Part shown: positions 1 through 64,000 of the stretch, in pieces
Layout of the letters: every line of letters starts with the position of its first letter
Position numbering within the stretch: position 1 is the stretch's first letter
The notes under the pieces: model-generated
The model's input: the letters and a program-made list of their open reading frames with translations, nothing else
Database searches by the model: none
What the model was told of the DNA's origin: nothing
Translations under genes and position numbers: made by a program
Source of the DNA: an uncultured Rhodobacteraceae bacterium
GTDB taxonomy: Bacteria > Pseudomonadota > Alphaproteobacteria > Rhodobacterales > Rhodobacteraceae
Assembly: GCA_947500005.1 (NCBI GenBank)
Contig: CANMQJ010000004.1
Span: 3,399 to 67,398 of the forward strand
Length of the DNA: 64,000 nucleotides
Reading direction: 5' to 3'

Positions 1-99
1 CGCCAGCGGCACGCCGCGCGCCTCCAGCGCCTCGGCCACGGCGCTCAGCAGGCGGTCGGTCGCACCCCGGTCCGCCGTCATCACATAAGCAAGCTGCAT
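1..99 (-). CDS. partial CDS, first 33 codons only (MQLAYVMTADRGATDRLLSAVAEALEARGVPLA...), function not assignable
   Basis: ATG at 99-97 preceded by GGAGA; frame stays open to the window edge; too short to assign a family. Confidence 0.3.
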   Translation of the reverse strand, partial: MQLAYVMTADRGATDRLLSAVAEALEARGVPLA

Positions 100-137
100 C
101 GCAGTCTCCGTCTCGTCCTGACCGGAGATAGCATGGC

Positions 138-1031
138 TCAGACCGCCCCGCCACTCCCACGCCGCCGCCGTCCCGCCAGCAGCACCGGCAAAAGCTCGGC
201 CAACGCGCCCAGCACGATCAGGACCGCGCCCAGCGCCATCAGCGCGGTAAACGGCTCGTCGAGGAACAGCGCGCCCGAGATGATGCCCGCCAGGATCTCG
301 GCGGTCAGCAGGAAGGTCAGCACCGCGGGGGTCAGCCGGGTCGCGCTCCACATGGTCAGCATCAGGATCGGCAGGGCATAGACCGCCCCCGCCATGGCAC
401 CGCCCAGTGCCGCGGCGGGCAGCGGTCCCGCCTCCCCCACCGCCAATGCCTGGAGCAGACCGATCGCGGTGGCCGCCAGCGCCGTCACCGTGGCCAGCGG
501 TGCGGCGCGCGTGCCCGGCTCCAGAAAGATCAGCGCCGCGCCCCCGGCCCAGGCCATGCCCGAGATCACCGCCAGGACATCGCCCGGTCCGAATCCCTTC
601 AGCGAGACATCGCCGCCCAGCACCAGCACCGCACCCGACAGCGCAGCCACCAGCGCCAGCGTCGAACTCCAGCCCCAGCGCATCCCCAGGAAGCCCCATT
701 CGATCAGCTTGCTCCAGGCCGGCGCGAGGTAGAACAGCAGCACCACGCGCACCACCTCCCCCTCCGTCAGGGCGAGGGAATAACTGCTGACCGCCAGCCC
801 GACCAGGACCGCCCCGATCGCTGCGCGCGGCGCGATCCGCAAGCTCTGCCTGCGCAGCGTCACCCATGTCAGCGCCGCCAGCGCCGCGCCCGCGTTGATC
901 GTGACCCCTGTCATGGCACCCGGGACACCCTGCGCCTCCAGCCAGCGCACCGGCACCCACCACAAGCCCCAGAGCGCCGCCGCGAAAAAGGCAAGCAGAA
1001 CGGGGCGCAGTTCCGCCGCCGGACGCCTCAT
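138..1031 (-). CDS. DMT/EamA-family membrane transporter
   Basis: ORF 138..1142 trimmed to the internal Met (MRRPAAELRPVLLAFFAAALWGLWWVP...) because the neighbouring gene's stop is at 1033; about 10 hydrophobic helices in two EamA-like halves. Confidence 0.75.
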   Translation of the reverse strand: MRRPAAELRPVLLAFFAAALWGLWWVPVRWLEAQGVPGAMTGVTINAGAALAALTWVTLRRQSLRIAPRAAIGAVLVGLAVSSYSLALTEGEVVRVVLLFYLAPAWSKLIEWGFLGMRWGWSSTLALVAALSGAVLVLGGDVSLKGFGPGDVLAVISGMAWAGGAALIFLEPGTRAAPLATVTALAATAIGLLQALAVGEAGPLPAAALGGAMAGAVYALPILMLTMWSATRLTPAVLTFLLTAEILAGIISGALFLDEPFTALMALGAVLIVLGALAELLPVLLAGRRRRGSGGAV

Positions 1032-1032
1032 C

Positions 1033-3102
1033 TCACAGCCCCAGCGCCTGCCGCCGCTCCTCGGCAAAGCCTTGAACGATCCGGTCGGCGATGAAGGCCA
1101 GGATCGCCATCGCGGCCCCGGCCGAGATGCCCAGACCCACATCCGCCTGTCCCAGCGCCAGGTAGATCGACTGGCCCAGCCCCGTGGTGCCGATCAGCGC
1201 CGCGATCACCAGCATGGCAAAGGCGTAAAGGATGGTCTGGTTCAGCCCCAGAAGGATCGTGGGCGCCGCATAGGGCGCGCGCACGTCGCGCAGGATCTGC
1301 CAGTCGCTCGCCCCGCTCGAGACCGCCGCTTCCAGCAGGTCGTCGGGCGTGTTGACCAGCCCGTGCCGCGTGTAGCGGATCATCGGCACGACGGCATAGG
1401 CGCAGATCGCCAGGAAGGCCGAGAACTCGCCGATCTGGAACACCATCAGCACCGGGATGAGGAAGACGAAAAGCGGGATGGTCTGAAGCATGTCGCAGAT
1501 CGGCCGCACCACGCGCCAGACCACCGGCCAGACCGCGCTGGCCAGACCGACCGCCCCGCCCACCAGCGCGCAGGCAAACACCGCCGCACCGCTGAGGTAG
1601 AGCGACAGCAACGCCCGTTCCCACAGGCCCGAGAGGAGGATCGTCGCCAGCAGGCAGACCGCCAGCAAGCCCAGCCGTCGACCGCCCGCGACCCAACCCA
1701 GCGCCGCCACCCCCGTCAGCACGAAGGGCCAGGGCAGGTTGGAAATCCCCGTCTCCAGGATCCCCACCCCGATCACCAGCATGAGACCGGCGGTCACCCC
1801 GCCCTGCCATGCCAGCAGCAGACCCGCCGCGGCACCGCCGGCGAACAGCCACAGGCTCATCGCGGGGGTCCAGGCAAAGCCCCAGGTGAAGGGCAGCACC
1901 GCCTGGTCCAGCCCGATCCTGAGCGGCAGCAGCACATAGAACATCACCCCGTTCTTGAACGCGTCGAGCGCCGCGCCATTGCTTCGCGTGAAATCCGTAA
2001 GCCCCTGGTCCACCCGCTCTGCCACCGGGTCCAACAACGTGAGCGAGGCCGCATTCGGCAGGCTGGTCCAGAATAGCGCGGTGAAGGCCACGGCCACGAC
2101 CAGCACGACCAGCGACACGCGCAGGCTGTACCGCCGCGCCTCGGGCGCGGCCAGCGTGCCGCTCATCCGGTCGATCAGGATGGCAAAGATCACGATCACC
2201 ATGCCCGCCAGCAGGGATTGGCCGAACTGCGCCTTGCGCATGGTCAGCAGCACCTCCCATCCGATATCGTTGAACCCGCCGATCACGGCGGCGATGATGA
2301 CCATGCTCAGCGCCGCCATCAGGCACTGGTTCACCCCCACCATGATCTGGGTCGAGGCCGAGGGGATCTCGACCTGGAAAAGCTGCTGGAACCGCGTGCC
2401 GCCCGACATGATCGCGGCATCCTTGATCTCGGGCTCCACCCGCTCCAGCCCCAGCAGCACGTTGCGCGCCATCGGCGGCGCGGCATAGATGGCCGAGGCG
2501 ATCAGCCCCACCACCGGCCCGAAACCGAACAGCAGCAATAGCGGCGTGAGATAGGCAAAGGTCGGCACCGTCTGCATCACGTCGAGAACGGCCAGCAGCC
2601 ATCCCTTGATCCGCGGCACCTCGTTCGCCAGGATACCGATTCCCGCGCCAAGCAACAGCGCCAGCGGCACCGACACCGCCACCAGCGCCAGCGTGTTCAT
2701 CCCCTCCGACCAATAGCCCGAGGCCAGGACGAAACCGAGGCCGAGAAACCCCAGCGCGGCCATCGCCAGCCCGCCCAGGTACCAGCCCAGCGCCGTGACC
2801 ACCCCGATCAGGATCGGCCAGGGGGTCCCGTTGAGCACCGCGTTGGCCCAGTCCATCGGGTGGCGCATCAGGGACGCGAACATCCGCGCCGCGGGCTTGA
2901 TCGTCTCCAGCAGCCAGGTCAGCGCGACGCCGACCCATTCCGTCGCAGGCAGGACCCAGGCGGCAGGCCATTTCACCAGCCAGGGCGCCGTCCCTTCCAG
3001 CGCAAGGCAGGCCGCCCCAACCACAAGCGTGATCAGCGCAGCCTGAATCCCCGCCGTCAGGCGCGGCGCGGATGCGGGCAGCGTATCGGCCTGCGCGCTC
3101 AT
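1033..3102 (-). CDS. fused double-permease subunit of a glycine betaine/proline-type (ProW-like) ABC transporter
   Basis: 689 aa polytopic protein with two binding-protein-dependent permease modules; its start overlaps the ATPase stop by 4 nt (operon). Confidence 0.85.
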   Translation of the reverse strand: MSAQADTLPASAPRLTAGIQAALITLVVGAACLALEGTAPWLVKWPAAWVLPATEWVGVALTWLLETIKPAARMFASLMRHPMDWANAVLNGTPWPILIGVVTALGWYLGGLAMAALGFLGLGFVLASGYWSEGMNTLALVAVSVPLALLLGAGIGILANEVPRIKGWLLAVLDVMQTVPTFAYLTPLLLLFGFGPVVGLIASAIYAAPPMARNVLLGLERVEPEIKDAAIMSGGTRFQQLFQVEIPSASTQIMVGVNQCLMAALSMVIIAAVIGGFNDIGWEVLLTMRKAQFGQSLLAGMVIVIFAILIDRMSGTLAAPEARRYSLRVSLVVLVVAVAFTALFWTSLPNAASLTLLDPVAERVDQGLTDFTRSNGAALDAFKNGVMFYVLLPLRIGLDQAVLPFTWGFAWTPAMSLWLFAGGAAAGLLLAWQGGVTAGLMLVIGVGILETGISNLPWPFVLTGVAALGWVAGGRRLGLLAVCLLATILLSGLWERALLSLYLSGAAVFACALVGGAVGLASAVWPVVWRVVRPICDMLQTIPLFVFLIPVLMVFQIGEFSAFLAICAYAVVPMIRYTRHGLVNTPDDLLEAAVSSGASDWQILRDVRAPYAAPTILLGLNQTILYAFAMLVIAALIGTTGLGQSIYLALGQADVGLGISAGAAMAILAFIADRIVQGFAEERRQALGL

Positions 3103-4151
3103 GTCTCCTCCGCCTGAAGCGCCGCCGCCAGGTCCGAGGGGTGCACCGTGCCCACTACCGCGCCCGAGGCGTCGCGCACCGGCACCGGCTCGTAAAGCTT
3201 CATGCAGCGCGCCAGCGCGGCATCCAGCGTCATCGCCGTGGTCAGGCCCGGATCGTCCGGCCCGGCATCGCCCGCCCCCTCCTGCATGACCGAGGCGACC
3301 CTCGCATGGCGCCCCTTGGCCACGTCCTTGGAAAACTCGCGCACGTAATCATCCACCGGGCGCAGCACGATATCGGTGGGCGTGCCGATCTGCACGATCC
3401 GCCCGTCGCGCATGATCGCGATGCGGTCGGCCAGCTTCAGCGCCTCGGCGATGTCATGGGTGATGAAGACGATGGACTTGCGCAGGCTGTTCTGGATCCG
3501 CAGGAACTCGTCCTGCAATTGCCGCCGGATCAGCGGGTCCAGCGCCGAGAAGGGCTCGTCCAGGAACCAGATGTCGGGGTTGACGGCCAGGCTGCGCGCG
3601 ATGCCCACGCGCTGCCGCTGCCCGCCCGACAGTTGCCTTGGATAGCTGTCCTCGCGCCCCTCCAGCCCGACAAGCGAGATCACCTCCTGCGCCCGCGCGG
3701 CGCGCTCCTTGCGCCCCACCCCCTGCACGCGCAGCGGATAGGCCACGTTCTCGGCCACCGTCATGTGCGGGAACAGGCCGAAATGCTGGAACACCATGCC
3801 CAGCTTGCGCCGCCGCAGCTCGGTCAGGCGCTTGCGATCCGCGCCCACCACGTTCTCGCCCTCGATGCGTATCTCGCCCGCCGTGCCCGGCAAAAGCTGC
3901 GAGATGCAGCGCACCAGGGTCGACTTGCCCGAGCCCGAGAGCCCCATGATGACGAACAACTCGCCCTCGCGCACCTCGAAGCTCGCATCCTGGACCGCCG
4001 GGATGAACCCGTCCTTGCGCAGCAGCTCCGCCGCGCGCTCGGCATCCTGCCCCGACCGCGCCAGCGCGTCGGTCAGGGCTTTCTCCGCGCCGGTGCCGAA
4101 CACCTGCCAGAGGTTCTGGCAGGCGATCGCCGGTGTATCCGCACCTGTCAC
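3099..4151 (-). CDS. ABC transporter ATP-binding protein, ProV-like with C-terminal CBS-type region
   Basis: Walker A GLSGSGKST, signature LSGGQRQRVGIARSL, Walker B IWFLDEPFSALD; N-terminal motif typical of ProV/OpuAA. Confidence 0.9.
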   Translation of the reverse strand: MTGADTPAIACQNLWQVFGTGAEKALTDALARSGQDAERAAELLRKDGFIPAVQDASFEVREGELFVIMGLSGSGKSTLVRCISQLLPGTAGEIRIEGENVVGADRKRLTELRRRKLGMVFQHFGLFPHMTVAENVAYPLRVQGVGRKERAARAQEVISLVGLEGREDSYPRQLSGGQRQRVGIARSLAVNPDIWFLDEPFSALDPLIRRQLQDEFLRIQNSLRKSIVFITHDIAEALKLADRIAIMRDGRIVQIGTPTDIVLRPVDDYVREFSKDVAKGRHARVASVMQEGAGDAGPDDPGLTTAMTLDAALARCMKLYEPVPVRDASGAVVGTVHPSDLAAALQAEET

Positions 4152-4161
4152 CTGGACCGGC

Positions 4162-5112
4162 TCACTCGGTCGCGGCTTCCACGACCGGACGCCACTCCGA
4201 CTCGTTCTCGGCCATCCAGGTATCGACGACCTCCTCGACCGGCTTGCCGTCCACGTCCACCGCGCCCATCATCGGTTGCTGGTCCTCGACCGACAGCTCG
4301 TAATTCGACAGGATCTCGTAGGCGGCGGGCCATTTCTCCTCCATCCCGGCCCAGGCGGCCTTGAAGATGCGCGAGGGCGCGAAATCGCAATCGTTGATCG
4401 CGTTCGGGTTCGGCCCCCAGGCCGGATCGTTGAAGCATTCCTCGTTTCCGACCGGCAGATCGACGAATTTCACGTCATAGGCAGACATCGCCCAGTGCGG
4501 CTGCCAGAACGTCAGCAGCAGCGGCGACTTGCGGTCGGTCGAGGCGCGCAGCTCGGCGATCAGCGCCCCTTCCGAGCCTGCCGGAACCGCCTTGAAGGGC
4601 AGGTCCAGACCGGTCATCCGGTCCGCGCCCGGCGTGCCCCAGTCGGCCGGGTAATCGACCAACCGGCCCTGCGGGATCGTGTCGGCGGTGGCGAAGGTCT
4701 GCGCGCAGTCCTTCAGCGCCTCCCAGGCGGGCAGGCCGGGGCACATCTCCTCGACATGGGCGGGATAGGCGATGCCCTCCTTGGCATCGAGGCCCAGATC
4801 CCCGATCTCGACGACCGTGCCCTCGTCGATCTTCTTGGCGTATTCGTCGCTCACGTTGGACGACCAGATCTCCAGCGTCGCGTGAATGTCGCCATCGGCG
4901 ATTGCCTGGAACTGGTTCAGCATGCCGGCGGTGACATATTCGACCTCATAGCCGGCTGCCTTGAGCATCTCGCCCGCCACGCGGGTGGTGATGTGCTGGC
5001 CTGTCCATTCGTTGATCGCCAGTTTGATGGGGTCGTCCACGGCGCCCATCTCGGCGGCCATCGCCGATCCGGCAAGCGTCGCGGCGGCAAGGCCCAGCGT
5101 CAAAGTCTTCAT
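4162..5112 (-). CDS. periplasmic substrate-binding protein, ProX-like (glycine betaine family)
   Basis: Start moved to MKTLTLGLAAATLAGSAMAAE (signal peptide) with GGGAGA RBS; aromatic-rich binding-protein sequence; same operon as the ProV/ProW-like genes. Confidence 0.8.
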   Translation of the reverse strand: MKTLTLGLAAATLAGSAMAAEMGAVDDPIKLAINEWTGQHITTRVAGEMLKAAGYEVEYVTAGMLNQFQAIADGDIHATLEIWSSNVSDEYAKKIDEGTVVEIGDLGLDAKEGIAYPAHVEEMCPGLPAWEALKDCAQTFATADTIPQGRLVDYPADWGTPGADRMTGLDLPFKAVPAGSEGALIAELRASTDRKSPLLLTFWQPHWAMSAYDVKFVDLPVGNEECFNDPAWGPNPNAINDCDFAPSRIFKAAWAGMEEKWPAAYEILSNYELSVEDQQPMMGAVDVDGKPVEEVVDTWMAENESEWRPVVEAATE

Positions 5113-5384
5113 TCTCGGTCTCCCTGTTCTCATTGTCATGTGTCTCTGCGACAGGACGCAGGCTCCGGCCCATGCCCGGCCCCGCGAACCGCCCTGTCGC
5201 GGTTCGACGCGGTCGGCGCATGTCCGTATCGCGCACACCCGTCGCACCCGGATGCCGGGCCGATGATGCGGCCACTATCGGGCAGTTTCGTCCCGGTGTC
5301 ACCCGTTGCATTCGCCCTTCGCCCCCGCTTGGCAGGACCGCGCCCCCCCGCTAGTCTCGCCCCGATCCGAACCGGAGGACCATC

Positions 5385-5795
5385 ATGGAGATCACGAGCG
5401 CGGCGGCCCAGACGCTGCTGGACGAGAATTTCGCCGAATGGGTCCGTGCGCTGGACCTCACCGTGCAGGAGGCCGCGCCGGACCACGTCACCATCCGGAT
5501 GCCGCTTGCCCCGCACCTGGCGCGCGTCGGCGGAATCGTCTCGGGCCAGGCGCTCGCGGCCCTTGCCGACACGACGATGGTGATCGCAGCCGTTGCTCAT
5601 GCCGGAGAATTCCGCCCCTTCACCACCACCGACCTGCACACGCAGTTCCTGCGACCGGGGGTCGGCACCGCCATTCTCTGTCGGGCCGAGGTCGTCCGCG
5701 CCGGCAAGGCGCTGGTCTTTGCCCGGGCGGAAATGACGGTCGAGGACAGCGGCAAGACGGTCGCGACCGCCACGGCGACCTTCTACGCGCCCTGA
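5385..5795 (+). CDS. PaaI-family hotdog-fold thioesterase
   Basis: 136 aa; the GIVSGQALAALADTT ... TTDLHTQFLRP pattern is typical of PaaI/4HBT thioesterases; GGAGGA RBS. Confidence 0.75.
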   Translation: MEITSAAAQTLLDENFAEWVRALDLTVQEAAPDHVTIRMPLAPHLARVGGIVSGQALAALADTTMVIAAVAHAGEFRPFTTTDLHTQFLRPGVGTAILCRAEVVRAGKALVFARAEMTVEDSGKTVATATATFYAP

Positions 5796-5839
5796 GCCGC
5801 CAGATTTGACTTGCAGGCCCTGCCGCCGCAGCTACGGTT

Positions 5840-6526
5840 TTGTCCATGCGCCTGCTCCTTTGCCTTTTCTTCCTGCTGCTTGCCAGCTGCGGCCGTCCTC
5901 TGACCGAGGCCGAGCGCGCCTATGTCACGCGCATTCATGGCGCGGGACTGGATCTCGACCGCGTGCGCCTGGTCGATGGCGCGCCGGTCGGCGCCGTCAC
6001 CTTCAAGCGTGAACCGCGTCCGCGCGTCACCTGCCGCGAGCGCATCCTGCCCCCCGTCAAGGAAGAGATCGTCACCGTCAAACCCGCGGCTGTCGCGCTG
6101 TTCAACCGGATCTTCTTCTCCAGGGACTGGTATCTCGACGATTACATGGAGGAGTTCCCGCAGGCCATGAACCTGATCGCCGCGATGCTGCTGTCGCACG
6201 AACTCACCCATGTCTGGCAATGGCAGAACCGCAGGGTCACCGGATATCACCCGCTGCGTGCCGCCGCCGAGCACGGCGCCAGCTCCGATCCCTATCTCTT
6301 CGAACTCGACGAGCAGCCGCAATTCCTCTCCTACGGCTACGAACAGCAGGGCGCCATCGTCGAGGAATATGTCTGCTGCCGCGCCCTCGCACCCACGGCG
6401 CCGAGAACCCGCCGCCTGCATGACATGATCGGGGCCGTGATCCCCGTGACCGATCTGCCGCAAAGCCGCGAATCGGATGTCTACCTGCCCTGGGCCGAGG
6501 CCCGGATCGAGGGGATCTGCGACTAG
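5840..6526 (+). CDS. lipoprotein with HExxH motif (putative metallopeptidase-like), function unknown
   Basis: Lipobox LLLASC at the N-terminus; HELTH (HExxH) at about residue 130. Confidence 0.55.
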   Translation: MSMRLLLCLFFLLLASCGRPLTEAERAYVTRIHGAGLDLDRVRLVDGAPVGAVTFKREPRPRVTCRERILPPVKEEIVTVKPAAVALFNRIFFSRDWYLDDYMEEFPQAMNLIAAMLLSHELTHVWQWQNRRVTGYHPLRAAAEHGASSDPYLFELDEQPQFLSYGYEQQGAIVEEYVCCRALAPTAPRTRRLHDMIGAVIPVTDLPQSRESDVYLPWAEARIEGICD

Positions 6527-6530
6527 GCGC

Positions 6531-6935
6531 TCATTCCTCGGCCTGGATCGCTTCCAGATAGAACATCAGTGCGGCCAGCGGGCGGGGTGTGGGGGTCGGC
6601 ACGCCGTCGATATCGACCGGCACCGTTTCGGGATCCAGCATCATCGCGCCGAATTCCGGCATCACCTGGTCCGTCATTTCGCGATGTTCGTACCCGTCGA
6701 TGCGCGACAGCACCTCTGCCCGCGGAAAGACCCCGTCATTGCGGAGCGCGATCCGCGTCAGGTCCGGCGCGCTCTGCCCTCCGATCAGCTCGCCCCCCTC
6801 GCCACGATACCCGTGGCAGACGGCACAGTTGGCCACGTACAGGGCCTCGCCCTCCTGCGCTGTGGGCATGGCGTCCTGCATGTTGCAGGCCGCCAGAAGG
6901 CTGGCGCCGAGGATCGGAAACAGGCGCAGGTTCAT
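6531..6935 (-). CDS. c-type cytochrome (lipoprotein), paralog 1 of 3
   Basis: Lipobox LLAAC; haem motif CAVCHG; conserved distal MPEFG. Confidence 0.8.
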   Translation of the reverse strand: MNLRLFPILGASLLAACNMQDAMPTAQEGEALYVANCAVCHGYRGEGGELIGGQSAPDLTRIALRNDGVFPRAEVLSRIDGYEHREMTDQVMPEFGAMMLDPETVPVDIDGVPTPTPRPLAALMFYLEAIQAEE

Positions 6936-6966
6936 GGGTCAAATGTCCTTTCGACTCGCGGGGTCG

Positions 6967-7362
6967 TCACTGGTCCTGAATGGACAGCAGATAGCCCACC
7001 AGGTCAACGACCGGCTTCGAGGTCAGCACCGGCTGTCCCGAGGGGGTCTTCATCGACACCTCGGCCCCCTCTTCGAAGAAGGGTCCGTAAACCGGCATCG
7101 GACTGCCATGCGACACAAGCGGGTCGCGCCCGTCGATGCGCTTGATGACACGCTCGAACGGGAACTCGCCGCCCGCGGCCAGCGCAGTCAGGTCGGTGGG
7201 TTGAAGCGTCAGAACCGCCGCCATCGGACCGTTCCCCTTCCCCTCGGCCCCGTGACAGGTGGCACAATGCTGGAAATAGATCCGGCTGCCCTCTTCCGCG
7301 TCCTGGGCAAGGGCGGGGGCGGCCGTCAGGGCCAGAACAAGTATCGCGATCGGTCGCATCAT
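6967..7362 (-). CDS. c-type cytochrome (signal peptide), paralog 2 of 3
   Basis: Start set to MMRPIAILVLALTAAPALA after GGAGGA RBS; haem motif CATCHG; distal MPVYG. Confidence 0.8.
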   Translation of the reverse strand: MMRPIAILVLALTAAPALAQDAEEGSRIYFQHCATCHGAEGKGNGPMAAVLTLQPTDLTALAAGGEFPFERVIKRIDGRDPLVSHGSPMPVYGPFFEEGAEVSMKTPSGQPVLTSKPVVDLVGYLLSIQDQ

Positions 7363-7384
7363 GTCTTTCCTCCGGGTTTGCGCG

Positions 7385-7774
7385 TCAGTCATCCTGCAAC
7401 TGCGCCACGTAACGGGTCAACGCCACAAGTGTGGCGGGGGTTTCGATCAGCTGCCCTTCGGCCGTGGTCCAGGGCACCGTCGGCCCCGCCATCAGCGGGC
7501 CGAATTCCGGCATGGCGGTCGTGAATTCCTGGCCGCGATGGCCATATATCCGCGCCATCACCGCATCGGCGGGGAACACGCCCCCGTTCGCCGCCGCGAT
7601 CCCGCGCAGGTTGGCGGGCGGATGCGGCAACTTCGCGGCCTCGGGCCCATCGCCCGCCCCGTCGGTTCCATGGCACGACACGCAATGCGCATCGTAAAGC
7701 GCAGCGCCCGATTGCGGCACCTCGCCCATGCACCCTGCCACCCCCAACAAGGCCACGGCAATCGCGTATTTCAT
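7385..7774 (-). CDS. c-type cytochrome (lipoprotein), paralog 3 of 3
   Basis: MKYAIAVALLGVAGC lipobox (alternative ATG at 7789); haem motif CVSCHG; distal MPEFG. Confidence 0.8.
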   Translation of the reverse strand: MKYAIAVALLGVAGCMGEVPQSGAALYDAHCVSCHGTDGAGDGPEAAKLPHPPANLRGIAAANGGVFPADAVMARIYGHRGQEFTTAMPEFGPLMAGPTVPWTTAEGQLIETPATLVALTRYVAQLQDD

Positions 7775-7843
7775 TCGTCCCGCCCGCAAGTTGCCTCTCT
7801 CCGGCAGGCTCCCGCGCCGCGGGCGATGCCGCCATGATCCAGA

Positions 7844-8530
7844 TCAACCCTGCGGATTCAGCGCGCCGCCCTCCAGCCGCAGCACCCGGCTCATCCGGGC
7901 CGCCAGGTCCAGGTTGTGCGTGGCGATCAGCGCCGACAGCCCCTCGCCCGTCACCAGCTCCATCAGCACGTCGAAAAGCCGCTCCGCCGTCGCGGGGTCC
8001 AGGTTCCCCGTCGGCTCGTCCGCCAGCAGGATGCGCGGCCGGTTCGCCAGCGCCCGGCAGAAGGCCACCCGCTGCTGCTCGCCGCCCGACAGTGCAGCGG
8101 GACGGTGCTCGGCACGATCCTCCAGGCCCACGCGCGCCAGCAGGTCCCGCGCCCGCGCCTCCGCCTCGCGCTCGGACGTGCCATCGGCCAGCTGCGGCAG
8201 GGTGATGTTCTCCAGCGCGCTGAACTCGGGCAGCAGGTGGTGGAACTGGTAGACGAAACCCACCTCGCGCCGCCGCACCGCCGTGCGCGCGCGGTCGCCC
8301 TGCCCGCCCATCTCGCGCCCGCCGATCTCGACCGTGCCCGCATCGGGCACGTCCAGCAGCCCCGCCATGTGCAGAAGCGTCGATTTCCCCGCACCCGAGG
8401 GTGCCACCAACGCCACGATCTCGCCCGGCACCAGCGCCAGATCGACACCGCGCAGCACGCGCACCTCATTGGGCTTGCCCCGGTTGTAACTCTTCTCCAG
8501 CCCCGAAAGCCGCAGCACCGCCTCACTCAT
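7844..8530 (-). CDS. lolD: lipoprotein-releasing system ATP-binding protein LolD
   Basis: Walker A APSGAGKST, LSGGEQQRVAFCRAL, ILLADEPTGNLD; overlaps the stop of the upstream LolC/E-like permease by 8 nt. Confidence 0.85.
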   Translation of the reverse strand: MSEAVLRLSGLEKSYNRGKPNEVRVLRGVDLALVPGEIVALVAPSGAGKSTLLHMAGLLDVPDAGTVEIGGREMGGQGDRARTAVRRREVGFVYQFHHLLPEFSALENITLPQLADGTSEREAEARARDLLARVGLEDRAEHRPAALSGGEQQRVAFCRALANRPRILLADEPTGNLDPATAERLFDVLMELVTGEGLSALIATHNLDLAARMSRVLRLEGGALNPQG

Positions 8531-9812
8531 AACGCAACGCCTCCACCGGGTTCAGCCGCGCCGCGCGCCGCGCCGGAAACCAGGTCACCACGAAACTCAA
8601 TCCCAATGACAATCCCACCGCCTTGAGCACATCGGACAAATGCAACTCCGCCGGGAGTGCATAAATCCCGCGAATGGCCGGATCCCAGACTCCGCCGCCC
8701 ATCGCGTAATTCACGAATGAAAAGATCGGATCGATATAGATCGCGAAAAGGCACCCCAGCACCACGCCACAGGCGGTTCCGATGATCCCCGTGAACGCCC
8801 CGCAGATGAAGAACACCCGCAGCACCGACCCCTCGCTCAACCCGATGGTGCGCAGGATACCGATATCGCGCCCCTTGTTCTTCACCAGCATGATCAGCCC
8901 CGACACGATGTTCATCGACGCGATCAGCACCAGGATCGACAGGATGATGAACATCACGTTGTCCTCCACCTCCAGCGCGCGCAGGAAGCCCCCGCTCGCA
9001 TCCCGCCAGGTCCAGACGCGCGCCTCCTCGCCCGCCGCGCGCAGGATGGGCAGCACGTAGCGGTCCACCGCCTCGGGCTCCTCCACCATCACCTCCAGCT
9101 CGTCCGCCACGCCTTCGCGGTTGAAATAACTCTGCGCCTCGGCAAAGGGCAGATAGACCCGCGTGTTGTCGATGTCGTAGCGCCCGGCCGAAAAGACATG
9201 CACGACCTCATACGCGTTGACCCGCGGCGAGGTGCCAAAGGCCGTCTTGACCCCGTCGGGAGAGATCAGCCTGATCCGGTCCCCCACCGTGGCACCCAGC
9301 GCCCGCGCCACGCCCGAGCCGATGGAAACCCCGTCGTCAAAGCGGGCAAGATCGCCGTAGGAGCCCTCGCTCCCGGCGATCCCCGGCAGGCTGGCCAGGT
9401 CCTCGCCCCGGATGCCGAAGACCTGCACACCCGCGTTGGAGTTGCGATGCGCGGCCAGCACCTGCCCCTTGACCAGCGGCGCCACCCGCGTGACGCCCGG
9501 CACCTCGGCCACCCGCGCGGCCATGTCCGCGTAATCCGCGATGGTCCGGTCGATCTGCCCGGTCTCGGTGATCCGCCCCGCGCTGTAGACCGTCACATGC
9601 GCATTCGCGCCCAGGATCGTGCCCACGAATTCGGCGCGGAAACCCGAGCGCACCGCCAGCGTCGCGATCAGCGCGAACACCGCCAGCGTGATCCCGATGA
9701 GCGAGATCCAGGTCATCACGCTCACCCCGCCCTCGGCCCGGCGCGCGCGCAGATAGCGCCAGGCGATCTTCCATTCAAAGCCGGAAAAAGGTCTCGGTGA
9801 TGCTCTCGTCAT
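8523..9812 (-). CDS. lipoprotein-releasing system permease, LolC/E family
   Basis: Start trimmed to MTRASPRPFSGFEWKIAWRYLRARR; MacB/FtsX-type topology with a large periplasmic loop and C-terminal FtsX-like helices. Confidence 0.85.
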   Translation of the reverse strand: MTRASPRPFSGFEWKIAWRYLRARRAEGGVSVMTWISLIGITLAVFALIATLAVRSGFRAEFVGTILGANAHVTVYSAGRITETGQIDRTIADYADMAARVAEVPGVTRVAPLVKGQVLAAHRNSNAGVQVFGIRGEDLASLPGIAGSEGSYGDLARFDDGVSIGSGVARALGATVGDRIRLISPDGVKTAFGTSPRVNAYEVVHVFSAGRYDIDNTRVYLPFAEAQSYFNREGVADELEVMVEEPEAVDRYVLPILRAAGEEARVWTWRDASGGFLRALEVEDNVMFIILSILVLIASMNIVSGLIMLVKNKGRDIGILRTIGLSEGSVLRVFFICGAFTGIIGTACGVVLGCLFAIYIDPIFSFVNYAMGGGVWDPAIRGIYALPAELHLSDVLKAVGLSLGLSFVVTWFPARRAARLNPVEALRYE

Positions 9813-10005
9813 GGGCCTGCCCTGATTGATCGGGTCAGTCCTGCGCGCTGGGGCCGCGCAGGTCAAGACGCCTCGCCACCTGCCCGGGCGGCAATCCTCC
9901 GACGGGTCGGCCCCCTGCATTGCAACCAAAAGATGTAATTTGCGCCGAACGCTTCACAATTGAATGGAATGGATGCAAAATTGCATCGACCAGGGGGAAA
10001 CAACC

Positions 10006-11808
10006 ATGCCAACGCTTCTTGAAATCGCCGATCAACCCGGCTTTCGGTCCGTTCTGATATCGCTCGTCGAATTCGTGGACGAAACCCTGCCCGAGTCCGA
10101 CCTGGCCGGCACGCTCAGCGATCCGCAAATCAGTCTGACCCTCTTTGCGCCCGACGACACCGCCTTCGGCAGGCTGGCGCAGGATCTGGGCTTTGCGGGC
10201 GACGTCACGGATGCGGACGCGATCACGGGTTTCCTCACCCAGACCGTTTCGGCCGAGGCGCTGCATGACATCCTCACCTATCACCTGCTCAACGGCTCGA
10301 CCCTCGCAAGCGAGCTTGAATACATGGGGTCCATCGGCACGAACCAGGGCAGCGGCCTGGAAATTGAAGCGCCCCGGCTGATCGACAGCCACCCGACCCT
10401 GGTCGACAAGGAACCCGACCTCCTCGACCCCGTCTTTTTCGGCCACGGGAACATGGCGGATAACGGTGTGCTCTACACGATCGAGCGGGTTCTGCTGCCA
10501 CTGGACCTGCCCGGTAACGACGCCCCGTCGCTCTCCGAAATCATCGCCGGCGACGGCCCCCTCGCGCAGGAGGAGTTCGAGCTGTTGAGCTCCCTGCTCT
10601 CGACGGCCGGCCTCACGGACCGGCTGGCCGACCCGCAGGCCGACTTTACCGTCTTCGCCCCCAGCGACGCGGGCTTCCTCCGTCTGGCGCAGGAGCTCGG
10701 CTATCCCGGTGAGGACGAGTCCGGCGTGGCAAGCCACCTCCTGCGCGCGCTGAACCTGCTCAGCGCGGGCAACCCCGTGCCGCTGCTGAGCGACATCTTT
10801 CTCACCCATTTCGTGGACGAGTCGCTGCAGACAGGTCAGATGTTCGAACACCAGTTCCCGACGCTCCAGGGCCGCAATGTCACGGCCGACGGTTTCCGGG
10901 TGCACGACTTCGCCGCGAACCTCTCCGATCCAGATATCGTCGATCCCGACATCCTTGCCGCCAACGGCATCCTGCACGTGATCAACGGCGTTCTGGTCCC
11001 GGTCAACGTGCTGTATTCGAATGGCCTCCAGGACGTGATGCTGCATTTCGGCGACGACGATGCCGAAGCCAACGAATTCGGCAATGACAACGACCTGATC
11101 GACGCGGGCGGCGGCAACGACTCGATCGTCGCGCACGAGGGTGACGACATCGTCATGGGTATGGAGGGCAACGACCGCCTCCTTGGCATGGCCGGCAACG
11201 ACTCGCTGCGCGGCGGTGAAGGGCGCGACCTCCTCAATGGCGGCGATGGCGATGACGACATCGCGGGCGGCGGTCTCGGCGACACGATCGTGGCTGGCGC
11301 GGGCGATGACAGCGTCTCGGGCGACATGGGCAACGACCTGCTCTATGGCGAGGGTGGCAACGACACGATCTCGGGCGGGCGCGGTGCCGATCTCCTCGCC
11401 GGGCAGTCGGGAGACGACATCCTCTCCGGCGGCGCGCTCGGCGACGATCTCTTCGGCAATGCGGGCAACGACTTCCTCAACGGCGGCACCGGGTTCGACC
11501 GGCTCAATGGCGGCGACGGCGCCGACCGTTTCTACCACGCGGGCACCGAAAGCCACGGCACCGACTGGATTCAGGATTTCGACCATGCCGAGGGCGACGT
11601 GCTGGTCTTTGGCGGTATGGCCACGGCGGAGGATTTCACCGTGCACACCACGCATACCGATCTGCCCACCCGCCCCGGCGACGCCGAGGTCGAGGAGGTC
11701 TTCGTCGATTACCAGGGCCAGGTGATCTTCGCCCTCGTCGACGGCGCCGCCAATGACAGCCTGATTTTGCGTATCGCCGACGGGACACAGTTCGACCTGT
11801 TCGCCTGA
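10006..11808 (+). CDS. secreted fasciclin (FAS1) domain / RTX calcium-binding repeat protein, paralog A
   Basis: Start at MPTLLEIADQPGF after AGGGGGA RBS; FAS1-like blocks (TLFAPDDTAF, TYHLL, VLYTIERVLLP, ILHVINGVLVP); then many GGxGxDxUx nonapeptides; no N-terminal signal peptide. Confidence 0.85.
   Translation: MPTLLEIADQPGFRSVLISLVEFVDETLPESDLAGTLSDPQISLTLFAPDDTAFGRLAQDLGFAGDVTDADAITGFLTQTVSAEALHDILTYHLLNGSTLASELEYMGSIGTNQGSGLEIEAPRLIDSHPTLVDKEPDLLDPVFFGHGNMADNGVLYTIERVLLPLDLPGNDAPSLSEIIAGDGPLAQEEFELLSSLLSTAGLTDRLADPQADFTVFAPSDAGFLRLAQELGYPGEDESGVASHLLRALNLLSAGNPVPLLSDIFLTHFVDESLQTGQMFEHQFPTLQGRNVTADGFRVHDFAANLSDPDIVDPDILAANGILHVINGVLVPVNVLYSNGLQDVMLHFGDDDAEANEFGNDNDLIDAGGGNDSIVAHEGDDIVMGMEGNDRLLGMAGNDSLRGGEGRDLLNGGDGDDDIAGGGLGDTIVAGAGDDSVSGDMGNDLLYGEGGNDTISGGRGADLLAGQSGDDILSGGALGDDLFGNAGNDFLNGGTGFDRLNGGDGADRFYHAGTESHGTDWIQDFDHAEGDVLVFGGMATAEDFTVHTTHTDLPTRPGDAEVEEVFVDYQGQVIFALVDGAANDSLILRIADGTQFDLFA
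11090..11530 (+). repeat. RTX nonapeptide (GGxGxDxUx) coding repeats inside paralog A
   Basis: GGGNDSIVAHEGDDIVMGMEGNDRLLGMAGNDSLRGGEGRDLLNGGDGDDDIAGG... gives a 27-nt periodic GGC/GAC-rich DNA. Confidence 0.8.
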
Positions 11809-11984
11809 CCGGTCCCGCACGGCCCCGACACGCACCCGCCCGCCTTTGGGCTGGAGCGGCGGCGCGTGCCCACGCCCATCGCTTCCCGGCACGATTCCGC
11901 CCATCACGCCCGCGTGAGCCATCGTGAGCGATCCACCCGTTCTTCCCCTTCGTTCAACGAACATACAACCAAGAGGAGAAGATC

Positions 11985-13775
11985 ATGCCAACGATCACCG
12001 AAATCGCCGCCGGTTCGGAAGATTTTTCCATTCTCGTCGCTGCCCTCGGCTTCGTCGACGAATCCATCCCCGACGCCAATCTTGTGAGTACGCTGGACGA
12101 CCCGGATGGGGATTTCACGGTCTTCGCCCCAACCAACGCGGGCTTCGGCGCCTTGGCCTCCGACCTGGGCTTCACCGGGGACACCACGGATACCGACGCC
12201 GTGACCGCCTTCCTCACCGCCAATGTTCCGGCCAAAACCCTGCGGGACGTGCTCACCTATCACGTCGCGGGCTCCTCGCTGAGCGCGGCCGAGATCACCC
12301 AGGCCGGAACCGTAACCACCTTGCAGGGCGGCACCGTCACGCTCGACGCGCCCACGCTGGTGGATAACGAGCCCGACCTGATCGACCCCTCGCTGACCGC
12401 CACTGACGTGGCCGCCGACAACGGCGTGATCCACGTGATCGACCGCGTGCTCCTGCCCGTGGACCTGCCGGGCAACGACGCCCCCAGCATCGCCGGCATC
12501 GTCGCCGACTCGGGCGAGATCGACGATAACGGTGCCGATTTCGACCTTCTCCTCGCCGCTGTCGGCGTCGCAGGCCTGACCGATGCCCTGAACGACCCGA
12601 ATGCCGACCTGACCGCCTTTGCACCCAATGACGCGGCCTTCATCGGGTTCGCGCAGTTGCTGGGCTATCCCGGCACCGACGAGGCGGGCGCGCTTGCCTT
12701 CATCCAGCGCGGCCTCAACCTGCTCAGCGCGGGTGACCCGGTGCCACTCCTCTCCGACGTCCTTCTCTACCACGTTGCGGGCGAGTCGCTGCAAGCCAGC
12801 CAGGTTCTGTCACGGACCGAGATCACGACGCTCCAGGGCGGTGAGATCACCGTCGACGGCACGACCCTGCGGGATCTCGACCCGGACCTGCCCGATCCCT
12901 CGATCATCGGCACCGATATCCAGGCCGCCAACGGCATCGTGCATGTGATCGATGGCGTGCTGGTTCCGGCCGACGTGCTTGCCTCCGACGGCAGCAACGA
13001 TGTCGACCTGATCCTCGGTGACGACACGGCCGAAACCTACGAGACCGGTGACGACAACGACCTGATCGATGCCGCCGGCGGCAATGACACCGTGCTGGCC
13101 GGCGACGGCAATGACATCGTCCTGGGCATGGAGGGCAATGACCGCATCCTCGGTCAGGACGGCGATGACAGCCTGCGCGGCGGCGAGGGGCTCGACATCC
13201 TCAACGGCGGCGATGGCGATGACGACATCATGGGCGGCGCTCTCAGCGACACGGTCGTGGCAGGCGACGGCAACGATACCGTCAGCGGGGATGACGGCAA
13301 CGACATCCTTTTCGGGCAGGATGGCGATGACGTGATCTCGGGCGGGCTCGGCACCGACCATGTCGCCGGCCAGGATGGCAACGACATCCTCTCCGGCGGC
13401 GCGATCGGCGACGACCTCTTCGGCAACGAGGGCGACGACTTCCTCAACGGCGGCACCGGGTTCGACCGGCTCAATGGCGGGGAAGGGTCCGACCGCTTCT
13501 ACCACGCGGGCACCGAAAGCCACGGCACCGACTGGATCCAGGATTTCGATCATGCCGAGGGCGACGTGCTGGTCTTCGGCGGTATGGCCAGCGCCGAAGA
13601 CTTCGTGGTCCACAGCGTGCATACCGACCTGCCCGAGCGCCCCGGCGACGACGCAATCGAGGAGGTCTTCGTCGACTACCAGGGCCAGGTCATCTTCGCC
13701 CTCGTCGACGGCGCAGCACTGGACAGCCTCATGATGCGGCTCGCCGACGGGACGGAGTTCGATCTGCTGGCCTGA
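11985..13775 (+). CDS. secreted fasciclin (FAS1) domain / RTX calcium-binding repeat protein, paralog B
   Basis: MPTITEIAAGSEDF start after AGAGGAGAAG RBS; same architecture as paralog A; the last ~110 aa are nearly identical to A. Confidence 0.85.
   Translation: MPTITEIAAGSEDFSILVAALGFVDESIPDANLVSTLDDPDGDFTVFAPTNAGFGALASDLGFTGDTTDTDAVTAFLTANVPAKTLRDVLTYHVAGSSLSAAEITQAGTVTTLQGGTVTLDAPTLVDNEPDLIDPSLTATDVAADNGVIHVIDRVLLPVDLPGNDAPSIAGIVADSGEIDDNGADFDLLLAAVGVAGLTDALNDPNADLTAFAPNDAAFIGFAQLLGYPGTDEAGALAFIQRGLNLLSAGDPVPLLSDVLLYHVAGESLQASQVLSRTEITTLQGGEITVDGTTLRDLDPDLPDPSIIGTDIQAANGIVHVIDGVLVPADVLASDGSNDVDLILGDDTAETYETGDDNDLIDAAGGNDTVLAGDGNDIVLGMEGNDRILGQDGDDSLRGGEGLDILNGGDGDDDIMGGALSDTVVAGDGNDTVSGDDGNDILFGQDGDDVISGGLGTDHVAGQDGNDILSGGAIGDDLFGNEGDDFLNGGTGFDRLNGGEGSDRFYHAGTESHGTDWIQDFDHAEGDVLVFGGMASAEDFVVHSVHTDLPERPGDDAIEEVFVDYQGQVIFALVDGAALDSLMMRLADGTEFDLLA
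13060..13500 (+). repeat. RTX nonapeptide coding repeats inside paralog B
   Basis: AAGGNDTVLAGDGNDIVLGMEGNDRILGQDGDDSLRGGEGLDILNGGDGDDDIMGG... Confidence 0.8.
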
Positions 13776-13835
13776 GACGCCCCGATTGTCGCCCAAGGCG
13801 AAACGATGGCATCGCCGGGGCGTCTTTGCCCCTTG

Positions 13836-13861
13836 AAAGCCGCGCTTCGGCGCGGCTTTTT
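13836..13861 (+). terminator. rho-independent terminator after RTX paralog B
   Basis: AAAGCCGCGC-TTCG-GCGCGGCTTT followed by TT; preceded by a second hairpin GGGGC-GTCTTT-GCCCC (13817-13832). Confidence 0.7.
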
Positions 13862-13946
13862 CCGCGAAAAAGCGCCTCTCTTTGCGCAATTCCGCTCGCT
13901 TCGTCAGGCTTCATGGACCAGGGGCGCAAACAGAGCGAGAGTTGAC

Positions 13947-14297
13947 ATGATGGCCAAGACCCATGCGGGCGCGACCGCGATCCGCGACTTTCCCCAAACC
14001 GCGGGCCCGGCCCGCTTCGACAGCGAAACCGCGGCCCTGCTGCGCGCGATCCTGCGGCCCGTCTTCGACGGCGCGGCCGATTGGGCGGCGCTGATGGCCG
14101 GGCTGCGCGACAAGGGCTATCGCCTGTGCATGCGCGAAGGACGCCTCTCGGTCGTCGACGCGATCAGCGGCGTGCGCATCTGCGGGCTGCGCTTCCTGGG
14201 CTACCACATGACCGACCTGGTCCGCCGCATGGGCCGTCCGGTCGTCATCGCGCGCTCGGGTCACGACGGCGACATCGTGGCGCCCGGCCACCACTAG
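13947..14297 (+). CDS. hypothetical protein (116 aa)
   Basis: ORF 13806.. trimmed to the ATGATG downstream of the terminator; GC-rich third codon positions; no recognisable motif. Confidence 0.45.
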   Translation: MMAKTHAGATAIRDFPQTAGPARFDSETAALLRAILRPVFDGAADWAALMAGLRDKGYRLCMREGRLSVVDAISGVRICGLRFLGYHMTDLVRRMGRPVVIARSGHDGDIVAPGHH

Positions 14298-14334
14298 GCG
14301 CGCCGGCCCCGCCCGCGCGCCTTGGAACCCGGGT

Positions 14335-15732
14335 TTACAGCCAGGTGTGAAAGGACCGCTTGGCCATCGGCTCCCAGTGCTCGCCGCGCACGGCGTGATG
14401 GGGCCCATAGATCTCGGCCACGCGCTTGACGGCCTCTTCCGGCGTCAGCTCCTCGCTCTCGCCCGTGCGGCGGCTGGTCAGTTCGACCACACCGTTCTTC
14501 AACCCGCGCGGCCCCACCGTGATGCGCCAGGGCAGCCCGATCAGGTCCATCGTCGCGAACTTGCCGCCCGCCCGCTCGTCGCGGTCGTCGTAAAGCGGCT
14601 CCAGCCCCACGGCCGACAGCGCCTCGTAGATCTTCGCGCAGGCCGCATCCGCCTCGTCATCCCCCTGCTTGAGGTTGACGATCCCGCAATGGAAGGGCGT
14701 CACACCCTCGGGCCAGATGATCCCCTTGTCGTCGTGGCTCGCCTCGATGATCGCCCCCACCAGGCGGCTCACCCCGATGCCGTGGCTGCCCATGTGCACC
14801 GGCACCGCCTTGCCATCGGGCCCCTGCACCGTCGCGCCCATCGGCTCGGAATACTTGGTTCCGAAATAGAAGATCTGCCCGACCTCGATGCCGCGCGCCA
14901 CGCGGCGGCGCTCCTCGGGGATCTGCTCGAACAGCGCCGCGTCATGCGTCTCGTCCGTGCGCGCATAGCGCGAGGTGAATTCCTCGAGGATGGAGCGGCA
15001 CTGGTCGCGGTCGTCATAGTCGATCTCGCGGTCGCCAAAGGTCAGCTCCGTGACCGCGCTGTCATAGAACACTTCCGACTCGCCCGTCTCGGCCAGAACC
15101 AGGAATTCATGCGTGTCATCGCCGCCGATCGGCCCTGAATCCGCCCGCATCGGAATCGCCTGCAAGCCCATCCGCTCATAGCTGCGCAGGTAGCTGACCA
15201 GGTGACGGTTATAGGCGTGCAACGCGTCTTCCTTGGTCAAGTCGAAATTGTACCCGTCCTTCATCAGGAACTCGCGCCCGCGCATCACGCCGAAACGCGG
15301 ACGCACCTCGTCGCGGAACTTCCACTGGATGTGATAAAGCGTCAGCGGCAGGTCCTTGTAGCTGCTGACATGGCTGCGGAAGATATCCGTGATCAGCTCT
15401 TCGTTGGTGGGCCCGAAAAGCATGTCGCGCTCGTGCCGGTCGCGAATGCGCAGCATCTCGGGTCCATAGGCGTCATAGCGCCCCGATTCCCGCCACAGGT
15501 CGGCCGATTGCAGCGTCGGCATCAGCATCGGGATATGTCCCGCGCGGATCTGTTCCTCGTGGACGATCTTCTCGATATTGCGAAGCACCTTGTAGCCCAA
15601 GGGCAGCCAGGAATAGATCCCCGCGCTCGCCTGCTTGATCATGCCCGCACGCAGCATCAGCCGGTGGCTGACGATCTGCGCCTCGCTGGGCGTCTCCTTG
15701 AGTACGGGCAGAAAATAACGGGACAGGCGCAT
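14335..15732 (-). CDS. proS: proline--tRNA ligase (alphaproteobacterial short type)
   Basis: [34 protein letters not shown]...; class II aaRS motifs ([28 protein letters not shown]); anticodon-binding C-terminus. Confidence 0.9.
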
Positions 15733-15912
15733 CGGGTCTCTCTTCCTCACCGGGTCGGGCAGTTTCCACGCGGTCTAAGCCATCGCCGCGCCGCAGGCAA
15801 TCGCTGTCCCTCGTGTTGCCCGTTTCCGCATCATGCGACCGGTCGGACGGGCGAAACTTTCCAGAAGGTTGACGGCAGGCCGCTTCAAGACGACAGGCGG
15901 CCCTCGAAGCTC

Positions 15913-15993
15913 TGTACAAAACGGTCAATCGCGACAAAGGACCCGGTACAAAACGGTCAATCGGAGCAGACGACCCGGTACAAAACGAAACAG
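15913..15993 (+). repeat. phased motif array, locus 1: 3 units of GTACAAAACGG(TCAATCG) at 32-bp spacing
   Basis: GTAC cores at 15914, 15946 and 15978; units TGTACAAAACGGTCAATCG / GGTACAAAACGGTCAATCG / GGTACAAAACGAAACAG; lies in the non-coding proS-perM gap. Confidence 0.65.
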
Positions 15994-16440
15994 ATGGGAG
16001 GAAGAGCGGCCCGGCCCTCAATTTGCCAGGCCGCCCGGAACCCGCCGCGCCGACATTGGGGACAGGGGCGGCAGACTGTTGCGTCCGGGACGAAACTTGT
16101 CCCATCACCTTTTGTCTCACGGCCCTTTCCCCAAAAAGCTGCGTCGAAATCACAACGGTCACATAAGGGGTTGCTGGGCAAGGTTCACTCACGACACGGC
16201 TGGCAGACTGACGTGAAGCGGCGCCTCGCGCCAGTGCGGGTTTCCTCATATCCACGGGCGCGGCAGCACATGACTTCGGACACCTGTGGACTGACCAGAT
16301 TTTTTATCTATATTTCAATTTACTAGCCACAACCCCTCAAGCGCTCAAAGCCAAACTTCGATGTCACGGCCGCCATTCCCCTTGCATCGCGCAGCGGCAT
16401 CGGCGAAACACAAACTGGCGCCGCGGGGACAGGGATCGAC

Positions 16441-17505
16441 ATGGCATTGCCGGTAAAAGAGCAAGTCAGCTACTGGGGCGTCGCCGCAGTGGTGTTCGTC
16501 GTGATCCTGTGGTTTCTCGGTGACGTGCTGCTGCCCTTCGTCATCGGTGGCGGCATCGCCTATTTCCTCGATCCGGTGGCCGACCGGCTGGAGCGCTGGG
16601 GCTTCTCCAGAATCGCCGCAACGGCAACGATTACAATAGGTTCCATCCTGATCTTCGTGCTTGCCATCCTGATGGTCCTGCCCACGCTGATCAGCCAGAC
16701 GCTTGCCCTGATCGACACCATGCCGAAGGTCTTCAGCGATCTGCGCGCCTTCCTGGACGAGAATTTCCCCGCCCTTCAGGACAGCAATTCCAGCGCCCGG
16801 CAGGCGCTGGCGCGCGTCGCCGAGACGCTGACCGCGAAATCCGGCGAACTGGTGCAGACGCTGCTGAACTCGGCCGGAAACGCCATCAACATCGTGGTGC
16901 TTCTGGTCATCGTCCCCGTCGTCGCCATCTACATGCTGCTCGACTGGGACCGTATGGTGGCCGAGATCGACAAGCTGCTGCCCCGCGACCACGCACCGAC
17001 CATCCGCCGCCTGGCCCGCGACGTGGATCGGACACTGGCCTCCTTCGTGCGGGGCATGGGAACGGTTTGTCTCATACTTGGAACGTATTACGCGGTGGCC
17101 TTGATGCTGGTCGGGCTACAATTCGGCCTTGTGGTCGGGTTCATCGCGGGGCTGCTGACCTTCATCCCCTATCTCGGGGCATTGATCGGCGGGGTGCTGG
17201 CGATCGGGCTTGCCCTGTTCCAGTTCTGGGGCGACTGGCTCAGCATCGTGCTGGTCGCGGCGATCTTCCAGGTCGGCCAACTGGTCGAGGGCAATTTCCT
17301 GACGCCCAAGCTGGTGGGGGACTCGGTCGGGCTGCACCCGGTCTGGTTGCTCTTTGCGCTGTCCGTCTTCGGCGCACTTTTCGGTTTCGTCGGGCTGCTG
17401 GTCGCGGTACCCGTGGCCGCTGCGCTGGGCGTTCTGGCCCGGTTCGGCGCACAGCAATATCTCCACAGCCGCCTTTACAAGGGCTTGGAACAGGACCAGG
17501 ACTGA
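16441..17505 (+). CDS. AI-2E family (PerM/UPF0118) membrane transporter
   Basis: 354 aa, about 8 TM helices; LLPFVIGGGIAYFLDPVADRLER and C-terminal GxxGxxLAVP patterns typical of the family. Confidence 0.85.
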   Translation: MALPVKEQVSYWGVAAVVFVVILWFLGDVLLPFVIGGGIAYFLDPVADRLERWGFSRIAATATITIGSILIFVLAILMVLPTLISQTLALIDTMPKVFSDLRAFLDENFPALQDSNSSARQALARVAETLTAKSGELVQTLLNSAGNAINIVVLLVIVPVVAIYMLLDWDRMVAEIDKLLPRDHAPTIRRLARDVDRTLASFVRGMGTVCLILGTYYAVALMLVGLQFGLVVGFIAGLLTFIPYLGALIGGVLAIGLALFQFWGDWLSIVLVAAIFQVGQLVEGNFLTPKLVGDSVGLHPVWLLFALSVFGALFGFVGLLVAVPVAAALGVLARFGAQQYLHSRLYKGLEQDQD

Positions 17506-18183
17506 ATGGCGCATCAGCTGAGCTTCGACCTGCCCGCCAAGACTGCGCTGGGCCGCGAGGATTTCTATGTCTCGCCCGCGAACGCGCTTGCCGTGGCGAT
17601 GATCTCGGCCACGACCTGGCCCGGCGGCAAACTGACGCTGAGCGGACCTGCGGGCAGCGGCAAGACCCATCTCGTCCATGTCTGGGCCGCGGAAACCGGG
17701 GCCCGGATCTTGCAGGCCACCACCCTGACCGAGGCCGCGATTCCCGACCTCGCCACCGGCCCCGTCGCGATCGAGGACGTGCCTGACATCGCCGGCGACG
17801 CCGAGCGCGAGGCGCTGCTTTTTCACCTGCACAACCTTGCCCTGGCCCAGGGGCAGGCGCTGCTTTTTACCGGACGTGGCGCCTCCTCCGGCTGGGGCCT
17901 TGCCCTGCCGGACCTGGCCAGTCGCATCGCCGCAGCCCATCACGTCGCGATGGAGCCGCCCGACGATGCGCTGCTCTGCGCGGTGCTTGCCAAGCTCTTC
18001 GCCGACCGTCAGTTGAACCCGAAACCCGACGTCATCCCCTATCTGGCACGTCACATGGATCGCAGCTTCGAGGCCGCCGCGCGCATCGTGGCACGGCTCG
18101 ACAGCGTCGGCCTTGCGGAAAAGCGGGAGATCAGCCGCGCGCTGGCCATCGACCTTCTGAACCGGGACAGTGACGATGATTGA
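17506..18183 (+). CDS. hdaA: DnaA-related regulatory protein HdaA
   Basis: N-terminal QLSFDL clamp-binding-like motif, Walker A GPAGSGKTHL, DnaA domain III-like; the ATG immediately follows the perM stop. Confidence 0.8.
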   Translation: MAHQLSFDLPAKTALGREDFYVSPANALAVAMISATTWPGGKLTLSGPAGSGKTHLVHVWAAETGARILQATTLTEAAIPDLATGPVAIEDVPDIAGDAEREALLFHLHNLALAQGQALLFTGRGASSGWGLALPDLASRIAAAHHVAMEPPDDALLCAVLAKLFADRQLNPKPDVIPYLARHMDRSFEAAARIVARLDSVGLAEKREISRALAIDLLNRDSDDD

Positions 18184-19777
18184 CCCCACCGCCCCGAACG
18201 ACCATCTTCGGCATGACGTGATACAGGACGAGCTCTCAGACACCGATGGCCCCGTTCCGGACTGGGGTACGTTCGGGCGCCCGCTCTTCGACGATCCCAG
18301 CGCACGAGCCCTTTCGCGGGTCGGGGTGGTCGATGTGGGCTCGAACTCCGTCCGAATGGTCGTGTTTGACGGCGCGGCGCGCTCGCCGGCCTATTTCTAC
18401 AATGAAAAGGTGATGTGCGCGCTGGGTGCGGGCCTGTCCGAGACCGGAAGGCTGAACCCCAAAGGGCGGCAGAGGGCGCTCTCGGCCCTGGCGCGGTTCG
18501 CACAGCTGGCCCGCGGGCTGGACATGCCGCCGCTGCATGTGGTGGCGACCGCCGCGGTCCGCGATGCCAGAGACGGGCCGGAGTTCTGCGAGGAGGTCCT
18601 GCGTGAGACGGGCCTGCGCCTGCGGGTCATCGACGGGCAGGAGGAGGCCCGGCTTTCGGCGCAGGGCGTTCTGCTGGGATGGCCGGGCGCCTACGGGTTG
18701 ATCTGCGATATCGGCGGCTCCTCGATGGAACTGGCCGAGATCGCGCAGGGCCGCGTCGGGCGGCGGGTCACCTCGTCACTGGGTCCGCTCAAGCTGCGCG
18801 ACATCAAGGGGGGGCGGCGCGGCCGCAAGGCGCATATCAAGCAGACCATGGAAGAGCTCAAGGCAAGCCTCGGCTTGCAGCGCGACCGGCTGTTTCTGGT
18901 CGGCGGCAGCTGGCGCGCCTTCGCCAAGATCGACATGCTGCGCCGGAATTACCCGCTTCAGGTGCTGCACGAGTACCGCATGACCGCGAAACAGGTGCAT
19001 GCCACGGTCAAGTTCATCGAAGAAAACGATGCCGACAAGATCCGTCAGGCAGCCGGCATCTCGTCGTCTCGGATGTCGCTTCTGCCTTATGCGATGGACG
19101 TGTTGGTGCGGCTGATCGGTACATTCAAACCCAAGGACATCGCGATCTCCAGCTACGGTATCCGCGAGGGTCTGCTTTATGAACAGATGCCGCGCCGCCT
19201 GCGAGACCGCGATCCGCTGGTCGAGGCCTGTCGATTTGCCGAGGCCAAGGACGCGCGCATTCCCGGTTTCGGGCGTAAACTGTTCGATTTCGTGATGCCC
19301 CTGTTCAAGACGGCCTCGCCGGCCAAGGTGCGGCTGATCAAGGCCGCTTGCCTGCTGCACGATGTAAGCTGGCGCGCCCATCCCGATTACCGGGCCGAGG
19401 TCTGTTTCGACAACGCCACCCGCGCCAACCTCGGCGGGCTCAAGCATTCCGAGCGGGTGTTCCTGGGCCTGGCCTTGCAGCACCGCTATCGCAACAAGCG
19501 CGAAGGCGACCGGTTCGAGCCGCTTTTCGCGCTGCTCGACGAAAAGGGCCAGAAGGAGGCGGAGATTCTGGGCAAGGCGATGCGCGTCGGCGCAATGCTG
19601 TGGATCCAGAACGACACGCGTCCGGGCAGCCTGCGCTTCTATCCCAAGAAGAAAAAACTGGAACTCATGCTGCCGGAATCCGCGCTGCCCCTCTACGGCG
19701 AGGTCGCCGAGTCGCGCTTCGTCTCGCTGGGCAACGCGCTGGATGCCGAGGTCGCGGTCCTGGTCGAGGCCGACTAG
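18170..19777 (+). CDS. ppx: Ppx/GppA-family exopolyphosphatase
   Basis: VVDVGSNSVRMVVFD and ICDIGGSSMEL ASKHA-fold phosphate motifs; HD-like C-terminal domain (LLHDVSW). Confidence 0.8.
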   Translation: MTMIDPTAPNDHLRHDVIQDELSDTDGPVPDWGTFGRPLFDDPSARALSRVGVVDVGSNSVRMVVFDGAARSPAYFYNEKVMCALGAGLSETGRLNPKGRQRALSALARFAQLARGLDMPPLHVVATAAVRDARDGPEFCEEVLRETGLRLRVIDGQEEARLSAQGVLLGWPGAYGLICDIGGSSMELAEIAQGRVGRRVTSSLGPLKLRDIKGGRRGRKAHIKQTMEELKASLGLQRDRLFLVGGSWRAFAKIDMLRRNYPLQVLHEYRMTAKQVHATVKFIEENDADKIRQAAGISSSRMSLLPYAMDVLVRLIGTFKPKDIAISSYGIREGLLYEQMPRRLRDRDPLVEACRFAEAKDARIPGFGRKLFDFVMPLFKTASPAKVRLIKAACLLHDVSWRAHPDYRAEVCFDNATRANLGGLKHSERVFLGLALQHRYRNKREGDRFEPLFALLDEKGQKEAEILGKAMRVGAMLWIQNDTRPGSLRFYPKKKKLELMLPESALPLYGEVAESRFVSLGNALDAEVAVLVEAD

Positions 19778-20196
19778 AGTTCGATCTGCCCCTGCGGGGC
19801 CTCCTCACTGTCGGTCTCCGGCTCCGTTTCCGGCTCGGGCTGTTTCTTGCGGATGATGATATCGCCATTCGGCAACATCTCGGGCACCTCGTAGGTGCTC
19901 CAGTCCTCCACCTCGGACATGAGCCGCGACAGGGCGGGGCCCATCTCCTCGAGAAAGCCCTGCATCTTGGGCCCGAACTCCTCGGCCAAGGCCCGCATGT
20001 CGTCTATGGCGGGCTCCATCTCCTCGCGCAGTCCCTTGAAGAAAAGCTCGGCCCCCTGCTCCATGAGCGATTTGCCACCTTCCTCTTCCACCTGCGCAGA
20101 AAGCGGAGCGGCGACGAGGGCGATCAGTGTAAAAGGCAATATGAACCGGGTCATGTCCCCAATATAGACACCTCGGGGCAAGCCTGCAAAGGTCAT
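19774..20196 (-). CDS. hypothetical secreted acidic protein
   Basis: Signal peptide MTRFILPFTLIALVAAPLSAQ (alternative ATG at 20154); the ATG at 20196 overlaps the upstream gene's stop as ATGA; Glu/Pro-rich C-terminus. Confidence 0.5.
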   Translation of the reverse strand: MTFAGLPRGVYIGDMTRFILPFTLIALVAAPLSAQVEEEGGKSLMEQGAELFFKGLREEMEPAIDDMRALAEEFGPKMQGFLEEMGPALSRLMSEVEDWSTYEVPEMLPNGDIIIRKKQPEPETEPETDSEEAPQGQIEL

Positions 20197-21206
20197 GTCT
20201 CGAAATCGAGGCTGACGGGGAAATGGTCCGACGCGGCGAGCAACGCCTGGTGCAGCTCCGGCGTCCGGTAGCAGACCGCATCGTCGAACGGATGCCAGAT
20301 GCGCCAGGCGGGGCGGCGCGCCCGAAGGCCGGGGGTGATCATGACGTAATCCAGCAGCGCCTCGAGATAGCGCCCCCGCTCACGCAACTCGAACCGCGCC
20401 GTGGTCGGCAGCGCGCCGGGCCGGACCTGACGCGAGAGATCCGCATGCGGGTCGTAGAGCCCGGCGTCGAGCAGGATCTCGACCGAGGAGCGGCCGAACA
20501 GATGCTCGAACTCGTCCAGCCCCGGCCCGTCGTTCAGATCGCCCAGCAGCACCACCTCGTCGCCCGCCTCGCGATGCTCGCGCACCCGCTGCGCCAGCCA
20601 GATCGCCTGCGCCAGTTGCTTGCGGCGGTTGGTGATCGAGATGCGCATGGCCTCGGCCGCCGACTCGGCCCCGTGTGGGACCTTGGATTTGAGATGCACC
20701 CCGATCATGCGAAAATGCAGGCCCGAGGCGGTCTGCACCTCAAGCTCCAGGGGAGGTTTCGAAAAGCGCACCAGGTCCTCGGTCGCGTCGATGTCGAGAT
20801 CGATCCGGAAGGTGCCGTCGAAACGCGGCGCCTCCACCGCGCCTTTCTTGCCGGTGGGTTCTCCGCGCGGATCGTGGCGCGCGGTCACCACATAGGGATC
20901 GTAGAGCAGCGCGATTTCCTGATGCGTCTCGTTGGCGAAGCCGATCGCCGCGCTTTTCGTGCGCAGGTCGAACGCGGTGGCGAACCGTTCCAGCGCGCGC
21001 ACGGTGTCCTGCGTACGCCCGGTATTGGGCGCCTCTATGATCATCACCGCATCGGCATCCAACGCGGTCAGCACGATCGCGATGGCCTCGGCCTGCTGCG
21101 CGCGGCTTACCCCTTCGCGGCCCGAAGGCAGATCATCGGGCAGCAGCAGATCATCGCGGTCGAAGAGATTGGCGAACCATTCGATGTTCCAGGTGGCAAG
21201 CCGCAT
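20193..21206 (-). CDS. endonuclease/exonuclease/phosphatase (EEP) family protein
   Basis: MRLATWNIEWF N-terminus, internal LLGDLND and C-terminal SDHFPV motifs typical of the EEP fold. Confidence 0.75.
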   Translation of the reverse strand: MRLATWNIEWFANLFDRDDLLLPDDLPSGREGVSRAQQAEAIAIVLTALDADAVMIIEAPNTGRTQDTVRALERFATAFDLRTKSAAIGFANETHQEIALLYDPYVVTARHDPRGEPTGKKGAVEAPRFDGTFRIDLDIDATEDLVRFSKPPLELEVQTASGLHFRMIGVHLKSKVPHGAESAAEAMRISITNRRKQLAQAIWLAQRVREHREAGDEVVLLGDLNDGPGLDEFEHLFGRSSVEILLDAGLYDPHADLSRQVRPGALPTTARFELRERGRYLEALLDYVMITPGLRARRPAWRIWHPFDDAVCYRTPELHQALLAASDHFPVSLDFET

Positions 21207-21211
21207 GGGCC

Positions 21212-21895
21212 TCAGCCCACCGTCTGACGATTGATCTCTTCCCAGGCACGGTTGATGTCGATCATCCGCTTTTCCGCAAGTCGGATCGCTTCACGCGGGA
21301 CACCGCGGGCCATCATCGCGTCGGGATGGGTATCGCGGACCAGCTTGCGCCAGACCTTGCGGATCTCGGGCAGCGGCATGTCGGGTTCGACCCCAAGGAT
21401 CGTATAGGGGTCCTTGGGTGCATCCGGCACGAAACGCGCCCGCAAGGCACGGAACTGCGTTTCGGACTGGCCAAATATCTGGCTGACCTCGAGAAGGAAC
21501 TCGTTTTCGTCAGGATGATAGTTCCCGTCGGCCATCGCGATGTGAAAGAGCCCCTCCATCAGATCCGACAGGACCGTGCTGTCCTCGGCGAACATGGTGC
21601 GGATGCGGCGCGCGTATTCGCGGTATCCGGCGATATCCGTGCGCGCCATGTTGAAGACACGCGCCGCCCCGGCCTCGTCCTCTCGCGCGATCTGGAACAC
21701 CTCGCGAAAGGCGGTCACCTCGTCACGCGTGACATGGCCGTCGGCCTTGGCCATCTTGGCCCCCAGCGCGATCACCGCGATGGCAAAGGCCACGCTGCGC
21801 TCGGGCGGGGTGCGCAGGCGTTCGAAAACCGCGGCAAGGCTTTCGCCGCTGGCAAGGGCGCTGATCGCGTCGGAGATGCGGGACCACAGAGACAT
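21212..21895 (-). CDS. DjlA-like co-chaperone (TerB-like N-domain plus C-terminal J domain)
   Basis: C-terminal DPYTILGVEPDMPLPEIRKVWRKLVRDTHPD (J domain with HPD); TerB-like ADGHVTRDE repeats. Confidence 0.75.
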   Translation of the reverse strand: MSLWSRISDAISALASGESLAAVFERLRTPPERSVAFAIAVIALGAKMAKADGHVTRDEVTAFREVFQIAREDEAGAARVFNMARTDIAGYREYARRIRTMFAEDSTVLSDLMEGLFHIAMADGNYHPDENEFLLEVSQIFGQSETQFRALRARFVPDAPKDPYTILGVEPDMPLPEIRKVWRKLVRDTHPDAMMARGVPREAIRLAEKRMIDINRAWEEINRQTVG

Positions 21896-21904
21896 GGAGC
21901 CAGT

Positions 21905-22429
21905 TTATCCAAGCACTCCGGCGCTGTCAGGTGCGTCATCTGCGCCCGAGACAAGAATTTTCTGCACCAGCACCAGATCGAGCCAGCGGCCCTGTTTGCG
22001 ACCGACCTGCGGCATGCGCCCCACCTCGGCGAAACCGATCGCGGCGTGAAAGGCGAGGCCGCCGGGATTGGCCGCGCTGATGCCGCCCACCATGACGTGA
22101 TGCCCCTCGGCCCGGGCGGTTTCCTCGAGCTGCGCCATCAGCGCACGGCCCAGACCCTGTCCATGTGCGGTCGGGGCCAGCTGCACGCTGTGCTCCACCG
22201 TGTGTGCATAGCCGGGACCACGGCGGAACGGGCCATAGGTGGCGAACCCCACCACCCGGCCCGCCTGTTCGCAGACGAGGAAGGCCGGGCCACGTTCGAC
22301 GATGTCGGCGGCGATCTCCTCGGGCCGCCGCTCCAGCGTCGTGAAGGTGACAAGCGTATCGCGGATGATGGCGTTGGTGATCGCGGCCACCGCCCCGGCA
22401 TCCTCGGGTCGTGCGGCGCGCACCGTCAT
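21905..22429 (-). CDS. GNAT N-acetyltransferase, phosphinothricin/MSO-acetyltransferase-like
   Basis: Acetyl-CoA motif HGQGLGRALM; 174 aa; the ATG overlaps the upstream gene's stop (ATGA). Confidence 0.8.
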   Translation of the reverse strand: MTVRAARPEDAGAVAAITNAIIRDTLVTFTTLERRPEEIAADIVERGPAFLVCEQAGRVVGFATYGPFRRGPGYAHTVEHSVQLAPTAHGQGLGRALMAQLEETARAEGHHVMVGGISAANPGGLAFHAAIGFAEVGRMPQVGRKQGRWLDLVLVQKILVSGADDAPDSAGVLG

Positions 22430-23040
22430 TCCAGCACGCGCACCCCGTGCGGCGTATCGATCTCGGCGCTGAGGCCGGGTTCGCCCTTTTCCACGCGGAC
22501 CGGCACGATGCCTTCGAGATCGCGGCGCAACGGCTCCACGTCCGGATGCGAAACAGTGAGGCTGCGCAGGGTGCAGCCACTATCGGCCAGCATGCCGGCC
22601 GGGTGCATGTCTCCCTGCCACTGGATCAGCGCGGGATAGACATTGTCGTAGGGCAGTATGCCGGTATCGGGCACTGCCATGCGCCATTTCAGCCCGCCCC
22701 GCTCCAAGTCGACCGGCTTGCCGCAGCCCGGAGGCGCGATTTGCAGCGCCTCATCCAGATCCGGCACACGGCAGATCCAGCAGCGCAGATGCGGTGGCCC
22801 TTCGAGATGATCGAGGTCGAACCAGCGCATCCGGCCCGGGGGCGAGGCGTTCGGGTCGATGGCGATCGCCTCGAGATAGATCCCCGCGCCCAGGCCCAAA
22901 AGCCGGTTATGGGTGCCAAAGCGGGTATGGACGCCGCCCGGCTGCATGGCGACGCCAAGCGCCTGCTCGACATGGGCTGCCGCCTCCTCAAGCGTTTCTC
23001 CGGCCACGGCCAGATGATCGAGCTTCATTCCGTCCTCCAT
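22426..23040 (-). CDS. VOC/glyoxalase-like domain protein
   Basis: MKLDHLAVAGETLEEAAAHVEQALGV start typical of the glyoxalase-like fold; about 200 aa, so longer than a methylmalonyl-CoA epimerase. Confidence 0.6.
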   Translation of the reverse strand: MEDGMKLDHLAVAGETLEEAAAHVEQALGVAMQPGGVHTRFGTHNRLLGLGAGIYLEAIAIDPNASPPGRMRWFDLDHLEGPPHLRCWICRVPDLDEALQIAPPGCGKPVDLERGGLKWRMAVPDTGILPYDNVYPALIQWQGDMHPAGMLADSGCTLRSLTVSHPDVEPLRRDLEGIVPVRVEKGEPGLSAEIDTPHGVRVLE

Positions 23041-23122
23041 GCTGCAAGGGCAGGAGGCTTGCGCCCCCCGCCCCTCTCATGCCTCAAATCCACTCGGGCA
23101 TAAATGCCCGAATGACACGGGC

Positions 23123-25249
23123 TCAGCCGCGCGTCTCAAGGATCAGGCGCAGGATGTCCTGCGCCGCCTCGGGAATGTTGGTCCCGGGGCCGAAGATTGC
23201 CTTGACCCCGTGATCGTAGAGATACTTGTAATCCTGCTGCGGGATCACGCCGCCACAGATCACGATCACGTCCTCGGCCCCGGCCTTCTTCAGCTCTTCG
23301 ACCAGCTGCGGCGCCAGCGTCTTGTGCCCTGCTGCCTGGGACGAGATGCCGACCACGTGAACGTCATTGTCGACAGCATCCTGAGCGGCCTCGGCAGGCG
23401 TCTGGAACAGCGGGCCCACATCCACGTCGAAACCGATATCGGCAAAGGCCGTGGCGATCACCTTGGCGCCGCGGTCATGGCCGTCCTGGCCCATCTTGAC
23501 GACCAGCATCCGGGGGCGGCGCCCCTCGGCCTCGGCGAAATCCTCGACCGATTTCTGGATGGCGGCAAAGCCCTCGTCGCCCTCATAGGCGGCGCCATAG
23601 ACCCCGGCGAGCGTCTTGACCTCGGCGCGGTGGCGGCCGAATTCCTTTTCCATTGCCATGCTGATTTCCCCAACGGTGGCCCGGGCACGGGCGGCTTCGA
23701 CGGCGGCCTCGAGAAGGTTGCCACCTTCTTTCGCCCGGCGGGTAAGTTCGTCCAGAGCGGACTGGCAGGCGGCCTCGTCCCGCTCGGCGCGGATGCGCTC
23801 AAGACGCTTGATCTGGCTTTCGCGGACCTTGACGTTGTCGACGTCCAGAATGTCGATCGGGTCTTCCTTGTCCTTGCGGTACTTGTTGACGCCGACGATC
23901 ACCTCTTGGCCGCGGTCGATCATGGCCTGGCGGCGGGCGGCGGATTCCTCGATCCGCAGCTTGGGCATTCCGCTTTCGACCGCACGGGTCATGCCGCCCA
24001 TCTCCTCGACCTCCTGCATCAGCGCCCAGGCCTTCTCGACCAGCTCGTTGGTCAGGCTTTCGACGTAATAGGAGCCCGCCAGCGGATCGACCACATCGGT
24101 CACGCGGGTCTCTTCCTGAAGGATCAGCTGCGTGTTGCGCGCGATCCGGGCCGAGAAATCGGTGGGCAGCGCGATGGCCTCGTCCAGTGCGTTGGTGTGC
24201 AGCGACTGCGTACCGCCCAGAACCGCGCTGAGCGCTTCATAGGCGGTCCGGATCACGTTGTTGTAGGGGTCCTGCTCCTGCAGGCTGACGCCCGAGGTCT
24301 GGCAATGGGTGCGCAGCATCTTGGAGCGGTCGTTCTTGGCCCCGAACTCGGTCATGACCCGGTGCCACAGCGTGCGCGCGGCGCGCAGCTTGGCGATTTC
24401 CATGAAGAAATCCATGCCGATGGCAAAGAAGAACGACAGCCGGCCGGCGAACTTGTCCACGTCCATCCCCGCCTCAATCGCGGCCTTCACGTATTCGCGC
24501 CCGTCCGCCAGCGTATAGGCCAGCTCCTGCACCAGGTTCGCGCCGGCCTCCTGCATGTGGTAGCCGGAGATCGAGATGGAGTTGAATTTGGGCATCTCGT
24601 TCGAGGTGTACTCGATGATGTCCGAGATGATCCGCATCGAGGGTTTGGGCGGATAGATATAGGTGTTGCGGACCATGAACTCCTTGAGGATGTCGTTCTG
24701 GATGGTTCCTGACAGCACGGCCTTGTCGTGCCCTTGCTCCTCGCCCGTCACGATGAAGCTTGCCAGCACCGGGATCACCGCGCCGTTCATCGTCATCGAG
24801 ACCGAGACCTGGTCCAGCGGAATGCCGTCGAACAGGATCTTCATGTCCTCGACGCTGTCGATGGCCACGCCAGCCTTGCCCACGTCGCCCACCACGCGGG
24901 GGTGATCGCTGTCATAGCCGCGATGGGTGGCCAGGTCGAAGGCGACCGAGACGCCCTGCTGGCCGGCGGCAAGATTGCGGCGATAGAAGGCGTTCGATTC
25001 CTCGGCCGTGGAAAAACCCGCGTATTGACGGATCGTCCAGGGCCGGCCGGCATACATGGTGGCCTTCACCCCGCGGGTGAACGGCGCGAAACCGGGCATC
25101 GTGCCCATATGCGGCAGCTCTGCCGTGTCTTCCTCGGTATAAAGCGGTTTGACCTCGATGCCTTCGAGCGTGGTCCTGCTCAAATCCTCCAGCGGGCGGC
25201 CGCGCAGCTCTTTCTCAGCCAGCGCGCGCCAATCGTCTGTCTTGCTCAT
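23123..25249 (-). CDS. mcm: methylmalonyl-CoA mutase, single-chain large type with C-terminal B12-binding domain
   Basis: 708 aa; [34 protein letters not shown] and C-terminal DGHDRGAKV (B12-binding DxHxxG). Confidence 0.95.
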
Positions 25250-26129
25250 ATCGTCTTCCTCTTGTCGTATCCTGTCGTGGCGGGGTGTGCCCCGCCGGCT
25301 TTCTTTCCGGATCGTCCATCAGCCAGGCAAAGCCGTCGGCCCCGCCGGCCAGCCACATCAGATCGTCGGCATAGCGTTCGCGCAGCGCCGAGGTCTGGTG
25401 GGCCTCGAAAGGCATCCAGCGCCCCTCCCCTTCGGGCAGGCACGCGGCGATTTCGGCCACGACACGCTGACGCAGCTGCGGCAGGCGGGGGGTCCGGTTG
25501 CACCAGCCCCGCGCATGAGACCTCGGGGCCGGGTGCCCGGTGATCGCGGCCAATTGCGCCTCGGGCCGTCCGGCGAAGGTTTCGAAAGGCAGCACCCAGA
25601 GCCGCGCATCGGGTGCCGCGCAGGCGATCTCCACGATCACGTCACGCCAGCTGCGCCCCTCCCCGACGATGCGGTCCAGAAGCGCGCCACTTGGCAACCC
25701 GTGGCCGCGCGCCAGCGCATAGCCCATGACCGAGGCCCAGTAGACCTCCAGCGAACGGATGTTGAGCACGATGTCGGTCAGTGCCGGGCCGAACGCATCG
25801 GCGTGGTGTGCAATCCGCTCTCCGGCAGCCGGATAAAGCGTGCCATCGCGCAGGTTAACCCGCATCGCGCCCAGGATGTTTTCCTCGCTGACGACCAACC
25901 GCTCGACGCCGCGGCTCTGGCTGCCGCGCAGGTTGAGCTGCACGCGTCCGAACGCGCGGCGCTGCGGCTTTCCCCCTTCGCCCAGCCCCCGGAAAAGCCC
26001 GGTCCGCGTGCGATACGGGCCCCAGAACCCGGTCCCTGTCTCGGCAAGGCGCGGTCGGTTGCGGCGCATGTAGTCCTGGAAACTGGTGGTCGCGCAGCGG
26101 TGCGCGCCGATATGGAGGATAACGTCCAT
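25215..26129 (-). CDS. hypothetical protein, possibly sulfotransferase-fold-like
   Basis: Start trimmed to [20 protein letters not shown]; its 3' end overlaps the mcm start by 35 nt; no catalytic motif confidently recognised. Confidence 0.45.
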
Positions 26130-26300
26130 CGCTCTGCCTCTGGTCCGGGCCGCACGGGTCTGGCGGCGGGTGGGAATCGGTATGATGTTCACGCCGCCCC
26201 CCTGACAAAGCGATTAACGGTAAAGTTTTTCCGGCCCATCTGCGGATCAGGCGTCGCAATCCCCGCAAGGGGGTCTATATTCACCCAGACAGGAGACAGC

Positions 26301-26747
26301 ATGAAACGGACCCTAGCGCTTGTTTTCACTTGCCTATTCCCGGTCATCGCGGTGGCCGCGGATGCAATCGTGTCGGAGGACGGGCCACATATATTGCCCG
26401 CCGGTGACAGCGATTTGAGCGAATTTCTCTGGATCAAACGACCCATCGTCGTCTTCGCGGATTCGCCGGCGGATCCGCGGTACCAACAGCAGATCGAGAT
26501 GCTGACCGAGCGCGCAGACGAGATGATCCTGCGCGACGTTGTGGTGATCACCGATACCGATCCTTCGGCACGCTCGCCTGTGCGAATGAAGTTGCGGCCG
26601 CGTGGTTTCCAACTGGTGTTGCTGGACAAGGGCGGCGCGGTGGAACTGCGCAAGCCGGCGCCATGGGATGTTCGCGAACTGAGCAGATCCATCGACAAGA
26701 TGCCGATGCGCCAGCGCGAGATCCGCGAGGGCAAGGGGCTCGAGTGA
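26301..26747 (+). CDS. secreted DUF4174-like protein
   Basis: AGGAGA RBS, signal peptide MKRTLALVFTCLFPVIAVAADA; FLWIKRPIVVFAD ... LLDKGG pattern. Confidence 0.6.
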   Translation: MKRTLALVFTCLFPVIAVAADAIVSEDGPHILPAGDSDLSEFLWIKRPIVVFADSPADPRYQQQIEMLTERADEMILRDVVVITDTDPSARSPVRMKLRPRGFQLVLLDKGGAVELRKPAPWDVRELSRSIDKMPMRQREIREGKGLE

Positions 26748-26830
26748 GCCCGCGCGGCGCGCGCCTGCTTCTGCCCTGCCCCTTGCCTCAAATGCATGCT
26801 CCCCGGATCAGGTGACCGGCCTGACGCCGG

Positions 26831-28876
<2,046 letters not shown>

Positions 28877-29020
28877 TCTCTGTCCTTCGTCTTGGGAAAG
28901 TTGGAACGCGAAACGCCGCCCCGGACGGTGCGGTCCGGCGCGGCGTTCAGCGTGTTCGGATGCGATGCGGACCGTGTCCGGATCGCGTGAAGGGTCAACC
29001 CCGCCTCGGGGCCGGGCGTG

Positions 29021-29224
29021 TCAGCAGTCTTCGGGGTTCTGATCGCAGTAAAGCACGTTGCCAGCCGCGCCCACCGCGGCCCCCGCGAGGGGGTTGGCAT
29101 CGACGGCACCGGCCGTGAGCGCACCCGCGCCACCACCGAAAAGGGCCTGTTCCCCGACCGTGTCGCCGCAGGCTGCGAGGGTTCCGAGAAGACCGGCGGC
29201 AAAGATTGCGCGTGCAAGTGACAT
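29021..29224 (-). CDS. small OsmB-like glycine-zipper lipoprotein, paralog 1 (67 aa)
   Basis: MSLARAIFAAGLLGTLAAC lipobox; GGGAGALTAGAV...GAAVGAAG glycine zipper; C-terminal YCDQNPEDC; AAGGA RBS. Confidence 0.6.
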   Translation of the reverse strand: MSLARAIFAAGLLGTLAACGDTVGEQALFGGGAGALTAGAVDANPLAGAAVGAAGNVLYCDQNPEDC

Positions 29225-29311
29225 GGGTTCCATCCTTTCTTTTCCGTTGGATGGAAAACGCGCGCGCCCTTCGCGGGTTCCGACGAGCGCGCGCCGGGAC
29301 TCAGCCGCCGC

Positions 29312-29515
29312 TCAGCACTTGCCGGGGCCGTATTCGCAATAGATGACGTTGCCCGCCGCGCCCACGGCCGCACCGACAAGCGGGTTGCCGTCCAGTGCCA
29401 GCGCCGTGACCGCACCCGCGCCGCCGCCGAAAATCGCCTGCTCCTCGAGTGAGTCGCCACAGGCCGAGACGCCCCCGACGAGACCAAAAACCGCAAATAC
29501 GCGAATGATGCGCAT
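29312..29515 (-). CDS. small OsmB-like glycine-zipper lipoprotein, paralog 2 (67 aa)
   Basis: MRIIRVFAVFGLVGGVSAC lipobox; GGGAGAVTALAL...GAAVGAAG; C-terminal YCEYGPGKC; strong AAGGAGAG RBS. Confidence 0.65.
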   Translation of the reverse strand: MRIIRVFAVFGLVGGVSACGDSLEEQAIFGGGAGAVTALALDGNPLVGAAVGAAGNVIYCEYGPGKC

Positions 29516-29643
29516 CCTGCCTCTCCTTCGTTCTGCTCTTGTTGTTGTGAGAGCAGATAAGCGCCCGCCCGCGCCGCGTACAAGCGGTGCGGACCAAAGC
29601 GGCAAGCATCGGCGGAACCGCGCTCAAGCTCATGATTTGGCGG

Positions 29644-29690
29644 GAAAAAAGGCGCGGGCAGGACGACTGTTTGTCTGTCCTCCTGCCCGC
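29644..29690 (-). terminator. rho-independent terminator (minus strand)
   Basis: GCGGGCAGGA...TCCTGCCCGC 10-bp stem followed on the minus strand by GCC-TTTTTT. Confidence 0.6.
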
Positions 29691-29861
29691 TCAAGGAAGG
29701 GGTACGGAATAGATGGCCGGGGCGAGTGGCAGGTTTCCAGAGCACCCCGGTCAGCCGCACGCTGCACCGAGTTTCGCCGCGCGCCAAGTACTTCTCGCGG
29801 CCAGCGAGGCGCTGCGCCAAAACCCGCCAATCCGGCGAAGGTCTCTGCAGGAAGTCGCCGA

Positions 29862-30209
29862 TCATTCCTCGAACGCCTCGGGAAAGGACGCCCGCGCCGC
29901 TGCCTCGTCGATGACCAGCAGCGCCTCGTAGCTTTCGGGGTCGAACGGCTCCTCGGCGGGCAGAACCTCGCGCCCGAACAGCCAGCTGAGCCGTCCGGCA
30001 TCGAGATTGCCGCGCTCGAAAGGCTCGGGACCGAAATGCTCCCACAAGCATTGCATGAAGATCGTATCGGCGCGCCGGTCCACAGCCTTGCGATCGCGAT
30101 AGCGCTCACGCCGGACAAGGGGCGTGGCCCCCTTGGGATTTGCACGGCGGATCGTGAACTGGAAGTCGGAGCTTGGCATCCGCGAGGGAAAGCCGCGATG
30201 CTTCAGCAT
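29862..30209 (-). CDS. hypothetical protein (115 aa)
   Basis: Coding-like GC3; no motif recognised. Confidence 0.4.
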   Translation of the reverse strand: MLKHRGFPSRMPSSDFQFTIRRANPKGATPLVRRERYRDRKAVDRRADTIFMQCLWEHFGPEPFERGNLDAGRLSWLFGREVLPAEEPFDPESYEALLVIDEAAARASFPEAFEE

Positions 30210-30269
30210 GGCCGCACCTCTGCCAACCGGGTGCGGGGGTGCGGGACCGGAACCGGTCCCGCCTGGGTC

Positions 30270-30413
30270 TTACTTGTACTTGCCGGTGTAGACCGGTTCC
30301 GTCGAGATCGGCTCGGGATCGACGATGACATACTCTTCCCTGGGGGAGTTGTCACAGGCCGCGACGGCGCCCACGAAGGCGACCATAGCGAAAAACTTGA
30401 TGCTCTTTGCCAT
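30270..30413 (-). CDS. 47-aa lipoprotein (absent from the ORF track, presumably too short)
   Basis: GGAG RBS then ATG; MAKSIKFFAMVAFVGAVAAC-DNSPREEYVIVDPEPISTEPVYTGKYK; TAA stop followed by palindrome GGGACCGG-AA-CCGGTCCC. Confidence 0.55.
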   Translation of the reverse strand: MAKSIKFFAMVAFVGAVAACDNSPREEYVIVDPEPISTEPVYTGKYK

Positions 30414-30627
30414 CTGTTACTCCAGACATTGTTAGTGAAACCAACAGGGCCGTTCTGCCCTGCCTGCCTCAGACACGGGGTATCGGCCGCGCAGGCGCGG
30501 CCTTGCCGCAGCATAATCCAGAAATGGGCCGAAATACATGCGCCGAGGCGCGTCGAAGAGCGCTGTGACGGCAAAGCCTCAGAACCAGGCCTGCGCGAAA
30601 CTGGGCCCGCAAGATATGGTGGCATGG

Positions 30628-31107
30628 TCAGTATTCCTCCCAGATGCAGCGGGCCTCTTCCAGCCTGAACGCCTCGAAGAACTGTGTCGCCTCGGCATCG
30701 GACTGACCGAATTCGACGCGGCGGTCGGCCATCGAGATGACCACACGCGCAGGCTCCAGCCCGCGCTGGCGCGTATAGGGCACGGCGAGGATCTGGCAGA
30801 GGTGATCCATGTCCCGCGCCGCCGCTTCATAACCATAGCCGCCCTCGTCCCCGCCGATGGCGGGCGCGATCAGACGCAGACGCAGCCAGAGTTCGCCAGG
30901 GTTTTCATCCAGGAGGATCTCGTGCAGGTGGACGTCCTGTCCCGAGGGAACGGGCAGTTTCACGGGTTCGTCGGCCCAGGCAGCCATTCCGGCAAAGGCC
31001 AGACCAAGAGCGCAGCCCCAGCCCCACCGATGGCGGGCTCCTCCTGCCGGGGCTGCGTGCGCGACGCTCGCGGCGTGCGCTGTCCGTATCTGAACGTTGG
31101 CGATCAT
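30628..31107 (-). CDS. hypothetical exported protein
   Basis: The ATG overlaps the stop of the upstream cupin gene (ATGA); hydrophobic N-terminal segment; no known motif. Confidence 0.5.
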   Translation of the reverse strand: MIANVQIRTAHAASVAHAAPAGGARHRWGWGCALGLAFAGMAAWADEPVKLPVPSGQDVHLHEILLDENPGELWLRLRLIAPAIGGDEGGYGYEAAARDMDHLCQILAVPYTRQRGLEPARVVISMADRRVEFGQSDAEATQFFEAFRLEEARCIWEEY

Positions 31108-31502
31108 GGCGCCGATTCTTCCTTCGTGTCAAACTCCGCCGGCGACGTGATCTCGATCAGCTCCATGTCATCCGAGTGGCGGACCTCGCGATGGATGATG
31201 CCCGGCGGCTGAAGAACGCAGGATCCCGCGCGCAGGACATGCTCCCCCTGCCCCTCGTATTCGAAGACCACCCAGCCCTGCGTCACGTAGACCAGCTGGA
31301 ATTCCAGCTCGTGCGAATGCCAGGTGCCGGGACTTTCCATGCCGGGAACGGCACGGATCACGTGGGCGCCGAACGTCCCGCCCGTCGCCTCGGCTATCCC
31401 CAACCGGCGATACTCGAAAAAGGGCCGCAGCCCCTCGCCGCGAAAGGCGGAATCATCTGCGTGCGAAATCGTGAACGCCTGGTTTTTCCACAGCTTGTTC
31501 AC
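31104..31502 (-). CDS. cupin-domain protein
   Basis: GTG start after GGAGGGGGG RBS (the upstream part of the ORF would overlap pccB); cupin motifs GTWHSHE...GWVVFEYEG...PPGIIH. Confidence 0.6.
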   Translation of the reverse strand: MNKLWKNQAFTISHADDSAFRGEGLRPFFEYRRLGIAEATGGTFGAHVIRAVPGMESPGTWHSHELEFQLVYVTQGWVVFEYEGQGEHVLRAGSCVLQPPGIIHREVRHSDDMELIEITSPAEFDTKEESAP

Positions 31503-31554
31503 AGGATACCCCCCTCCCCGGACAGGCGCGCCCGCAAGGGCGCGCCGCAGGTCA

Positions 31555-33093
<1,539 letters not shown>

Positions 33094-33150
33094 AATCCCC
33101 TTGGAAATTTTGCCGGACACTATATCCCGCGCACCGGAAACCAAAGGTGA

Positions 33151-33180
33151 TTTCGGCAAATTTGCAAAGCCTTGGCAAGC
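33151..33180. promoter_or_regulatory. candidate PccR (ScfR-family) operator upstream of pccB
   Basis: TTTCGGCAAA-TTTGCAAA-GCC-TTGGCAAG; TTTGCAAA at 33161-33168, about 70 nt upstream of the pccB start. Confidence 0.5.
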
Positions 33181-33263
33181 GCATAGCTGCGAATTGAAAA
33201 ACTGCTAATTAACGCTTTAACGTCCGGTTTCGATGGACAGGGTTTCAGGCTGAGCCTAAATCG

Positions 33264-34484
33264 ATGCCCATGAGCGCCGATGTCCCCCAAGCGCCGCCAC
33301 GGCGCAGCCCTCCCAGCCTCGCAACTCTGATCCTGCTGTCGGGGCTTTCCGCCCTGGGGATGAACGTCTTTCTGCCCAGCCTGCCCCACATGGCCGAATA
33401 TTTCCAGGCAGAGTATCGGCTGATGCAGCTGTCGGTCTCGCTCTACCTGCTGATGAATGCGTTTCTCCAGATCCTGATCGGACCGATCGCAGACAATCTT
33501 GGGCGGCGCCCGGTCATCCTGTGGGGGATCGCCCTGTTCCTCGTCGCCACGCTGGGCTGCATCTACGCCCCGACCGCCGAGATTTTCCTGGGCTTCCGCA
33601 TGTTCCAGGCGGTGGTCGCGGTCACGCTTGTCCTCAGCCGGGCCGCCGTGCGCGACATGTACGATCAGGACAAGGCCGCCTCGATGATCGGCTATGTCAC
33701 CATGGGTATGGCCGTCGTGCCCATGATCGGCCCCGCCGTGGGCGGCGTGCTGGACGAGATCTTCGGCTGGCAGGCGAATTTCTGGCTTCTCTTCGGACTG
33801 GGCGCGGCGACGCTGGCACTGACCTGGCAGGATTTCGGCGAAACCGCGATGCGCAGCGGCAAGACGCTTCTGCAACAGTTCCGAGATTACCCCGAGCTTC
33901 TGACATCGCCGCGCTTCTGGGGGTATTCGCTGTCCTGCGGTTTCAGCTCGGGCGCATTCTTCGCCTATCTCGGCGGCGCACCTTTCGTCGGCAGCGAGGT
34001 TTTCGGCCTTTCACCTGCCGAACTGGGCTTCTATTTCGGGGCGCCCGCCATCGGCTATTTCCTCGGCAATTTCGTCTCGGGGCACTTCTCGGTGCGCTTC
34101 GGAATCAACCGCATGATCCTCTGGGGCTGCTGGATGAACGCCATCGGGGTAGCCCTGTCCATGCTTGTCTTCGCCACCGGCAACGGCTCGGCCTTCTCCT
34201 TCTTCGCCTTCATGAGCTTCGTGGGCATCGGCAACGGCATGGCGATCCCCAACGCGACGGCGGGCGCATTGTCGGTCCGGCCACATCTGGCGGGAACCGC
34301 ATCGGGGCTGAGCGGCGCGATCATGCTCAGCGGCGGCGCCGCGCTCAGCGCACTGGCCGGCGCGATCCTGACGGTCGAGACGGGGGCGATGCCGCTCTTG
34401 TGGCTGATGCTGGCCACGGCCATCCTTGCCGTCGCTTCGATCCTGGTCGTGATCCGCCGCGAGGTGCAGCTGGGGCTGCGGTGA
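33264..34484 (+). CDS. MFS transporter, Bcr/CflA drug-resistance subfamily
   Basis: 12-TM MFS; GPIADNLGRRPVILWG motif A. Confidence 0.85.
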   Translation: MPMSADVPQAPPRRSPPSLATLILLSGLSALGMNVFLPSLPHMAEYFQAEYRLMQLSVSLYLLMNAFLQILIGPIADNLGRRPVILWGIALFLVATLGCIYAPTAEIFLGFRMFQAVVAVTLVLSRAAVRDMYDQDKAASMIGYVTMGMAVVPMIGPAVGGVLDEIFGWQANFWLLFGLGAATLALTWQDFGETAMRSGKTLLQQFRDYPELLTSPRFWGYSLSCGFSSGAFFAYLGGAPFVGSEVFGLSPAELGFYFGAPAIGYFLGNFVSGHFSVRFGINRMILWGCWMNAIGVALSMLVFATGNGSAFSFFAFMSFVGIGNGMAIPNATAGALSVRPHLAGTASGLSGAIMLSGGAALSALAGAILTVETGAMPLLWLMLATAILAVASILVVIRREVQLGLR

Positions 34485-34498
34485 CTTGCGCACCCGTC

Positions 34499-34535
34499 TT
34501 TGCAATTATACTCTACACCTGACAGATTTTGCAAA
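34499..34535. promoter_or_regulatory. TTTGCAAT / TTTGCAAA pair directly upstream of pccR
   Basis: TTTGCAAT at 34499-34506 and TTTGCAAA at 34528-34535; pccR ATG at 34545. Confidence 0.4.
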
Positions 34536-34544
34536 GATGCGCCC

Positions 34545-35945
34545 ATGCCCACCCAGAAACTCTATGCCGGCGCCAAGCTGCGCGAGATCCGCACGCGTCT
34601 TGCCCTGACGCAAAAGGAATTCTCCGCCAAGCTCGGCGTCTCCCTGCCCTATCTGAACCAGATGGAGAACAACAACCGGCCCGTCTCGACAACGGTTGTC
34701 CTTGCGCTGGCACAGGAGTTCGGGCTGGACGTCACCGAGCTCAGTACAGGCGACAGCGAGCGGCTGGTCTCCGACATGCGCGAGGCACTGGCCGACCCGA
34801 TCTTTGCCGACGCCGTCCCGCCGTTGGCCGACCTGCGCCTGACCGCGTCGAACGCCCCGGCCCTGGCCCGTTCTTTCATCGAGTTGCACAAGGCCTATCG
34901 CCAGACGCATGAACGGCTCGCCTCCCTCGATGAGGCCTTGGGTCGCGAGGATGCCCGCATTCAGGCCAGCCCCTGGGAGGAGGTGCGCGACTTCTTCCAC
35001 TATTGCGACAACTATATCGACGCGATGGATCGCGCGGCCGAGCATTTCGCCTCGCGCGCCAAGGGACCCGAGGGCATTCGCGCGGCCGCCCTCGCCGCGT
35101 TCGCAACACAGGACATCACCGTCACTTATGCCGACCAGCACGCGCTGCGCATCTTCGATCCGGACCAGCGCACGCTGACCCTGTCGACCCGGTCCTCGCC
35201 GCAGACCCAGCTTTTCCAGATGCTTCTGCAAATGACCCTGACGACGCAGAACAAGCTGCTGGAGGCGACGCTGGATTTCGCCCGTTTCCAGAGCGAAGAG
35301 GCGCGCGCCATCGCCAAGATCGGGCTGGCCAACTACTTCGCCGGGGCCGCGCTGATGCCCTATGGCGCGTTCCTGTCGGCGGCACAGGAAACCCGGCACG
35401 ATCTGGAATTGCTGGGCGCGCGCTTCGGCGCCTCGATCGAACAGGTCGCGCACCGGCTGTCCACGCTGCAACGTCCCGGCGCCAAGGGCATCCCCTTCTT
35501 CTTCGTCCGGGTCGACCAGGCCGGCACCATCACCAAGCGCCATTCCGCCACGCGCCTGCAATTCGCCCGCTTCGGCGGCGCCTGCCCTCTCTGGAACGTG
35601 CATCGCGCCTTCGAGACGCCGGGTCATTTCCTGCGCCAGCTGGCCGAGACCCCGGACGGTGTGCGCTATATCAGCCTCGCGCGCGACGTCTCCAAGATGG
35701 GCGGCTCCTTCGGCGCGCCGGTGCGCCGCTATGCCATCGCTCTGGGTTGCGAGACGCGCCATGCCGACGCCCTGGTCTATGCGGACGGGCTCGATATCGG
35801 CAATGCCGCCGCCTATGAGCCGATCGGCATCTCCTGCCGCATCTGCGAGCGCACCAATTGCCACCAACGCTCGGTCCCGCCGCTGGAACGCCGCCTGACC
35901 ATCGACACCAACCGGCGCGGCACCCTGCCCTACGAGGTCAGCTAG
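34545..35945 (+). CDS. pccR: short-chain fatty acyl-CoA regulator family transcription factor (XRE HTH plus ImmA/IrrE-like domain), PccR-like
   Basis: N-terminal XRE HTH (KLREIRTRLALTQKEFSAKLGVSLPYLNQMENNNRPVS); long C-terminal domain with a Cys cluster (CPLWN, CRICERTNC); next to pccB. Confidence 0.8.
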   Translation: MPTQKLYAGAKLREIRTRLALTQKEFSAKLGVSLPYLNQMENNNRPVSTTVVLALAQEFGLDVTELSTGDSERLVSDMREALADPIFADAVPPLADLRLTASNAPALARSFIELHKAYRQTHERLASLDEALGREDARIQASPWEEVRDFFHYCDNYIDAMDRAAEHFASRAKGPEGIRAAALAAFATQDITVTYADQHALRIFDPDQRTLTLSTRSSPQTQLFQMLLQMTLTTQNKLLEATLDFARFQSEEARAIAKIGLANYFAGAALMPYGAFLSAAQETRHDLELLGARFGASIEQVAHRLSTLQRPGAKGIPFFFVRVDQAGTITKRHSATRLQFARFGGACPLWNVHRAFETPGHFLRQLAETPDGVRYISLARDVSKMGGSFGAPVRRYAIALGCETRHADALVYADGLDIGNAAAYEPIGISCRICERTNCHQRSVPPLERRLTIDTNRRGTLPYEVS

Positions 35946-36089
35946 CCTCGCCGCCTTCGCCACCGGGCGCGGATCTGCTATCGTCCGTTTCCACAAACCC
36001 CTGCGGCGAACATGCGATACGCCACGGGTTTCACCGCAGCCAAACCTGGTTTAGGGCTAAACTACATCTTCGGGAGAGAGTACCACACC

Positions 36090-38363
<2,274 letters not shown>

Positions 38364-38482
38364 AAAGCTGTCGCCACCGGGCGTCCTCCGTCCGGTGGCC
38401 TGCTCTGGAACAGCTGGTTGGGAATGGCTGTATGATGTCTGCGCCGAGGGGCGCGAGGGGCTCACTTCTTGGTCGGTTTGGT

Positions 38483-38506
38483 GCCGGCGGCGGCCGGCTT
38501 TTTCTT
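38483..38506 (+). terminator. rho-independent terminator downstream of maeB
   Basis: GCCGGC-GGCG-GCCGGC followed by TTTTTCTT; an earlier hairpin GCCACCGG...CCGGTGGC lies at 38373-38399. Confidence 0.6.
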
Positions 38507-38697
38507 CGTGGTGGCCATGATGGCGTTTCCCTGAAAGGGCGGCGGGATGCCTGCCCATGCGACGCTTCTGGCATGATGGCCGCGGCCGCGCATGTCAGGA
38601 TTCGACCTGTCCCATGTCGAAATTTCACCGCCCCCCGATCTTGCGATCGCTGCCCCGAATCCGTCCGGCGGCCCCTTGCCGAACTTTGCTCCGTGGG

Positions 38698-38787
38698 TTT
38701 GCAAACTGGCACGATGGGCAAAGCCTCCGCCGAGGCAGAAGCACCTTTGCAAAATTTTGCAGGCCACCCCGGCCAGGTTCTGCAAAG
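38698..38787. promoter_or_regulatory. cluster of TTTGCAAA-type sites upstream of prpE, including a 14-bp perfect palindrome
   Basis: TTTGCAAA 38698-38705; TGCAAAATTTTGCA 38748-38761 (contains TTTGCAAA 38746-38753); TTCTGCAAAG 38778-38787. Confidence 0.45.
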
Positions 38788-38881
38788 ATTTCGCGGTAAT
38801 GTGACGCGGCGTCGATCATCGCGCTTGTTCAAGGGCCCATCCCTTTCTAACACCGGCTCAGTGATTTCGGAGGAGGACGTC

Positions 38882-40774
38882 ATGGCCTACAAGGATGTAT
38901 ATGGCAGCTGGAAAGCCGACCCCGAGGCCTTCTGGATGGAGGCCGCCAAGGGGATCGACTGGGTCGAGGCGCCCACCCGCGCGCTGGATGACAGCAACGC
39001 CCCCCTTTACGAGTGGTTCACCGACGCCAAGGTGAACACCTGCTGGAACGCCGTCGACCGCCACGTCGAGGCCGGTCGCGGCGAACAGGTCGCCATCATC
39101 CATGACAGCCCGATCACCCATACCAAGCGCGAGATCACCTATGTCGAGCTGCGCAACCGGGTCGCCACCCTGGCCGGTGCCCTGCGCGACAAGGGAATCG
39201 AGAAGGGCGACCGCGTCATCATCTACATGCCGATGATCCCCGAGGCGATCGAGGCGATGCTGGCCTGCGCCCGGCTCGGCGCGATCCATTCCGTCGTCTT
39301 CGGCGGCTTCGCGGCCAGCGAGCTTGCCGTTCGGATCGACGACGCCAAGCCCAAGGCGATCATCGCCGCCTCCTGCGGGCTGGAGCCGGGCCGCGTCGTG
39401 CATTACAAGCCACTGCTCGACGGCGCCATTGAGCAGGCGAAACACAAGCCCGAATTCTGCGTGATCTTCCAGCGCGAGCAGGAGGTCGCCCACCTGGAAG
39501 AGGGGCGCGATTTCAACTGGCACGGATTCCAGTACGGCGTGCAGCCCGCCGAATGCGTGCCGGTCGAGGGCAATCACCCCGCCTATATCCTCTATACCTC
39601 CGGCACCACCGGCGCGCCCAAGGGCGTGGTGCGCGCGACGGCGGGGCACCTTGTCGCGCTCAACTGGTCGATGAAGAACATCTACAATGTCGATCCCGGC
39701 GACGTGTTCTGGGCCGCCTCGGACGTGGGCTGGGTCGTCGGCCACAGCTATATCTGCTATGGCCCGCTGATCCACGGCAACACCACCATCGTCTTCGAGG
39801 GCAAACCCGTGGGCACGCCCGATGCGGGCACCTTCTGGCGCGTGATCTCCGAGCACAAGGTGCGCAGCTTCTTCACCGCGCCCACCGCCTTCCGCGCGGT
39901 GAAGCGCGAGGATCCCAAGGGCGAATTCATCGGGAAATACGATCTTTCCTGCCTCGACGCGATCTTCCTCGCGGGCGAACGCGCCGATCCCGACACCATC
40001 GTCTGGACGCAGGAAAAAACCGGCAAGCCGGTCTATGATCACTGGTGGCAGACCGAAACCGGCTGGACCATCGCGGGCAACCCCGTGGGGATCGAGCCCC
40101 TGCCGGTCAAGCTGGGCAGTCCGACCGTGCCGATGCCAGGCTACGACATCCGCATCCTCGACGAGGGCGGGCATGAACTGCCCAAGGGCGAATTGGGCGC
40201 CATCGCGGTCAAGCTGCCCCTGCCCCCCGGTACGCTTCCGACGCTCTGGAACGCCGAGGCACGGTTCAAGAAGAGCTACCTGGAACATTTCCCGGGCTAC
40301 TACGAGACGGGCGATGCCGGGATGGTGGACGAGGACGGCTATGTCTACATCATGGCCCGGACCGACGACGTCATCAACGTAGCCGGCCACCGCCTGTCCA
40401 CCGGCGGGATGGAAGAGGTTCTGGCGGCACATCCGGACGTGGCCGAATGCGCCGTGATCGGTATCAGCGACGACCTCAAGGGGCAGATGCCGCTCGGGTT
40501 CCTTTGCCTCAACTCCGGCTGCAACCGCCCGCATGGCGAGATCGTGAAAGAGGTGGTGCAGATGGTGCGCGACAAGATCGGCCCCGTGGCCGCCTTCAAG
40601 CTCGCCGTGGTGGTGGACCGCCTGCCCAAGACCCGCTCGGGCAAGATCCTGCGCGCCACCATGGTCGCGATCGCGGACGGCAAGGAGTACAAGATGCCCG
40701 CCACGATCGACGATCCCGCCATCCTCGACGAGATCCGCGAGGCGCTCCAGACAATCGGGTACGCCAAGGTCTGA
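38882..40774 (+). CDS. prpE: propionate--CoA ligase (acetyl-CoA synthetase family)
   Basis: GGAGGAGGA RBS; MAYKDVYGSWKADPEAFWMEAAKGIDW (PrpE-type N-terminus); AMP-binding motif YTSGTTGAPKG; C-terminal KTRSGKILR. Confidence 0.8.
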   Translation: MAYKDVYGSWKADPEAFWMEAAKGIDWVEAPTRALDDSNAPLYEWFTDAKVNTCWNAVDRHVEAGRGEQVAIIHDSPITHTKREITYVELRNRVATLAGALRDKGIEKGDRVIIYMPMIPEAIEAMLACARLGAIHSVVFGGFAASELAVRIDDAKPKAIIAASCGLEPGRVVHYKPLLDGAIEQAKHKPEFCVIFQREQEVAHLEEGRDFNWHGFQYGVQPAECVPVEGNHPAYILYTSGTTGAPKGVVRATAGHLVALNWSMKNIYNVDPGDVFWAASDVGWVVGHSYICYGPLIHGNTTIVFEGKPVGTPDAGTFWRVISEHKVRSFFTAPTAFRAVKREDPKGEFIGKYDLSCLDAIFLAGERADPDTIVWTQEKTGKPVYDHWWQTETGWTIAGNPVGIEPLPVKLGSPTVPMPGYDIRILDEGGHELPKGELGAIAVKLPLPPGTLPTLWNAEARFKKSYLEHFPGYYETGDAGMVDEDGYVYIMARTDDVINVAGHRLSTGGMEEVLAAHPDVAECAVIGISDDLKGQMPLGFLCLNSGCNRPHGEIVKEVVQMVRDKIGPVAAFKLAVVVDRLPKTRSGKILRATMVAIADGKEYKMPATIDDPAILDEIREALQTIGYAKV

Positions 40775-40852
40775 CCGCACGGCGCATTTTCCCTAGCGTC
40801 ACCCTTGCCATCGCTCCCGCCGCGGATACGCTGCCGGCGGGAGATTTTATTC

Positions 40853-42283
40853 ATGACAGACAAAGATATCTGGCGCCTCGACGCGCATGAGATCGCCGGC
40901 CAGACACGGTCGGGCGACCTGACGGCAGAAGCAGCGGTGACCGCCGCCATCACCCGGATGGAGGCGGTGAACCCCGACCTCAACGCCGTAGTACAAAGCT
41001 GTGCCGAACAGGCGCTGGAGCGCGCCCGCGGCCTCGACAAGGCGCGCGCGGAGGGGGCCGAACCGGGTCCGCTTTTCGGCGTGCCCGTCACCATCAAGGT
41101 CAATGTCGACCAGGAGGGATACGCCACGACGAACGGCGTGCCCGCGCTCAAGGACCTGATCGCACCGGCCGATGCTCCGGTCGTTGCCAACCTGCAAAAG
41201 GCGGGCGCCATCGTGATCGGGCGGACCAACACGCCCGAATTCTCCTTCCGCGCGGATACCGACAACCCGCTGCACGGGCGGACGCATAACCCGTGGGGCA
41301 AGCATATCTCGCCCGGCGGTTCCTCGGGCGGCGCAGGCGCCGCGGTGATGGCCGGGATCGGCGCGCTGGCGCATGGCAACGATATCGGTGGTTCCCTGCG
41401 CTTTCCGGCGGCCGCCAACGGCGCGGTGACGGTCAAGCCGGGGCTGGGCCGCGTGCCCGCCTGGAACCCCAGCCAGAAGGCCGAGCGCGGGATGCTTGCG
41501 CAATCCATGTCGGTGCAGGGGCTGCTGACCCGCTCGGCCGCCGATCTGCACGCGGCGATGCCCAGCCTGATCGCGCCCGATCCGCGCGACCCGTTCCACG
41601 TTCCCCTGCCCTGGCGCGGGGAGCCGCTGGCGGGACCGCTGAAGGTGGCCTTCACCCGCAACATGTTCGACTATGACCTCCACCCCGAGGTGGACGCCGC
41701 CCTGACCGCCGCCCGCGACGCGCTGGCCGACGCGGGCTATGACGTTCACGAGGTCGGGCCGCCCGACGTGTTCGAGGCGGGCCGTGTCGGCTATCGCACC
41801 CTGATGGGCGAGGTTCACGCCCTGATGAAGGCCGATATTGACGCTTACGGCTCCGACACGATCCGGACGATCTTCGAGACCTATTTCCAGGAATTCCCGC
41901 CCTACGAGGGCGACGAACTGCTCGCCATGATGGCGAAACGCAGCCATTACGCCCGGCAATGGTCGCTGTTTCTCGAAGTGTATCCCCTGGTCCTGACCCC
42001 GTTCCAGCCCCGCCCCTTCTTCGCACCCGATCGCGACACCGAAGGGGCCGAAGGCGTGGACGAGGTTCTGGGCTGCGCCGTCTATTCCTACGCGTTCAAC
42101 TACATGGGCCTTCCCGCTGCCTGCGTGTCCGCCCGCCTGGCCGACCTGCCGAAGGGGCCGCAGCCGATCCCGGTGCAGATCGTCGCCCGCCGCTGGCGCG
42201 AGGATCTCGCCGTGGATGCCGCCGCCGCGATCGAGGCGCGGGTAGGCCGGATGTGCGACGCGCTCTGGGCGCGGATGGGCTGA
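40853..42283 (+). CDS. amidase-signature family protein
   Basis: Amidase signature GGSSGGAGAAVMAG and a Ser-cisSer-Lys type context. Confidence 0.85.
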   Translation: MTDKDIWRLDAHEIAGQTRSGDLTAEAAVTAAITRMEAVNPDLNAVVQSCAEQALERARGLDKARAEGAEPGPLFGVPVTIKVNVDQEGYATTNGVPALKDLIAPADAPVVANLQKAGAIVIGRTNTPEFSFRADTDNPLHGRTHNPWGKHISPGGSSGGAGAAVMAGIGALAHGNDIGGSLRFPAAANGAVTVKPGLGRVPAWNPSQKAERGMLAQSMSVQGLLTRSAADLHAAMPSLIAPDPRDPFHVPLPWRGEPLAGPLKVAFTRNMFDYDLHPEVDAALTAARDALADAGYDVHEVGPPDVFEAGRVGYRTLMGEVHALMKADIDAYGSDTIRTIFETYFQEFPPYEGDELLAMMAKRSHYARQWSLFLEVYPLVLTPFQPRPFFAPDRDTEGAEGVDEVLGCAVYSYAFNYMGLPAACVSARLADLPKGPQPIPVQIVARRWREDLAVDAAAAIEARVGRMCDALWARMG

Positions 42284-42515
42284 TTTCGGGGGCGACAAGG
42301 AATAGACCCCGGTAGGCGATGGGGAACAACGCCACCCGGGGTCGAGCCTTCTCAAATACACCCGGTGGTTACGTACGGCGGGTGCGGGGTTGCCACACCC
42401 GCCGCTGCGAACCATGCGAACTCGTCCCGAACACATCGCGTCTGGCCACTCACATCCAGGATCGGACATCTCCGGCCGGGTTGACTCAACGCTAGCCGGA
42501 GTGGCGCGACGCTGC

Positions 42516-42531
42516 TGTGACCTTGATCACA
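42516..42531. promoter_or_regulatory. perfect CRP-type palindrome TGTGA-N6-TCACA
   Basis: TGTGACCTTGATCACA in the 281-nt gap between the convergent amidase and nadK genes. Confidence 0.3.
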
Positions 42532-42564
42532 GAACCGCGAAAAATTCGCTAACGTCCGTGAATT

Positions 42565-43326
42565 TCATGTGAATTGTTCCGAAATCAGTCGTTCTTCCAG
42601 CCCGTGACCCGGATCGAAGAGGATACGATGCGCGATATCGGTGGCCGAGCGGATCTCGACCCAGTCGATATCGGGGAAAGACACGGAATCGGCATCGGCC
42701 ATGACCGGCCGCTTGTCCGCCTCCAGCACGTCGATCCTCACCTTCGCGGTCTTTGGCAGAAGCGCCCCGCGCCAGCGCCGGGGTCGGAACGCGGCGATGG
42801 CGGTCAGGGCCAGCACGTCCGACCCGATGGGCAGGATCGGCCCATGCGCCGAATAGTTGTAGGCCGTGGACCCCGCCGGGGTGGAGACCAGAGCGCCGTC
42901 GCAGACAAGCTCGGCCAGGCGCAGCCGTGCATCGACCGTGATCCGCAGCTTGGCCGCCTGCGGCCCCGCGCGCAGCATCGACACCTCGTTGATCGCCAGC
43001 GCCTCGTGCAACTGGCCCGACTGGTCCATCGCGCGCATGGCCAGCGGGTTGATCACCTCCTCCTCGGCCTCCTCCAGGCGGTCCAGAAGGTCGCTTTCGC
43101 CATATTCGTTCATCAGAAAGCCGATCGTGCCCCGGTTCATGCCATAGACCGGCACGTCCAGATGCTGCGTTCCGTGCAGGGTGCGCAGCATGAACCCGTC
43201 GCCCCCAAGCGCCACGATCACGTCGGCATCTCGCGGCGCGCAGTTGCCGTACCGGTCCACCAGGGCCGTGCGCGCGGTCTGGGCCACCGGAACCTCGCTG
43301 GCCAGAAAGGCGATTCTCTTCCTCAT
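42565..43326 (-). CDS. nadK: NAD kinase
   Basis: Start at MRKRIAFLAS; GGDGFML motif and ALVSTPAGSTAYNYSAHGPI motif. Confidence 0.85.
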   Translation of the reverse strand: MRKRIAFLASEVPVAQTARTALVDRYGNCAPRDADVIVALGGDGFMLRTLHGTQHLDVPVYGMNRGTIGFLMNEYGESDLLDRLEEAEEEVINPLAMRAMDQSGQLHEALAINEVSMLRAGPQAAKLRITVDARLRLAELVCDGALVSTPAGSTAYNYSAHGPILPIGSDVLALTAIAAFRPRRWRGALLPKTAKVRIDVLEADKRPVMADADSVSFPDIDWVEIRSATDIAHRILFDPGHGLEERLISEQFT

Positions 43327-43496
43327 GAAACTGGGTTTCCGGTGCTGCGCATTCGGTTCCGAAACAATCACAGCTTTCCCGGCGGGGCCAGCCTTGACGT
43401 CGCAGTTGGCCGAAACGTCGCTTGCAGGCCTTTCCCAGCGGAAGCGTTTCCGATAGGAAATCCGCCAACGGAACCCCTCAGATTTTGGGAGCGCAC

Positions 43497-44792
43497 ATGA
43501 ACGCCAATCTTCGCGACAGCGGCTTTTTCACCGAATCCCTCTCCAGCCGCGACCCCGAGCTCTATGCCTCGATCACCGGCGAACTGGGCCGCCAGCGCGA
43601 CGAGATCGAGCTGATCGCCAGCGAGAACATCGTCTCGGCCGCCGTGATGGAGGCGCAAGGTTCGGTGATGACCAACAAGTATGCCGAAGGCTACCCGGGC
43701 CGCCGCTACTATGGCGGCTGTCAGTTCGTCGACGTGGCGGAAAACCTTGCCATCGAGCGCGCCAAGGAGCTGTTCGGCTGCGGCTTCGCCAACGTGCAGC
43801 CCAATTCCGGCAGCCAGGCCAACCAGGGCGTTTTCCAGGCGCTGATCAAGCCGGGCGACACCATCCTGGGCATGAGCCTCGACGCGGGCGGCCACCTGAC
43901 ACACGGCGCTGCGCCCAACCAGTCGGGCAAATGGTTCAACGCCGTGCAATACGGTGTGCGCCAGCAGGACAACATGCTCGATTACGACCAGGTCGAGGCG
44001 CTGGCCAAGGAGCACCAGCCCAAGCTGATCATCGCGGGCGGCTCGGCCATCCCGCGCCAGATCGACTTTGCCCGCATGCGCGAGATCGCCGACATGGTCG
44101 GCGCCTACCTGCATGTCGACATGGCGCATTTCGCGGGCCTGGTGGCGGCGGGCGAACACCCCTCCCCCTTCCCGCACGCGCATGTGGCCACCACCACGAC
44201 GCACAAGACCCTGCGCGGCCCGCGCGGCGGCATGATCCTGACCAATGACGAGGCCATCGCCAAGAAGGTCAATTCGGCCATCTTCCCCGGCATCCAGGGC
44301 GGACCGCTCATGCATGTGATCGCCGCCAAGGCGGTGGCCTTCGGCGAGGCGCTGCGCCCCGAGTTCAAGACCTATATCCAGCAGGTGGTGAAGAACGCGC
44401 AGGCCCTTTCGGACCAACTGATCAAGGGCGGGCTCGACACCGTGACCCACGGGACCGACACCCATGTCGTGCTGGTCGACCTGCGTCCCAAGGGCGTCAA
44501 GGGCAACGCGACCGAAAAGGCTCTGGGCCGCGCGCATATCACCTGCAACAAGAACGGCGTCCCCTTCGACCCGGAAAAGCCGACCGTGACCAGCGGCATC
44601 CGCCTCGGCTCCCCGGCAGGTACGACGCGCGGCTTCGGCGAACCGGAATTCCGCCAGATCGCCGACTGGATCATCGAGGTGGTGGACGGTCTGGCCGCCA
44701 ATGGCGAGGACGGCAACTCGGCCGTCGAGCAAAAGGTCAAGGCCGAGGTGGAAGCGCTCTGCGCCCGGTTCCCGATCTATCCCGACCTCTAG
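43497..44792 (+). CDS. glyA: serine hydroxymethyltransferase
   Basis: Start at [11 protein letters not shown] after GGGAG; [37 protein letters not shown] (PLP lysine). Confidence 0.95.
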
Positions 44793-44820
44793 GCTCCGGG
44801 CCTACCGCATTCCCGAACAC

Positions 44821-44855
44821 GCCGCCGCCGGTCCCCCGGCGGCGGTTGTCGTTTC
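44821..44855 (+). terminator. rho-independent terminator of glyA
   Basis: CCGCCGCCGG-TCCC-CCGGCGGCGG perfect 10-bp stem followed by TTGTCGTTTC. Confidence 0.7.
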
Positions 44856-44965
44856 GGGGAGGTCTCCCGCCCCCTCGGGACGCCGCTGGCGCGGCACCCT
44901 CGGCGTTGGGCCCGGCGCCGCGCCTGGCGGCGCGGCGCGGTCGCGCCCGGGATCGACAGGCCTAA

Positions 44966-45340
44966 TTACTGCGATTGCCGCCAGACGACGAAAAGGATCA
45001 CCAGCGTGCCCAGAAGCAGGATATTGAAGGCCAGCCCGCCCAGAACGCCCAGCCACCAGGTCTTGCGCTCCTCGCCCGGATCATGTTCCGCCAGATGTGC
45101 ACGCAGCACGCGCGCCGCCCCCTCCAGCCGCACCTGGTCGATGGTGCGGGCGAGCTTCGGGTGGCCCGACAGCGCCTCGGCCCGGGCCAGCACCATCCCC
45201 TCGCGATAGACCCGCCGCGGCAGGCGGTGCTTGGCACGGCGCAAGGCCATCTCAAAGCTCGGGCCCTTTACGCCCAGCTTTTCGCGCAGCAGCGCCGCGG
45301 CTTCTTCGATCTGCCGTTTCGGCTGGAAAACGTCCGTCAT
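44966..45340 (-). CDS. hypothetical C-terminally membrane-anchored protein
   Basis: Start at MTDVFQPKRQIEEAAALLREKLG; single C-terminal TM helix WWLGVLGGLAFNILLLGTLVILFVVW. Confidence 0.5.
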   Translation of the reverse strand: MTDVFQPKRQIEEAAALLREKLGVKGPSFEMALRRAKHRLPRRVYREGMVLARAEALSGHPKLARTIDQVRLEGAARVLRAHLAEHDPGEERKTWWLGVLGGLAFNILLLGTLVILFVVWRQSQ

Positions 45341-45432
45341 CGTCCCGTCCTTCGAGAGGCGCACCATACCGGGCCCACCGATGGGCCTCAATAGGGCTGG
45401 CGGCCCTCAGGCCCGCGCTGTATCAACGGGCC

Positions 45433-46191
45433 ATGCTGAACACCATCTCCCACGGAACCCCCGGCGACCTGCCGCCCCTGCTGATCGCGCATGGCCTTTA
45501 CGGTTCGGCGCGCAACTGGGGCGTGATCGCCAAGCGCCTGTCCGACAGCCGACAGGTCGTCGCGGTGGACATGCCCAACCACGGCGACAGCGACTGGACC
45601 GCGCCGCATGACTATCCCCACATGGCGCAGGCCCTGGCCGAGGTGATCGAGGATCTGGGCGGCAAGGCCGATGTGCTGGGTCACTCCATGGGCGGAAAGG
45701 CGGCGATGATGCTGGCGCTGACGCAGGGCCACCTGCTGCGCAAGCTGGTGGTGGCCGACATCGCGCCGGTGCCCTACTCGCACACGCAGCAGCAATATAT
45801 CGAGGCGATGAAGGCTGTCGATCTGTCGAAGGTCACCCGCCGCTCGGAGGCCGAGGACCAGCTGGCCGAACATGGTGTCGACCGCTCTTTGCAAAGCTTC
45901 TTCACCCAGTCGCTCGACGTCGCGAATCGCCGCTGGCGGCTCAACCTGGACCAGTTGAGCGCCGACATGGCCGGGATCATCGGCTTTCCCCAGGTGGACG
46001 GCTCATGGGACGGGCCGACCCTGTTCCTGTCGGGCGGCGAGTCGGACTATGTCCGGCCCGAACACCGCCAGACGATCCTGGCGCTCTTTCCCAAGGCGCG
46101 TTTCATGAAGATCCCCGGGGCGGGACACTGGCTACACGCCGAGAAGCCGCGCGAATTCGAGGCGACCGTGCGCGCCTGGCTCGACGCCTGA
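45433..46191 (+). CDS. alpha/beta hydrolase (esterase, YbfF-like)
   Basis: Canonical nucleophile elbow GHSMGG; HG oxyanion motif LIAHGLYGS; C-terminal GHWLHAE. Confidence 0.8.
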   Translation: MLNTISHGTPGDLPPLLIAHGLYGSARNWGVIAKRLSDSRQVVAVDMPNHGDSDWTAPHDYPHMAQALAEVIEDLGGKADVLGHSMGGKAAMMLALTQGHLLRKLVVADIAPVPYSHTQQQYIEAMKAVDLSKVTRRSEAEDQLAEHGVDRSLQSFFTQSLDVANRRWRLNLDQLSADMAGIIGFPQVDGSWDGPTLFLSGGESDYVRPEHRQTILALFPKARFMKIPGAGHWLHAEKPREFEATVRAWLDA

Positions 46192-46195
46192 CCGC

Positions 46196-46399
46196 TCAGC
46201 CCGCTTCGTACAGACGCCTGGCCACAAGCCAGGCCACCGGCGCCGCCAGGACAGCCCCGGCTGCGGCCGCGCCCAGGATGGCCGGCAGCGAGACGAACCC
46301 CGCGACCAGCACCACGATCACCCCGGTCCCCGCGAGCGCGGTCGAGATCAGCGAATAGAGGATTCCGGCAAGACGCATCATGGCGGCAGGCTCCTTCAT
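46196..46399 (-). CDS. small hydrophobic membrane protein (hypothetical)
   Basis: Two predicted TM helices; short, with weak support only. Confidence 0.35.
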   Translation of the reverse strand: MKEPAAMMRLAGILYSLISTALAGTGVIVVLVAGFVSLPAILGAAAAGAVLAAPVAWLVARRLYEAG

Positions 46400-46467
46400 G
46401 CATGTTCGTGGGACACATATTCATCCCGGAACGGCGTCGCCTTGACCTGAATCATCCTGATCCACGA

Positions 46468-46496
46468 TTGCCCCGCACCGCGCGGCTTTGTATAGA
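46468..46496 (+). promoter_or_regulatory. candidate sigma70-type promoter of the split tRNA-Leu gene
   Basis: TTGCCC-N17-TATAGA, with the -10 ending 9 nt before the tRNA 5' end. Confidence 0.4.
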
Positions 46497-46505
46497 CGGC
46501 CCCGT

Positions 46506-46803
46506 GCGGGCGTGGCGGAATGGTAGACGCATCGGACTTGAACGATTGAGTGCGCCGGTCGGAAACGCCGGTGTAGAACTGCTCAAATTCGGGGAACCCT
46601 GTCAAATGGCGATCCCGAGCCAAGCCCCCGCAAGGGGGAAGGTGTAGAGACTAGACGGGCAGCGCCTAAAGCCGGACTGGCCAGGGCGAAGGGATAGTCC
46701 AGACCACAAACGCGGCCCCGGGCCGCGGCGGCGAAAGCCGTAGCTGGTAAGAAAATCCGTGGGGCGCAAGCCCGTGTGGGTTCGAGTCCCACCGCCCGCA
46801 CCA
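46506..46803 (+). tRNA. tRNA-Leu(UAA) interrupted by a group I intron (exons 46506-46539 and 46752-46803)
   Basis: The joined exons give an 86-nt class II tRNA: acceptor GCGGGCG/CGCCCGC, D-arm GGCGGAAUGGUAGACGC, anticodon loop CU-UAA-AA, long variable arm GGGGCGCAAGCCCGU, T-arm GUGGG-UUCGAGU-CCCAC, encoded CCA. Confidence 0.85.
46540..46751 (+). ncRNA. group I intron, IC3-like, 212 nt, no internal ORF
   Basis: Inserted between U34 and A35; guide GAUUGAG pairs with exon CUU (U.G at the splice site); core strings UCAAAUUCGGGGAACC, CCGAGCCAAGC, GAAGGUGUAGAGACUAGACGG, CCUAAAGCC; terminal G at 46751. Confidence 0.85.
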
Positions 46804-46902
46804 GGTTTCAGGCGCCACCCTGACGAGAGGATCAGCGAAGGCCCCCCTCAGCTAGGCCCCGGTGGACGCACGGCAGCGGAGGCGAAACAGGCTCGACGAT
46901 GT

Positions 46903-47571
46903 TCATTGAGCCAAGGCCCGGGCGCGCTCGGCACTCCAGGCCCGCGCGCCGGCATGGACCGCGTCATAGACCGCGCGCCCGATGGCCTCTCCGCACTCCG
47001 TGTGCAGCCCGGAGAACCCGATATCACCGGCATGTGCCGCGACGGCGACGCAATCGGTCCCGGTGCCCGTGGCGATACCCGTCGGCAGGACGAACCCCGC
47101 ATCCATCACCGCCGCCGTGCGCGCCTGCACCGCGATGCTCATCGCCTCCAGCAGGCCCGCCCCGGTCAGACCGGTATCCAGCCGCACAGCCACGTTGATC
47201 GTGCCCCAGCCCCCGTCCCAGTCGCGGCCCGAGTAATCGGCCCGCGCGCCCACCCTTTCGCCATTCGACAGGCCAACCGTCGCCACGGCATGGGCCTCCA
47301 CCGCACCGACCCGCGCGCGGCGCTCCTCGTAGGTGGTGACGTCGCGCGAGGTGAGGAACAGAACCGCTTCCTCGTTCTGCCGGGCGCGCAGGGCCGAGTC
47401 CGCCCAGCCGACCACGTCCAGATCGGGCGGCAGGTCGGCATTGCGCAGTTCGCGCCACAGGATCTGCCGCGCACGGACCTGTCCGGGCCGGTTGATCGAC
47501 CAGCTCAACACCTCCATCTCCGCGCCCAGATCGAATGTCAGCCAGGGCGCGTCCAGAACGACCCGGCTCAA
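46903..47571 (-). CDS. cbiZ: adenosylcobinamide amidohydrolase CbiZ
   Basis: WSINRPG..., TINVAVRLDTGL, ATGTGTDCVAV motifs typical of CbiZ; probable TTG start overlapping the ATPase stop (TTGA); no in-frame ATG downstream of the upstream gene. Confidence 0.7.
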   Translation of the reverse strand: MSRVVLDAPWLTFDLGAEMEVLSWSINRPGQVRARQILWRELRNADLPPDLDVVGWADSALRARQNEEAVLFLTSRDVTTYEERRARVGAVEAHAVATVGLSNGERVGARADYSGRDWDGGWGTINVAVRLDTGLTGAGLLEAMSIAVQARTAAVMDAGFVLPTGIATGTGTDCVAVAAHAGDIGFSGLHTECGEAIGRAVYDAVHAGARAWSAERARALAQ

Positions 47572-48326
47572 TCCACCACCTCCAGCGGCTGAAAGACCGG
47601 GCCATGCGGCGTGTCCTGGTGCCAGACCGACACGCCGAAGGCGCGCGCCATCCGCTCGGGCGAGAGAACCTCGGCCGGGGTCCCGTCGGCCATGACCCCG
47701 CCCTCGGCCAGAAGGATCAGCCGCGTGCAATGCCGCGCGGCCAGCCCCAGGTCGTGCAGAGAGACGATCACCGCGCGACCCTCGCGGGCCAGGTCGCGAA
47801 AGATCCGCATGGCCGAGATCTGATGCGCCGGGTCCAGCCCCGCGATGGGCTCGTCCGCCATCAGCAGCGGCGTGTCCTGCGCCAGCGCCCGCGCGATCAG
47901 CGCGCGCGCCTGCTCGCCCCCCGACAGGCGCGAGGCCGCACGGTGGCGCAGGCCCTGAAGGTCCAGCCGGTCCAGCGCGCTTTCGACATGCGCGCGATCC
48001 TGGTCCGGCAGGCCGCCGCGCAGGGGCAGATACGGCAGCCGCCCCAGCGCCACCACCCGTTCCACCGGCACCGGCCAGGCGATCTCGCGCGCCTGCGGCA
48101 TCCAGGCCACCGCCCTGGCCCGCTCCGCCGGCGACAGCGTGGCAAGCGAGCTTGTCCCGTCGCAGGGGATCAGCCCCAGCGCCGCCCGCATGAGCGAGGT
48201 CTTGCCCGCCCCGTTCGGGCCGATCAGCCCCACCATCTCTCCCGGCCCGACCGAGAAGGTGACATCCGAGAACACCGTCCTGCCCCGCAGCGTGACACCC
48301 AGATCCGACAGCGACAGCGCGCTCAT
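47568..48326 (-). CDS. btuD: ABC transporter ATP-binding protein, BtuD/FecE-like
   Basis: MSALSLSDLGV...; Walker A GPNGAGKTS, LSGGEQARALIARAL, LLMADEPIAGLD; ATGA overlap with the permease. Confidence 0.8.
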   Translation of the reverse strand: MSALSLSDLGVTLRGRTVFSDVTFSVGPGEMVGLIGPNGAGKTSLMRAALGLIPCDGTSSLATLSPAERARAVAWMPQAREIAWPVPVERVVALGRLPYLPLRGGLPDQDRAHVESALDRLDLQGLRHRAASRLSGGEQARALIARALAQDTPLLMADEPIAGLDPAHQISAMRIFRDLAREGRAVIVSLHDLGLAARHCTRLILLAEGGVMADGTPAEVLSPERMARAFGVSVWHQDTPHGPVFQPLEVVD

Positions 48327-49306
48327 CCCAGCTCCCTCCGCGTCTTGTAGATCAGGTGCAGGAACAGCGGTGCGCCGACCAGTGCCGTCACCACGCCCAG
48401 CTTCAGGTCGCGTTCGGGCAGGATCACCCGCACCGCGATATCGGCCAGTTGCAGCATCAGCGCGCCCCCCAGAGCCGAGCTCCACAGCAGCCGCGCGGGA
48501 TCGCCGCCCACCAGCGGACGCAGGATATGCGGCACCACCAGCCCCACGAACCCGATCGCGCCCGCCACGGCCGTGCCGCCCCCCACGATGGCCGCCGTGC
48601 CCAGCACCAGGACGATCCGCAGCCGGGACAGGCTGATGCCCATCGTCTCGGCCGCGTCCTCGCCCAGGGTCAGCGCGCTCAGCCCCCGCGCGGTCCAGGC
48701 CAGCAGCACCGCCCCCACCAGCACGAAGGGCAGTGCCAGCCACAGGTGCAGCATCGACCGGTCGGCCAGCGATCCCATCATCCAGAACACGATCTCGCTC
48801 GCCGCGAAGGGGTTGGGCGACAGGTTCAGCACCAATGAGGTCAAGGCCCCTGCCAGCGCCGAGATGGCAATCCCGGCCAGGATCAGCGTCAGCGACCCGC
48901 CGCGCGGCCCCGCGAGCAGCATGATCAGCCCCACCCCCGCCAGCGCCCCGGCCAGAGCCGAGAAGGGCAGCGCCAGCGCGCTGCTCGCCGCAAGTCCCGT
49001 ATGGATCGCCACCACGGCGCCCAGCGCGGCCGACCCCGACACGCCGATCAGCCCCGGCTCGGCCAGCGGATTGCGCAGGTATCCCTGCATCGCCGCCCCA
49101 GCCATGCCCAGCCCCGCCCCGATCGCGATGGCCAGCAAGGCACGCGGCAACCGGATCTCCCGCATCACCAGCGTCATCGGGCCATACTCGTCCGAGAACA
49201 GCGCCGCCAGGCTCTCCCCCGGCGGGACATCCGCCGGACCGATGACCAGCGACAGGACGAAAAGCGCCAGAACGCCAAGCAGCAGGAGGGGCTCCAGCGC
49301 CCTCAT
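48323..49306 (-). CDS. btuC: FecCD-family permease, BtuC-like
   Basis: 327 aa, about 9-10 TM helices, FecCD family pattern; ATGA overlaps at both ends. Confidence 0.8.
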   Translation of the reverse strand: MRALEPLLLLGVLALFVLSLVIGPADVPPGESLAALFSDEYGPMTLVMREIRLPRALLAIAIGAGLGMAGAAMQGYLRNPLAEPGLIGVSGSAALGAVVAIHTGLAASSALALPFSALAGALAGVGLIMLLAGPRGGSLTLILAGIAISALAGALTSLVLNLSPNPFAASEIVFWMMGSLADRSMLHLWLALPFVLVGAVLLAWTARGLSALTLGEDAAETMGISLSRLRIVLVLGTAAIVGGGTAVAGAIGFVGLVVPHILRPLVGGDPARLLWSSALGGALMLQLADIAVRVILPERDLKLGVVTALVGAPLFLHLIYKTRRELG

Positions 49307-50127
49307 CGCGCCAGCCCGCCCCGCGCCTCGGCCAGTGTCTCGATGGCGCGCAGCACATAGGGCGTGCCACAGACCCAGTCCCTGTCCGACATCACCGCCT
49401 GCCCCGAGCGGGCGCGCAGTTGCGCGATGACCGGGTGATCCATCGTCTCCTTGGCCCGTCCATGCCCCGGCGACGGGCGCGCCGTGATCACCACGTCCGG
49501 ATCGACCAACGCCAGCCGCTCCAGCGGCAGCACCCCGCCCCAGTCATAGCCCAACTCGGCCGCCACGTTGCGATAGCCTGCCGCCTTCAGGATCTGGCCC
49601 GCGAGGCTCTGCTCACCCTCGGTCCAGCCGCGCAGCGCATAGATCGCGGCGCGCGGCCCCTTCTCGTCGGTCAAGCGCAGCGCCGCCAGCCCCGCGTCAT
49701 AGCGCGCGACCAGTGCGCGGGCCGCGTCCTGACGGCCCAGAACCACGCCCATCCGCAGGATGTTCTCGCGCACTGCCTCCAGCGAGCGGGCAGGCTCGAA
49801 AACCTCGACCGGCACCTCCAGCCGGCGCATCATCGCCACCGTGGCCCGCGCCGAGAAGGATCCCGCGACCACCAGGTCCGGCCGCTGCAGATAGATCTCC
49901 TCGGCCAGCCCGTGATTGATGGCGAAGCCGCGCGCCTCTTCCGACATGGCCGAGGCGCGCGGATCGCGGGCCAGATGCGTGACAGAGTGAAGCTGGCCGG
50001 GTGCGGCCAGCAACATCGCCAGCTGATCGGTGCAGAGGTTCATCGACACCACCCTCTGTGGCTGCGCCTGCACAAGACAGGCCCAGCCCAGCGTCAGGCA
50101 AACCGCGATGGCCCCCGCGCCCCGCAT
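49303..50127 (-). CDS. btuF: periplasmic binding protein, BtuF/FecB-like
   Basis: Signal peptide MRGAGAIAVCLTLGWACLVQA; class III (cluster A) PBP pattern RVVSMNLCTDQL. Confidence 0.75.
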   Translation of the reverse strand: MRGAGAIAVCLTLGWACLVQAQPQRVVSMNLCTDQLAMLLAAPGQLHSVTHLARDPRASAMSEEARGFAINHGLAEEIYLQRPDLVVAGSFSARATVAMMRRLEVPVEVFEPARSLEAVRENILRMGVVLGRQDAARALVARYDAGLAALRLTDEKGPRAAIYALRGWTEGEQSLAGQILKAAGYRNVAAELGYDWGGVLPLERLALVDPDVVITARPSPGHGRAKETMDHPVIAQLRARSGQAVMSDRDWVCGTPYVLRAIETLAEARGGLAR

Positions 50128-51995
50128 CAGAAGGAGGCCTGCAACCCGACATAGGCCGTGCGGCCGCGCTTGGCATAGCCCCAGACGTCGGAATACTCCT
50201 CGTCGAACAGGTTCACCACCCGCCCCGTCAGGTCCACGTTGTCGGTCAAGGCATAACGCGCGCTCAGATCCACGGTCACGTAATCGGGCAGCTTCTCGGT
50301 CGCGAAGGTCCCGAAGAACTGCGTGTCGTAATTGTCCGCGACATAGCGGATATCGGCCGCCAACAGCCCGCGCCCGCCCATGATCTCCTGCTTGGCGCTC
50401 AGCAGCAGCTCGTGCCGGGGACGGCGCACCTCGACCGACCCGTTCGGGTTCTCGGCATCGACATAGGTATAGCTCAGCCGCAGGTCGAGCGTATCCGTCG
50501 CCGCCAGCTCGCCCGACAGCTCGACACCGCGCCGCGTACTGTCGCCCGCCTGGTTGATATAGGTCGAGGTGCTGGTCACCGGGTCGAACACATCGGTGAT
50601 CTCATCCGTCAGCGTGTCGTGGAACAGCGTCACATCCACCAGGCCGCGCCCCTGTAGGATCGGCATCTCCAGCCCCAGGTCAAAGGAGCGGTTCTTCTCC
50701 GGGCGCAGGTTGGGGTTGCCGACATAGCCGAAGGCGTTGGCGAACAGCTCGAAATAGGTCGGGTTCACAACGCCGGTCCCCGCCGAACCATGTACCCGCA
50801 TCCCGTTGGCGAACAGGTAGGAGCCCGCAAGCGTCCAGGTCACCTCGTCCTCGAAGGTCTCGTTGTCGTCATAGCGCGCACCGGCCTGGATGTTCAGCCC
50901 GTTGGCCAGCCGCCCGCGATATTCCATCGCGACCGAGCGCGACTCGCGTCGATAGCTCGGATTCGTGGTGCTGGAATCGCGCTCCCATTCCAGGATGGTG
51001 TTGAGCAGGTGATCGCTGTCGCGCGCCTGCGCCCCGTCCAGACCATAGCTCAGCAGATAACGCGCGCGCTCCCGGTCGGCCTCGGTCGGCGCCCCGCCAT
51101 TGGTCGAGCTCTCGTAATCCGTCCGGTCATAGCTCAGCCGATGCAACATACGGCCGTCAAGCGCCTCGTATTCGCCGTAGACCTCCCAGATCCGCTCGTC
51201 GCGATCGGCGAACTGGGTGGGATCGTCGACGATGTAGCCCTGCGGCGTGGTCGCGGTGAAGTCGGTGTTGTCAAAGGCATAATCCTCCTCCGACTGGCGG
51301 AACATGAAGCCCAGCTTCAGCCGGTCGGTCAGCTTGTAATCGCCGCTCAGCTGCACGCTGTCGCGTTCCACGCTATCATCCTCGCCGCCGCTGCCCGAGT
51401 AATCATAGCCGTCATCGTCCAGCCGCGCGAGGTTCAGCGCGATGCCGCCCCGCTCGGTCCGGAAGGAATAGCGCGCCGAGGCCGCGTACCCGTCGCCGAC
51501 CTCAATCCGGCCGCCGAACTCCTGCCCCAGCCCGCCGGTCCTGGTGATGATGTTGATCACACCGGACGAGGCGTTCGACCCGTAGAACACCGATTGCGGT
51601 CCGCGCAGCACCTCGATCCGCTCGATATTGGCGGCCTGCAACCCCGACAGGTTGTAATCGCCATCGCCCGCCGAGGCCGGAACCCCGTCGATCAGGATCA
51701 GCGTGTGATTGGCCTCGCCGCCGCGAATGCGCACCGCGGTGAACGAATCGCCCGCCCCGCTCACCGATACGCCGGGCAGCCCGCGCAGCGCGTCCTGAAC
51801 GGTGACGATGCCGCGCGCCTCGATCTCCTCGCCGGTCAGAACGCTGACCGCGCGACCGTACTCTGCCTCCTCGATCGGCGTGAACCCGCCCGACACGACG
51901 ACGGTGCCAAGGTCCAGCGCCTCCTGCGCGAAGGCCGAGGTAGTAAGCATCAGGGCTGCCGTTACGGAAGCCGCTCGGAACGTGTATCTTGTCAT
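50127..51995 (-). CDS. btuB: TonB-dependent outer-membrane receptor, BtuB-like
   Basis: Start at MTRYTFRAASVTAALMLTTSAFAQE; TonB box DLGTVVVSG; plug domain then barrel; terminal ...YVGLQASF; preceded by a cobalamin riboswitch. Confidence 0.85.
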   Translation of the reverse strand: MTRYTFRAASVTAALMLTTSAFAQEALDLGTVVVSGGFTPIEEAEYGRAVSVLTGEEIEARGIVTVQDALRGLPGVSVSGAGDSFTAVRIRGGEANHTLILIDGVPASAGDGDYNLSGLQAANIERIEVLRGPQSVFYGSNASSGVINIITRTGGLGQEFGGRIEVGDGYAASARYSFRTERGGIALNLARLDDDGYDYSGSGGEDDSVERDSVQLSGDYKLTDRLKLGFMFRQSEEDYAFDNTDFTATTPQGYIVDDPTQFADRDERIWEVYGEYEALDGRMLHRLSYDRTDYESSTNGGAPTEADRERARYLLSYGLDGAQARDSDHLLNTILEWERDSSTTNPSYRRESRSVAMEYRGRLANGLNIQAGARYDDNETFEDEVTWTLAGSYLFANGMRVHGSAGTGVVNPTYFELFANAFGYVGNPNLRPEKNRSFDLGLEMPILQGRGLVDVTLFHDTLTDEITDVFDPVTSTSTYINQAGDSTRRGVELSGELAATDTLDLRLSYTYVDAENPNGSVEVRRPRHELLLSAKQEIMGGRGLLAADIRYVADNYDTQFFGTFATEKLPDYVTVDLSARYALTDNVDLTGRVVNLFDEEYSDVWGYAKRGRTAYVGLQASF

Positions 51996-52139
51996 ATCCT
52001 GTCCCCTGACACCCTCGCCCGTGGCGAAGGTCAAAGCACGCCCGGAACGAACCCGGGCAAGTTAGGTCCTTGGAGGATCAGGCCCCCGCAGACGGTGAAA
52101 GCGTCACCACTACGGAAGGACCGTTGACCGCGACGCGCC

Positions 52140-52335
52140 CCGCGTGCGGACAGGGTGATCGTTCTGGCAGGTCTCCTGACTTGCGGGTCACAGCCTTGTC
52201 GGGCCTTCCCATCCGTGACCGGACAGTGGCATGTTCCGACAATGCTCGCCGCTTACAGTTGCGGGGGCAGTCGAGGATTTGGCGCCGTCGGTTTCCCCTG
52301 GGCCGCACCTCGTTCCCTATTATCCGGATGGCATC
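52140..52335 (-). promoter_or_regulatory. cobalamin (B12) riboswitch in the btuB leader
   Basis: The minus strand reads AAUAGGGAACGAGGUG...AAAUCCUCGACUGCCCCCGCAACUGUAAGCGG...GCCACUGUCC...GGGAAGGCC...CAAGUCAGGAGACCUGCCAG (B12 box). Confidence 0.85.
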
Positions 52336-52417
52336 CCACCCGGACCAGAACATCCCGGCAATCGCAGATCGGCGGCGGGCTTGTCAATCGTGAAGTTCGG
52401 CCTAAGCGGCGTCGCCC

Positions 52418-52500
52418 CCGTTTTGTACAAAACGGCACAAGTGGCCTCCGCGCGCAGTACAAAACGGAACAAACGCGCCGGTTTTCGGTACATCGCAAAT
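52418..52500 (+). repeat. phased motif array, locus 2: 3 GTAC-anchored units at 32/31-bp spacing
   Basis: GTAC cores at 52425, 52457 and 52488; unit 1 lies inside the 18-bp perfect palindrome CCGTTTTGTACAAAACGG (52418-52435); units GTACAAAACGGCACAAG / GTACAAAACGGAACAAAC / GTACATCGCAAATTC. Confidence 0.65.
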
Positions 52501-52502
52501 TC

Positions 52503-52531
52503 TTGACAGCGAGGCCGCGGCGTCACTATGC
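52503..52531 (+). promoter_or_regulatory. candidate sigma70-type promoter of exbB
   Basis: TTGACA-N17-CTATGC, about 60 nt upstream of the exbB ATG and 12 nt downstream of the third array unit. Confidence 0.4.
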
Positions 52532-52589
52532 AGGCCGCGATCGACCGGAAGTCCCCCGTCCGTCGCGACGCAATGGAAGGACAAGCCCC

Positions 52590-53588
52590 ATGACATCGAG
52601 CCTGAAGGTTTGCGCGGTCCTTGCCCTCGCGATGCTCTGGTCCAGCGCCGCAGCCGCTCAGCAAGCCCCGTCCGCGCCGCCCGCTCCGGCGGTCGAGAAC
52701 GGTGTCGAGCGGCCCGCTTCACCCGACACCTCGCCGCGCGTGACACCCGATTCCCCGATGGCCGAACCCCCATTGGACGCGCCCGACGACAGCCCTGCCG
52801 AGGTCGCGGCCGGGGGTTCTGCCCCGCAGGCAGAGACCGAGATACTCCAGGGTCAACCGCCTGAAACGGAACGGACAATTTCCACCGACGCCGCCCTGCC
52901 CGAGGCAGGAACCCCGACGGAGACACTCGGCGCGACGGCAAGGGCCGCCTCCGAGCGCGCGCTGCAATTCCTGCGCGACGGCGGCCCGGCCATCTGGGCC
53001 ATTGCCGTGCTGTCGGTGGTGACTGTCGCCCTGATCATGTGGAAGATCTGGCGCCTGGCGCTTACCGGCGCCTGGTCGCGCGGCAAGGCCGGGCGCGCGG
53101 TCGAACTCTACCTCGCAGGCGACGCCGCCGCCGCCCTGGCCCTGGTCGAAGGCCGTCGTGGGATCCGGTCGCGGGTGATGGCAACAGCATTGAAAAGCCT
53201 GGAAAACCTCCCCGAAGGAGCCGCCCGCGAAGAAACCGCGAGGGTCGCCAAGCGGCATCTTGCAACAGCGCGCGATGGCCTCGGCGCGCTCGAACTCATC
53301 GCCACCATCGCGCCCCTCCTCGGCCTTCTCGGGACGGTTCTCGGCATGATCGCGGCCTTCCAGGCGCTTCAGGCCGCGGGGTCGCGCGCCGATCCGGCCC
53401 TTCTGGCAGGCGGTATCTGGGAGGCGCTGCTGACCACCGCGGCCGGCATGGCCGTAGCAATCCCCGCCTCGGCCGCGCTGACCTGGTTCGACTCGGTCAT
53501 CGAGCGGATGCGCCGCGATATCGAGGACAATTCCGTGCGCGTCTTCATCGCCGCGACGCCGGTCGGGATGAAGCTGGCGGCCGAATAG
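52590..53588 (+). CDS. exbB: MotA/TolQ/ExbB proton-channel protein with a long Pro/Ala/Glu-rich N-terminal extension
   Basis: Start at MTSSLKVCAVLALAMLWSSAAAAQ; C-terminal ExbB core (IAPLLGLLGTVLGMI...GIWEALLTTAAGMAVAIP). Confidence 0.85.
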   Translation: MTSSLKVCAVLALAMLWSSAAAAQQAPSAPPAPAVENGVERPASPDTSPRVTPDSPMAEPPLDAPDDSPAEVAAGGSAPQAETEILQGQPPETERTISTDAALPEAGTPTETLGATARAASERALQFLRDGGPAIWAIAVLSVVTVALIMWKIWRLALTGAWSRGKAGRAVELYLAGDAAAALALVEGRRGIRSRVMATALKSLENLPEGAAREETARVAKRHLATARDGLGALELIATIAPLLGLLGTVLGMIAAFQALQAAGSRADPALLAGGIWEALLTTAAGMAVAIPASAALTWFDSVIERMRRDIEDNSVRVFIAATPVGMKLAAE

Positions 53589-53589
53589 G

Positions 53590-53964
53590 ATGCAGTTCAC
53601 GGTCCCCGCCCGGCCCCGGCGCAGACCCAGCCTGACGCCGATGATCGACGTGGTCTTCCTGCTTCTCGTCTTCTTCATGCTGGCCTCGCGTTTCGGGATG
53701 GACGCCATGCTTCCTTTGCCGCTCGCTGCCTCGGGCGGGGAACGCTACACCGGCCCGCCGCGCCTCGTGGACATCTCGCCCGAAGCTGTCGCCCTCAACG
53801 GCCGCCCGGTGCAGGACCTGCCAGCCGCGCTTGTTCCGCTGATGACCGGCCCCGGCGACATGATCATCCTGCGCGGGCGCGACGGCGCCACGCTGCAACG
53901 GGTCGTTTCCATCACCGAAGACCTCCGCGCGGCGGGCTATACCGCTCTCGTGCTGGTGGAGTGA
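53590..53964 (+). CDS. exbD: ExbD/TolR biopolymer transport protein (copy 1)
   Basis: SLTPMIDVVFLLLVFFML N-terminal TM signature. Confidence 0.85.
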   Translation: MQFTVPARPRRRPSLTPMIDVVFLLLVFFMLASRFGMDAMLPLPLAASGGERYTGPPRLVDISPEAVALNGRPVQDLPAALVPLMTGPGDMIILRGRDGATLQRVVSITEDLRAAGYTALVLVE

Positions 53965-53967
53965 CCC

Positions 53968-54351
53968 ATGGACCTGAGCGAGCCCCCCAAGCGCCCGCGC
54001 GGCGAATCCATCGTTCCGATGATCAACGTGGTGTTCCTGCTGCTGATCTTTTTCCTGATGACCTCGCAGCTGGCGCAACCCGATCCCTTCGACGTGACCC
54101 CGCCGCATGCCCGATCCGACGCGGAGGTCGAGGCCGAGCCGGTACTTTTCGTCGACGACGCGGGACGATTGTCCTTTGCCGGTGCAAAGGGACGGCAAGC
54201 GATCGAGGCCATCACCGCGATCGGCAATGAGACAGCGGTGATCCAGTTGCGCGCCGATGCAGATCTCGAGGCCGCGAAACTCGCCGCGATCCTGCGCCAA
54301 TTGTCCGAGGCCGGTCTCGCCCGCGTCGAACTGGTGGTCGCGCGAAAATGA
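53968..54351 (+). CDS. exbD: ExbD/TolR biopolymer transport protein (copy 2)
   Basis: SIVPMINVVFLLLIFFLM signature. Confidence 0.85.
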   Translation: MDLSEPPKRPRGESIVPMINVVFLLLIFFLMTSQLAQPDPFDVTPPHARSDAEVEAEPVLFVDDAGRLSFAGAKGRQAIEAITAIGNETAVIQLRADADLEAAKLAAILRQLSEAGLARVELVVARK

Positions 54352-55376
54352 GACACGCCCTCGAACTCGTCGTTTTCCCCGGAGTCGCGATCCTGTTCCA
54401 CGTCGCGCTTTTCGCCCGCGTCCCGGCGGATGGTGTCGACGCCGGCGGGATCGGCGGCGAGGCGACGATTTCGCTCGAGGCGGCGGATGCGACGGTGGCC
54501 GAAATGGTGGCGGCCTGGGACCGCCCGGTCATGCGCCCTTCCGAGCCCGCGCCAGTTCTCCCCCCGGTCGAGACCGGAACCGAGACGCTGGACCTGCCCC
54601 GTCTCGACCTTGCCGAGGCGCCACGAGCCCAGATGCGGATGGCCGCACTGCCTCCTGCCGAGGCCGAGACGCTGCGCCTCGAGGTCGAGACGGCCCTGCC
54701 GCGTCCGCAGATGACGCAGCCCGAGATCGTCCGACCAGCCCCCCCCAGCACGCCGGCGACGCCCGACCTGCCCTTGGGCGAGAAGCCGGCGCCCGATCCG
54801 CCCGCGCGCATCACCGCGCTGGGGCAGCCGCAGGCCGAGACGCTGGAGATCGAAACCGAGGCCGCGGAGGCGCCGCCCTCGGCGGTTGCGCCAACGGCCT
54901 CGCTGCGCCCCCCGCGACGGCCTGCACCGCGGTCCGAGGCCGAACAGCAACCGGAGCCGCGGCAAGAATCGGCCCGCAAGGCCGAGCAGACCGACCCCGG
55001 TCGCGCGCGGCAGCGTGCCGCGGGCGCGGGCGGCAGCGCCCGGGCCGGTACAGCCGGAAGTGCGGCCATCGCGACCCTGTCAAAAGGCCAGCAGGCGAAA
55101 CTTCAGCAGGAATGGGGCGCCAGAATCCTCGCCCGAATCGAGCGCGCGAAACGCTATCCCCGCGGCGCGCATGCCTCGGGCCAGGTGCAGATCGTCCTGT
55201 CGGTGGCGCGCACGGGGCAGTTGCTGGGCGTCAGTACGCGCCGGTCCTCGGGCAATGCACAACTTGATCAGGCCGCGCTGGATGCCGTCCGCCGGGCCGG
55301 CCGTTTTACCGCCGCCCCACGCGACCTCCCCGGAAACTCCTTCGCATTCAGCTTCACGATGGTCCTGAGACGCTGA
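54348..55376 (+). CDS. tonB: TonB-family energy transducer
   Basis: N-terminal TM helix, long Pro/Ala/Glu-rich spacer, C-terminal TonB_C-like domain (YPRGAHASGQVQIVLSVARTGQLLGV...LDQAALDAVRRAGRF). Confidence 0.8.
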   Translation: MRHALELVVFPGVAILFHVALFARVPADGVDAGGIGGEATISLEAADATVAEMVAAWDRPVMRPSEPAPVLPPVETGTETLDLPRLDLAEAPRAQMRMAALPPAEAETLRLEVETALPRPQMTQPEIVRPAPPSTPATPDLPLGEKPAPDPPARITALGQPQAETLEIETEAAEAPPSAVAPTASLRPPRRPAPRSEAEQQPEPRQESARKAEQTDPGRARQRAAGAGGSARAGTAGSAAIATLSKGQQAKLQQEWGARILARIERAKRYPRGAHASGQVQIVLSVARTGQLLGVSTRRSSGNAQLDQAALDAVRRAGRFTAAPRDLPGNSFAFSFTMVLRR

Positions 55377-55520
55377 ATATCGAAGAGTCCCGGGCCTGAC
55401 CCTTGCGGCGCGGCGCTGACACGGGAAAACGGCACCGGACGCTCAAGCATCCGAAATGCGATACGACCTGAGCAAAAAGTTTATTCGAATGAGGGGGAAC
55501 CAAACCCTGTAGGGTTTGAA

Positions 55521-55607
55521 TGGTGCGGTCGAGAAGACTCGAACTTCCACGGGTGTTACCCCACAGCGACCTCAACGCTGCGCGTCTACCAATTCCGCCA
55601 CGACCGC
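55521..55607 (-). tRNA. tRNA-Leu(GAG)
   Basis: The minus strand reads GCGGUCGUGGCGGAAUUGGUAGACGCGCAGCGUUGAGGUCGCUGUGGGGUAACACCCGUGGAAGUUCGAGUCUUCUCGACCGCACCA; anticodon loop UU-GAG-GU; long variable arm. Confidence 0.9.
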
Positions 55608-55747
55608 ACTGTCTAGGCTTGGTGAGGGGGCGTATAGACGAGGGTTCCGGGGATGTGAAGAGGCAAAAACACGTTTTCGATTGATTTCCCGAACGCCGCG
55701 ACCATGTGTTGATCCAGCCCCGCAAACGCGACCGGAAAGGCTGATCG

Positions 55748-56416
55748 ATGACCGAAGATTCTCCCGTGACGGACCGCACGCAGGTTCAGGTAGACATCGT
55801 TTCGGATGTCGTTTGTCCCTGGTGCATCATCGGCTTCCTGCAACTGGACCGCGCCCTCTCCGCCGAGAATGTCATCGCGAACCTGCGCTGGCATCCGTTC
55901 GAACTCAACCCTGCCATGCCGCCCGAAGGCCAGAACCTGCGGGAGCATATCGTCGAGAAATACGGCTCCTCGGCTGCCGACAGCGATGCCGCGCGGGCGC
56001 GGCTGACCGAGCTCGGCGTCGGACTGGGTTTCGCCTTCCGCTTCACCGAAAACAGCCGGATCTGGAACACCTTTGGCGCGCATCAACTGCTTGACTGGGC
56101 CGAGAGCCAGGGTCGGCAGCACCCGCTTAAACTCGCGCTGTTCGAGTCCTGCTTTACCCGGGGCGAGGATGTCTCGGACCCAGACGTGCTGGCTGACGCG
56201 GCCGCACGGGCGGGGCTGGACGCGGCACAGGCCCGGGCCGCGCTTGCCTCGGGCGCGCATGTGGAGTCCACCCGCGAGAAACAGGCCTTCTGGACCAGCC
56301 GCGGGATCACCGGCGTTCCCGCGATGGTCTTTGCCGGCAGGTACCTCGTCACCGGCGCCCAGGGCACCGAGGCTTATCGCCAGATATTGCGCCGCTGCCT
56401 CGCCGAGGCCGCCTGA
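55748..56416 (+). CDS. DsbA-family thiol oxidoreductase (FrnE/HCCA-isomerase-like)
   Basis: CPWC active-site motif at [10 protein letters not shown]; 222 aa. Confidence 0.8.
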
Positions 56417-56454
56417 CCCTTCCCTCCTTCCCGGCGCTGGTCTATTCAGCGCGC

Positions 56455-57108
56455 ATGGAATGGAAAATCACCGACGGGCTGACGGCGTATGACGAGGCGC
56501 TCGCCTTCATGGAGGCGCGCGTCGCCGCCGTTGCCGAGGGCCGGGCCGAGGAATGCATCTGGCTGCTCGAGCACCCCCCGCTTTACACCGCCGGGACCTC
56601 GGCCCGGATCGAGGATCTGACCGATCCCGACCGCTTTCCCGTGCATCAAAGTCGGCGCGGCGGGCAGTATACCTATCACGGCCCGGGGCAGCGCGTGGTC
56701 TATGTCATGCTCGACCTCAACCGTCGCGGGCGGGACGTGCGCCGCTTCGTACAGGATCTCGAGGCATGGGTCATCGCGACCCTGGCCGAGTTCAACCTGC
56801 GCGGCGAGATTCGCGAGGGTCGCGTGGGTGTCTGGGTGACCCGTCCCGACAAACCCCGCACGCCCGGCGGCGCGCCTGCCGAGGACAAGATCGCCGCCAT
56901 CGGCATCCGCCTGCGAAAGTGGATCAGCTTTCATGGCATCTCGATCAACGTGGACCCGGACCTCGAGCATTTCTCGGGGATCGTACCCTGCGGCATCGCC
57001 GATCACGGCGTCACCTCACTGGTAGATCTCGGTTTGCCCGTCACGATGGACGATCTCGATCTCGCCTTGCGCCGGGCCTTCGACGCCACCATGCAGATCC
57101 CCGGCTGA
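56455..57108 (+). CDS. lipB: octanoyl/lipoyl transferase LipB
   Basis: [44 protein letters not shown] motifs. Confidence 0.9.
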
Positions 57109-57164
57109 TACGAACGCGCTTCGACGCACGGTGGACGGCCCTCCGGGAAGCACTGGGAACGCCT

Positions 57165-58907
57165 TCACGGGCGCACGGCCATCTCCGCGATCGCGTCGAG
57201 CACATAATGCGGCTCTTCGTAGAGCAGGAATTGTCCGGCCTCGGGGCGCAGACGAAAGCTGACATGGGAATGGACGGCCGCGAAAGCTTCGGTCGCGCTT
57301 GCCGACAGGACGGGATCGTGCGCACCATGCAGGTGGACCACGGGCGCACCGCCGCTGCCGATGAGCGGTGTCCAGTTGCGCACCATCAGATGCCCGTCCG
57401 AAACGAAACCGCCAGCCCCCGACTGCACCGCAAAGCGATAGCCCGCATGCATCAACTCCTCGACCCCGAGCCGGGCGATGACAGTGCGTTCATGGCTTCC
57501 GGGGCGATAGAGCGAATCCATCAGCTTGCCGATCTGGTCGCTGTCGATCAGCGCCATCCCCGCCCGCACGAAAAACGGCAGAAGCGCAGGGGTGTAGCGC
57601 GCGGTGTAGGACATCACGCGCTGACGCGGCGCCATCTGAGAGATCTGCTTCATCCGCAGGATAGGGCCGCCGCCCGACACGGCCACCATCCCAGCAACCC
57701 CGTCCCTTAACCGGTTGCACAGAACATGCCCGAACAGCGCGCCTGCCATGTGACCCAGGATCACCGGCCGGTCCAGCCCCTCACGCTCGATCAACTCGCC
57801 GACATGCGCGGCGACCGCGTCGATCGCCGCTTCGGGCGAGGCCACGCCGGGCGAGAGGCCATATCCCGGTCGCACCGGCGCCAGAACCCGCATCCCGCGC
57901 CTGCGAAACCGGTCCTGCAGGAATTGCAAAGGCGCCATCCCGTCAAGCATCCCGTGCAGGTAGATCACCGGCCGGCCACCGGGATCGCCGCAGCGAAACA
58001 GCTGCATGTCAAGCCCGCTGCGCATGCGCCATATCTCCGAGGGCAGCGCCACCATGCCGGGATGCCCCGCCCGCGTCCTTGCCTCGGTATCGACAAGGTA
58101 GGCGACGAGGCGGATCAGTTCGACCTGGCCCGGCGCACCGGTCTTGGCCAGAACGGATTTCGCCTGGTTCCGCACCGTGTGCTCGGACCGGCCCGAGCTG
58201 TCGGCGATGTCCCGAAGGCTCTGCCCCGTCATCAACTTGCGCACCACCTCGACTTCCGCGCGCGACAGACCGAAGGAAGTGACCAGCATCTGCTCGGCCT
58301 CCCGGGTCCATTGGTAGTCGAGACCTTCGATCATCACCTGAACCGGGGCGCCCTCGTCAAAGGCGATGCGCGCGATCAGATGACGAGGCCGAATGTCGGT
58401 GGTCAGGACCAGCGGATTGGCCGACTTGTCCCCTGCGCGGGCCGCTTTGAGCAGAGCCTCCAGCATCCGGGCCCCGTGCCCGACCAGATGGGCCGTCAAG
58501 TCCTCGAGCGCGGCCCGCTCTCCCAACAGATCGCGCGCCGCCGAACCTGCGGCCAGGATACGCCCCTCGGGCGAGGCCAGGATGGCGAAGCCCTGCGTCC
58601 GCGCCACGCGACTGCGCAGTTCCGACCTCGGCAACTTGCGACCGATCTGTTCGAGGATGTCATGGGCCCGCGCGAAATGGGCCTGAAGCTCGGGGTCGAT
58701 CTCCATCCCGCCCTGAACGTCGCGCGCGTCGAGGCTGGCCGCGACCGAAGGGTCGCTCAGGATTGCGCCTATATGGTCCTCCCAGGCTTCCATGAACATT
58801 TCATAGAGTTCCGGGCGCAGGACCGTCTCATATATCGCCGCGACCACCTGGTCACGCGACACGGTCGTCCGATCTGTTGGCGCGTCTCGAATCTCGGCCG
58901 CCTCCAA
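57165..58907 (-). CDS. LuxR/GerE-type HTH regulator fused to a C-terminal alpha/beta-hydrolase-fold domain lacking the nucleophile serine
   Basis: Central HTH (aa ~213-270: LSRAEVEVVRKLMTGQSLRDIADSSGRSEHTVRNQAKSVLAKTG); hydrolase-like domain from aa ~300 with GHMAG (57747-57749 encodes Met) where GxSxG is expected. Confidence 0.7.
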   Translation of the reverse strand: MEAAEIRDAPTDRTTVSRDQVVAAIYETVLRPELYEMFMEAWEDHIGAILSDPSVAASLDARDVQGGMEIDPELQAHFARAHDILEQIGRKLPRSELRSRVARTQGFAILASPEGRILAAGSAARDLLGERAALEDLTAHLVGHGARMLEALLKAARAGDKSANPLVLTTDIRPRHLIARIAFDEGAPVQVMIEGLDYQWTREAEQMLVTSFGLSRAEVEVVRKLMTGQSLRDIADSSGRSEHTVRNQAKSVLAKTGAPGQVELIRLVAYLVDTEARTRAGHPGMVALPSEIWRMRSGLDMQLFRCGDPGGRPVIYLHGMLDGMAPLQFLQDRFRRRGMRVLAPVRPGYGLSPGVASPEAAIDAVAAHVGELIEREGLDRPVILGHMAGALFGHVLCNRLRDGVAGMVAVSGGGPILRMKQISQMAPRQRVMSYTARYTPALLPFFVRAGMALIDSDQIGKLMDSLYRPGSHERTVIARLGVEELMHAGYRFAVQSGAGGFVSDGHLMVRNWTPLIGSGGAPVVHLHGAHDPVLSASATEAFAAVHSHVSFRLRPEAGQFLLYEEPHYVLDAIAEMAVRP

Positions 58908-59051
58908 TGCTCTGCCTTGGGGTCAAGTATCCGCGATTCCGGGCAGAAGAAAAGGTCCGGCACCCGACGCTCTGATCCAAACGCAGCATTCCGGAGATGC
59001 GGAACTCAAGCTCGAAGAAACGAACACGTTTTCAAGAGCTTGCGGTCGGCG

Positions 59052-59480
59052 TCACCCCTCCAGAGCGGCGCGGATCTTCTCGGCATGGGTGGCGATGGCG
59101 TCCATGTCGCCCATCTGGCCGGGGGCGCGGGGTTTCACGCCGTCATGCCGGGGCAGGACGTGGAAATGCAGGTGGTACACCTCTTGCCCGCCGGCGGATT
59201 CGTTGAACTGTTGCACCGTAACCCCTTGGGCGTCAAAGGCTTTCATGACCGCGCGGGCCATCTTCTGCGTGGTCGCGATCACCGCCGAGAGCTGGCCTTC
59301 CGAGGCATCCAGCAGGTTGCGGCAGGGGGTCTTGGGGATGACCAGCAGGTGCCCGTCCACGCGGGGCATTATGTCCATGAAAACAAGGGTTTCGTCATCC
59401 TCGTAAACACGGGTCGAGGGGATCTCGCCGCGCAGGATCTTTGCGAAGATGTTGTCGGGATCATAGTCCATGGGGGTCAT
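59052..59480 (-). CDS. HIT-family (histidine triad) protein
   Basis: Start at MTPMDYDPDNIFAKILRGEIP; triad HLHFHVLPR. Confidence 0.85.
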   Translation of the reverse strand: MTPMDYDPDNIFAKILRGEIPSTRVYEDDETLVFMDIMPRVDGHLLVIPKTPCRNLLDASEGQLSAVIATTQKMARAVMKAFDAQGVTVQQFNESAGGQEVYHLHFHVLPRHDGVKPRAPGQMGDMDAIATHAEKIRAALEG

Positions 59481-59557
59481 TGCCTGTGTTGATCGGTGGT
59501 CGGAAAGAGTTGTGAGCGACCCCTGCCCCCCGGTCAACCCGCCCCCGCCGGTTTCGG

Positions 59558-59633
59558 GGTTTGTACAAGGCCGAACGGCTGTCTTGACCGTTTTGTACAT
59601 CGGTTCGGGGGGTGATTGACCGTTTTGTACAAG
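59558..59633 (-). repeat. phased motif array, locus 3 (inverted orientation): 3 units at 32-bp spacing
   Basis: GTAC cores at 59627, 59595 and 59563; the plus strand shows TTGACCGTTTTGTACA twice (59584-59599, 59616-59631) plus the degenerate GTTTGTACAA; the array points toward the HIT gene. Confidence 0.65.
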
Positions 59634-59910
59634 AGTTCAGCGATAAATTTTGCCCCCCGGCAAGCAGGGCCCGGCTTCAGAGTTCCTTAACCTGCGCGGA
59701 TTACTCTCGAGGTCGAACATCCACGGGGCAGAGGAGGACAAAACCGAGGCTTGCCAGACTGAACGCGATTTCGGCGGGCCGATGGAAGACGAGGCACCTC
59801 TTGCCGCCAGCTTCACCGAGGCAGTCGACATATATCTCCGCCTGCATCATGCTCGAAGAGTTCGGGGGCGTTGGGCCCTTGGGCACGGACCTGATGCGGA
59901 GGAGGACACC

Positions 59911-60198
59911 ATGACCACACGCGACGAGTATGTCGAGAAGACCAAGGCGCGGATCGATCAGTGGAATGCCGAGATCGACAAGATGGAAGCCCGGCTGCGA
60001 GAGGCGGAGGCGGATTCGCGCATCGAATACGAGAAGAACCTCAAGCAGATGCGCGCGCAGCGCGACGAGGCCGAGGGCCAGTTGAGGAAGATGCGGGAGG
60101 CCGGGGATCGCGCCTGGGACGACCTTCAGGAAGGGTTTGACCGGTCCTGGAAGGAAATCCGGGCCGCGTTCGAGAGCGCCGCCTCACGCTTCCGCTAG
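59911..60198 (+). CDS. small coiled-coil protein (95 aa), function unknown
   Basis: GGAGGAGGA RBS; heptad-rich charged sequence MTTRDEYVEKTKARIDQWNAEIDKMEARLREAEADSRIEYEKNLKQMRAQRDEAEGQLRKM... Confidence 0.6.
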   Translation: MTTRDEYVEKTKARIDQWNAEIDKMEARLREAEADSRIEYEKNLKQMRAQRDEAEGQLRKMREAGDRAWDDLQEGFDRSWKEIRAAFESAASRFR

Positions 60199-60210
60199 GG
60201 TCGCAACGTC

Positions 60211-60280
60211 CTGGCACCGCGCGCTTCCGCCAGGGCCGCTCCGCCCTGGCGCCGCGCGGTTCCGCCAGGGCCGCACCGCC
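60211..60280 (+). repeat. 35-nt tandem duplication (2 copies, 32/35 identical), GC-rich and hairpin-forming
   Basis: CTGGCACCGCGCGCTTCCGCCAGGGCCGCTCCGCC / CTGGCGCCGCGCGGTTCCGCCAGGGCCGCACCGCC; flanked by GGTCGCAA at 60199 and 60295. Confidence 0.6.
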
Positions 60281-60400
60281 GTGATGCCGCGCGGGGTCGC
60301 AAACGCGGCCCGATGCGGCGTTGCAGCGAAGGTGAAACGACTCGACGCATGGCAGGGTCACGCCAGGGTTGGAGAGGTCATTCGAGCGCGGGGGCTGGCC

Positions 60401-61654
60401 ATGCTCAAGGTTGTGTCCGGGGTTTGGGCCCTGTTGATCGGCATCGTCTTCATCATGCTGGGCAACGGGCTGCATTTCACCCTGATCGGGGTGCGCGGGG
60501 ATATCGAGGGGTTCTCGGCCACGGAACTGGCCATCGTGACCTCGGGCTATTTCGTGGGGTTCCTGTCGGGGGCACATTACGCGCCCAAGCTGATCCGCCG
60601 GGTCGGCCATGTGCGGGTCTTCGCCGCGCTTGGCAGCTTCATGTCGGCGGGTCTGATCGCCTTTCCGCTGCTGGCCGAGCCCTGGGCCTGGACGGTGCTG
60701 CGGGTGCTGGTGGGGTTCTCGATGTCGGGAATCTATGTCACCGCCGAGAGCTGGCTGAACGATTCGGCCACCAACGAGACGCGCGGCAAGGTTCTGTCGG
60801 CCTACATGATCGCGCAGACGCTGGGCATCATCGGGGCGCAGGGGCTGCTGACGCTGGGCGACACGGCGGGGGCCACGCTGTTCATCGGGGCGTCGATCCT
60901 GGTGTCGGTCTCCTTCGGACCGATCCTGCTTTCGGTCTCGCCGGTGCCGGCGGCGGCGATCACGCGGTCGATGCCGCTGCGCGAACTGTTCACGGGCTCG
61001 CCGCTGGCGACGGTGGGAATCTTCCTGCTGGGAAGCATCTATGCGACGCAGACGGGGATGGGCGCGGTGTTCGGCACCCAGATCGGCATGACGACCGAGC
61101 AGATCGCGCTGTTCATCGCGATGATGTTCGGCGGCGCGCTGGTGCTGCAATATCCCATCGGCTGGCTGTCGGACCGGATCGACCGGCGGCAGGTGATCTT
61201 TGGCGCGGCGGCGCTGGGCGCGGGGTTCTGCGTCGCGGGCTGGATGCTGGGCGGGGCGCTGTGGCCGCTGATGGCCGCGGCCTTTCTGACCGGAGGGGTC
61301 ACGACGCCGCTTTACGCGCTGATGCTGGCCTATGCCAATGACGCGCTGCCGGTCGAGGACATGCCGGCAGCCTCGGGGGGGCTGGTGCTGACCTTCGGGA
61401 TCGGGGCGATCCTGGGGCCGCTGGCGACGGGCTGGGCGATGCAGCATGTGGGGCCCTCGGCCTTCTGGCTGGTGCTTTCGGTGACCTTCGGGGCGGTCGC
61501 GCTCTATGCGCTCTACCGGATGACGCAGCGGGCGGCGGTACCGGTGGCGGAAACCGAGAGCTACCTTGGCGTTCTGCCGACGGCCTCGCCGCTGGCGGTG
61601 GAGGCGGCGGGCGCGTGGTCGGCGGAGCAGGCCGAGGACGAGGCCCAAGGCTGA
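60401..61654 (+). CDS. MFS transporter (YcaD-like)
   Basis: Start at MLKVVSGVWALLIGIVFIMLGNG; 12 TM helices; upstream part of the ORF rejected (Arg/Pro-rich, overlaps the repeat region). Confidence 0.8.
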   Translation: MLKVVSGVWALLIGIVFIMLGNGLHFTLIGVRGDIEGFSATELAIVTSGYFVGFLSGAHYAPKLIRRVGHVRVFAALGSFMSAGLIAFPLLAEPWAWTVLRVLVGFSMSGIYVTAESWLNDSATNETRGKVLSAYMIAQTLGIIGAQGLLTLGDTAGATLFIGASILVSVSFGPILLSVSPVPAAAITRSMPLRELFTGSPLATVGIFLLGSIYATQTGMGAVFGTQIGMTTEQIALFIAMMFGGALVLQYPIGWLSDRIDRRQVIFGAAALGAGFCVAGWMLGGALWPLMAAAFLTGGVTTPLYALMLAYANDALPVEDMPAASGGLVLTFGIGAILGPLATGWAMQHVGPSAFWLVLSVTFGAVALYALYRMTQRAAVPVAETESYLGVLPTASPLAVEAAGAWSAEQAEDEAQG

Positions 61655-61786
61655 AGCCGGTTCCGCGCGCTGGGCGCGCGGGACAGGAAGGACTCGCCAG
61701 AGGGTGGGCGCGCGGATATCGTGAAAACGGAATGTCAGGCTGCACGCCGCCCATGAGACCGAGGCCCGACCCGGCCCGAAAAGGAG

Positions 61787-63601
61787 ATGACCGTGATGAC
61801 GCAGTTTCTCGACCGGATCCTGCCGCTAGGCGTGGCCATTCTGCTGGCGGGGTCCGCCGCCGCGCAGGATGTGGCGGACCGGATCTACACGGGCGGGCCG
61901 ATCCTGACGATGGAGGACGGCCAGCCGCGGGTAGAGGCGGTCGCGGTGAAGGACGGGCGCATCCTTGCCGCCGGGCCGCTGTCGGAGCTTGCGCTCCTGC
62001 GCGGCGAGGCGACCGAGGTTTTCGATCTCGAGGGGCGCGCGATGGTTCCGGGCTTCGTCGACAGCCACGGCCATGTCGTGATGGGCGGGTTGCAGGCGAT
62101 GGCGGCCAACCTGCTGGCCCCACCCGATGGCGAGGTCACGGACATCGCCAGCCTGCAGGAGAGGCTGCGCAGCTGGGCCGAGGGCAACAGGGCCTTCGTC
62201 GAGGGTGCGGGCATGATCATCGGCTTCGGCTATGACAATGCGCAGCTTGCCGAGCTGCGCCATCCGACGCGCCAGGACCTCGACGCGGTATCGACCGAGT
62301 ACCCGGTGATGATCGTTCACCAGTCGGGGCACCTGGGGGTGGCGAATTCGAAGGCGCTGGAGATGGCGGGGATCGATGCGTCGCGCGAGAACCCCGAAGG
62401 CGGCGTGATCCGCCGCGACTCGACTGGCGCGCCGGACGGGGTTCTGGAGGAATATGCCTTCTTCGAAGCGCTCATCCCGCTTCTGGGAGGCCTGGGCCCC
62501 GAGGGGCTGGCGGCCTTTGCCAAGGCGGGCAGCGAGCTGTGGGCGAGCTATGGCTACACCACGGCGCAGGACGGGCGATCCTCGGGCGCGGTGGTCGAGA
62601 CGCTGAAGGCGATCGACGCCGAGGGGGCGCTTGCCATCGATGTCGTGGCCTATCCCGACGTGCTGGAGGCGCGGGACTACATCGCGGCGAATGTGTCGAA
62701 ACTCTATTCCGGCAATGTGCGGGTGGGCGGATGCAAGCTGACCATCGACGGCTCACCGCAGGGGTTCACCGCGCTGCGGGACCGGCCCTATTACGACCCG
62801 GTGGGCGATTATCCCCCGGGCTATGCGGGCTATGCGGCGGTCACGATGGAGCAGGTCCAGGCGGCGGTGGACTGGTGCTATGAGAACGGGCTGCAGATTC
62901 TGACCCATGCCAATGGCGAGGGCGCGTCGGACATGCTGATCGCCGCGATCGGCGTCGCGCAGGAGACATATGGCGACCCCGGCAACCGGCCGGTGCTGAT
63001 CCACGGCCAGTTCCTGCGCGAGGACCAGGTGGACAGCTATCGCGATCTCGGCGTGTTCATGTCGCTGTTCCCGATGCACACCTTCTATTGGGGCGACTGG
63101 CACCGCGACCACACGGTCGGGCCGGTCAATGCCGAGAACATCTCGCCCACCGGCTGGCTGCGCGAGCGGGGCATGATGTTCGGCACGCATCACGATGCGC
63201 CCGTGGCCTTTCCCGACAGCATGCGCATCCTGGATGCCACGGTGACACGGCGCACGCGGTCGGGCGACATCCTGGGGCCAGGCCAGCGGGTCGACGTGAT
63301 GACCGCGCTCAAGGCGATGACGATCTGGCCGGCGTGGCAGCATTTCGAGGAGGAGAGCAAGGGCAGCATCGCCCCCGGAAAGCTTGCCGATTTCGTCATC
63401 CTGTCGGACGATCCGACCGCCGTGGACCCCGAGCAGCTGGACAGGCTGTCGGTGCTGGTCACGATCAAGGAGGACGCGGTGATCTACCGGGCGGAGAGGG
63501 ATGAGCGGAAGACCGAACTGCGGATGTCGCCCTTTGCCACCGATCCCGAGACGGCCGAGCGCCTGCTGCACGCCATGTACGAAGGGTTCGGCAGGCTGTG
63601 A
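61787..63601 (+). CDS. exported metal-dependent amidohydrolase (amidohydrolase_3 / YtcJ-like)
   Basis: Signal peptide; PGFVDSHGHV metal-binding motif; C-terminal ...FGTHHDAPV...GKLADFVILS. Confidence 0.85.
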   Translation: MTVMTQFLDRILPLGVAILLAGSAAAQDVADRIYTGGPILTMEDGQPRVEAVAVKDGRILAAGPLSELALLRGEATEVFDLEGRAMVPGFVDSHGHVVMGGLQAMAANLLAPPDGEVTDIASLQERLRSWAEGNRAFVEGAGMIIGFGYDNAQLAELRHPTRQDLDAVSTEYPVMIVHQSGHLGVANSKALEMAGIDASRENPEGGVIRRDSTGAPDGVLEEYAFFEALIPLLGGLGPEGLAAFAKAGSELWASYGYTTAQDGRSSGAVVETLKAIDAEGALAIDVVAYPDVLEARDYIAANVSKLYSGNVRVGGCKLTIDGSPQGFTALRDRPYYDPVGDYPPGYAGYAAVTMEQVQAAVDWCYENGLQILTHANGEGASDMLIAAIGVAQETYGDPGNRPVLIHGQFLREDQVDSYRDLGVFMSLFPMHTFYWGDWHRDHTVGPVNAENISPTGWLRERGMMFGTHHDAPVAFPDSMRILDATVTRRTRSGDILGPGQRVDVMTALKAMTIWPAWQHFEEESKGSIAPGKLADFVILSDDPTAVDPEQLDRLSVLVTIKEDAVIYRAERDERKTELRMSPFATDPETAERLLHAMYEGFGRL

Positions 63602-63688
63602 GCGGGGCGGGCGCGACAGGCGGGCGGGGCCGGCCGCCCTGCTCCGGTTTGCATGCCCTTCGCCGCAAGAGGGGTGCGGCCATTTATC

Positions 63689-63702
63689 TTGATCCAGATC
63701 AA
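63689..63702. promoter_or_regulatory. perfect FNR/FnrL-type box TTGAT-N4-ATCAA upstream of ctaD
   Basis: TTGATCCAGATCAA, centred about 105 nt upstream of the ctaD ATG. Confidence 0.5.
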
Positions 63703-63800
63703 ACTCCGGGCTTGAGGGCGGTGGCCACAAATTCTAAAACCGGCAGGAATCCGCGCCCGGACTCCCGGCGCGCGCAGCAGTTGCAACAGGAGGCACCTTA

Positions 63801-64000
63801 ATGGCGGACGCAGCCATTCATGGTCACGAGCATGAAGATCAGCGCGGTTTCTTCACCCGCTGGTTCATGTCGACGAACCACAAGGATATCGGGATTCTCT
63901 ACCTGATCTTCTCGGCCCTTGCGGGCTTCATCTCGGTCGCGCTGACCGTGTTCATGCGCCTCGAGCTCATGGAGCCAGGGGTGCAGCACATGTGCCTCGA
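63801..64000 (+). CDS. ctaD: cytochrome c oxidase (aa3) subunit I, 5' part only
   Basis: CAGGAGG RBS; [35 protein letters not shown]... closely matches the Rhodobacter/Paracoccus CoxI N-termini I remember; runs off the window. Confidence 0.92.

Follow-up and report, generated by a model that had tools for sequence, protein, structure and literature searches.

Long intergenic motifs with a strand polarity are rare in bacteria, and Ter sites are the main precedent. A Ter site lies directly upstream of the gene for its own binding protein in both described systems (TerB-tus and TerI-rtp). We know of no fork-trap or polar-barrier system in the Alphaproteobacteria. In E. coli, YefM has an operator of paired palindromes whose core is 5'-TGTACA-3' and whose centres are 12 bp apart, the L repeat being TCATTGTACAATGA, and in many genomes yefM-yoeB is commonly preceded by paired TGTACA boxes (PMC1802561).

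The units that make up the arrays described here have a core, TTGTACAA, that coincides with the inner 8 bp of the L repeat in E. coli (by comparison with PMC1802561), but the cores of the YefM operators are symmetric and 12 bp apart centre to centre, whereas those of the element are 32 bp apart. The best-supported reading of the sequence comparisons below is that the element is a YefM-type TGTACA operator with a changed geometry, dispersed over the chromosome and oriented with replication. There is no earlier description of it in the literature searched: searches by sequence strings returned primers and other irrelevant matches only, and keyword searches for oriented intergenic repeats or for an orphan YefM in Rhodobacterales returned nothing relevant.

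Results

Arrays in the window

The window (the whole 64-kb stretch of DNA analysed) contains three arrays of GTACAAAACG-type units, phased at 31-32 bp, at 15913-15993 (+), 52419-52500 (+) and 59553-59631 (-). Their units are as follows.

15913..15931, + strand: array 1, unit 1, TGTACAAAACGGTCAATCG, 31.2 bits
15945..15963, + strand: array 1, unit 2, GGTACAAAACGGTCAATCG, 28.4 bits, 32 bp after unit 1
15977..15993, + strand: array 1, unit 3, GGTACAAAACGAAACAG, core exact and 3' half degenerate, 16.9 bits, in 32-bp phase
52419..52442, + strand: array 2, unit 1, core at 52425, 23.5 bits, within a perfect 16-bp palindrome, CGTTTTGTACAAAACG (52419-52434)
52456..52474, + strand: array 2, unit 2, AGTACAAAACGGAACAAAC, 24.3 bits, 32 bp after unit 1
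52487..52500, + strand: array 2, unit 3, degenerate, GGTACATCGCAAAT, 31 bp after unit 2, read from the sequence, below 6 bits
59613..59631, - strand: array 3, unit 1, TGTACAAAACGGTCAATCA, 31.3 bits
59581..59599, - strand: array 3, unit 2, TGTACAAAACGGTCAAGAC, 28.9 bits, 32 bp after unit 1
59553..59567, - strand: array 3, unit 3, degenerate, TGTACAAACCCCGAA, 7.9 bits, in 32-bp phase

The GTAC cores of array 1 stand at 15914, 15946 and 15978 on the + strand (spacings of 32 and 32 bp). Those of array 2 are at 52425 and 52457, also on the + strand, and are followed by a degenerate GGTACATCG at 52488 (32 and 31 bp), while the - strand cores of array 3 are at 59630, 59598 and 59566, or 59627, 59595 and 59563 in + coordinates (32 and 32 bp). 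Exactly four exact copies of the 15-mer GTACAAAACGGTCAA occur in the window. With up to 3 mismatches it has 6 matches there against 0.35 expected, a number reached in 0 of 100 shuffles, and the 10-mer core with at most 1 mismatch has 8 against 0.66 expected, a count reached by no shuffle. The non-random, phased triplets reported in the initial annotation of this DNA are thus real, with cores, 31-32 bp spacings and 15-mer count all reproduced. A position-weight-matrix scan of the whole window returned no further units of 12 bits or more beyond the three arrays.

It had also been noted that the arrays lie in divergent intergenic regions with the degenerate unit nearest the gene to which the array points, and this is true for all three. 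Array 1 lies between proS (-) and perM (+), array 2 between a B12 riboswitch-btuB (-) and an exbB-like gene (+), and array 3 between a HIT-family gene (-) and an sll1863-like gene (+). The third unit of array 2 adjoins a TTGACA -35-like hexamer (52503-52508) upstream of the exbB-like gene (start 52590), and that of array 3 precedes, by about 15-20 nt, a TTGACC -35-like hexamer of the HIT-family gene (59052-59480, -). We rejected the units themselves as promoter -35 elements (TTGACC or TTGTAC), given that the consensus has no conserved -10 at a workable distance. By eye, no IHF, CRP/FNR, PpsR or GANTC site fits the consensus, and the earlier statement that it differs from the operators then listed (LexA, FnrL, PpsR, CtrA, Irr and RirA) was upheld.

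No Rfam family covers the arrays, in a search of the window and of the proS-perM gap. The suggestion that an unannotated transcript starts downstream of array 1 found no backing in the gap, where we identified one weak promoter-like match only (16287-16314, about 300 bp downstream of the array) and no Rfam match. The gap carries about 385 bp of extra DNA relative to Lutimaribacter, which explains the long distance between array 1 and perM.

Family anatomy and distribution

One genome from each species, 185,579 in all, was searched for two exact cores separated by N8-38, an unbiased gap scan that yielded at least 108 loci; copy number and taxon range are lower bounds, since exact cores were required. 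Among the matches listed, 73 of about 125 same-strand core pairs are exactly 32 bp apart, essentially all 73 of them from the Roseobacter group, and the matches from outside the Roseobacter phylum have scattered spacings. Measured from start to start, core pairs of Roseobacter-group genomes in this list are nearly always exactly 32 bp apart. The preferred spacing seen in the window is therefore borne out by the wider search. Array-bearing genera among the matches listed are Ruegeria, Seohaeicola, Lutimaribacter, 'Phaeobacter' marinintestinus, Jannaschia, Mameliella, Marinibacterium, Shimia, Chachezhania, Silicimonas and Aestuariivita.

The element is a direct-repeat pair, (T)TGTACAAAACGGTCAA, with its two units exactly 32 bp apart, that is, three helical turns and on the same face of the DNA. 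In family loci among the matches listed, this spacing is found in 68 of the 77 same-strand unit pairs that are no more than 100 bp apart, and lone units are rare. In an alignment of 65 copies, tTGTACAAAACGGtCAA is followed, after a variable stretch of about 16 nt, by GTACAAAACGGTCAAAaC. Information is confined to positions -2 to +50 and begins abruptly at TGT, the spacer shows weak preferences only, and flanks and spacer are not conserved between copies. At -1, the T has an information content of 1.6 bits in unit 1 and is weak in unit 2, where only GTACAA is kept. A third unit is rare (the three window arrays, L100, L101, L102 and L023), although always in 32-bp phase when present. The architecture of two good units plus a degenerate third, drawn from the window in the initial annotation, therefore does not extend to the family, of which the unit is a pair. 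Intergenic DNA holds 154 of the 159 units in family loci among the matches listed, though 84% of the sampled DNA is coding.

Strand polarity

We used the GC skew of the surrounding 8 kb, read in element orientation, as a proxy for the direction of replication. The skew is negative in 57 of 70 loci among the matches listed (mean -0.043, Wilcoxon p = 2e-9), so that by this measure the GTACAAAACGG strand is the C-rich (lagging) strand in these 57 loci. Averaging + and - genes cancels a coding-strand effect of +0.03 and raises the polarity to 41/46 loci, and it is seen in every flanking-gene class. Arrays on the same contig are mostly on one strand; where they differ in strand, or where strand and skew conflict, the skew flips sign accordingly or is about zero. 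The leading, G-rich strand (by the same proxy) reads 5'-TTGACCGTTTTGTAC-3' whatever the orientation of the neighbouring genes, and the polarity thus points to replication, or to a chromosome-wide polarity, rather than to local transcription.

The window itself contains one change of skew.

58900..59050, no strand: GC-skew sign change, with negative values on the left (1 to about 58.9 kb) and positive ones on the right

Array orientation flips at this switch, with arrays 1 and 2 (+) to its left and array 3 (-) to its right. We identified no DnaA-box cluster and no CtrA sites at the switch, and thus the switch is probably a rearrangement or island boundary and not oriC.

A candidate binding protein

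At the orthologous loci L040, L067 and L103, a small gene of the Phd/YefM family starts 13-21 nt from the TGTACA end of the element. The encoded protein has about 140-160 amino acids, with a match to Pfam PF02604 at residues 3-50, and its family comprises 40 clusters by single-sequence search and 117 by profile search among 5.8 billion proteins. Named members are from Phaeobacter marinintestinus, Shimia gijangensis, S. thalassica, several Ruegeria, Chachezhania, Aestuariivita, Cribrihabitans, Pseudoruegeria, Marivivens and Marinibacterium (the copy at L103), and most of these genera also bear arrays in the independent DNA scan.

Ten more loci with this gene were fetched (L189-L198), making 14 genomes overall. 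A pair of (T)GTACA(A) cores exactly 32 bp apart is present upstream of the gene in 12/14 genomes (e.g., L189, L191-L196 and L198). The core nearer the gene lies 11-21 nt before the ATG, and the orientation is the same across the 12. The 32-bp spacing is kept in the Ruegeria group despite divergence of the flanking unit sequence. The exceptions are L190, where the array is about 900 bp upstream, and L197, where it has decayed. A position upstream of the YefM/Phd gene accounts for one copy per genome (at 12/14 loci), and not for the three window arrays or for most family members. Lacking, by Pfam, is a toxin gene downstream in any of the ten loci L189-L198. The gene that follows is convergent in these loci, except for a same-strand entericidin-like ORF in L190, and the locus is usually syntenic with lepA. 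We refer to the gene as an orphan.

An AlphaFold (AF2) model of the protein (mean pLDDT 77.7) assigns residues 1-56 to the Phd/YefM fold, places a long helix with confidence at 88-110 and ends in a disordered, basic tail rich in tryptophan and arginine. Foldseek matched the N-terminal domain only, to YefM, Phd and Mycobacterium RelB at probability 1.0, including DNA-bound complexes. The C-terminal module was found in the orphan family only, and in no other architecture.

Given the adjacency of gene and site, the overlap in taxa where these are named and the motif of a distant homologue, the orphan Phd/YefM-fold protein is most likely the binder of the arrays. The gene is absent from the 64-kb window, and its presence in this organism is assumed. 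The initial annotation had proposed cooperative binding by an oligomeric DNA-binding protein; this is the most plausible reading on sequence grounds, with the orphan gene and its 32-bp upstream pair (12/14) providing the candidate.

Gene context and orthologous copies

We called gene contexts by codon statistics in 75 loci from the matches listed. In element orientation these are:

Convergent: 22 copies
Gene start on the 5' side and opposite-strand gene end on the 3' side: 19 copies
Gene end on the 5' side and gene start on the 3' side: 15 copies
Divergent: 10 copies

This spread over intergenic types, the convergent share included (22/68), is about that expected for random placement. A gene 3' end is on the GGTCAAAAC side in 41/68 copies, and an opposite-strand stop codon lies 0-13 nt from the GGTCAAAAC end in 26/70. 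On the TGTACA side gene ends are 5-60 nt away, and only 2 copies have one as close as that. No gene reads into the element in the stop-codon-abutting sense in 27 copies, including all three window arrays, and a few copies are inside operons, some of them in the opposite sense. The genes that abut the element have no common function or theme. A hairpin or terminator reading was rejected, as the element folds no better than shuffled sequences. Hairpin potential is no lower in convergent intergenic regions with the element than in those without it, and thus the element is not a simple replacement for a terminator.

Specificity for promoters or divergent regions, as expected from the window, was not found in the family. 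Of 70 members, 22 are convergent, 19 more abut a gene 3' end and 26 start 0-13 nt after a stop codon, and with so many copies convergent or directly after stop codons the element is not promoter-specific. The initial annotation had named two outcomes that would count against a promoter-associated site, namely equal frequency in coding DNA with no preferred spacing, and a dispersed repetitive element with conserved flanks. The motif is indeed dispersed and not specific to promoters, but it is not a motif of coding DNA and its flanks are not conserved.

Several copies are orthologous across genera: the window and L008 (upstream of perM), L010/L083, L016/L100, L059/L091, L075/L078, L003/L039 and L040/L067/L103. 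In these the units are kept, whereas spacers and flanks have drifted to near-random identity. The initial annotation had proposed a check of orthologous intergenic regions in relatives. The perM-linked array is common to the window and Lutimaribacter, but no array is present in 74 orthologous perM upstream regions from Roseobacter-like metagenome contigs (no array in 438 kb of such contigs in total). Given these 74 regions, the element is lineage-restricted rather than ancestral, and its distribution is patchy, as for an accessory protein-plus-site system.

Discussion

Alternative explanations

The arrays could be classical operators, phased sites in front of promoters that are occupied by a transcription factor. 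This factor might be the YefM-like protein itself, in the role of a global repressor or activator. Its targets would be perM-hdaA-ppx, exbB/btuB and HIT, with a regulon made up of the dispersed copies. The window is well suited to this reading, with all three arrays in divergent promoter regions and the weakest unit by -35-like hexamers. In the family, 47/68 copies touch at least one gene start, Lutimaribacter shares the association with perM, and the copy at the orphan gene has an arrangement that would clearly suit an autoregulatory operator. Orphan antitoxin-like regulators with additional chromosomal targets are also known in principle (e.g., MqsA, and regulators of the AbrB/MazE fold). 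We nevertheless consider operators of this kind rather unlikely. The 22/68 convergent copies have no promoter to control and are about as frequent as random intergenic placement predicts, 26 copies abut stop codons, the neighbouring genes lack a functional theme, and orientation tracks GC skew and not the adjacent genes. The 74 orthologous perM regions without an array would also be hard to reconcile with a perM operator.

A selfish or mobile repeat would account for patchiness and polarity together, if it spread via single-stranded DNA at the replication fork. Such a repeat could be REP/MITE-like, or a solo transposon end with repeated transposase-binding sites starting 5'-TGT. The patchy, lineage-restricted distribution with several copies per genome, the abrupt start of conservation at TGT, the frequent position directly after stop codons and the strong orientation bias relative to replication are all in keeping with this. 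Replication-relative orientation bias is known for IS200/IS605 and for TnsE-directed Tn7. We identified no inverted partner or second end within 3-8 kb of the element, however, and neither element nor spacer has folding energy or hairpin potential in excess of shuffled controls in either orientation. Within a genome, the repeats are near-identical whereas spacers and flanks are unrelated from copy to copy, which indicates selection on each locus and not recent copying, and copies are kept at orthologous positions across genera. Viral contigs contained 0 copies. No transposase is associated, the sole consistently linked gene being that for the YefM-like DNA binder. A mobile origin is thus decidedly improbable. 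A plasmid BLAST search returned spurious spacer matches only, the method being too insensitive for single units of 17-19 nt.

The element could also act in RNA: the 3' UTRs of co-directional genes would contain UUGACCGUUUUGUAC twice, and this signal would bind a protein, affect stability or cause termination. Such a reading would explain the strongly one-sided same-sense stop codon 0-13 nt upstream in 26/70 copies and units that are U-rich in the transcribed sense, but is highly improbable given that neither orientation has structure beyond shuffled controls, no Rfam family matches, no gene reads into 27 copies (including all three in the window), some copies are opposite-sense within operons, polarity tracks GC skew whatever the neighbours, and a palindromic TGTACA core with strict helical phasing is characteristic of duplex-DNA recognition.

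Proposed mechanism

We favour, with slightly better than even confidence, the reading of the arrays as dispersed, lineage-restricted, replication-oriented sites of the orphan YefM-like protein, which may have a polar-barrier or architectural role. The palindromic core in each unit would be recognised by the YefM/Phd-type DNA-binding domain. Two dimers, on cores three helical turns apart and probably bridged via the C-terminal helix, would form one complex per element. The copy upstream of the orphan gene, in a placement typical of autoregulated genes, may be ancestral and autoregulatory, with the site type having multiplied in intergenic DNA in some lineages.

The conserved asymmetric extension, AACGGTCAA, could give the bound complex a direction, or could belong to a second factor. 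With that direction, the complex could serve as a polar protein-DNA obstacle or an architectural mark, permissive to machinery that moves with replication and blocking to machinery that moves against it. The relation to transcription would fit an obstacle, with co-directional genes running into the element (stop codon at 0-13 nt) and head-on genes ending 5-60 nt short of it. A polar obstacle or mark fits better than a regulon in light of the uniform orientation, the indifference to promoters and the one-sided relation to transcription. At the window loci the same complex could also modulate transcription of perM, exbB/btuB and HIT, and a purely regulatory role there is possible, all three copies being next to promoters. 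We regard as quite unlikely the specific case of a polar barrier made of dozens of paired TGTACA sites that lets replication forks and co-directional RNA polymerases pass and stops those bound for the origin.

The idea of a phased protein-binding array in the initial annotation is right in spirit, and its promoter-operator and iteron framing is too narrow. The window arrays should be annotated neither as a perM-specific operator nor as iterons. If protein and sites are indeed linked, the DNA-binding module of a toxin-antitoxin system has been put to a new use, in a chromosome-level DNA-binding system with dispersed, replication-oriented sites of its own. Candidate protein and sites are now defined precisely enough for direct testing.

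Comparison with known systems

Plasmid iterons resemble the element in that their units, of about 19 bp, are repeated directly and in phase on one face of the helix. Unlike iterons, the element is not accompanied by a rep gene, by DnaA boxes or by an AT-rich unwinding region, its period is 32 bp rather than about 22 bp, and its copies are dispersed on the chromosome. The suggestion that the window arrays are iteron-like was not substantiated, as neither a rep gene nor a DnaA-box cluster nor origin features were identified; the arrays have proS/perM, btuB/exbB and HIT as their neighbours.

REP/BIME, RIME and ERIC sequences are likewise dispersed and intergenic, often at gene 3' ends or in convergent gaps, and have been proposed as platforms for protein binding. 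They differ from the element, which is non-palindromic, forms no hairpin and has no conserved flanks or mosaic structure, and whose sequence is strand-polar and conserved across many genera. KOPS and Chi share the strong bias to one replication strand across the chromosome, but these are words of 5-8 nt, mostly in genes and at kilobase density, whereas the element is bipartite, about 52 bp long and intergenic.

The operators of the YefM-YoeB, Phd-Doc and Axe-Txe systems share with the element the TGTACA core and the occurrence of sites in pairs. In common with them, a Phd/YefM-family gene has a copy of the element no more than about 80 bp upstream, and the candidate protein is predicted, from its structural model, to have the Phd/YefM DNA-binding fold. 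Unlike YefM operators, however, the units of the element are direct repeats with a conserved asymmetric 3' extension, and the element is dispersed in unrelated intergenic regions and oriented with replication. The gene is an orphan without a downstream toxin (yoeB, doc or txe), and its product has a novel conserved C-terminal helix.

Tus-Ter of Enterobacterales and RTP-Ter of Bacillus are, like the system proposed here, lineage-restricted protein-plus-site systems with asymmetric sites that are uniformly oriented to replication (for the element, by the GC-skew proxy). The only gene consistently associated with the element encodes a Phd/YefM-fold protein and not a Tus or RTP homologue, and as the folds are unrelated any correspondence would be one of function only. 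The copy number of the element is apparently higher (three in 44 kb here), and its two binding cores are 32 bp apart, whereas those of Ter sites overlap. As in the Ter systems, a site is found upstream of the putative binder's own gene, at the orphan yefM-like locus. The RTP Ter site binds two dimers, the number that we propose per element, and the arrangement of genes around the element suggests one-sided protection from transcription, as has been reported for Ter. A polar barrier, if true, would mean that a system analogous to Tus-Ter and RTP-Ter had evolved independently for a third time, here from a toxin-antitoxin part.

DNA between array 1 and perM

Array 1, a set of phased repeats with GTAC cores, is separated from the conserved promoter and leader of perM (window 16379-16440) by ~385 bp (window 15994-16378). 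In Lutimaribacter, the perM leader lies only ~35 nt from the array. The extra DNA includes an AT-rich patch (16296-16330) and a single sigma-70-like match (16287-16314), and no Rfam match was identified within 15994-16378.

Genomic context of array 2 and the GC-skew switch

Array 2 is located between a riboswitch-preceded B12 receptor gene and a divergently oriented cluster comprising exbB/tolQ-like and TonB-like genes, and a tRNA gene was identified further along the window.

Features in the window
50127-51950, minus strand: TonB-dependent B12 receptor gene, preceded by the cobalamin riboswitch
52149-52364, minus strand: cobalamin riboswitch (137 bits)
52590-53588 and 54348-55376, plus strand: exbB/tolQ-like and TonB-like gene cluster, divergent from the B12 receptor
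55521-55607, minus strand: tRNA-Leu (GAG), flanked by the TonB-like gene and lipB

In array 2, the first unit (repeat), CGTTTTGTACAAAACG (window 52419-52434), forms a perfect 16-bp palindrome and differs from all other units in having two complete half-sites.

The GC skew changes sign sharply at window ~58900-59050, from negative to positive, the direction expected of an origin. No DnaA-box cluster, CtrA sites or typical origin genes were identified near this switch, which may mark an inversion or an island boundary.

The orphan yefM-like gene and other arrangements of the core

The small orphan yefM-like gene, a candidate for encoding the array-binding protein, is next to lepA in most genomes other than Phaeobacter marinintestinus (locus L192), where the gene-transfer-agent structural cluster lies ~1.4 kb downstream of it.

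Features in L192
10001-10417: orphan yefM-like gene
11475-20417: gene-transfer-agent structural cluster, with terminase, portal and capsid genes among others

An entericidin-like ORF of 45 aa occurs 0.1-1.5 kb from the orphan gene in seven loci (L189, L190, L194-L198). In L190 the ORF lies ~100 bp downstream of the gene; in the other six loci it is upstream.

The array core was also found in other layouts, in Mameliella (L080, L090), metagenomic loci (L145, L147) and Pseudoruegeria (L190). These include tandem 9-10-bp runs (GTACGTTTTGTACGTTTTGTAC, and GTACAAAAC repeated 3-4 times) and the variant unit GTACAAAACCGGCA. Both the spacing and the flank of the recognition module appear to be evolving.

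Follow-up and report, generated by a model that had tools for sequence, protein, structure and literature searches.

The 64-kb window analysed here, a continuous stretch of 64,000 nucleotides from an uncultured Rhodobacteraceae bacterium, carries at positions 46506-46803 a tRNA-Leu(UAA) gene which is split in its anticodon loop, between U34 and A35, by an intron of 212 nt. On the strength of sequence comparisons, this is very probably a working chromosomal gene whose ORF-less group I intron, of the IC3 family, is spliced by the two-step mechanism. The same identity had been put forward in the original prediction, whose coordinates and sequence strings for 46506-46803 are all found in the DNA, and it is borne out by Rfam, by ARAGORN, by covariation among homologues and by a covariance model, R1, described below. 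The parts of the gene, numbered by position in the window, are as follows.

46468-46496, + strand: possible promoter, read from the sequence; TTGCCC (46468-46473), 17-nt spacer, TATAGA (46491-46496), ending 9 nt before the tRNA 5' end
46506-46539, + strand: exon 1 of tRNA-Leu(UAA) (ARAGORN, covariation); acceptor 5' strand, D arm, anticodon-stem 5' strand, loop C32 U33 U34
46536-46551, + strand: P1; exon ACUU (46536-46539) with guide GAGU (46548-46551), U46539·G46548 wobble at the 5' splice site
46540-46751, + strand: group I intron, 212 nt, without ORF, between U34 and A35; terminal G (omega G) at 46751
46552-46574, + strand: P2 hairpin with GAAA tetraloop (L2), from MFE fold and coordinates; 8 of 9 pairs compensatory
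46579-46584, + strand: P3 5' strand CUGCUC, pairing with 46657-46662; 99.6% paired, 4 of 6 pairs compensatory
46588-46619, + strand: P4 (46588-46593 with 46614-46619; 95.7% paired) around a very short P5 (46597-46598 with 46608-46609)
46625-46638, + strand: P6 hairpin CCCCC-GCAA-GGGGG; 94.4% paired, 4 of 5 pairs compensatory
46647-46653, + strand: P7 5' strand GAGACUA with one bulged A, pairing with 46695-46700; pseudoknot with P3
46657-46662, + strand: P3 3' strand GGGCAG (covariation)
46663-46688, + strand: P8 with internal motif CCUAAAG...CCAGG; outer helix 84.9%, inner helix 92.6% paired, six compensatory pairs
46695-46700, + strand: P7 3' strand UAGUCC (covariation)
46703-46748, + strand: 3' domain; P9.0 (ACCA 46703-46706 with UGGU 46745-46748), P9 (46712-46726), P9a (46729-46740, GAAA tetraloop)
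46752-46803, + strand: exon 2 of tRNA-Leu(UAA); A35 A36, remaining loop, anticodon-stem 3' strand, variable arm, T arm, acceptor 3' strand, discriminator A, encoded CCA

When 46540-46751 is deleted, as had been proposed as a check, ARAGORN joins exon 1 (34 nt) and exon 2 (52 nt) into an 86-nt tRNA-Leu(UAA) with a 7-bp acceptor stem, a long variable arm and an encoded CCA, in which the canonical 7-nt loop CUUAAAA (CU-UAA-AA) and the isotype match. For a Leu(UAA) tRNA with an intron after position 34, a single combination of U-1 and terminal G yields such a product, and the predicted ligated-exon junction reads GGACUU/AAAAUCCGU (...GGACUU/AAAAUCC...). Across 77 aligned split Leu genes, 99.7% of the cloverleaf cells are paired and compensatory changes occur in 19 of the 23 pairs, including those of the acceptor and anticodon stems, which form only across the intron. 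The start of exon 2, AAAAU, is invariant in all 77 homologues.

The identity of the intervening sequence was addressed with two models of different origin. Rfam Intron_gpI (RF00028), the model named in the original prediction, matches 46530-46714 with 40.2 bits (E 6.7e-9 in a 501-nt search), and the E value of 8.5e-7 over both strands of the whole window lies far beyond chance, though the score stays below the curated gathering score of 50. [quoted passage not shown] For the covariance model R1, 18 introns of tRNA-Arg(CCU/UCU) and tRNA-Ile2(CAU) served as seeds, with the Leu introns and the window left out. On the 64-kb window it gives one match, 46536-46751, over the full model length and ending on G46751, with 175.5 bits and E 3.9e-55, of which a minority (at most about 36 bits) is built in, since the seeds were retrieved with an 18-nt string from the window. 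On three related loci without the intron, R1 found no match. Taken with homology to classes that carry the IC3 label in the intron database to which Williams (2020) refers, these matches support the assignment of 46540-46751 to the group I introns of the bacterial tRNA (IC3) family. The 212 nt contain no ORF of their own, as had been claimed, and the only overlapping ORFs, of 44-81 aa, run across the intron borders; the intron thus offers no homing endonuclease gene and is not mobile by homing.

The fold was mapped by analogy with known tRNA introns, and the resulting helices were then tested on the 77 split Leu genes, aligned by MAFFT with the window first. Over P1, P2, P3, P4, P5, P6, P7, P8, P9.0, P9 and P9a, 87.5% of the cells are paired and 37 of 59 pairs show compensatory changes; none of 500 shuffles came up to this, and when the partners were slid by 1-3 columns, pairing fell to 30-47%. 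The group I core of P3-P4-P6 and P7-P8, together with the P3/P7 pseudoknot, emerges from this covariation among the 77 homologues. In P7, five pairs are invariant (77/77, 100% paired) and the sixth changes from A-U to G-C in 11 of the 77, while the hairpin which had been described as P6-like corresponds to P6 itself. Within the 3' domain, P9.0 is 92.5% paired, P9 83.2% with all six of its pairs compensatory, and P9a 100% with compensatory changes in 4/4. Two helices score lower for reasons of alignment: only 62% of the P2 cells are paired because MAFFT shifts the register where lengths vary, and P5, whose length varies across the family and which therefore aligns poorly, reaches only 47%. In their tertiary contacts, the GAAA tetraloops L2 and L9a, together with the receptor-like P8 motif, would follow the plan of Azoarcus-type introns.

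The DNA has the splice-site features that were predicted: exon CUU can pair with guide GAG, the 5' splice site carries a U·G, and a terminal G occupies 46751. The P1 pairs recur in the homologues as U·G in 77/77, C-G in 77/77, U-A in 76/77 and A-U in 70/77, so that U-1 and the U·G wobble are each kept in all 77 genes, as is the terminal G. A 4-bp P10 between GAUU and AAUC, also part of the original prediction, lacks conservation, as only 28 and 16 of the 77 homologues form its two outer pairs. P10 would comprise at most two U-A pairs, between the two U's beside the guide G and the first A's of exon 2.

The gene belongs to a known and common kind. A scan with the 18-nt core GGTGTAGAGACTRGACGG was run across one genome per bacterial species, and all counts from it refer to the matches listed. 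Reconstruction with ARAGORN assigns 77 of these 121 core matches to tRNA-Leu(UAA) genes with a split after position 34; in a further 12 tRNA-Arg(CCU), two tRNA-Arg(UCU) and five CAU tRNAs the split follows position 36, the remainder being unclassified (the ARAGORN-based classification left 26 of 124 regions unassigned, and the plasmid pCTX-M3, discussed below, was classified by hand). Among the matches listed, the hosts of split tRNA-Leu(UAA) genes include, besides at least ten Rhodobacterales, also Caulobacterales, Sphingomonadales, Bradyrhizobium and Burkholderia, and extend to Betaproteobacteria, Gammaproteobacteria, Acidobacteriota, Eremiobacterota and other phyla. The survey of Williams (2020) mapped 5,292 tRNA genes split by group I introns in 80,413 genomes, placed Leu.3Ug in a set of four classical types, each marked IC3, and recorded a Leu.3Cg variant of 72 members which is confined to Proteobacteria. 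The view that such introns are sporadic in proteobacteria and known there from other tRNAs therefore fails against at least 77 split tRNA-Leu(UAA) genes and an established Leu.3Ug class. With the classes of bacterial tRNA anticodon-loop introns taken as Leu.3Ug, Arg.5Ug, Ile2.5Ug and fMet.2Ug, the window gene shares with Leu.3Ug its host tRNA, its site (CUU/intron/AAAA), the U at -1, the terminal G, the lack of an ORF and the usual length of 200-250 nt. No difference of substance separates it from that class, of which it is a plain member; the copy in this genome has not been individually described.

Comparison with better-known introns places it more closely. The closest non-Leu relatives sampled are the alphaproteobacterial tRNA-Arg(CCU) introns of the Agrobacterium type, with a mean identity of 0.72 over shared core columns; introns of this type were reportedly described by Reinhold-Hurek and Shub in 1992 and by Paquin and colleagues in 1999. 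They share the 3' domain of the window intron, consisting of AGUCCAGACCAC(A/G)AACG, a variable hairpin, GGCGGCGAAAGCCG, UGGUA, one base and the terminal G, as well as the GAAA loop of L2, and it is from such Arg introns that R1, with its 175.5 bits on the window, was mostly built. They differ in their tRNA-Arg host, in insertion after position 36 instead of 34, and in a guide that reads CCU and not CUU. The Azoarcus-type intron of tRNA-Ile2(CAU) has the core strings UCAAAUUCGG, CCGAGCCAAGC and GAAGGUGUAGAGACUAGACGG and the GAAA tetraloops in common with the window, but it has a shorter, dissimilar 3' domain (CCAGGGAG...GAAA...CACAAACCGG) and other P3 and P8 sequences; its core is only about 0.56 identical to that of the window, and it is inserted after position 36.

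The tRNA-Leu(UAA) intron of cyanobacteria and plastids (Anabaena type) occupies the same tRNA and the same U34/A35 site, and the overall plan of its 3' domain is presumably similar to that of the window intron. For comparison we used 91 split tRNA-Leu genes from unlabelled metagenome contigs, which we take to be of the cyanobacterial type from their 69-84% identity to the Anabaena intron. This set also carries the intron at U34/A35, in agreement with the description of that position as the cyanobacterial and plastid insertion site; core identity to the window is about 0.49 (range 0.42-0.60), with the core variant GGUGCAGAGACUCGACGG, and the exons of these genes begin with GGGGG and do not encode the CCA that is encoded in the window. 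The set falls outside a clade of the window, Arg(CCU) and non-cyanobacterial Leu introns in a neighbour-joining tree, a simple distance tree, so that gene and site are shared with the cyanobacterial and plastid introns while the closest relatives are not found among them. The original prediction saw a core likeness to both the Azoarcus tRNA-Ile and the cyanobacterial tRNA-Leu introns; the latter resemblance is weaker than was implied (about 0.49 against 0.72 to Arg(CCU)). Cyanobacterial and non-cyanobacterial Leu introns thus appear as distinct lineages, provisionally, because the set is unlabelled and both samples are biased by their search strings. One may speculate that the Arg(CCU) lineage gave rise to the non-cyanobacterial Leu introns at U34/A35, in an entry separate from that of the cyanobacterial intron. 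Vepritskiy and colleagues are said to have reported, in the Journal of Bacteriology in 2002, a tRNA-Leu(UAA) intron of the subsurface Pseudomonas isolate D0715. Viral contigs scanned for the cyanobacterial-type core yielded two phage introns, neither of them in a tRNA gene.

Orthologous loci were reached via homologues of the neighbouring hydrolase; a tblastn search of the proteins flanking the gene in the window against 120 genome loci detected no shared gene order. In Lutimaribacter marinistellae (locus L123, 4072-4367) the same split gene follows NAD kinase, glyA, a small ORF, the hydrolase and a further small ORF. Its exons are identical to those of the window at 85 of 86 positions and its intron at 188 of 212; where the two introns differ in P2, P6 and P9, the helices remain paired. 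Ruegeria lacuscaerulensis has an uninterrupted tRNA-Leu(UAA) gene nearby on the other strand, whose loop CUUAAAA marks it as an empty site, and Seohaeicola and one further relative have no tRNA at the orthologous position. The intron is therefore common to some, not all, members of the group; the comparison with related Rhodobacteraceae, suggested at the outset, thus finds it present in Lutimaribacter and absent from the Ruegeria gene. Rough neighbour-joining trees of exons and of introns both group the window with Lutimaribacter, Roseovarius and a Rhodobacter MAG, an agreement which fits co-inheritance within a sub-lineage, and the intron appears to have been inherited together with the tRNA gene in the lineage of the window. 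In other clades of these trees, members of different orders, and even of different classes, stand together, a sign that split genes may have been transferred as a whole.

The split gene is probably transcribed from the TTGCCC-N17-TATAGA element listed above, to judge from identical hexamers, equally spaced, ahead of the orthologous gene in Lutimaribacter; a strict sigma-70 scan of the region upstream of the tRNA called no promoter. A terminator scan returned as its sole terminator-like site the P9 hairpin, on the wrong strand. The upstream hydrolase gene (approximately 45436-46191) has a database entry of 100% identity, with Cribrihabitans sp. as cluster mate, and its next named match is Lutimaribacter marinistellae at 81%, which places the window in the roseobacter group of the Rhodobacteraceae. 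An opposite-strand operon, governed by a cobalamin riboswitch (52149-52364), lies downstream of the tRNA gene and ends at a distance of about 100 nt from its 3' end; the operon comprises genes for a TonB-dependent receptor, a periplasmic binding protein, a FecCD permease, an ABC ATPase and CbiZ.

From these features we infer transcription, self-splicing and a role as the UUA decoder of the cell. The gene would be transcribed as a precursor of about 300 nt, in which the intron would fold into the P3-P8 core with its P3/P7 pseudoknot, and P1 would join exon ACUU to the guide GAGU. Free guanosine would then attack after U34, the U of the U·G wobble, and the 3'-OH of exon 1 so released would attack after the terminal G46751, joining the exons into the 86-nt tRNA with its loop CUUAAAA, the ends of which would be trimmed. 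Exon pairing in the anticodon stem is, according to the title of the study, required for splicing of the Anabaena intron (Zaug et al., 1993). In the window gene this stem is intact.

The intron would probably splice itself out, but some plastid tRNA-Leu introns do not self-splice in vitro, and conservation of sequence is therefore no proof of autocatalysis. An intron that is real and no longer an efficient self-splicer, and that depends on a host protein as some organellar tRNA-Leu introns reportedly do, with the tRNA still being made, would be compatible with a P5 and a P10 of about 2 bp each and with a receptor-like P8 motif that departs from the canonical 11-nt motif. We regard this as unlikely, since the core helices, the junction strings, both GAAA tetraloops, the U·G and the terminal G are kept in 77 homologues from several phyla, as expected of an RNA which still relies on its own fold, and the related introns of Azoarcus and Agrobacterium self-splice in vitro. 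That the sequence might not be a group I intron at all, and instead be a chance resemblance or another structured RNA within a tRNA gene, could be argued from the Rfam score below gathering and from the MFE fold of the intron alone, which does not recover the group I core and whose z of only -2.8 was not used as evidence. The R1 score and the pervasive covariation, the P3/P7 pseudoknot included, effectively refute this idea, to which hundreds of homologues with the same splice-site signature are likewise opposed.

A different question is whether the cell depends on this copy. The genome has 66% G+C, and UUA is very rare, with 4 of 16,635 codons in the 40 putative genes of the window; moreover, some related split genes lie on plasmids or beside mobile-element genes. 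Both points would suit a decaying or redundant copy, dispensable because an intact tRNA-Leu(UAA) elsewhere does the decoding. Such a copy is, however, hard to reconcile with the comparison with Lutimaribacter, in which near-identical exons (85/86) accompany an intron that has diverged by 11% with its pairing kept, as expected where purifying selection acts on the tRNA and on the ribozyme fold alike, nor does it sit easily with stems that are all undisrupted, an intact CCA and a conserved gene order. We hold redundancy to be even less probable than dependence on a host protein, and retain the reading of a working gene with a probably self-splicing intron.

A relative of the gene is also found on plasmids, where it accompanies the aac(3)-IId resistance module. 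Searched by blastn against plasmids, the 298 nt of the split gene match 1,279 records, 1,270 of them over the full length, at about 74% identity, mostly from Escherichia, Klebsiella, Salmonella and Acinetobacter. On pCTX-M3 the match lies between a tmrB-like AAA ATPase gene, which adjoins aac(3)-IId, and two small ORFs, a DUF3883 gene and ISCfr1, the whole being bounded by IS26; the same aac(3)-IId/tmrB module occurs in an Acinetobacter gerneri plasmid and an E. coli chromosome, and a homologous split gene, without any annotation at its position, is present in 636 of the 5,426 complete E. coli genomes. The exons of the pCTX-M3 copy join into a tRNA-Leu(UAA) around a 213-nt intron that scores 171.6 bits with R1, and its predicted exon junction is CAGACUU/AAAAUCUGC. 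The nearest environmental relatives of the plasmid copy, at about 89%, are alphaproteobacterial, and none of the environmental loci retrieved has an aac(3) or tmrB homologue beside the split tRNA. Our literature search found no mention of a group I intron or a tRNA beside tmrB/aac(3)-II. A group I ribozyme gene may thus be widespread in clinical Enterobacteriaceae, and the intact-looking plasmid copy could mark the donor of the aac(3)-IId/tmrB resistance module.

For the annotation of this and related genomes, the practical point is that such a gene is easily overlooked. Default ARAGORN on the unspliced window called only a tRNA-Leu(GAG) at 55521-55607, and an Rfam scan of the window at gathering scores returned only this tRNA-Leu(GAG) and the cobalamin riboswitch; the expectation that standard tRNA finders would skip the gene is thus confirmed for default ARAGORN and for the Rfam tRNA model. 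The intron mode of ARAGORN does find it, with the junction two bases off, and mistypes it as tRNA-Phe(GAA). According to the tRNAscan-SE 2.0 paper, that program is not designed for detecting the group I introns of such split tRNA genes. As a consequence of being missed by standard annotation, the genome may be wrongly reported as being without a tRNA-Leu(UAA).

For the biology of the organism, it is conceivable, by analogy and as a distinct long shot, that the rate of splicing sets the supply of tRNA-Leu(UAA) and thereby gates the few genes with UUA codons, like bldA in Streptomyces, if the split gene is the sole decoder; this would amount to a ribozyme-controlled translational switch. For the intron family, the finding that the non-cyanobacterial Leu introns are, in the samples compared, nearer to those of tRNA-Arg(CCU) than to those of cyanobacterial tRNA-Leu bears on the transposition of introns between tRNA genes.

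The group I intron that splits the tRNA-Leu(UAA) gene of the window shares more of its core with the introns of proteobacterial tRNA-Arg(CCU) genes (identity 0.72) than with cyanobacterial-type tRNA-Leu(UAA) introns (0.49). Judged by their sequences, the non-cyanobacterial tRNA-Leu(UAA) introns, including that of the window, are seemingly closer kin to the tRNA-Arg(CCU) introns, whose 3' domain is identical in plan, than to the cyanobacterial-type introns, which occupy the same insertion site yet are more distant in the core. This comparison set genome and metagenome loci (L003-L122 and L132-L251) against the window intron (46540-46751), and involves pattern-biased sampling and a neighbor-joining tree only.

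The split gene of the window is convergent with an operon for the uptake and salvage of B12/cobinamide, headed by a cobalamin riboswitch:

46903-52364, minus strand: operon of TonB-dependent receptor, Peripla_BP_2 binding protein, FecCD permease, ABC ATPase and CbiZ
52149-52364, minus strand: cobalamin riboswitch (137 bits)

The codon UUA is nearly missing from the 40 putative genes of the window: it occurs 4 times in 16,635 codons, of which 1,685 encode leucine. These four codons stand in the following open reading frames:

34500-35945: UUA-containing ORF
36012-38363: UUA-containing ORF
40805-42283: UUA-containing ORF
57165-58907: UUA-containing ORF

At related loci, the neighbors of this tRNA gene appear to include parts of mobile elements. 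Directly 3' of the orthologous split tRNA of Lutimaribacter marinistellae lies what looks like a prophage inserted at the tRNA 3' end, and in Ruegeria (locus L127) a fragment of an integrase arm adjoins the intronless tRNA-Leu(UAA).

L. marinistellae locus L123, 4462-6777: small ORFs, HTH regulator and terminase small-subunit gene

A 213-nt group I intron also interrupts an unannotated tRNA-Leu(UAA) gene, homologous to that of the window, inside the aac(3)-IId resistance module, as at three loci:

L001, 6001-6299 (pCTX-M3, NC_004464.2, 61823-62121): split tRNA-Leu(UAA)
L128, 3001-3300: split tRNA-Leu(UAA)
L129, 3001-3331: split tRNA-Leu(UAA)

The module, with IS26 at its bounds, runs from aac(3)-IId and a tmrB-like ATPase through the split tRNA to two small ORFs, DUF3883 and ISCfr1. 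Full-length module-type split genes occur in 1,270 PLSDB plasmids, and likewise in 636 of the 5,426 complete genomes of E. coli. Its spliced product is a tRNA-Leu(UAA) according to ARAGORN, it scores 171.6 bits against R1, the covariance model built from tRNA-Arg and tRNA-Ile2 introns, and its nearest relatives among the matches listed are alphaproteobacterial sequences (~89%). Our literature search found no paper mentioning a split tRNA or group I intron beside tmrB/aac(3)-II.

A Proteobacteria MAG (L014) harbors two opposite-facing intron copies within a span of ~700 nt, the second of which is 90% identical to the pCTX-M3 type over its first ~170 nt:

L014, 5551-5772, plus strand: intron copy 1
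L014, 6056-6254, minus strand: intron copy 2 (84.7 bits, below copy 1)

Viral sequences also matched. In the uncultured 735-kb phage genomes LR756501.1 and LR756503.1 (~190325-190527), the match to bases 7-206 of the split gene (74%), corresponding to exon 1 and most of the intron, hints at a possible phage-borne split tRNA; the remaining phage matches of this search, including Gordonia phage Daredevil and Pelagibacter phage HTVC120P, cover the intron core only. Two IMG/VR viral contigs (L130 and L131) contain group I intron cores of the GGTGTAGAGACTCGACGG variant, and since no split tRNA is detectable around these cores, their introns presumably reside in protein-coding genes.

One split tRNA-Leu copy is borne by a Bradyrhizobium conjugative plasmid, where it adjoins trb genes. 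In trees of the 77 aligned split tRNA-Leu genes, certain clades combine different orders or classes, one joining the pCTX-M3 copy with Novosphingobium, Bradyrhizobiaceae, Rhodovulum and Paracoccus, and another Hoeflea with Microbulbifer, Carnimonas and Pacificimonas. Because exons and introns move together in these mixed clades, the trees suggest that the whole split gene has been transferred horizontally.
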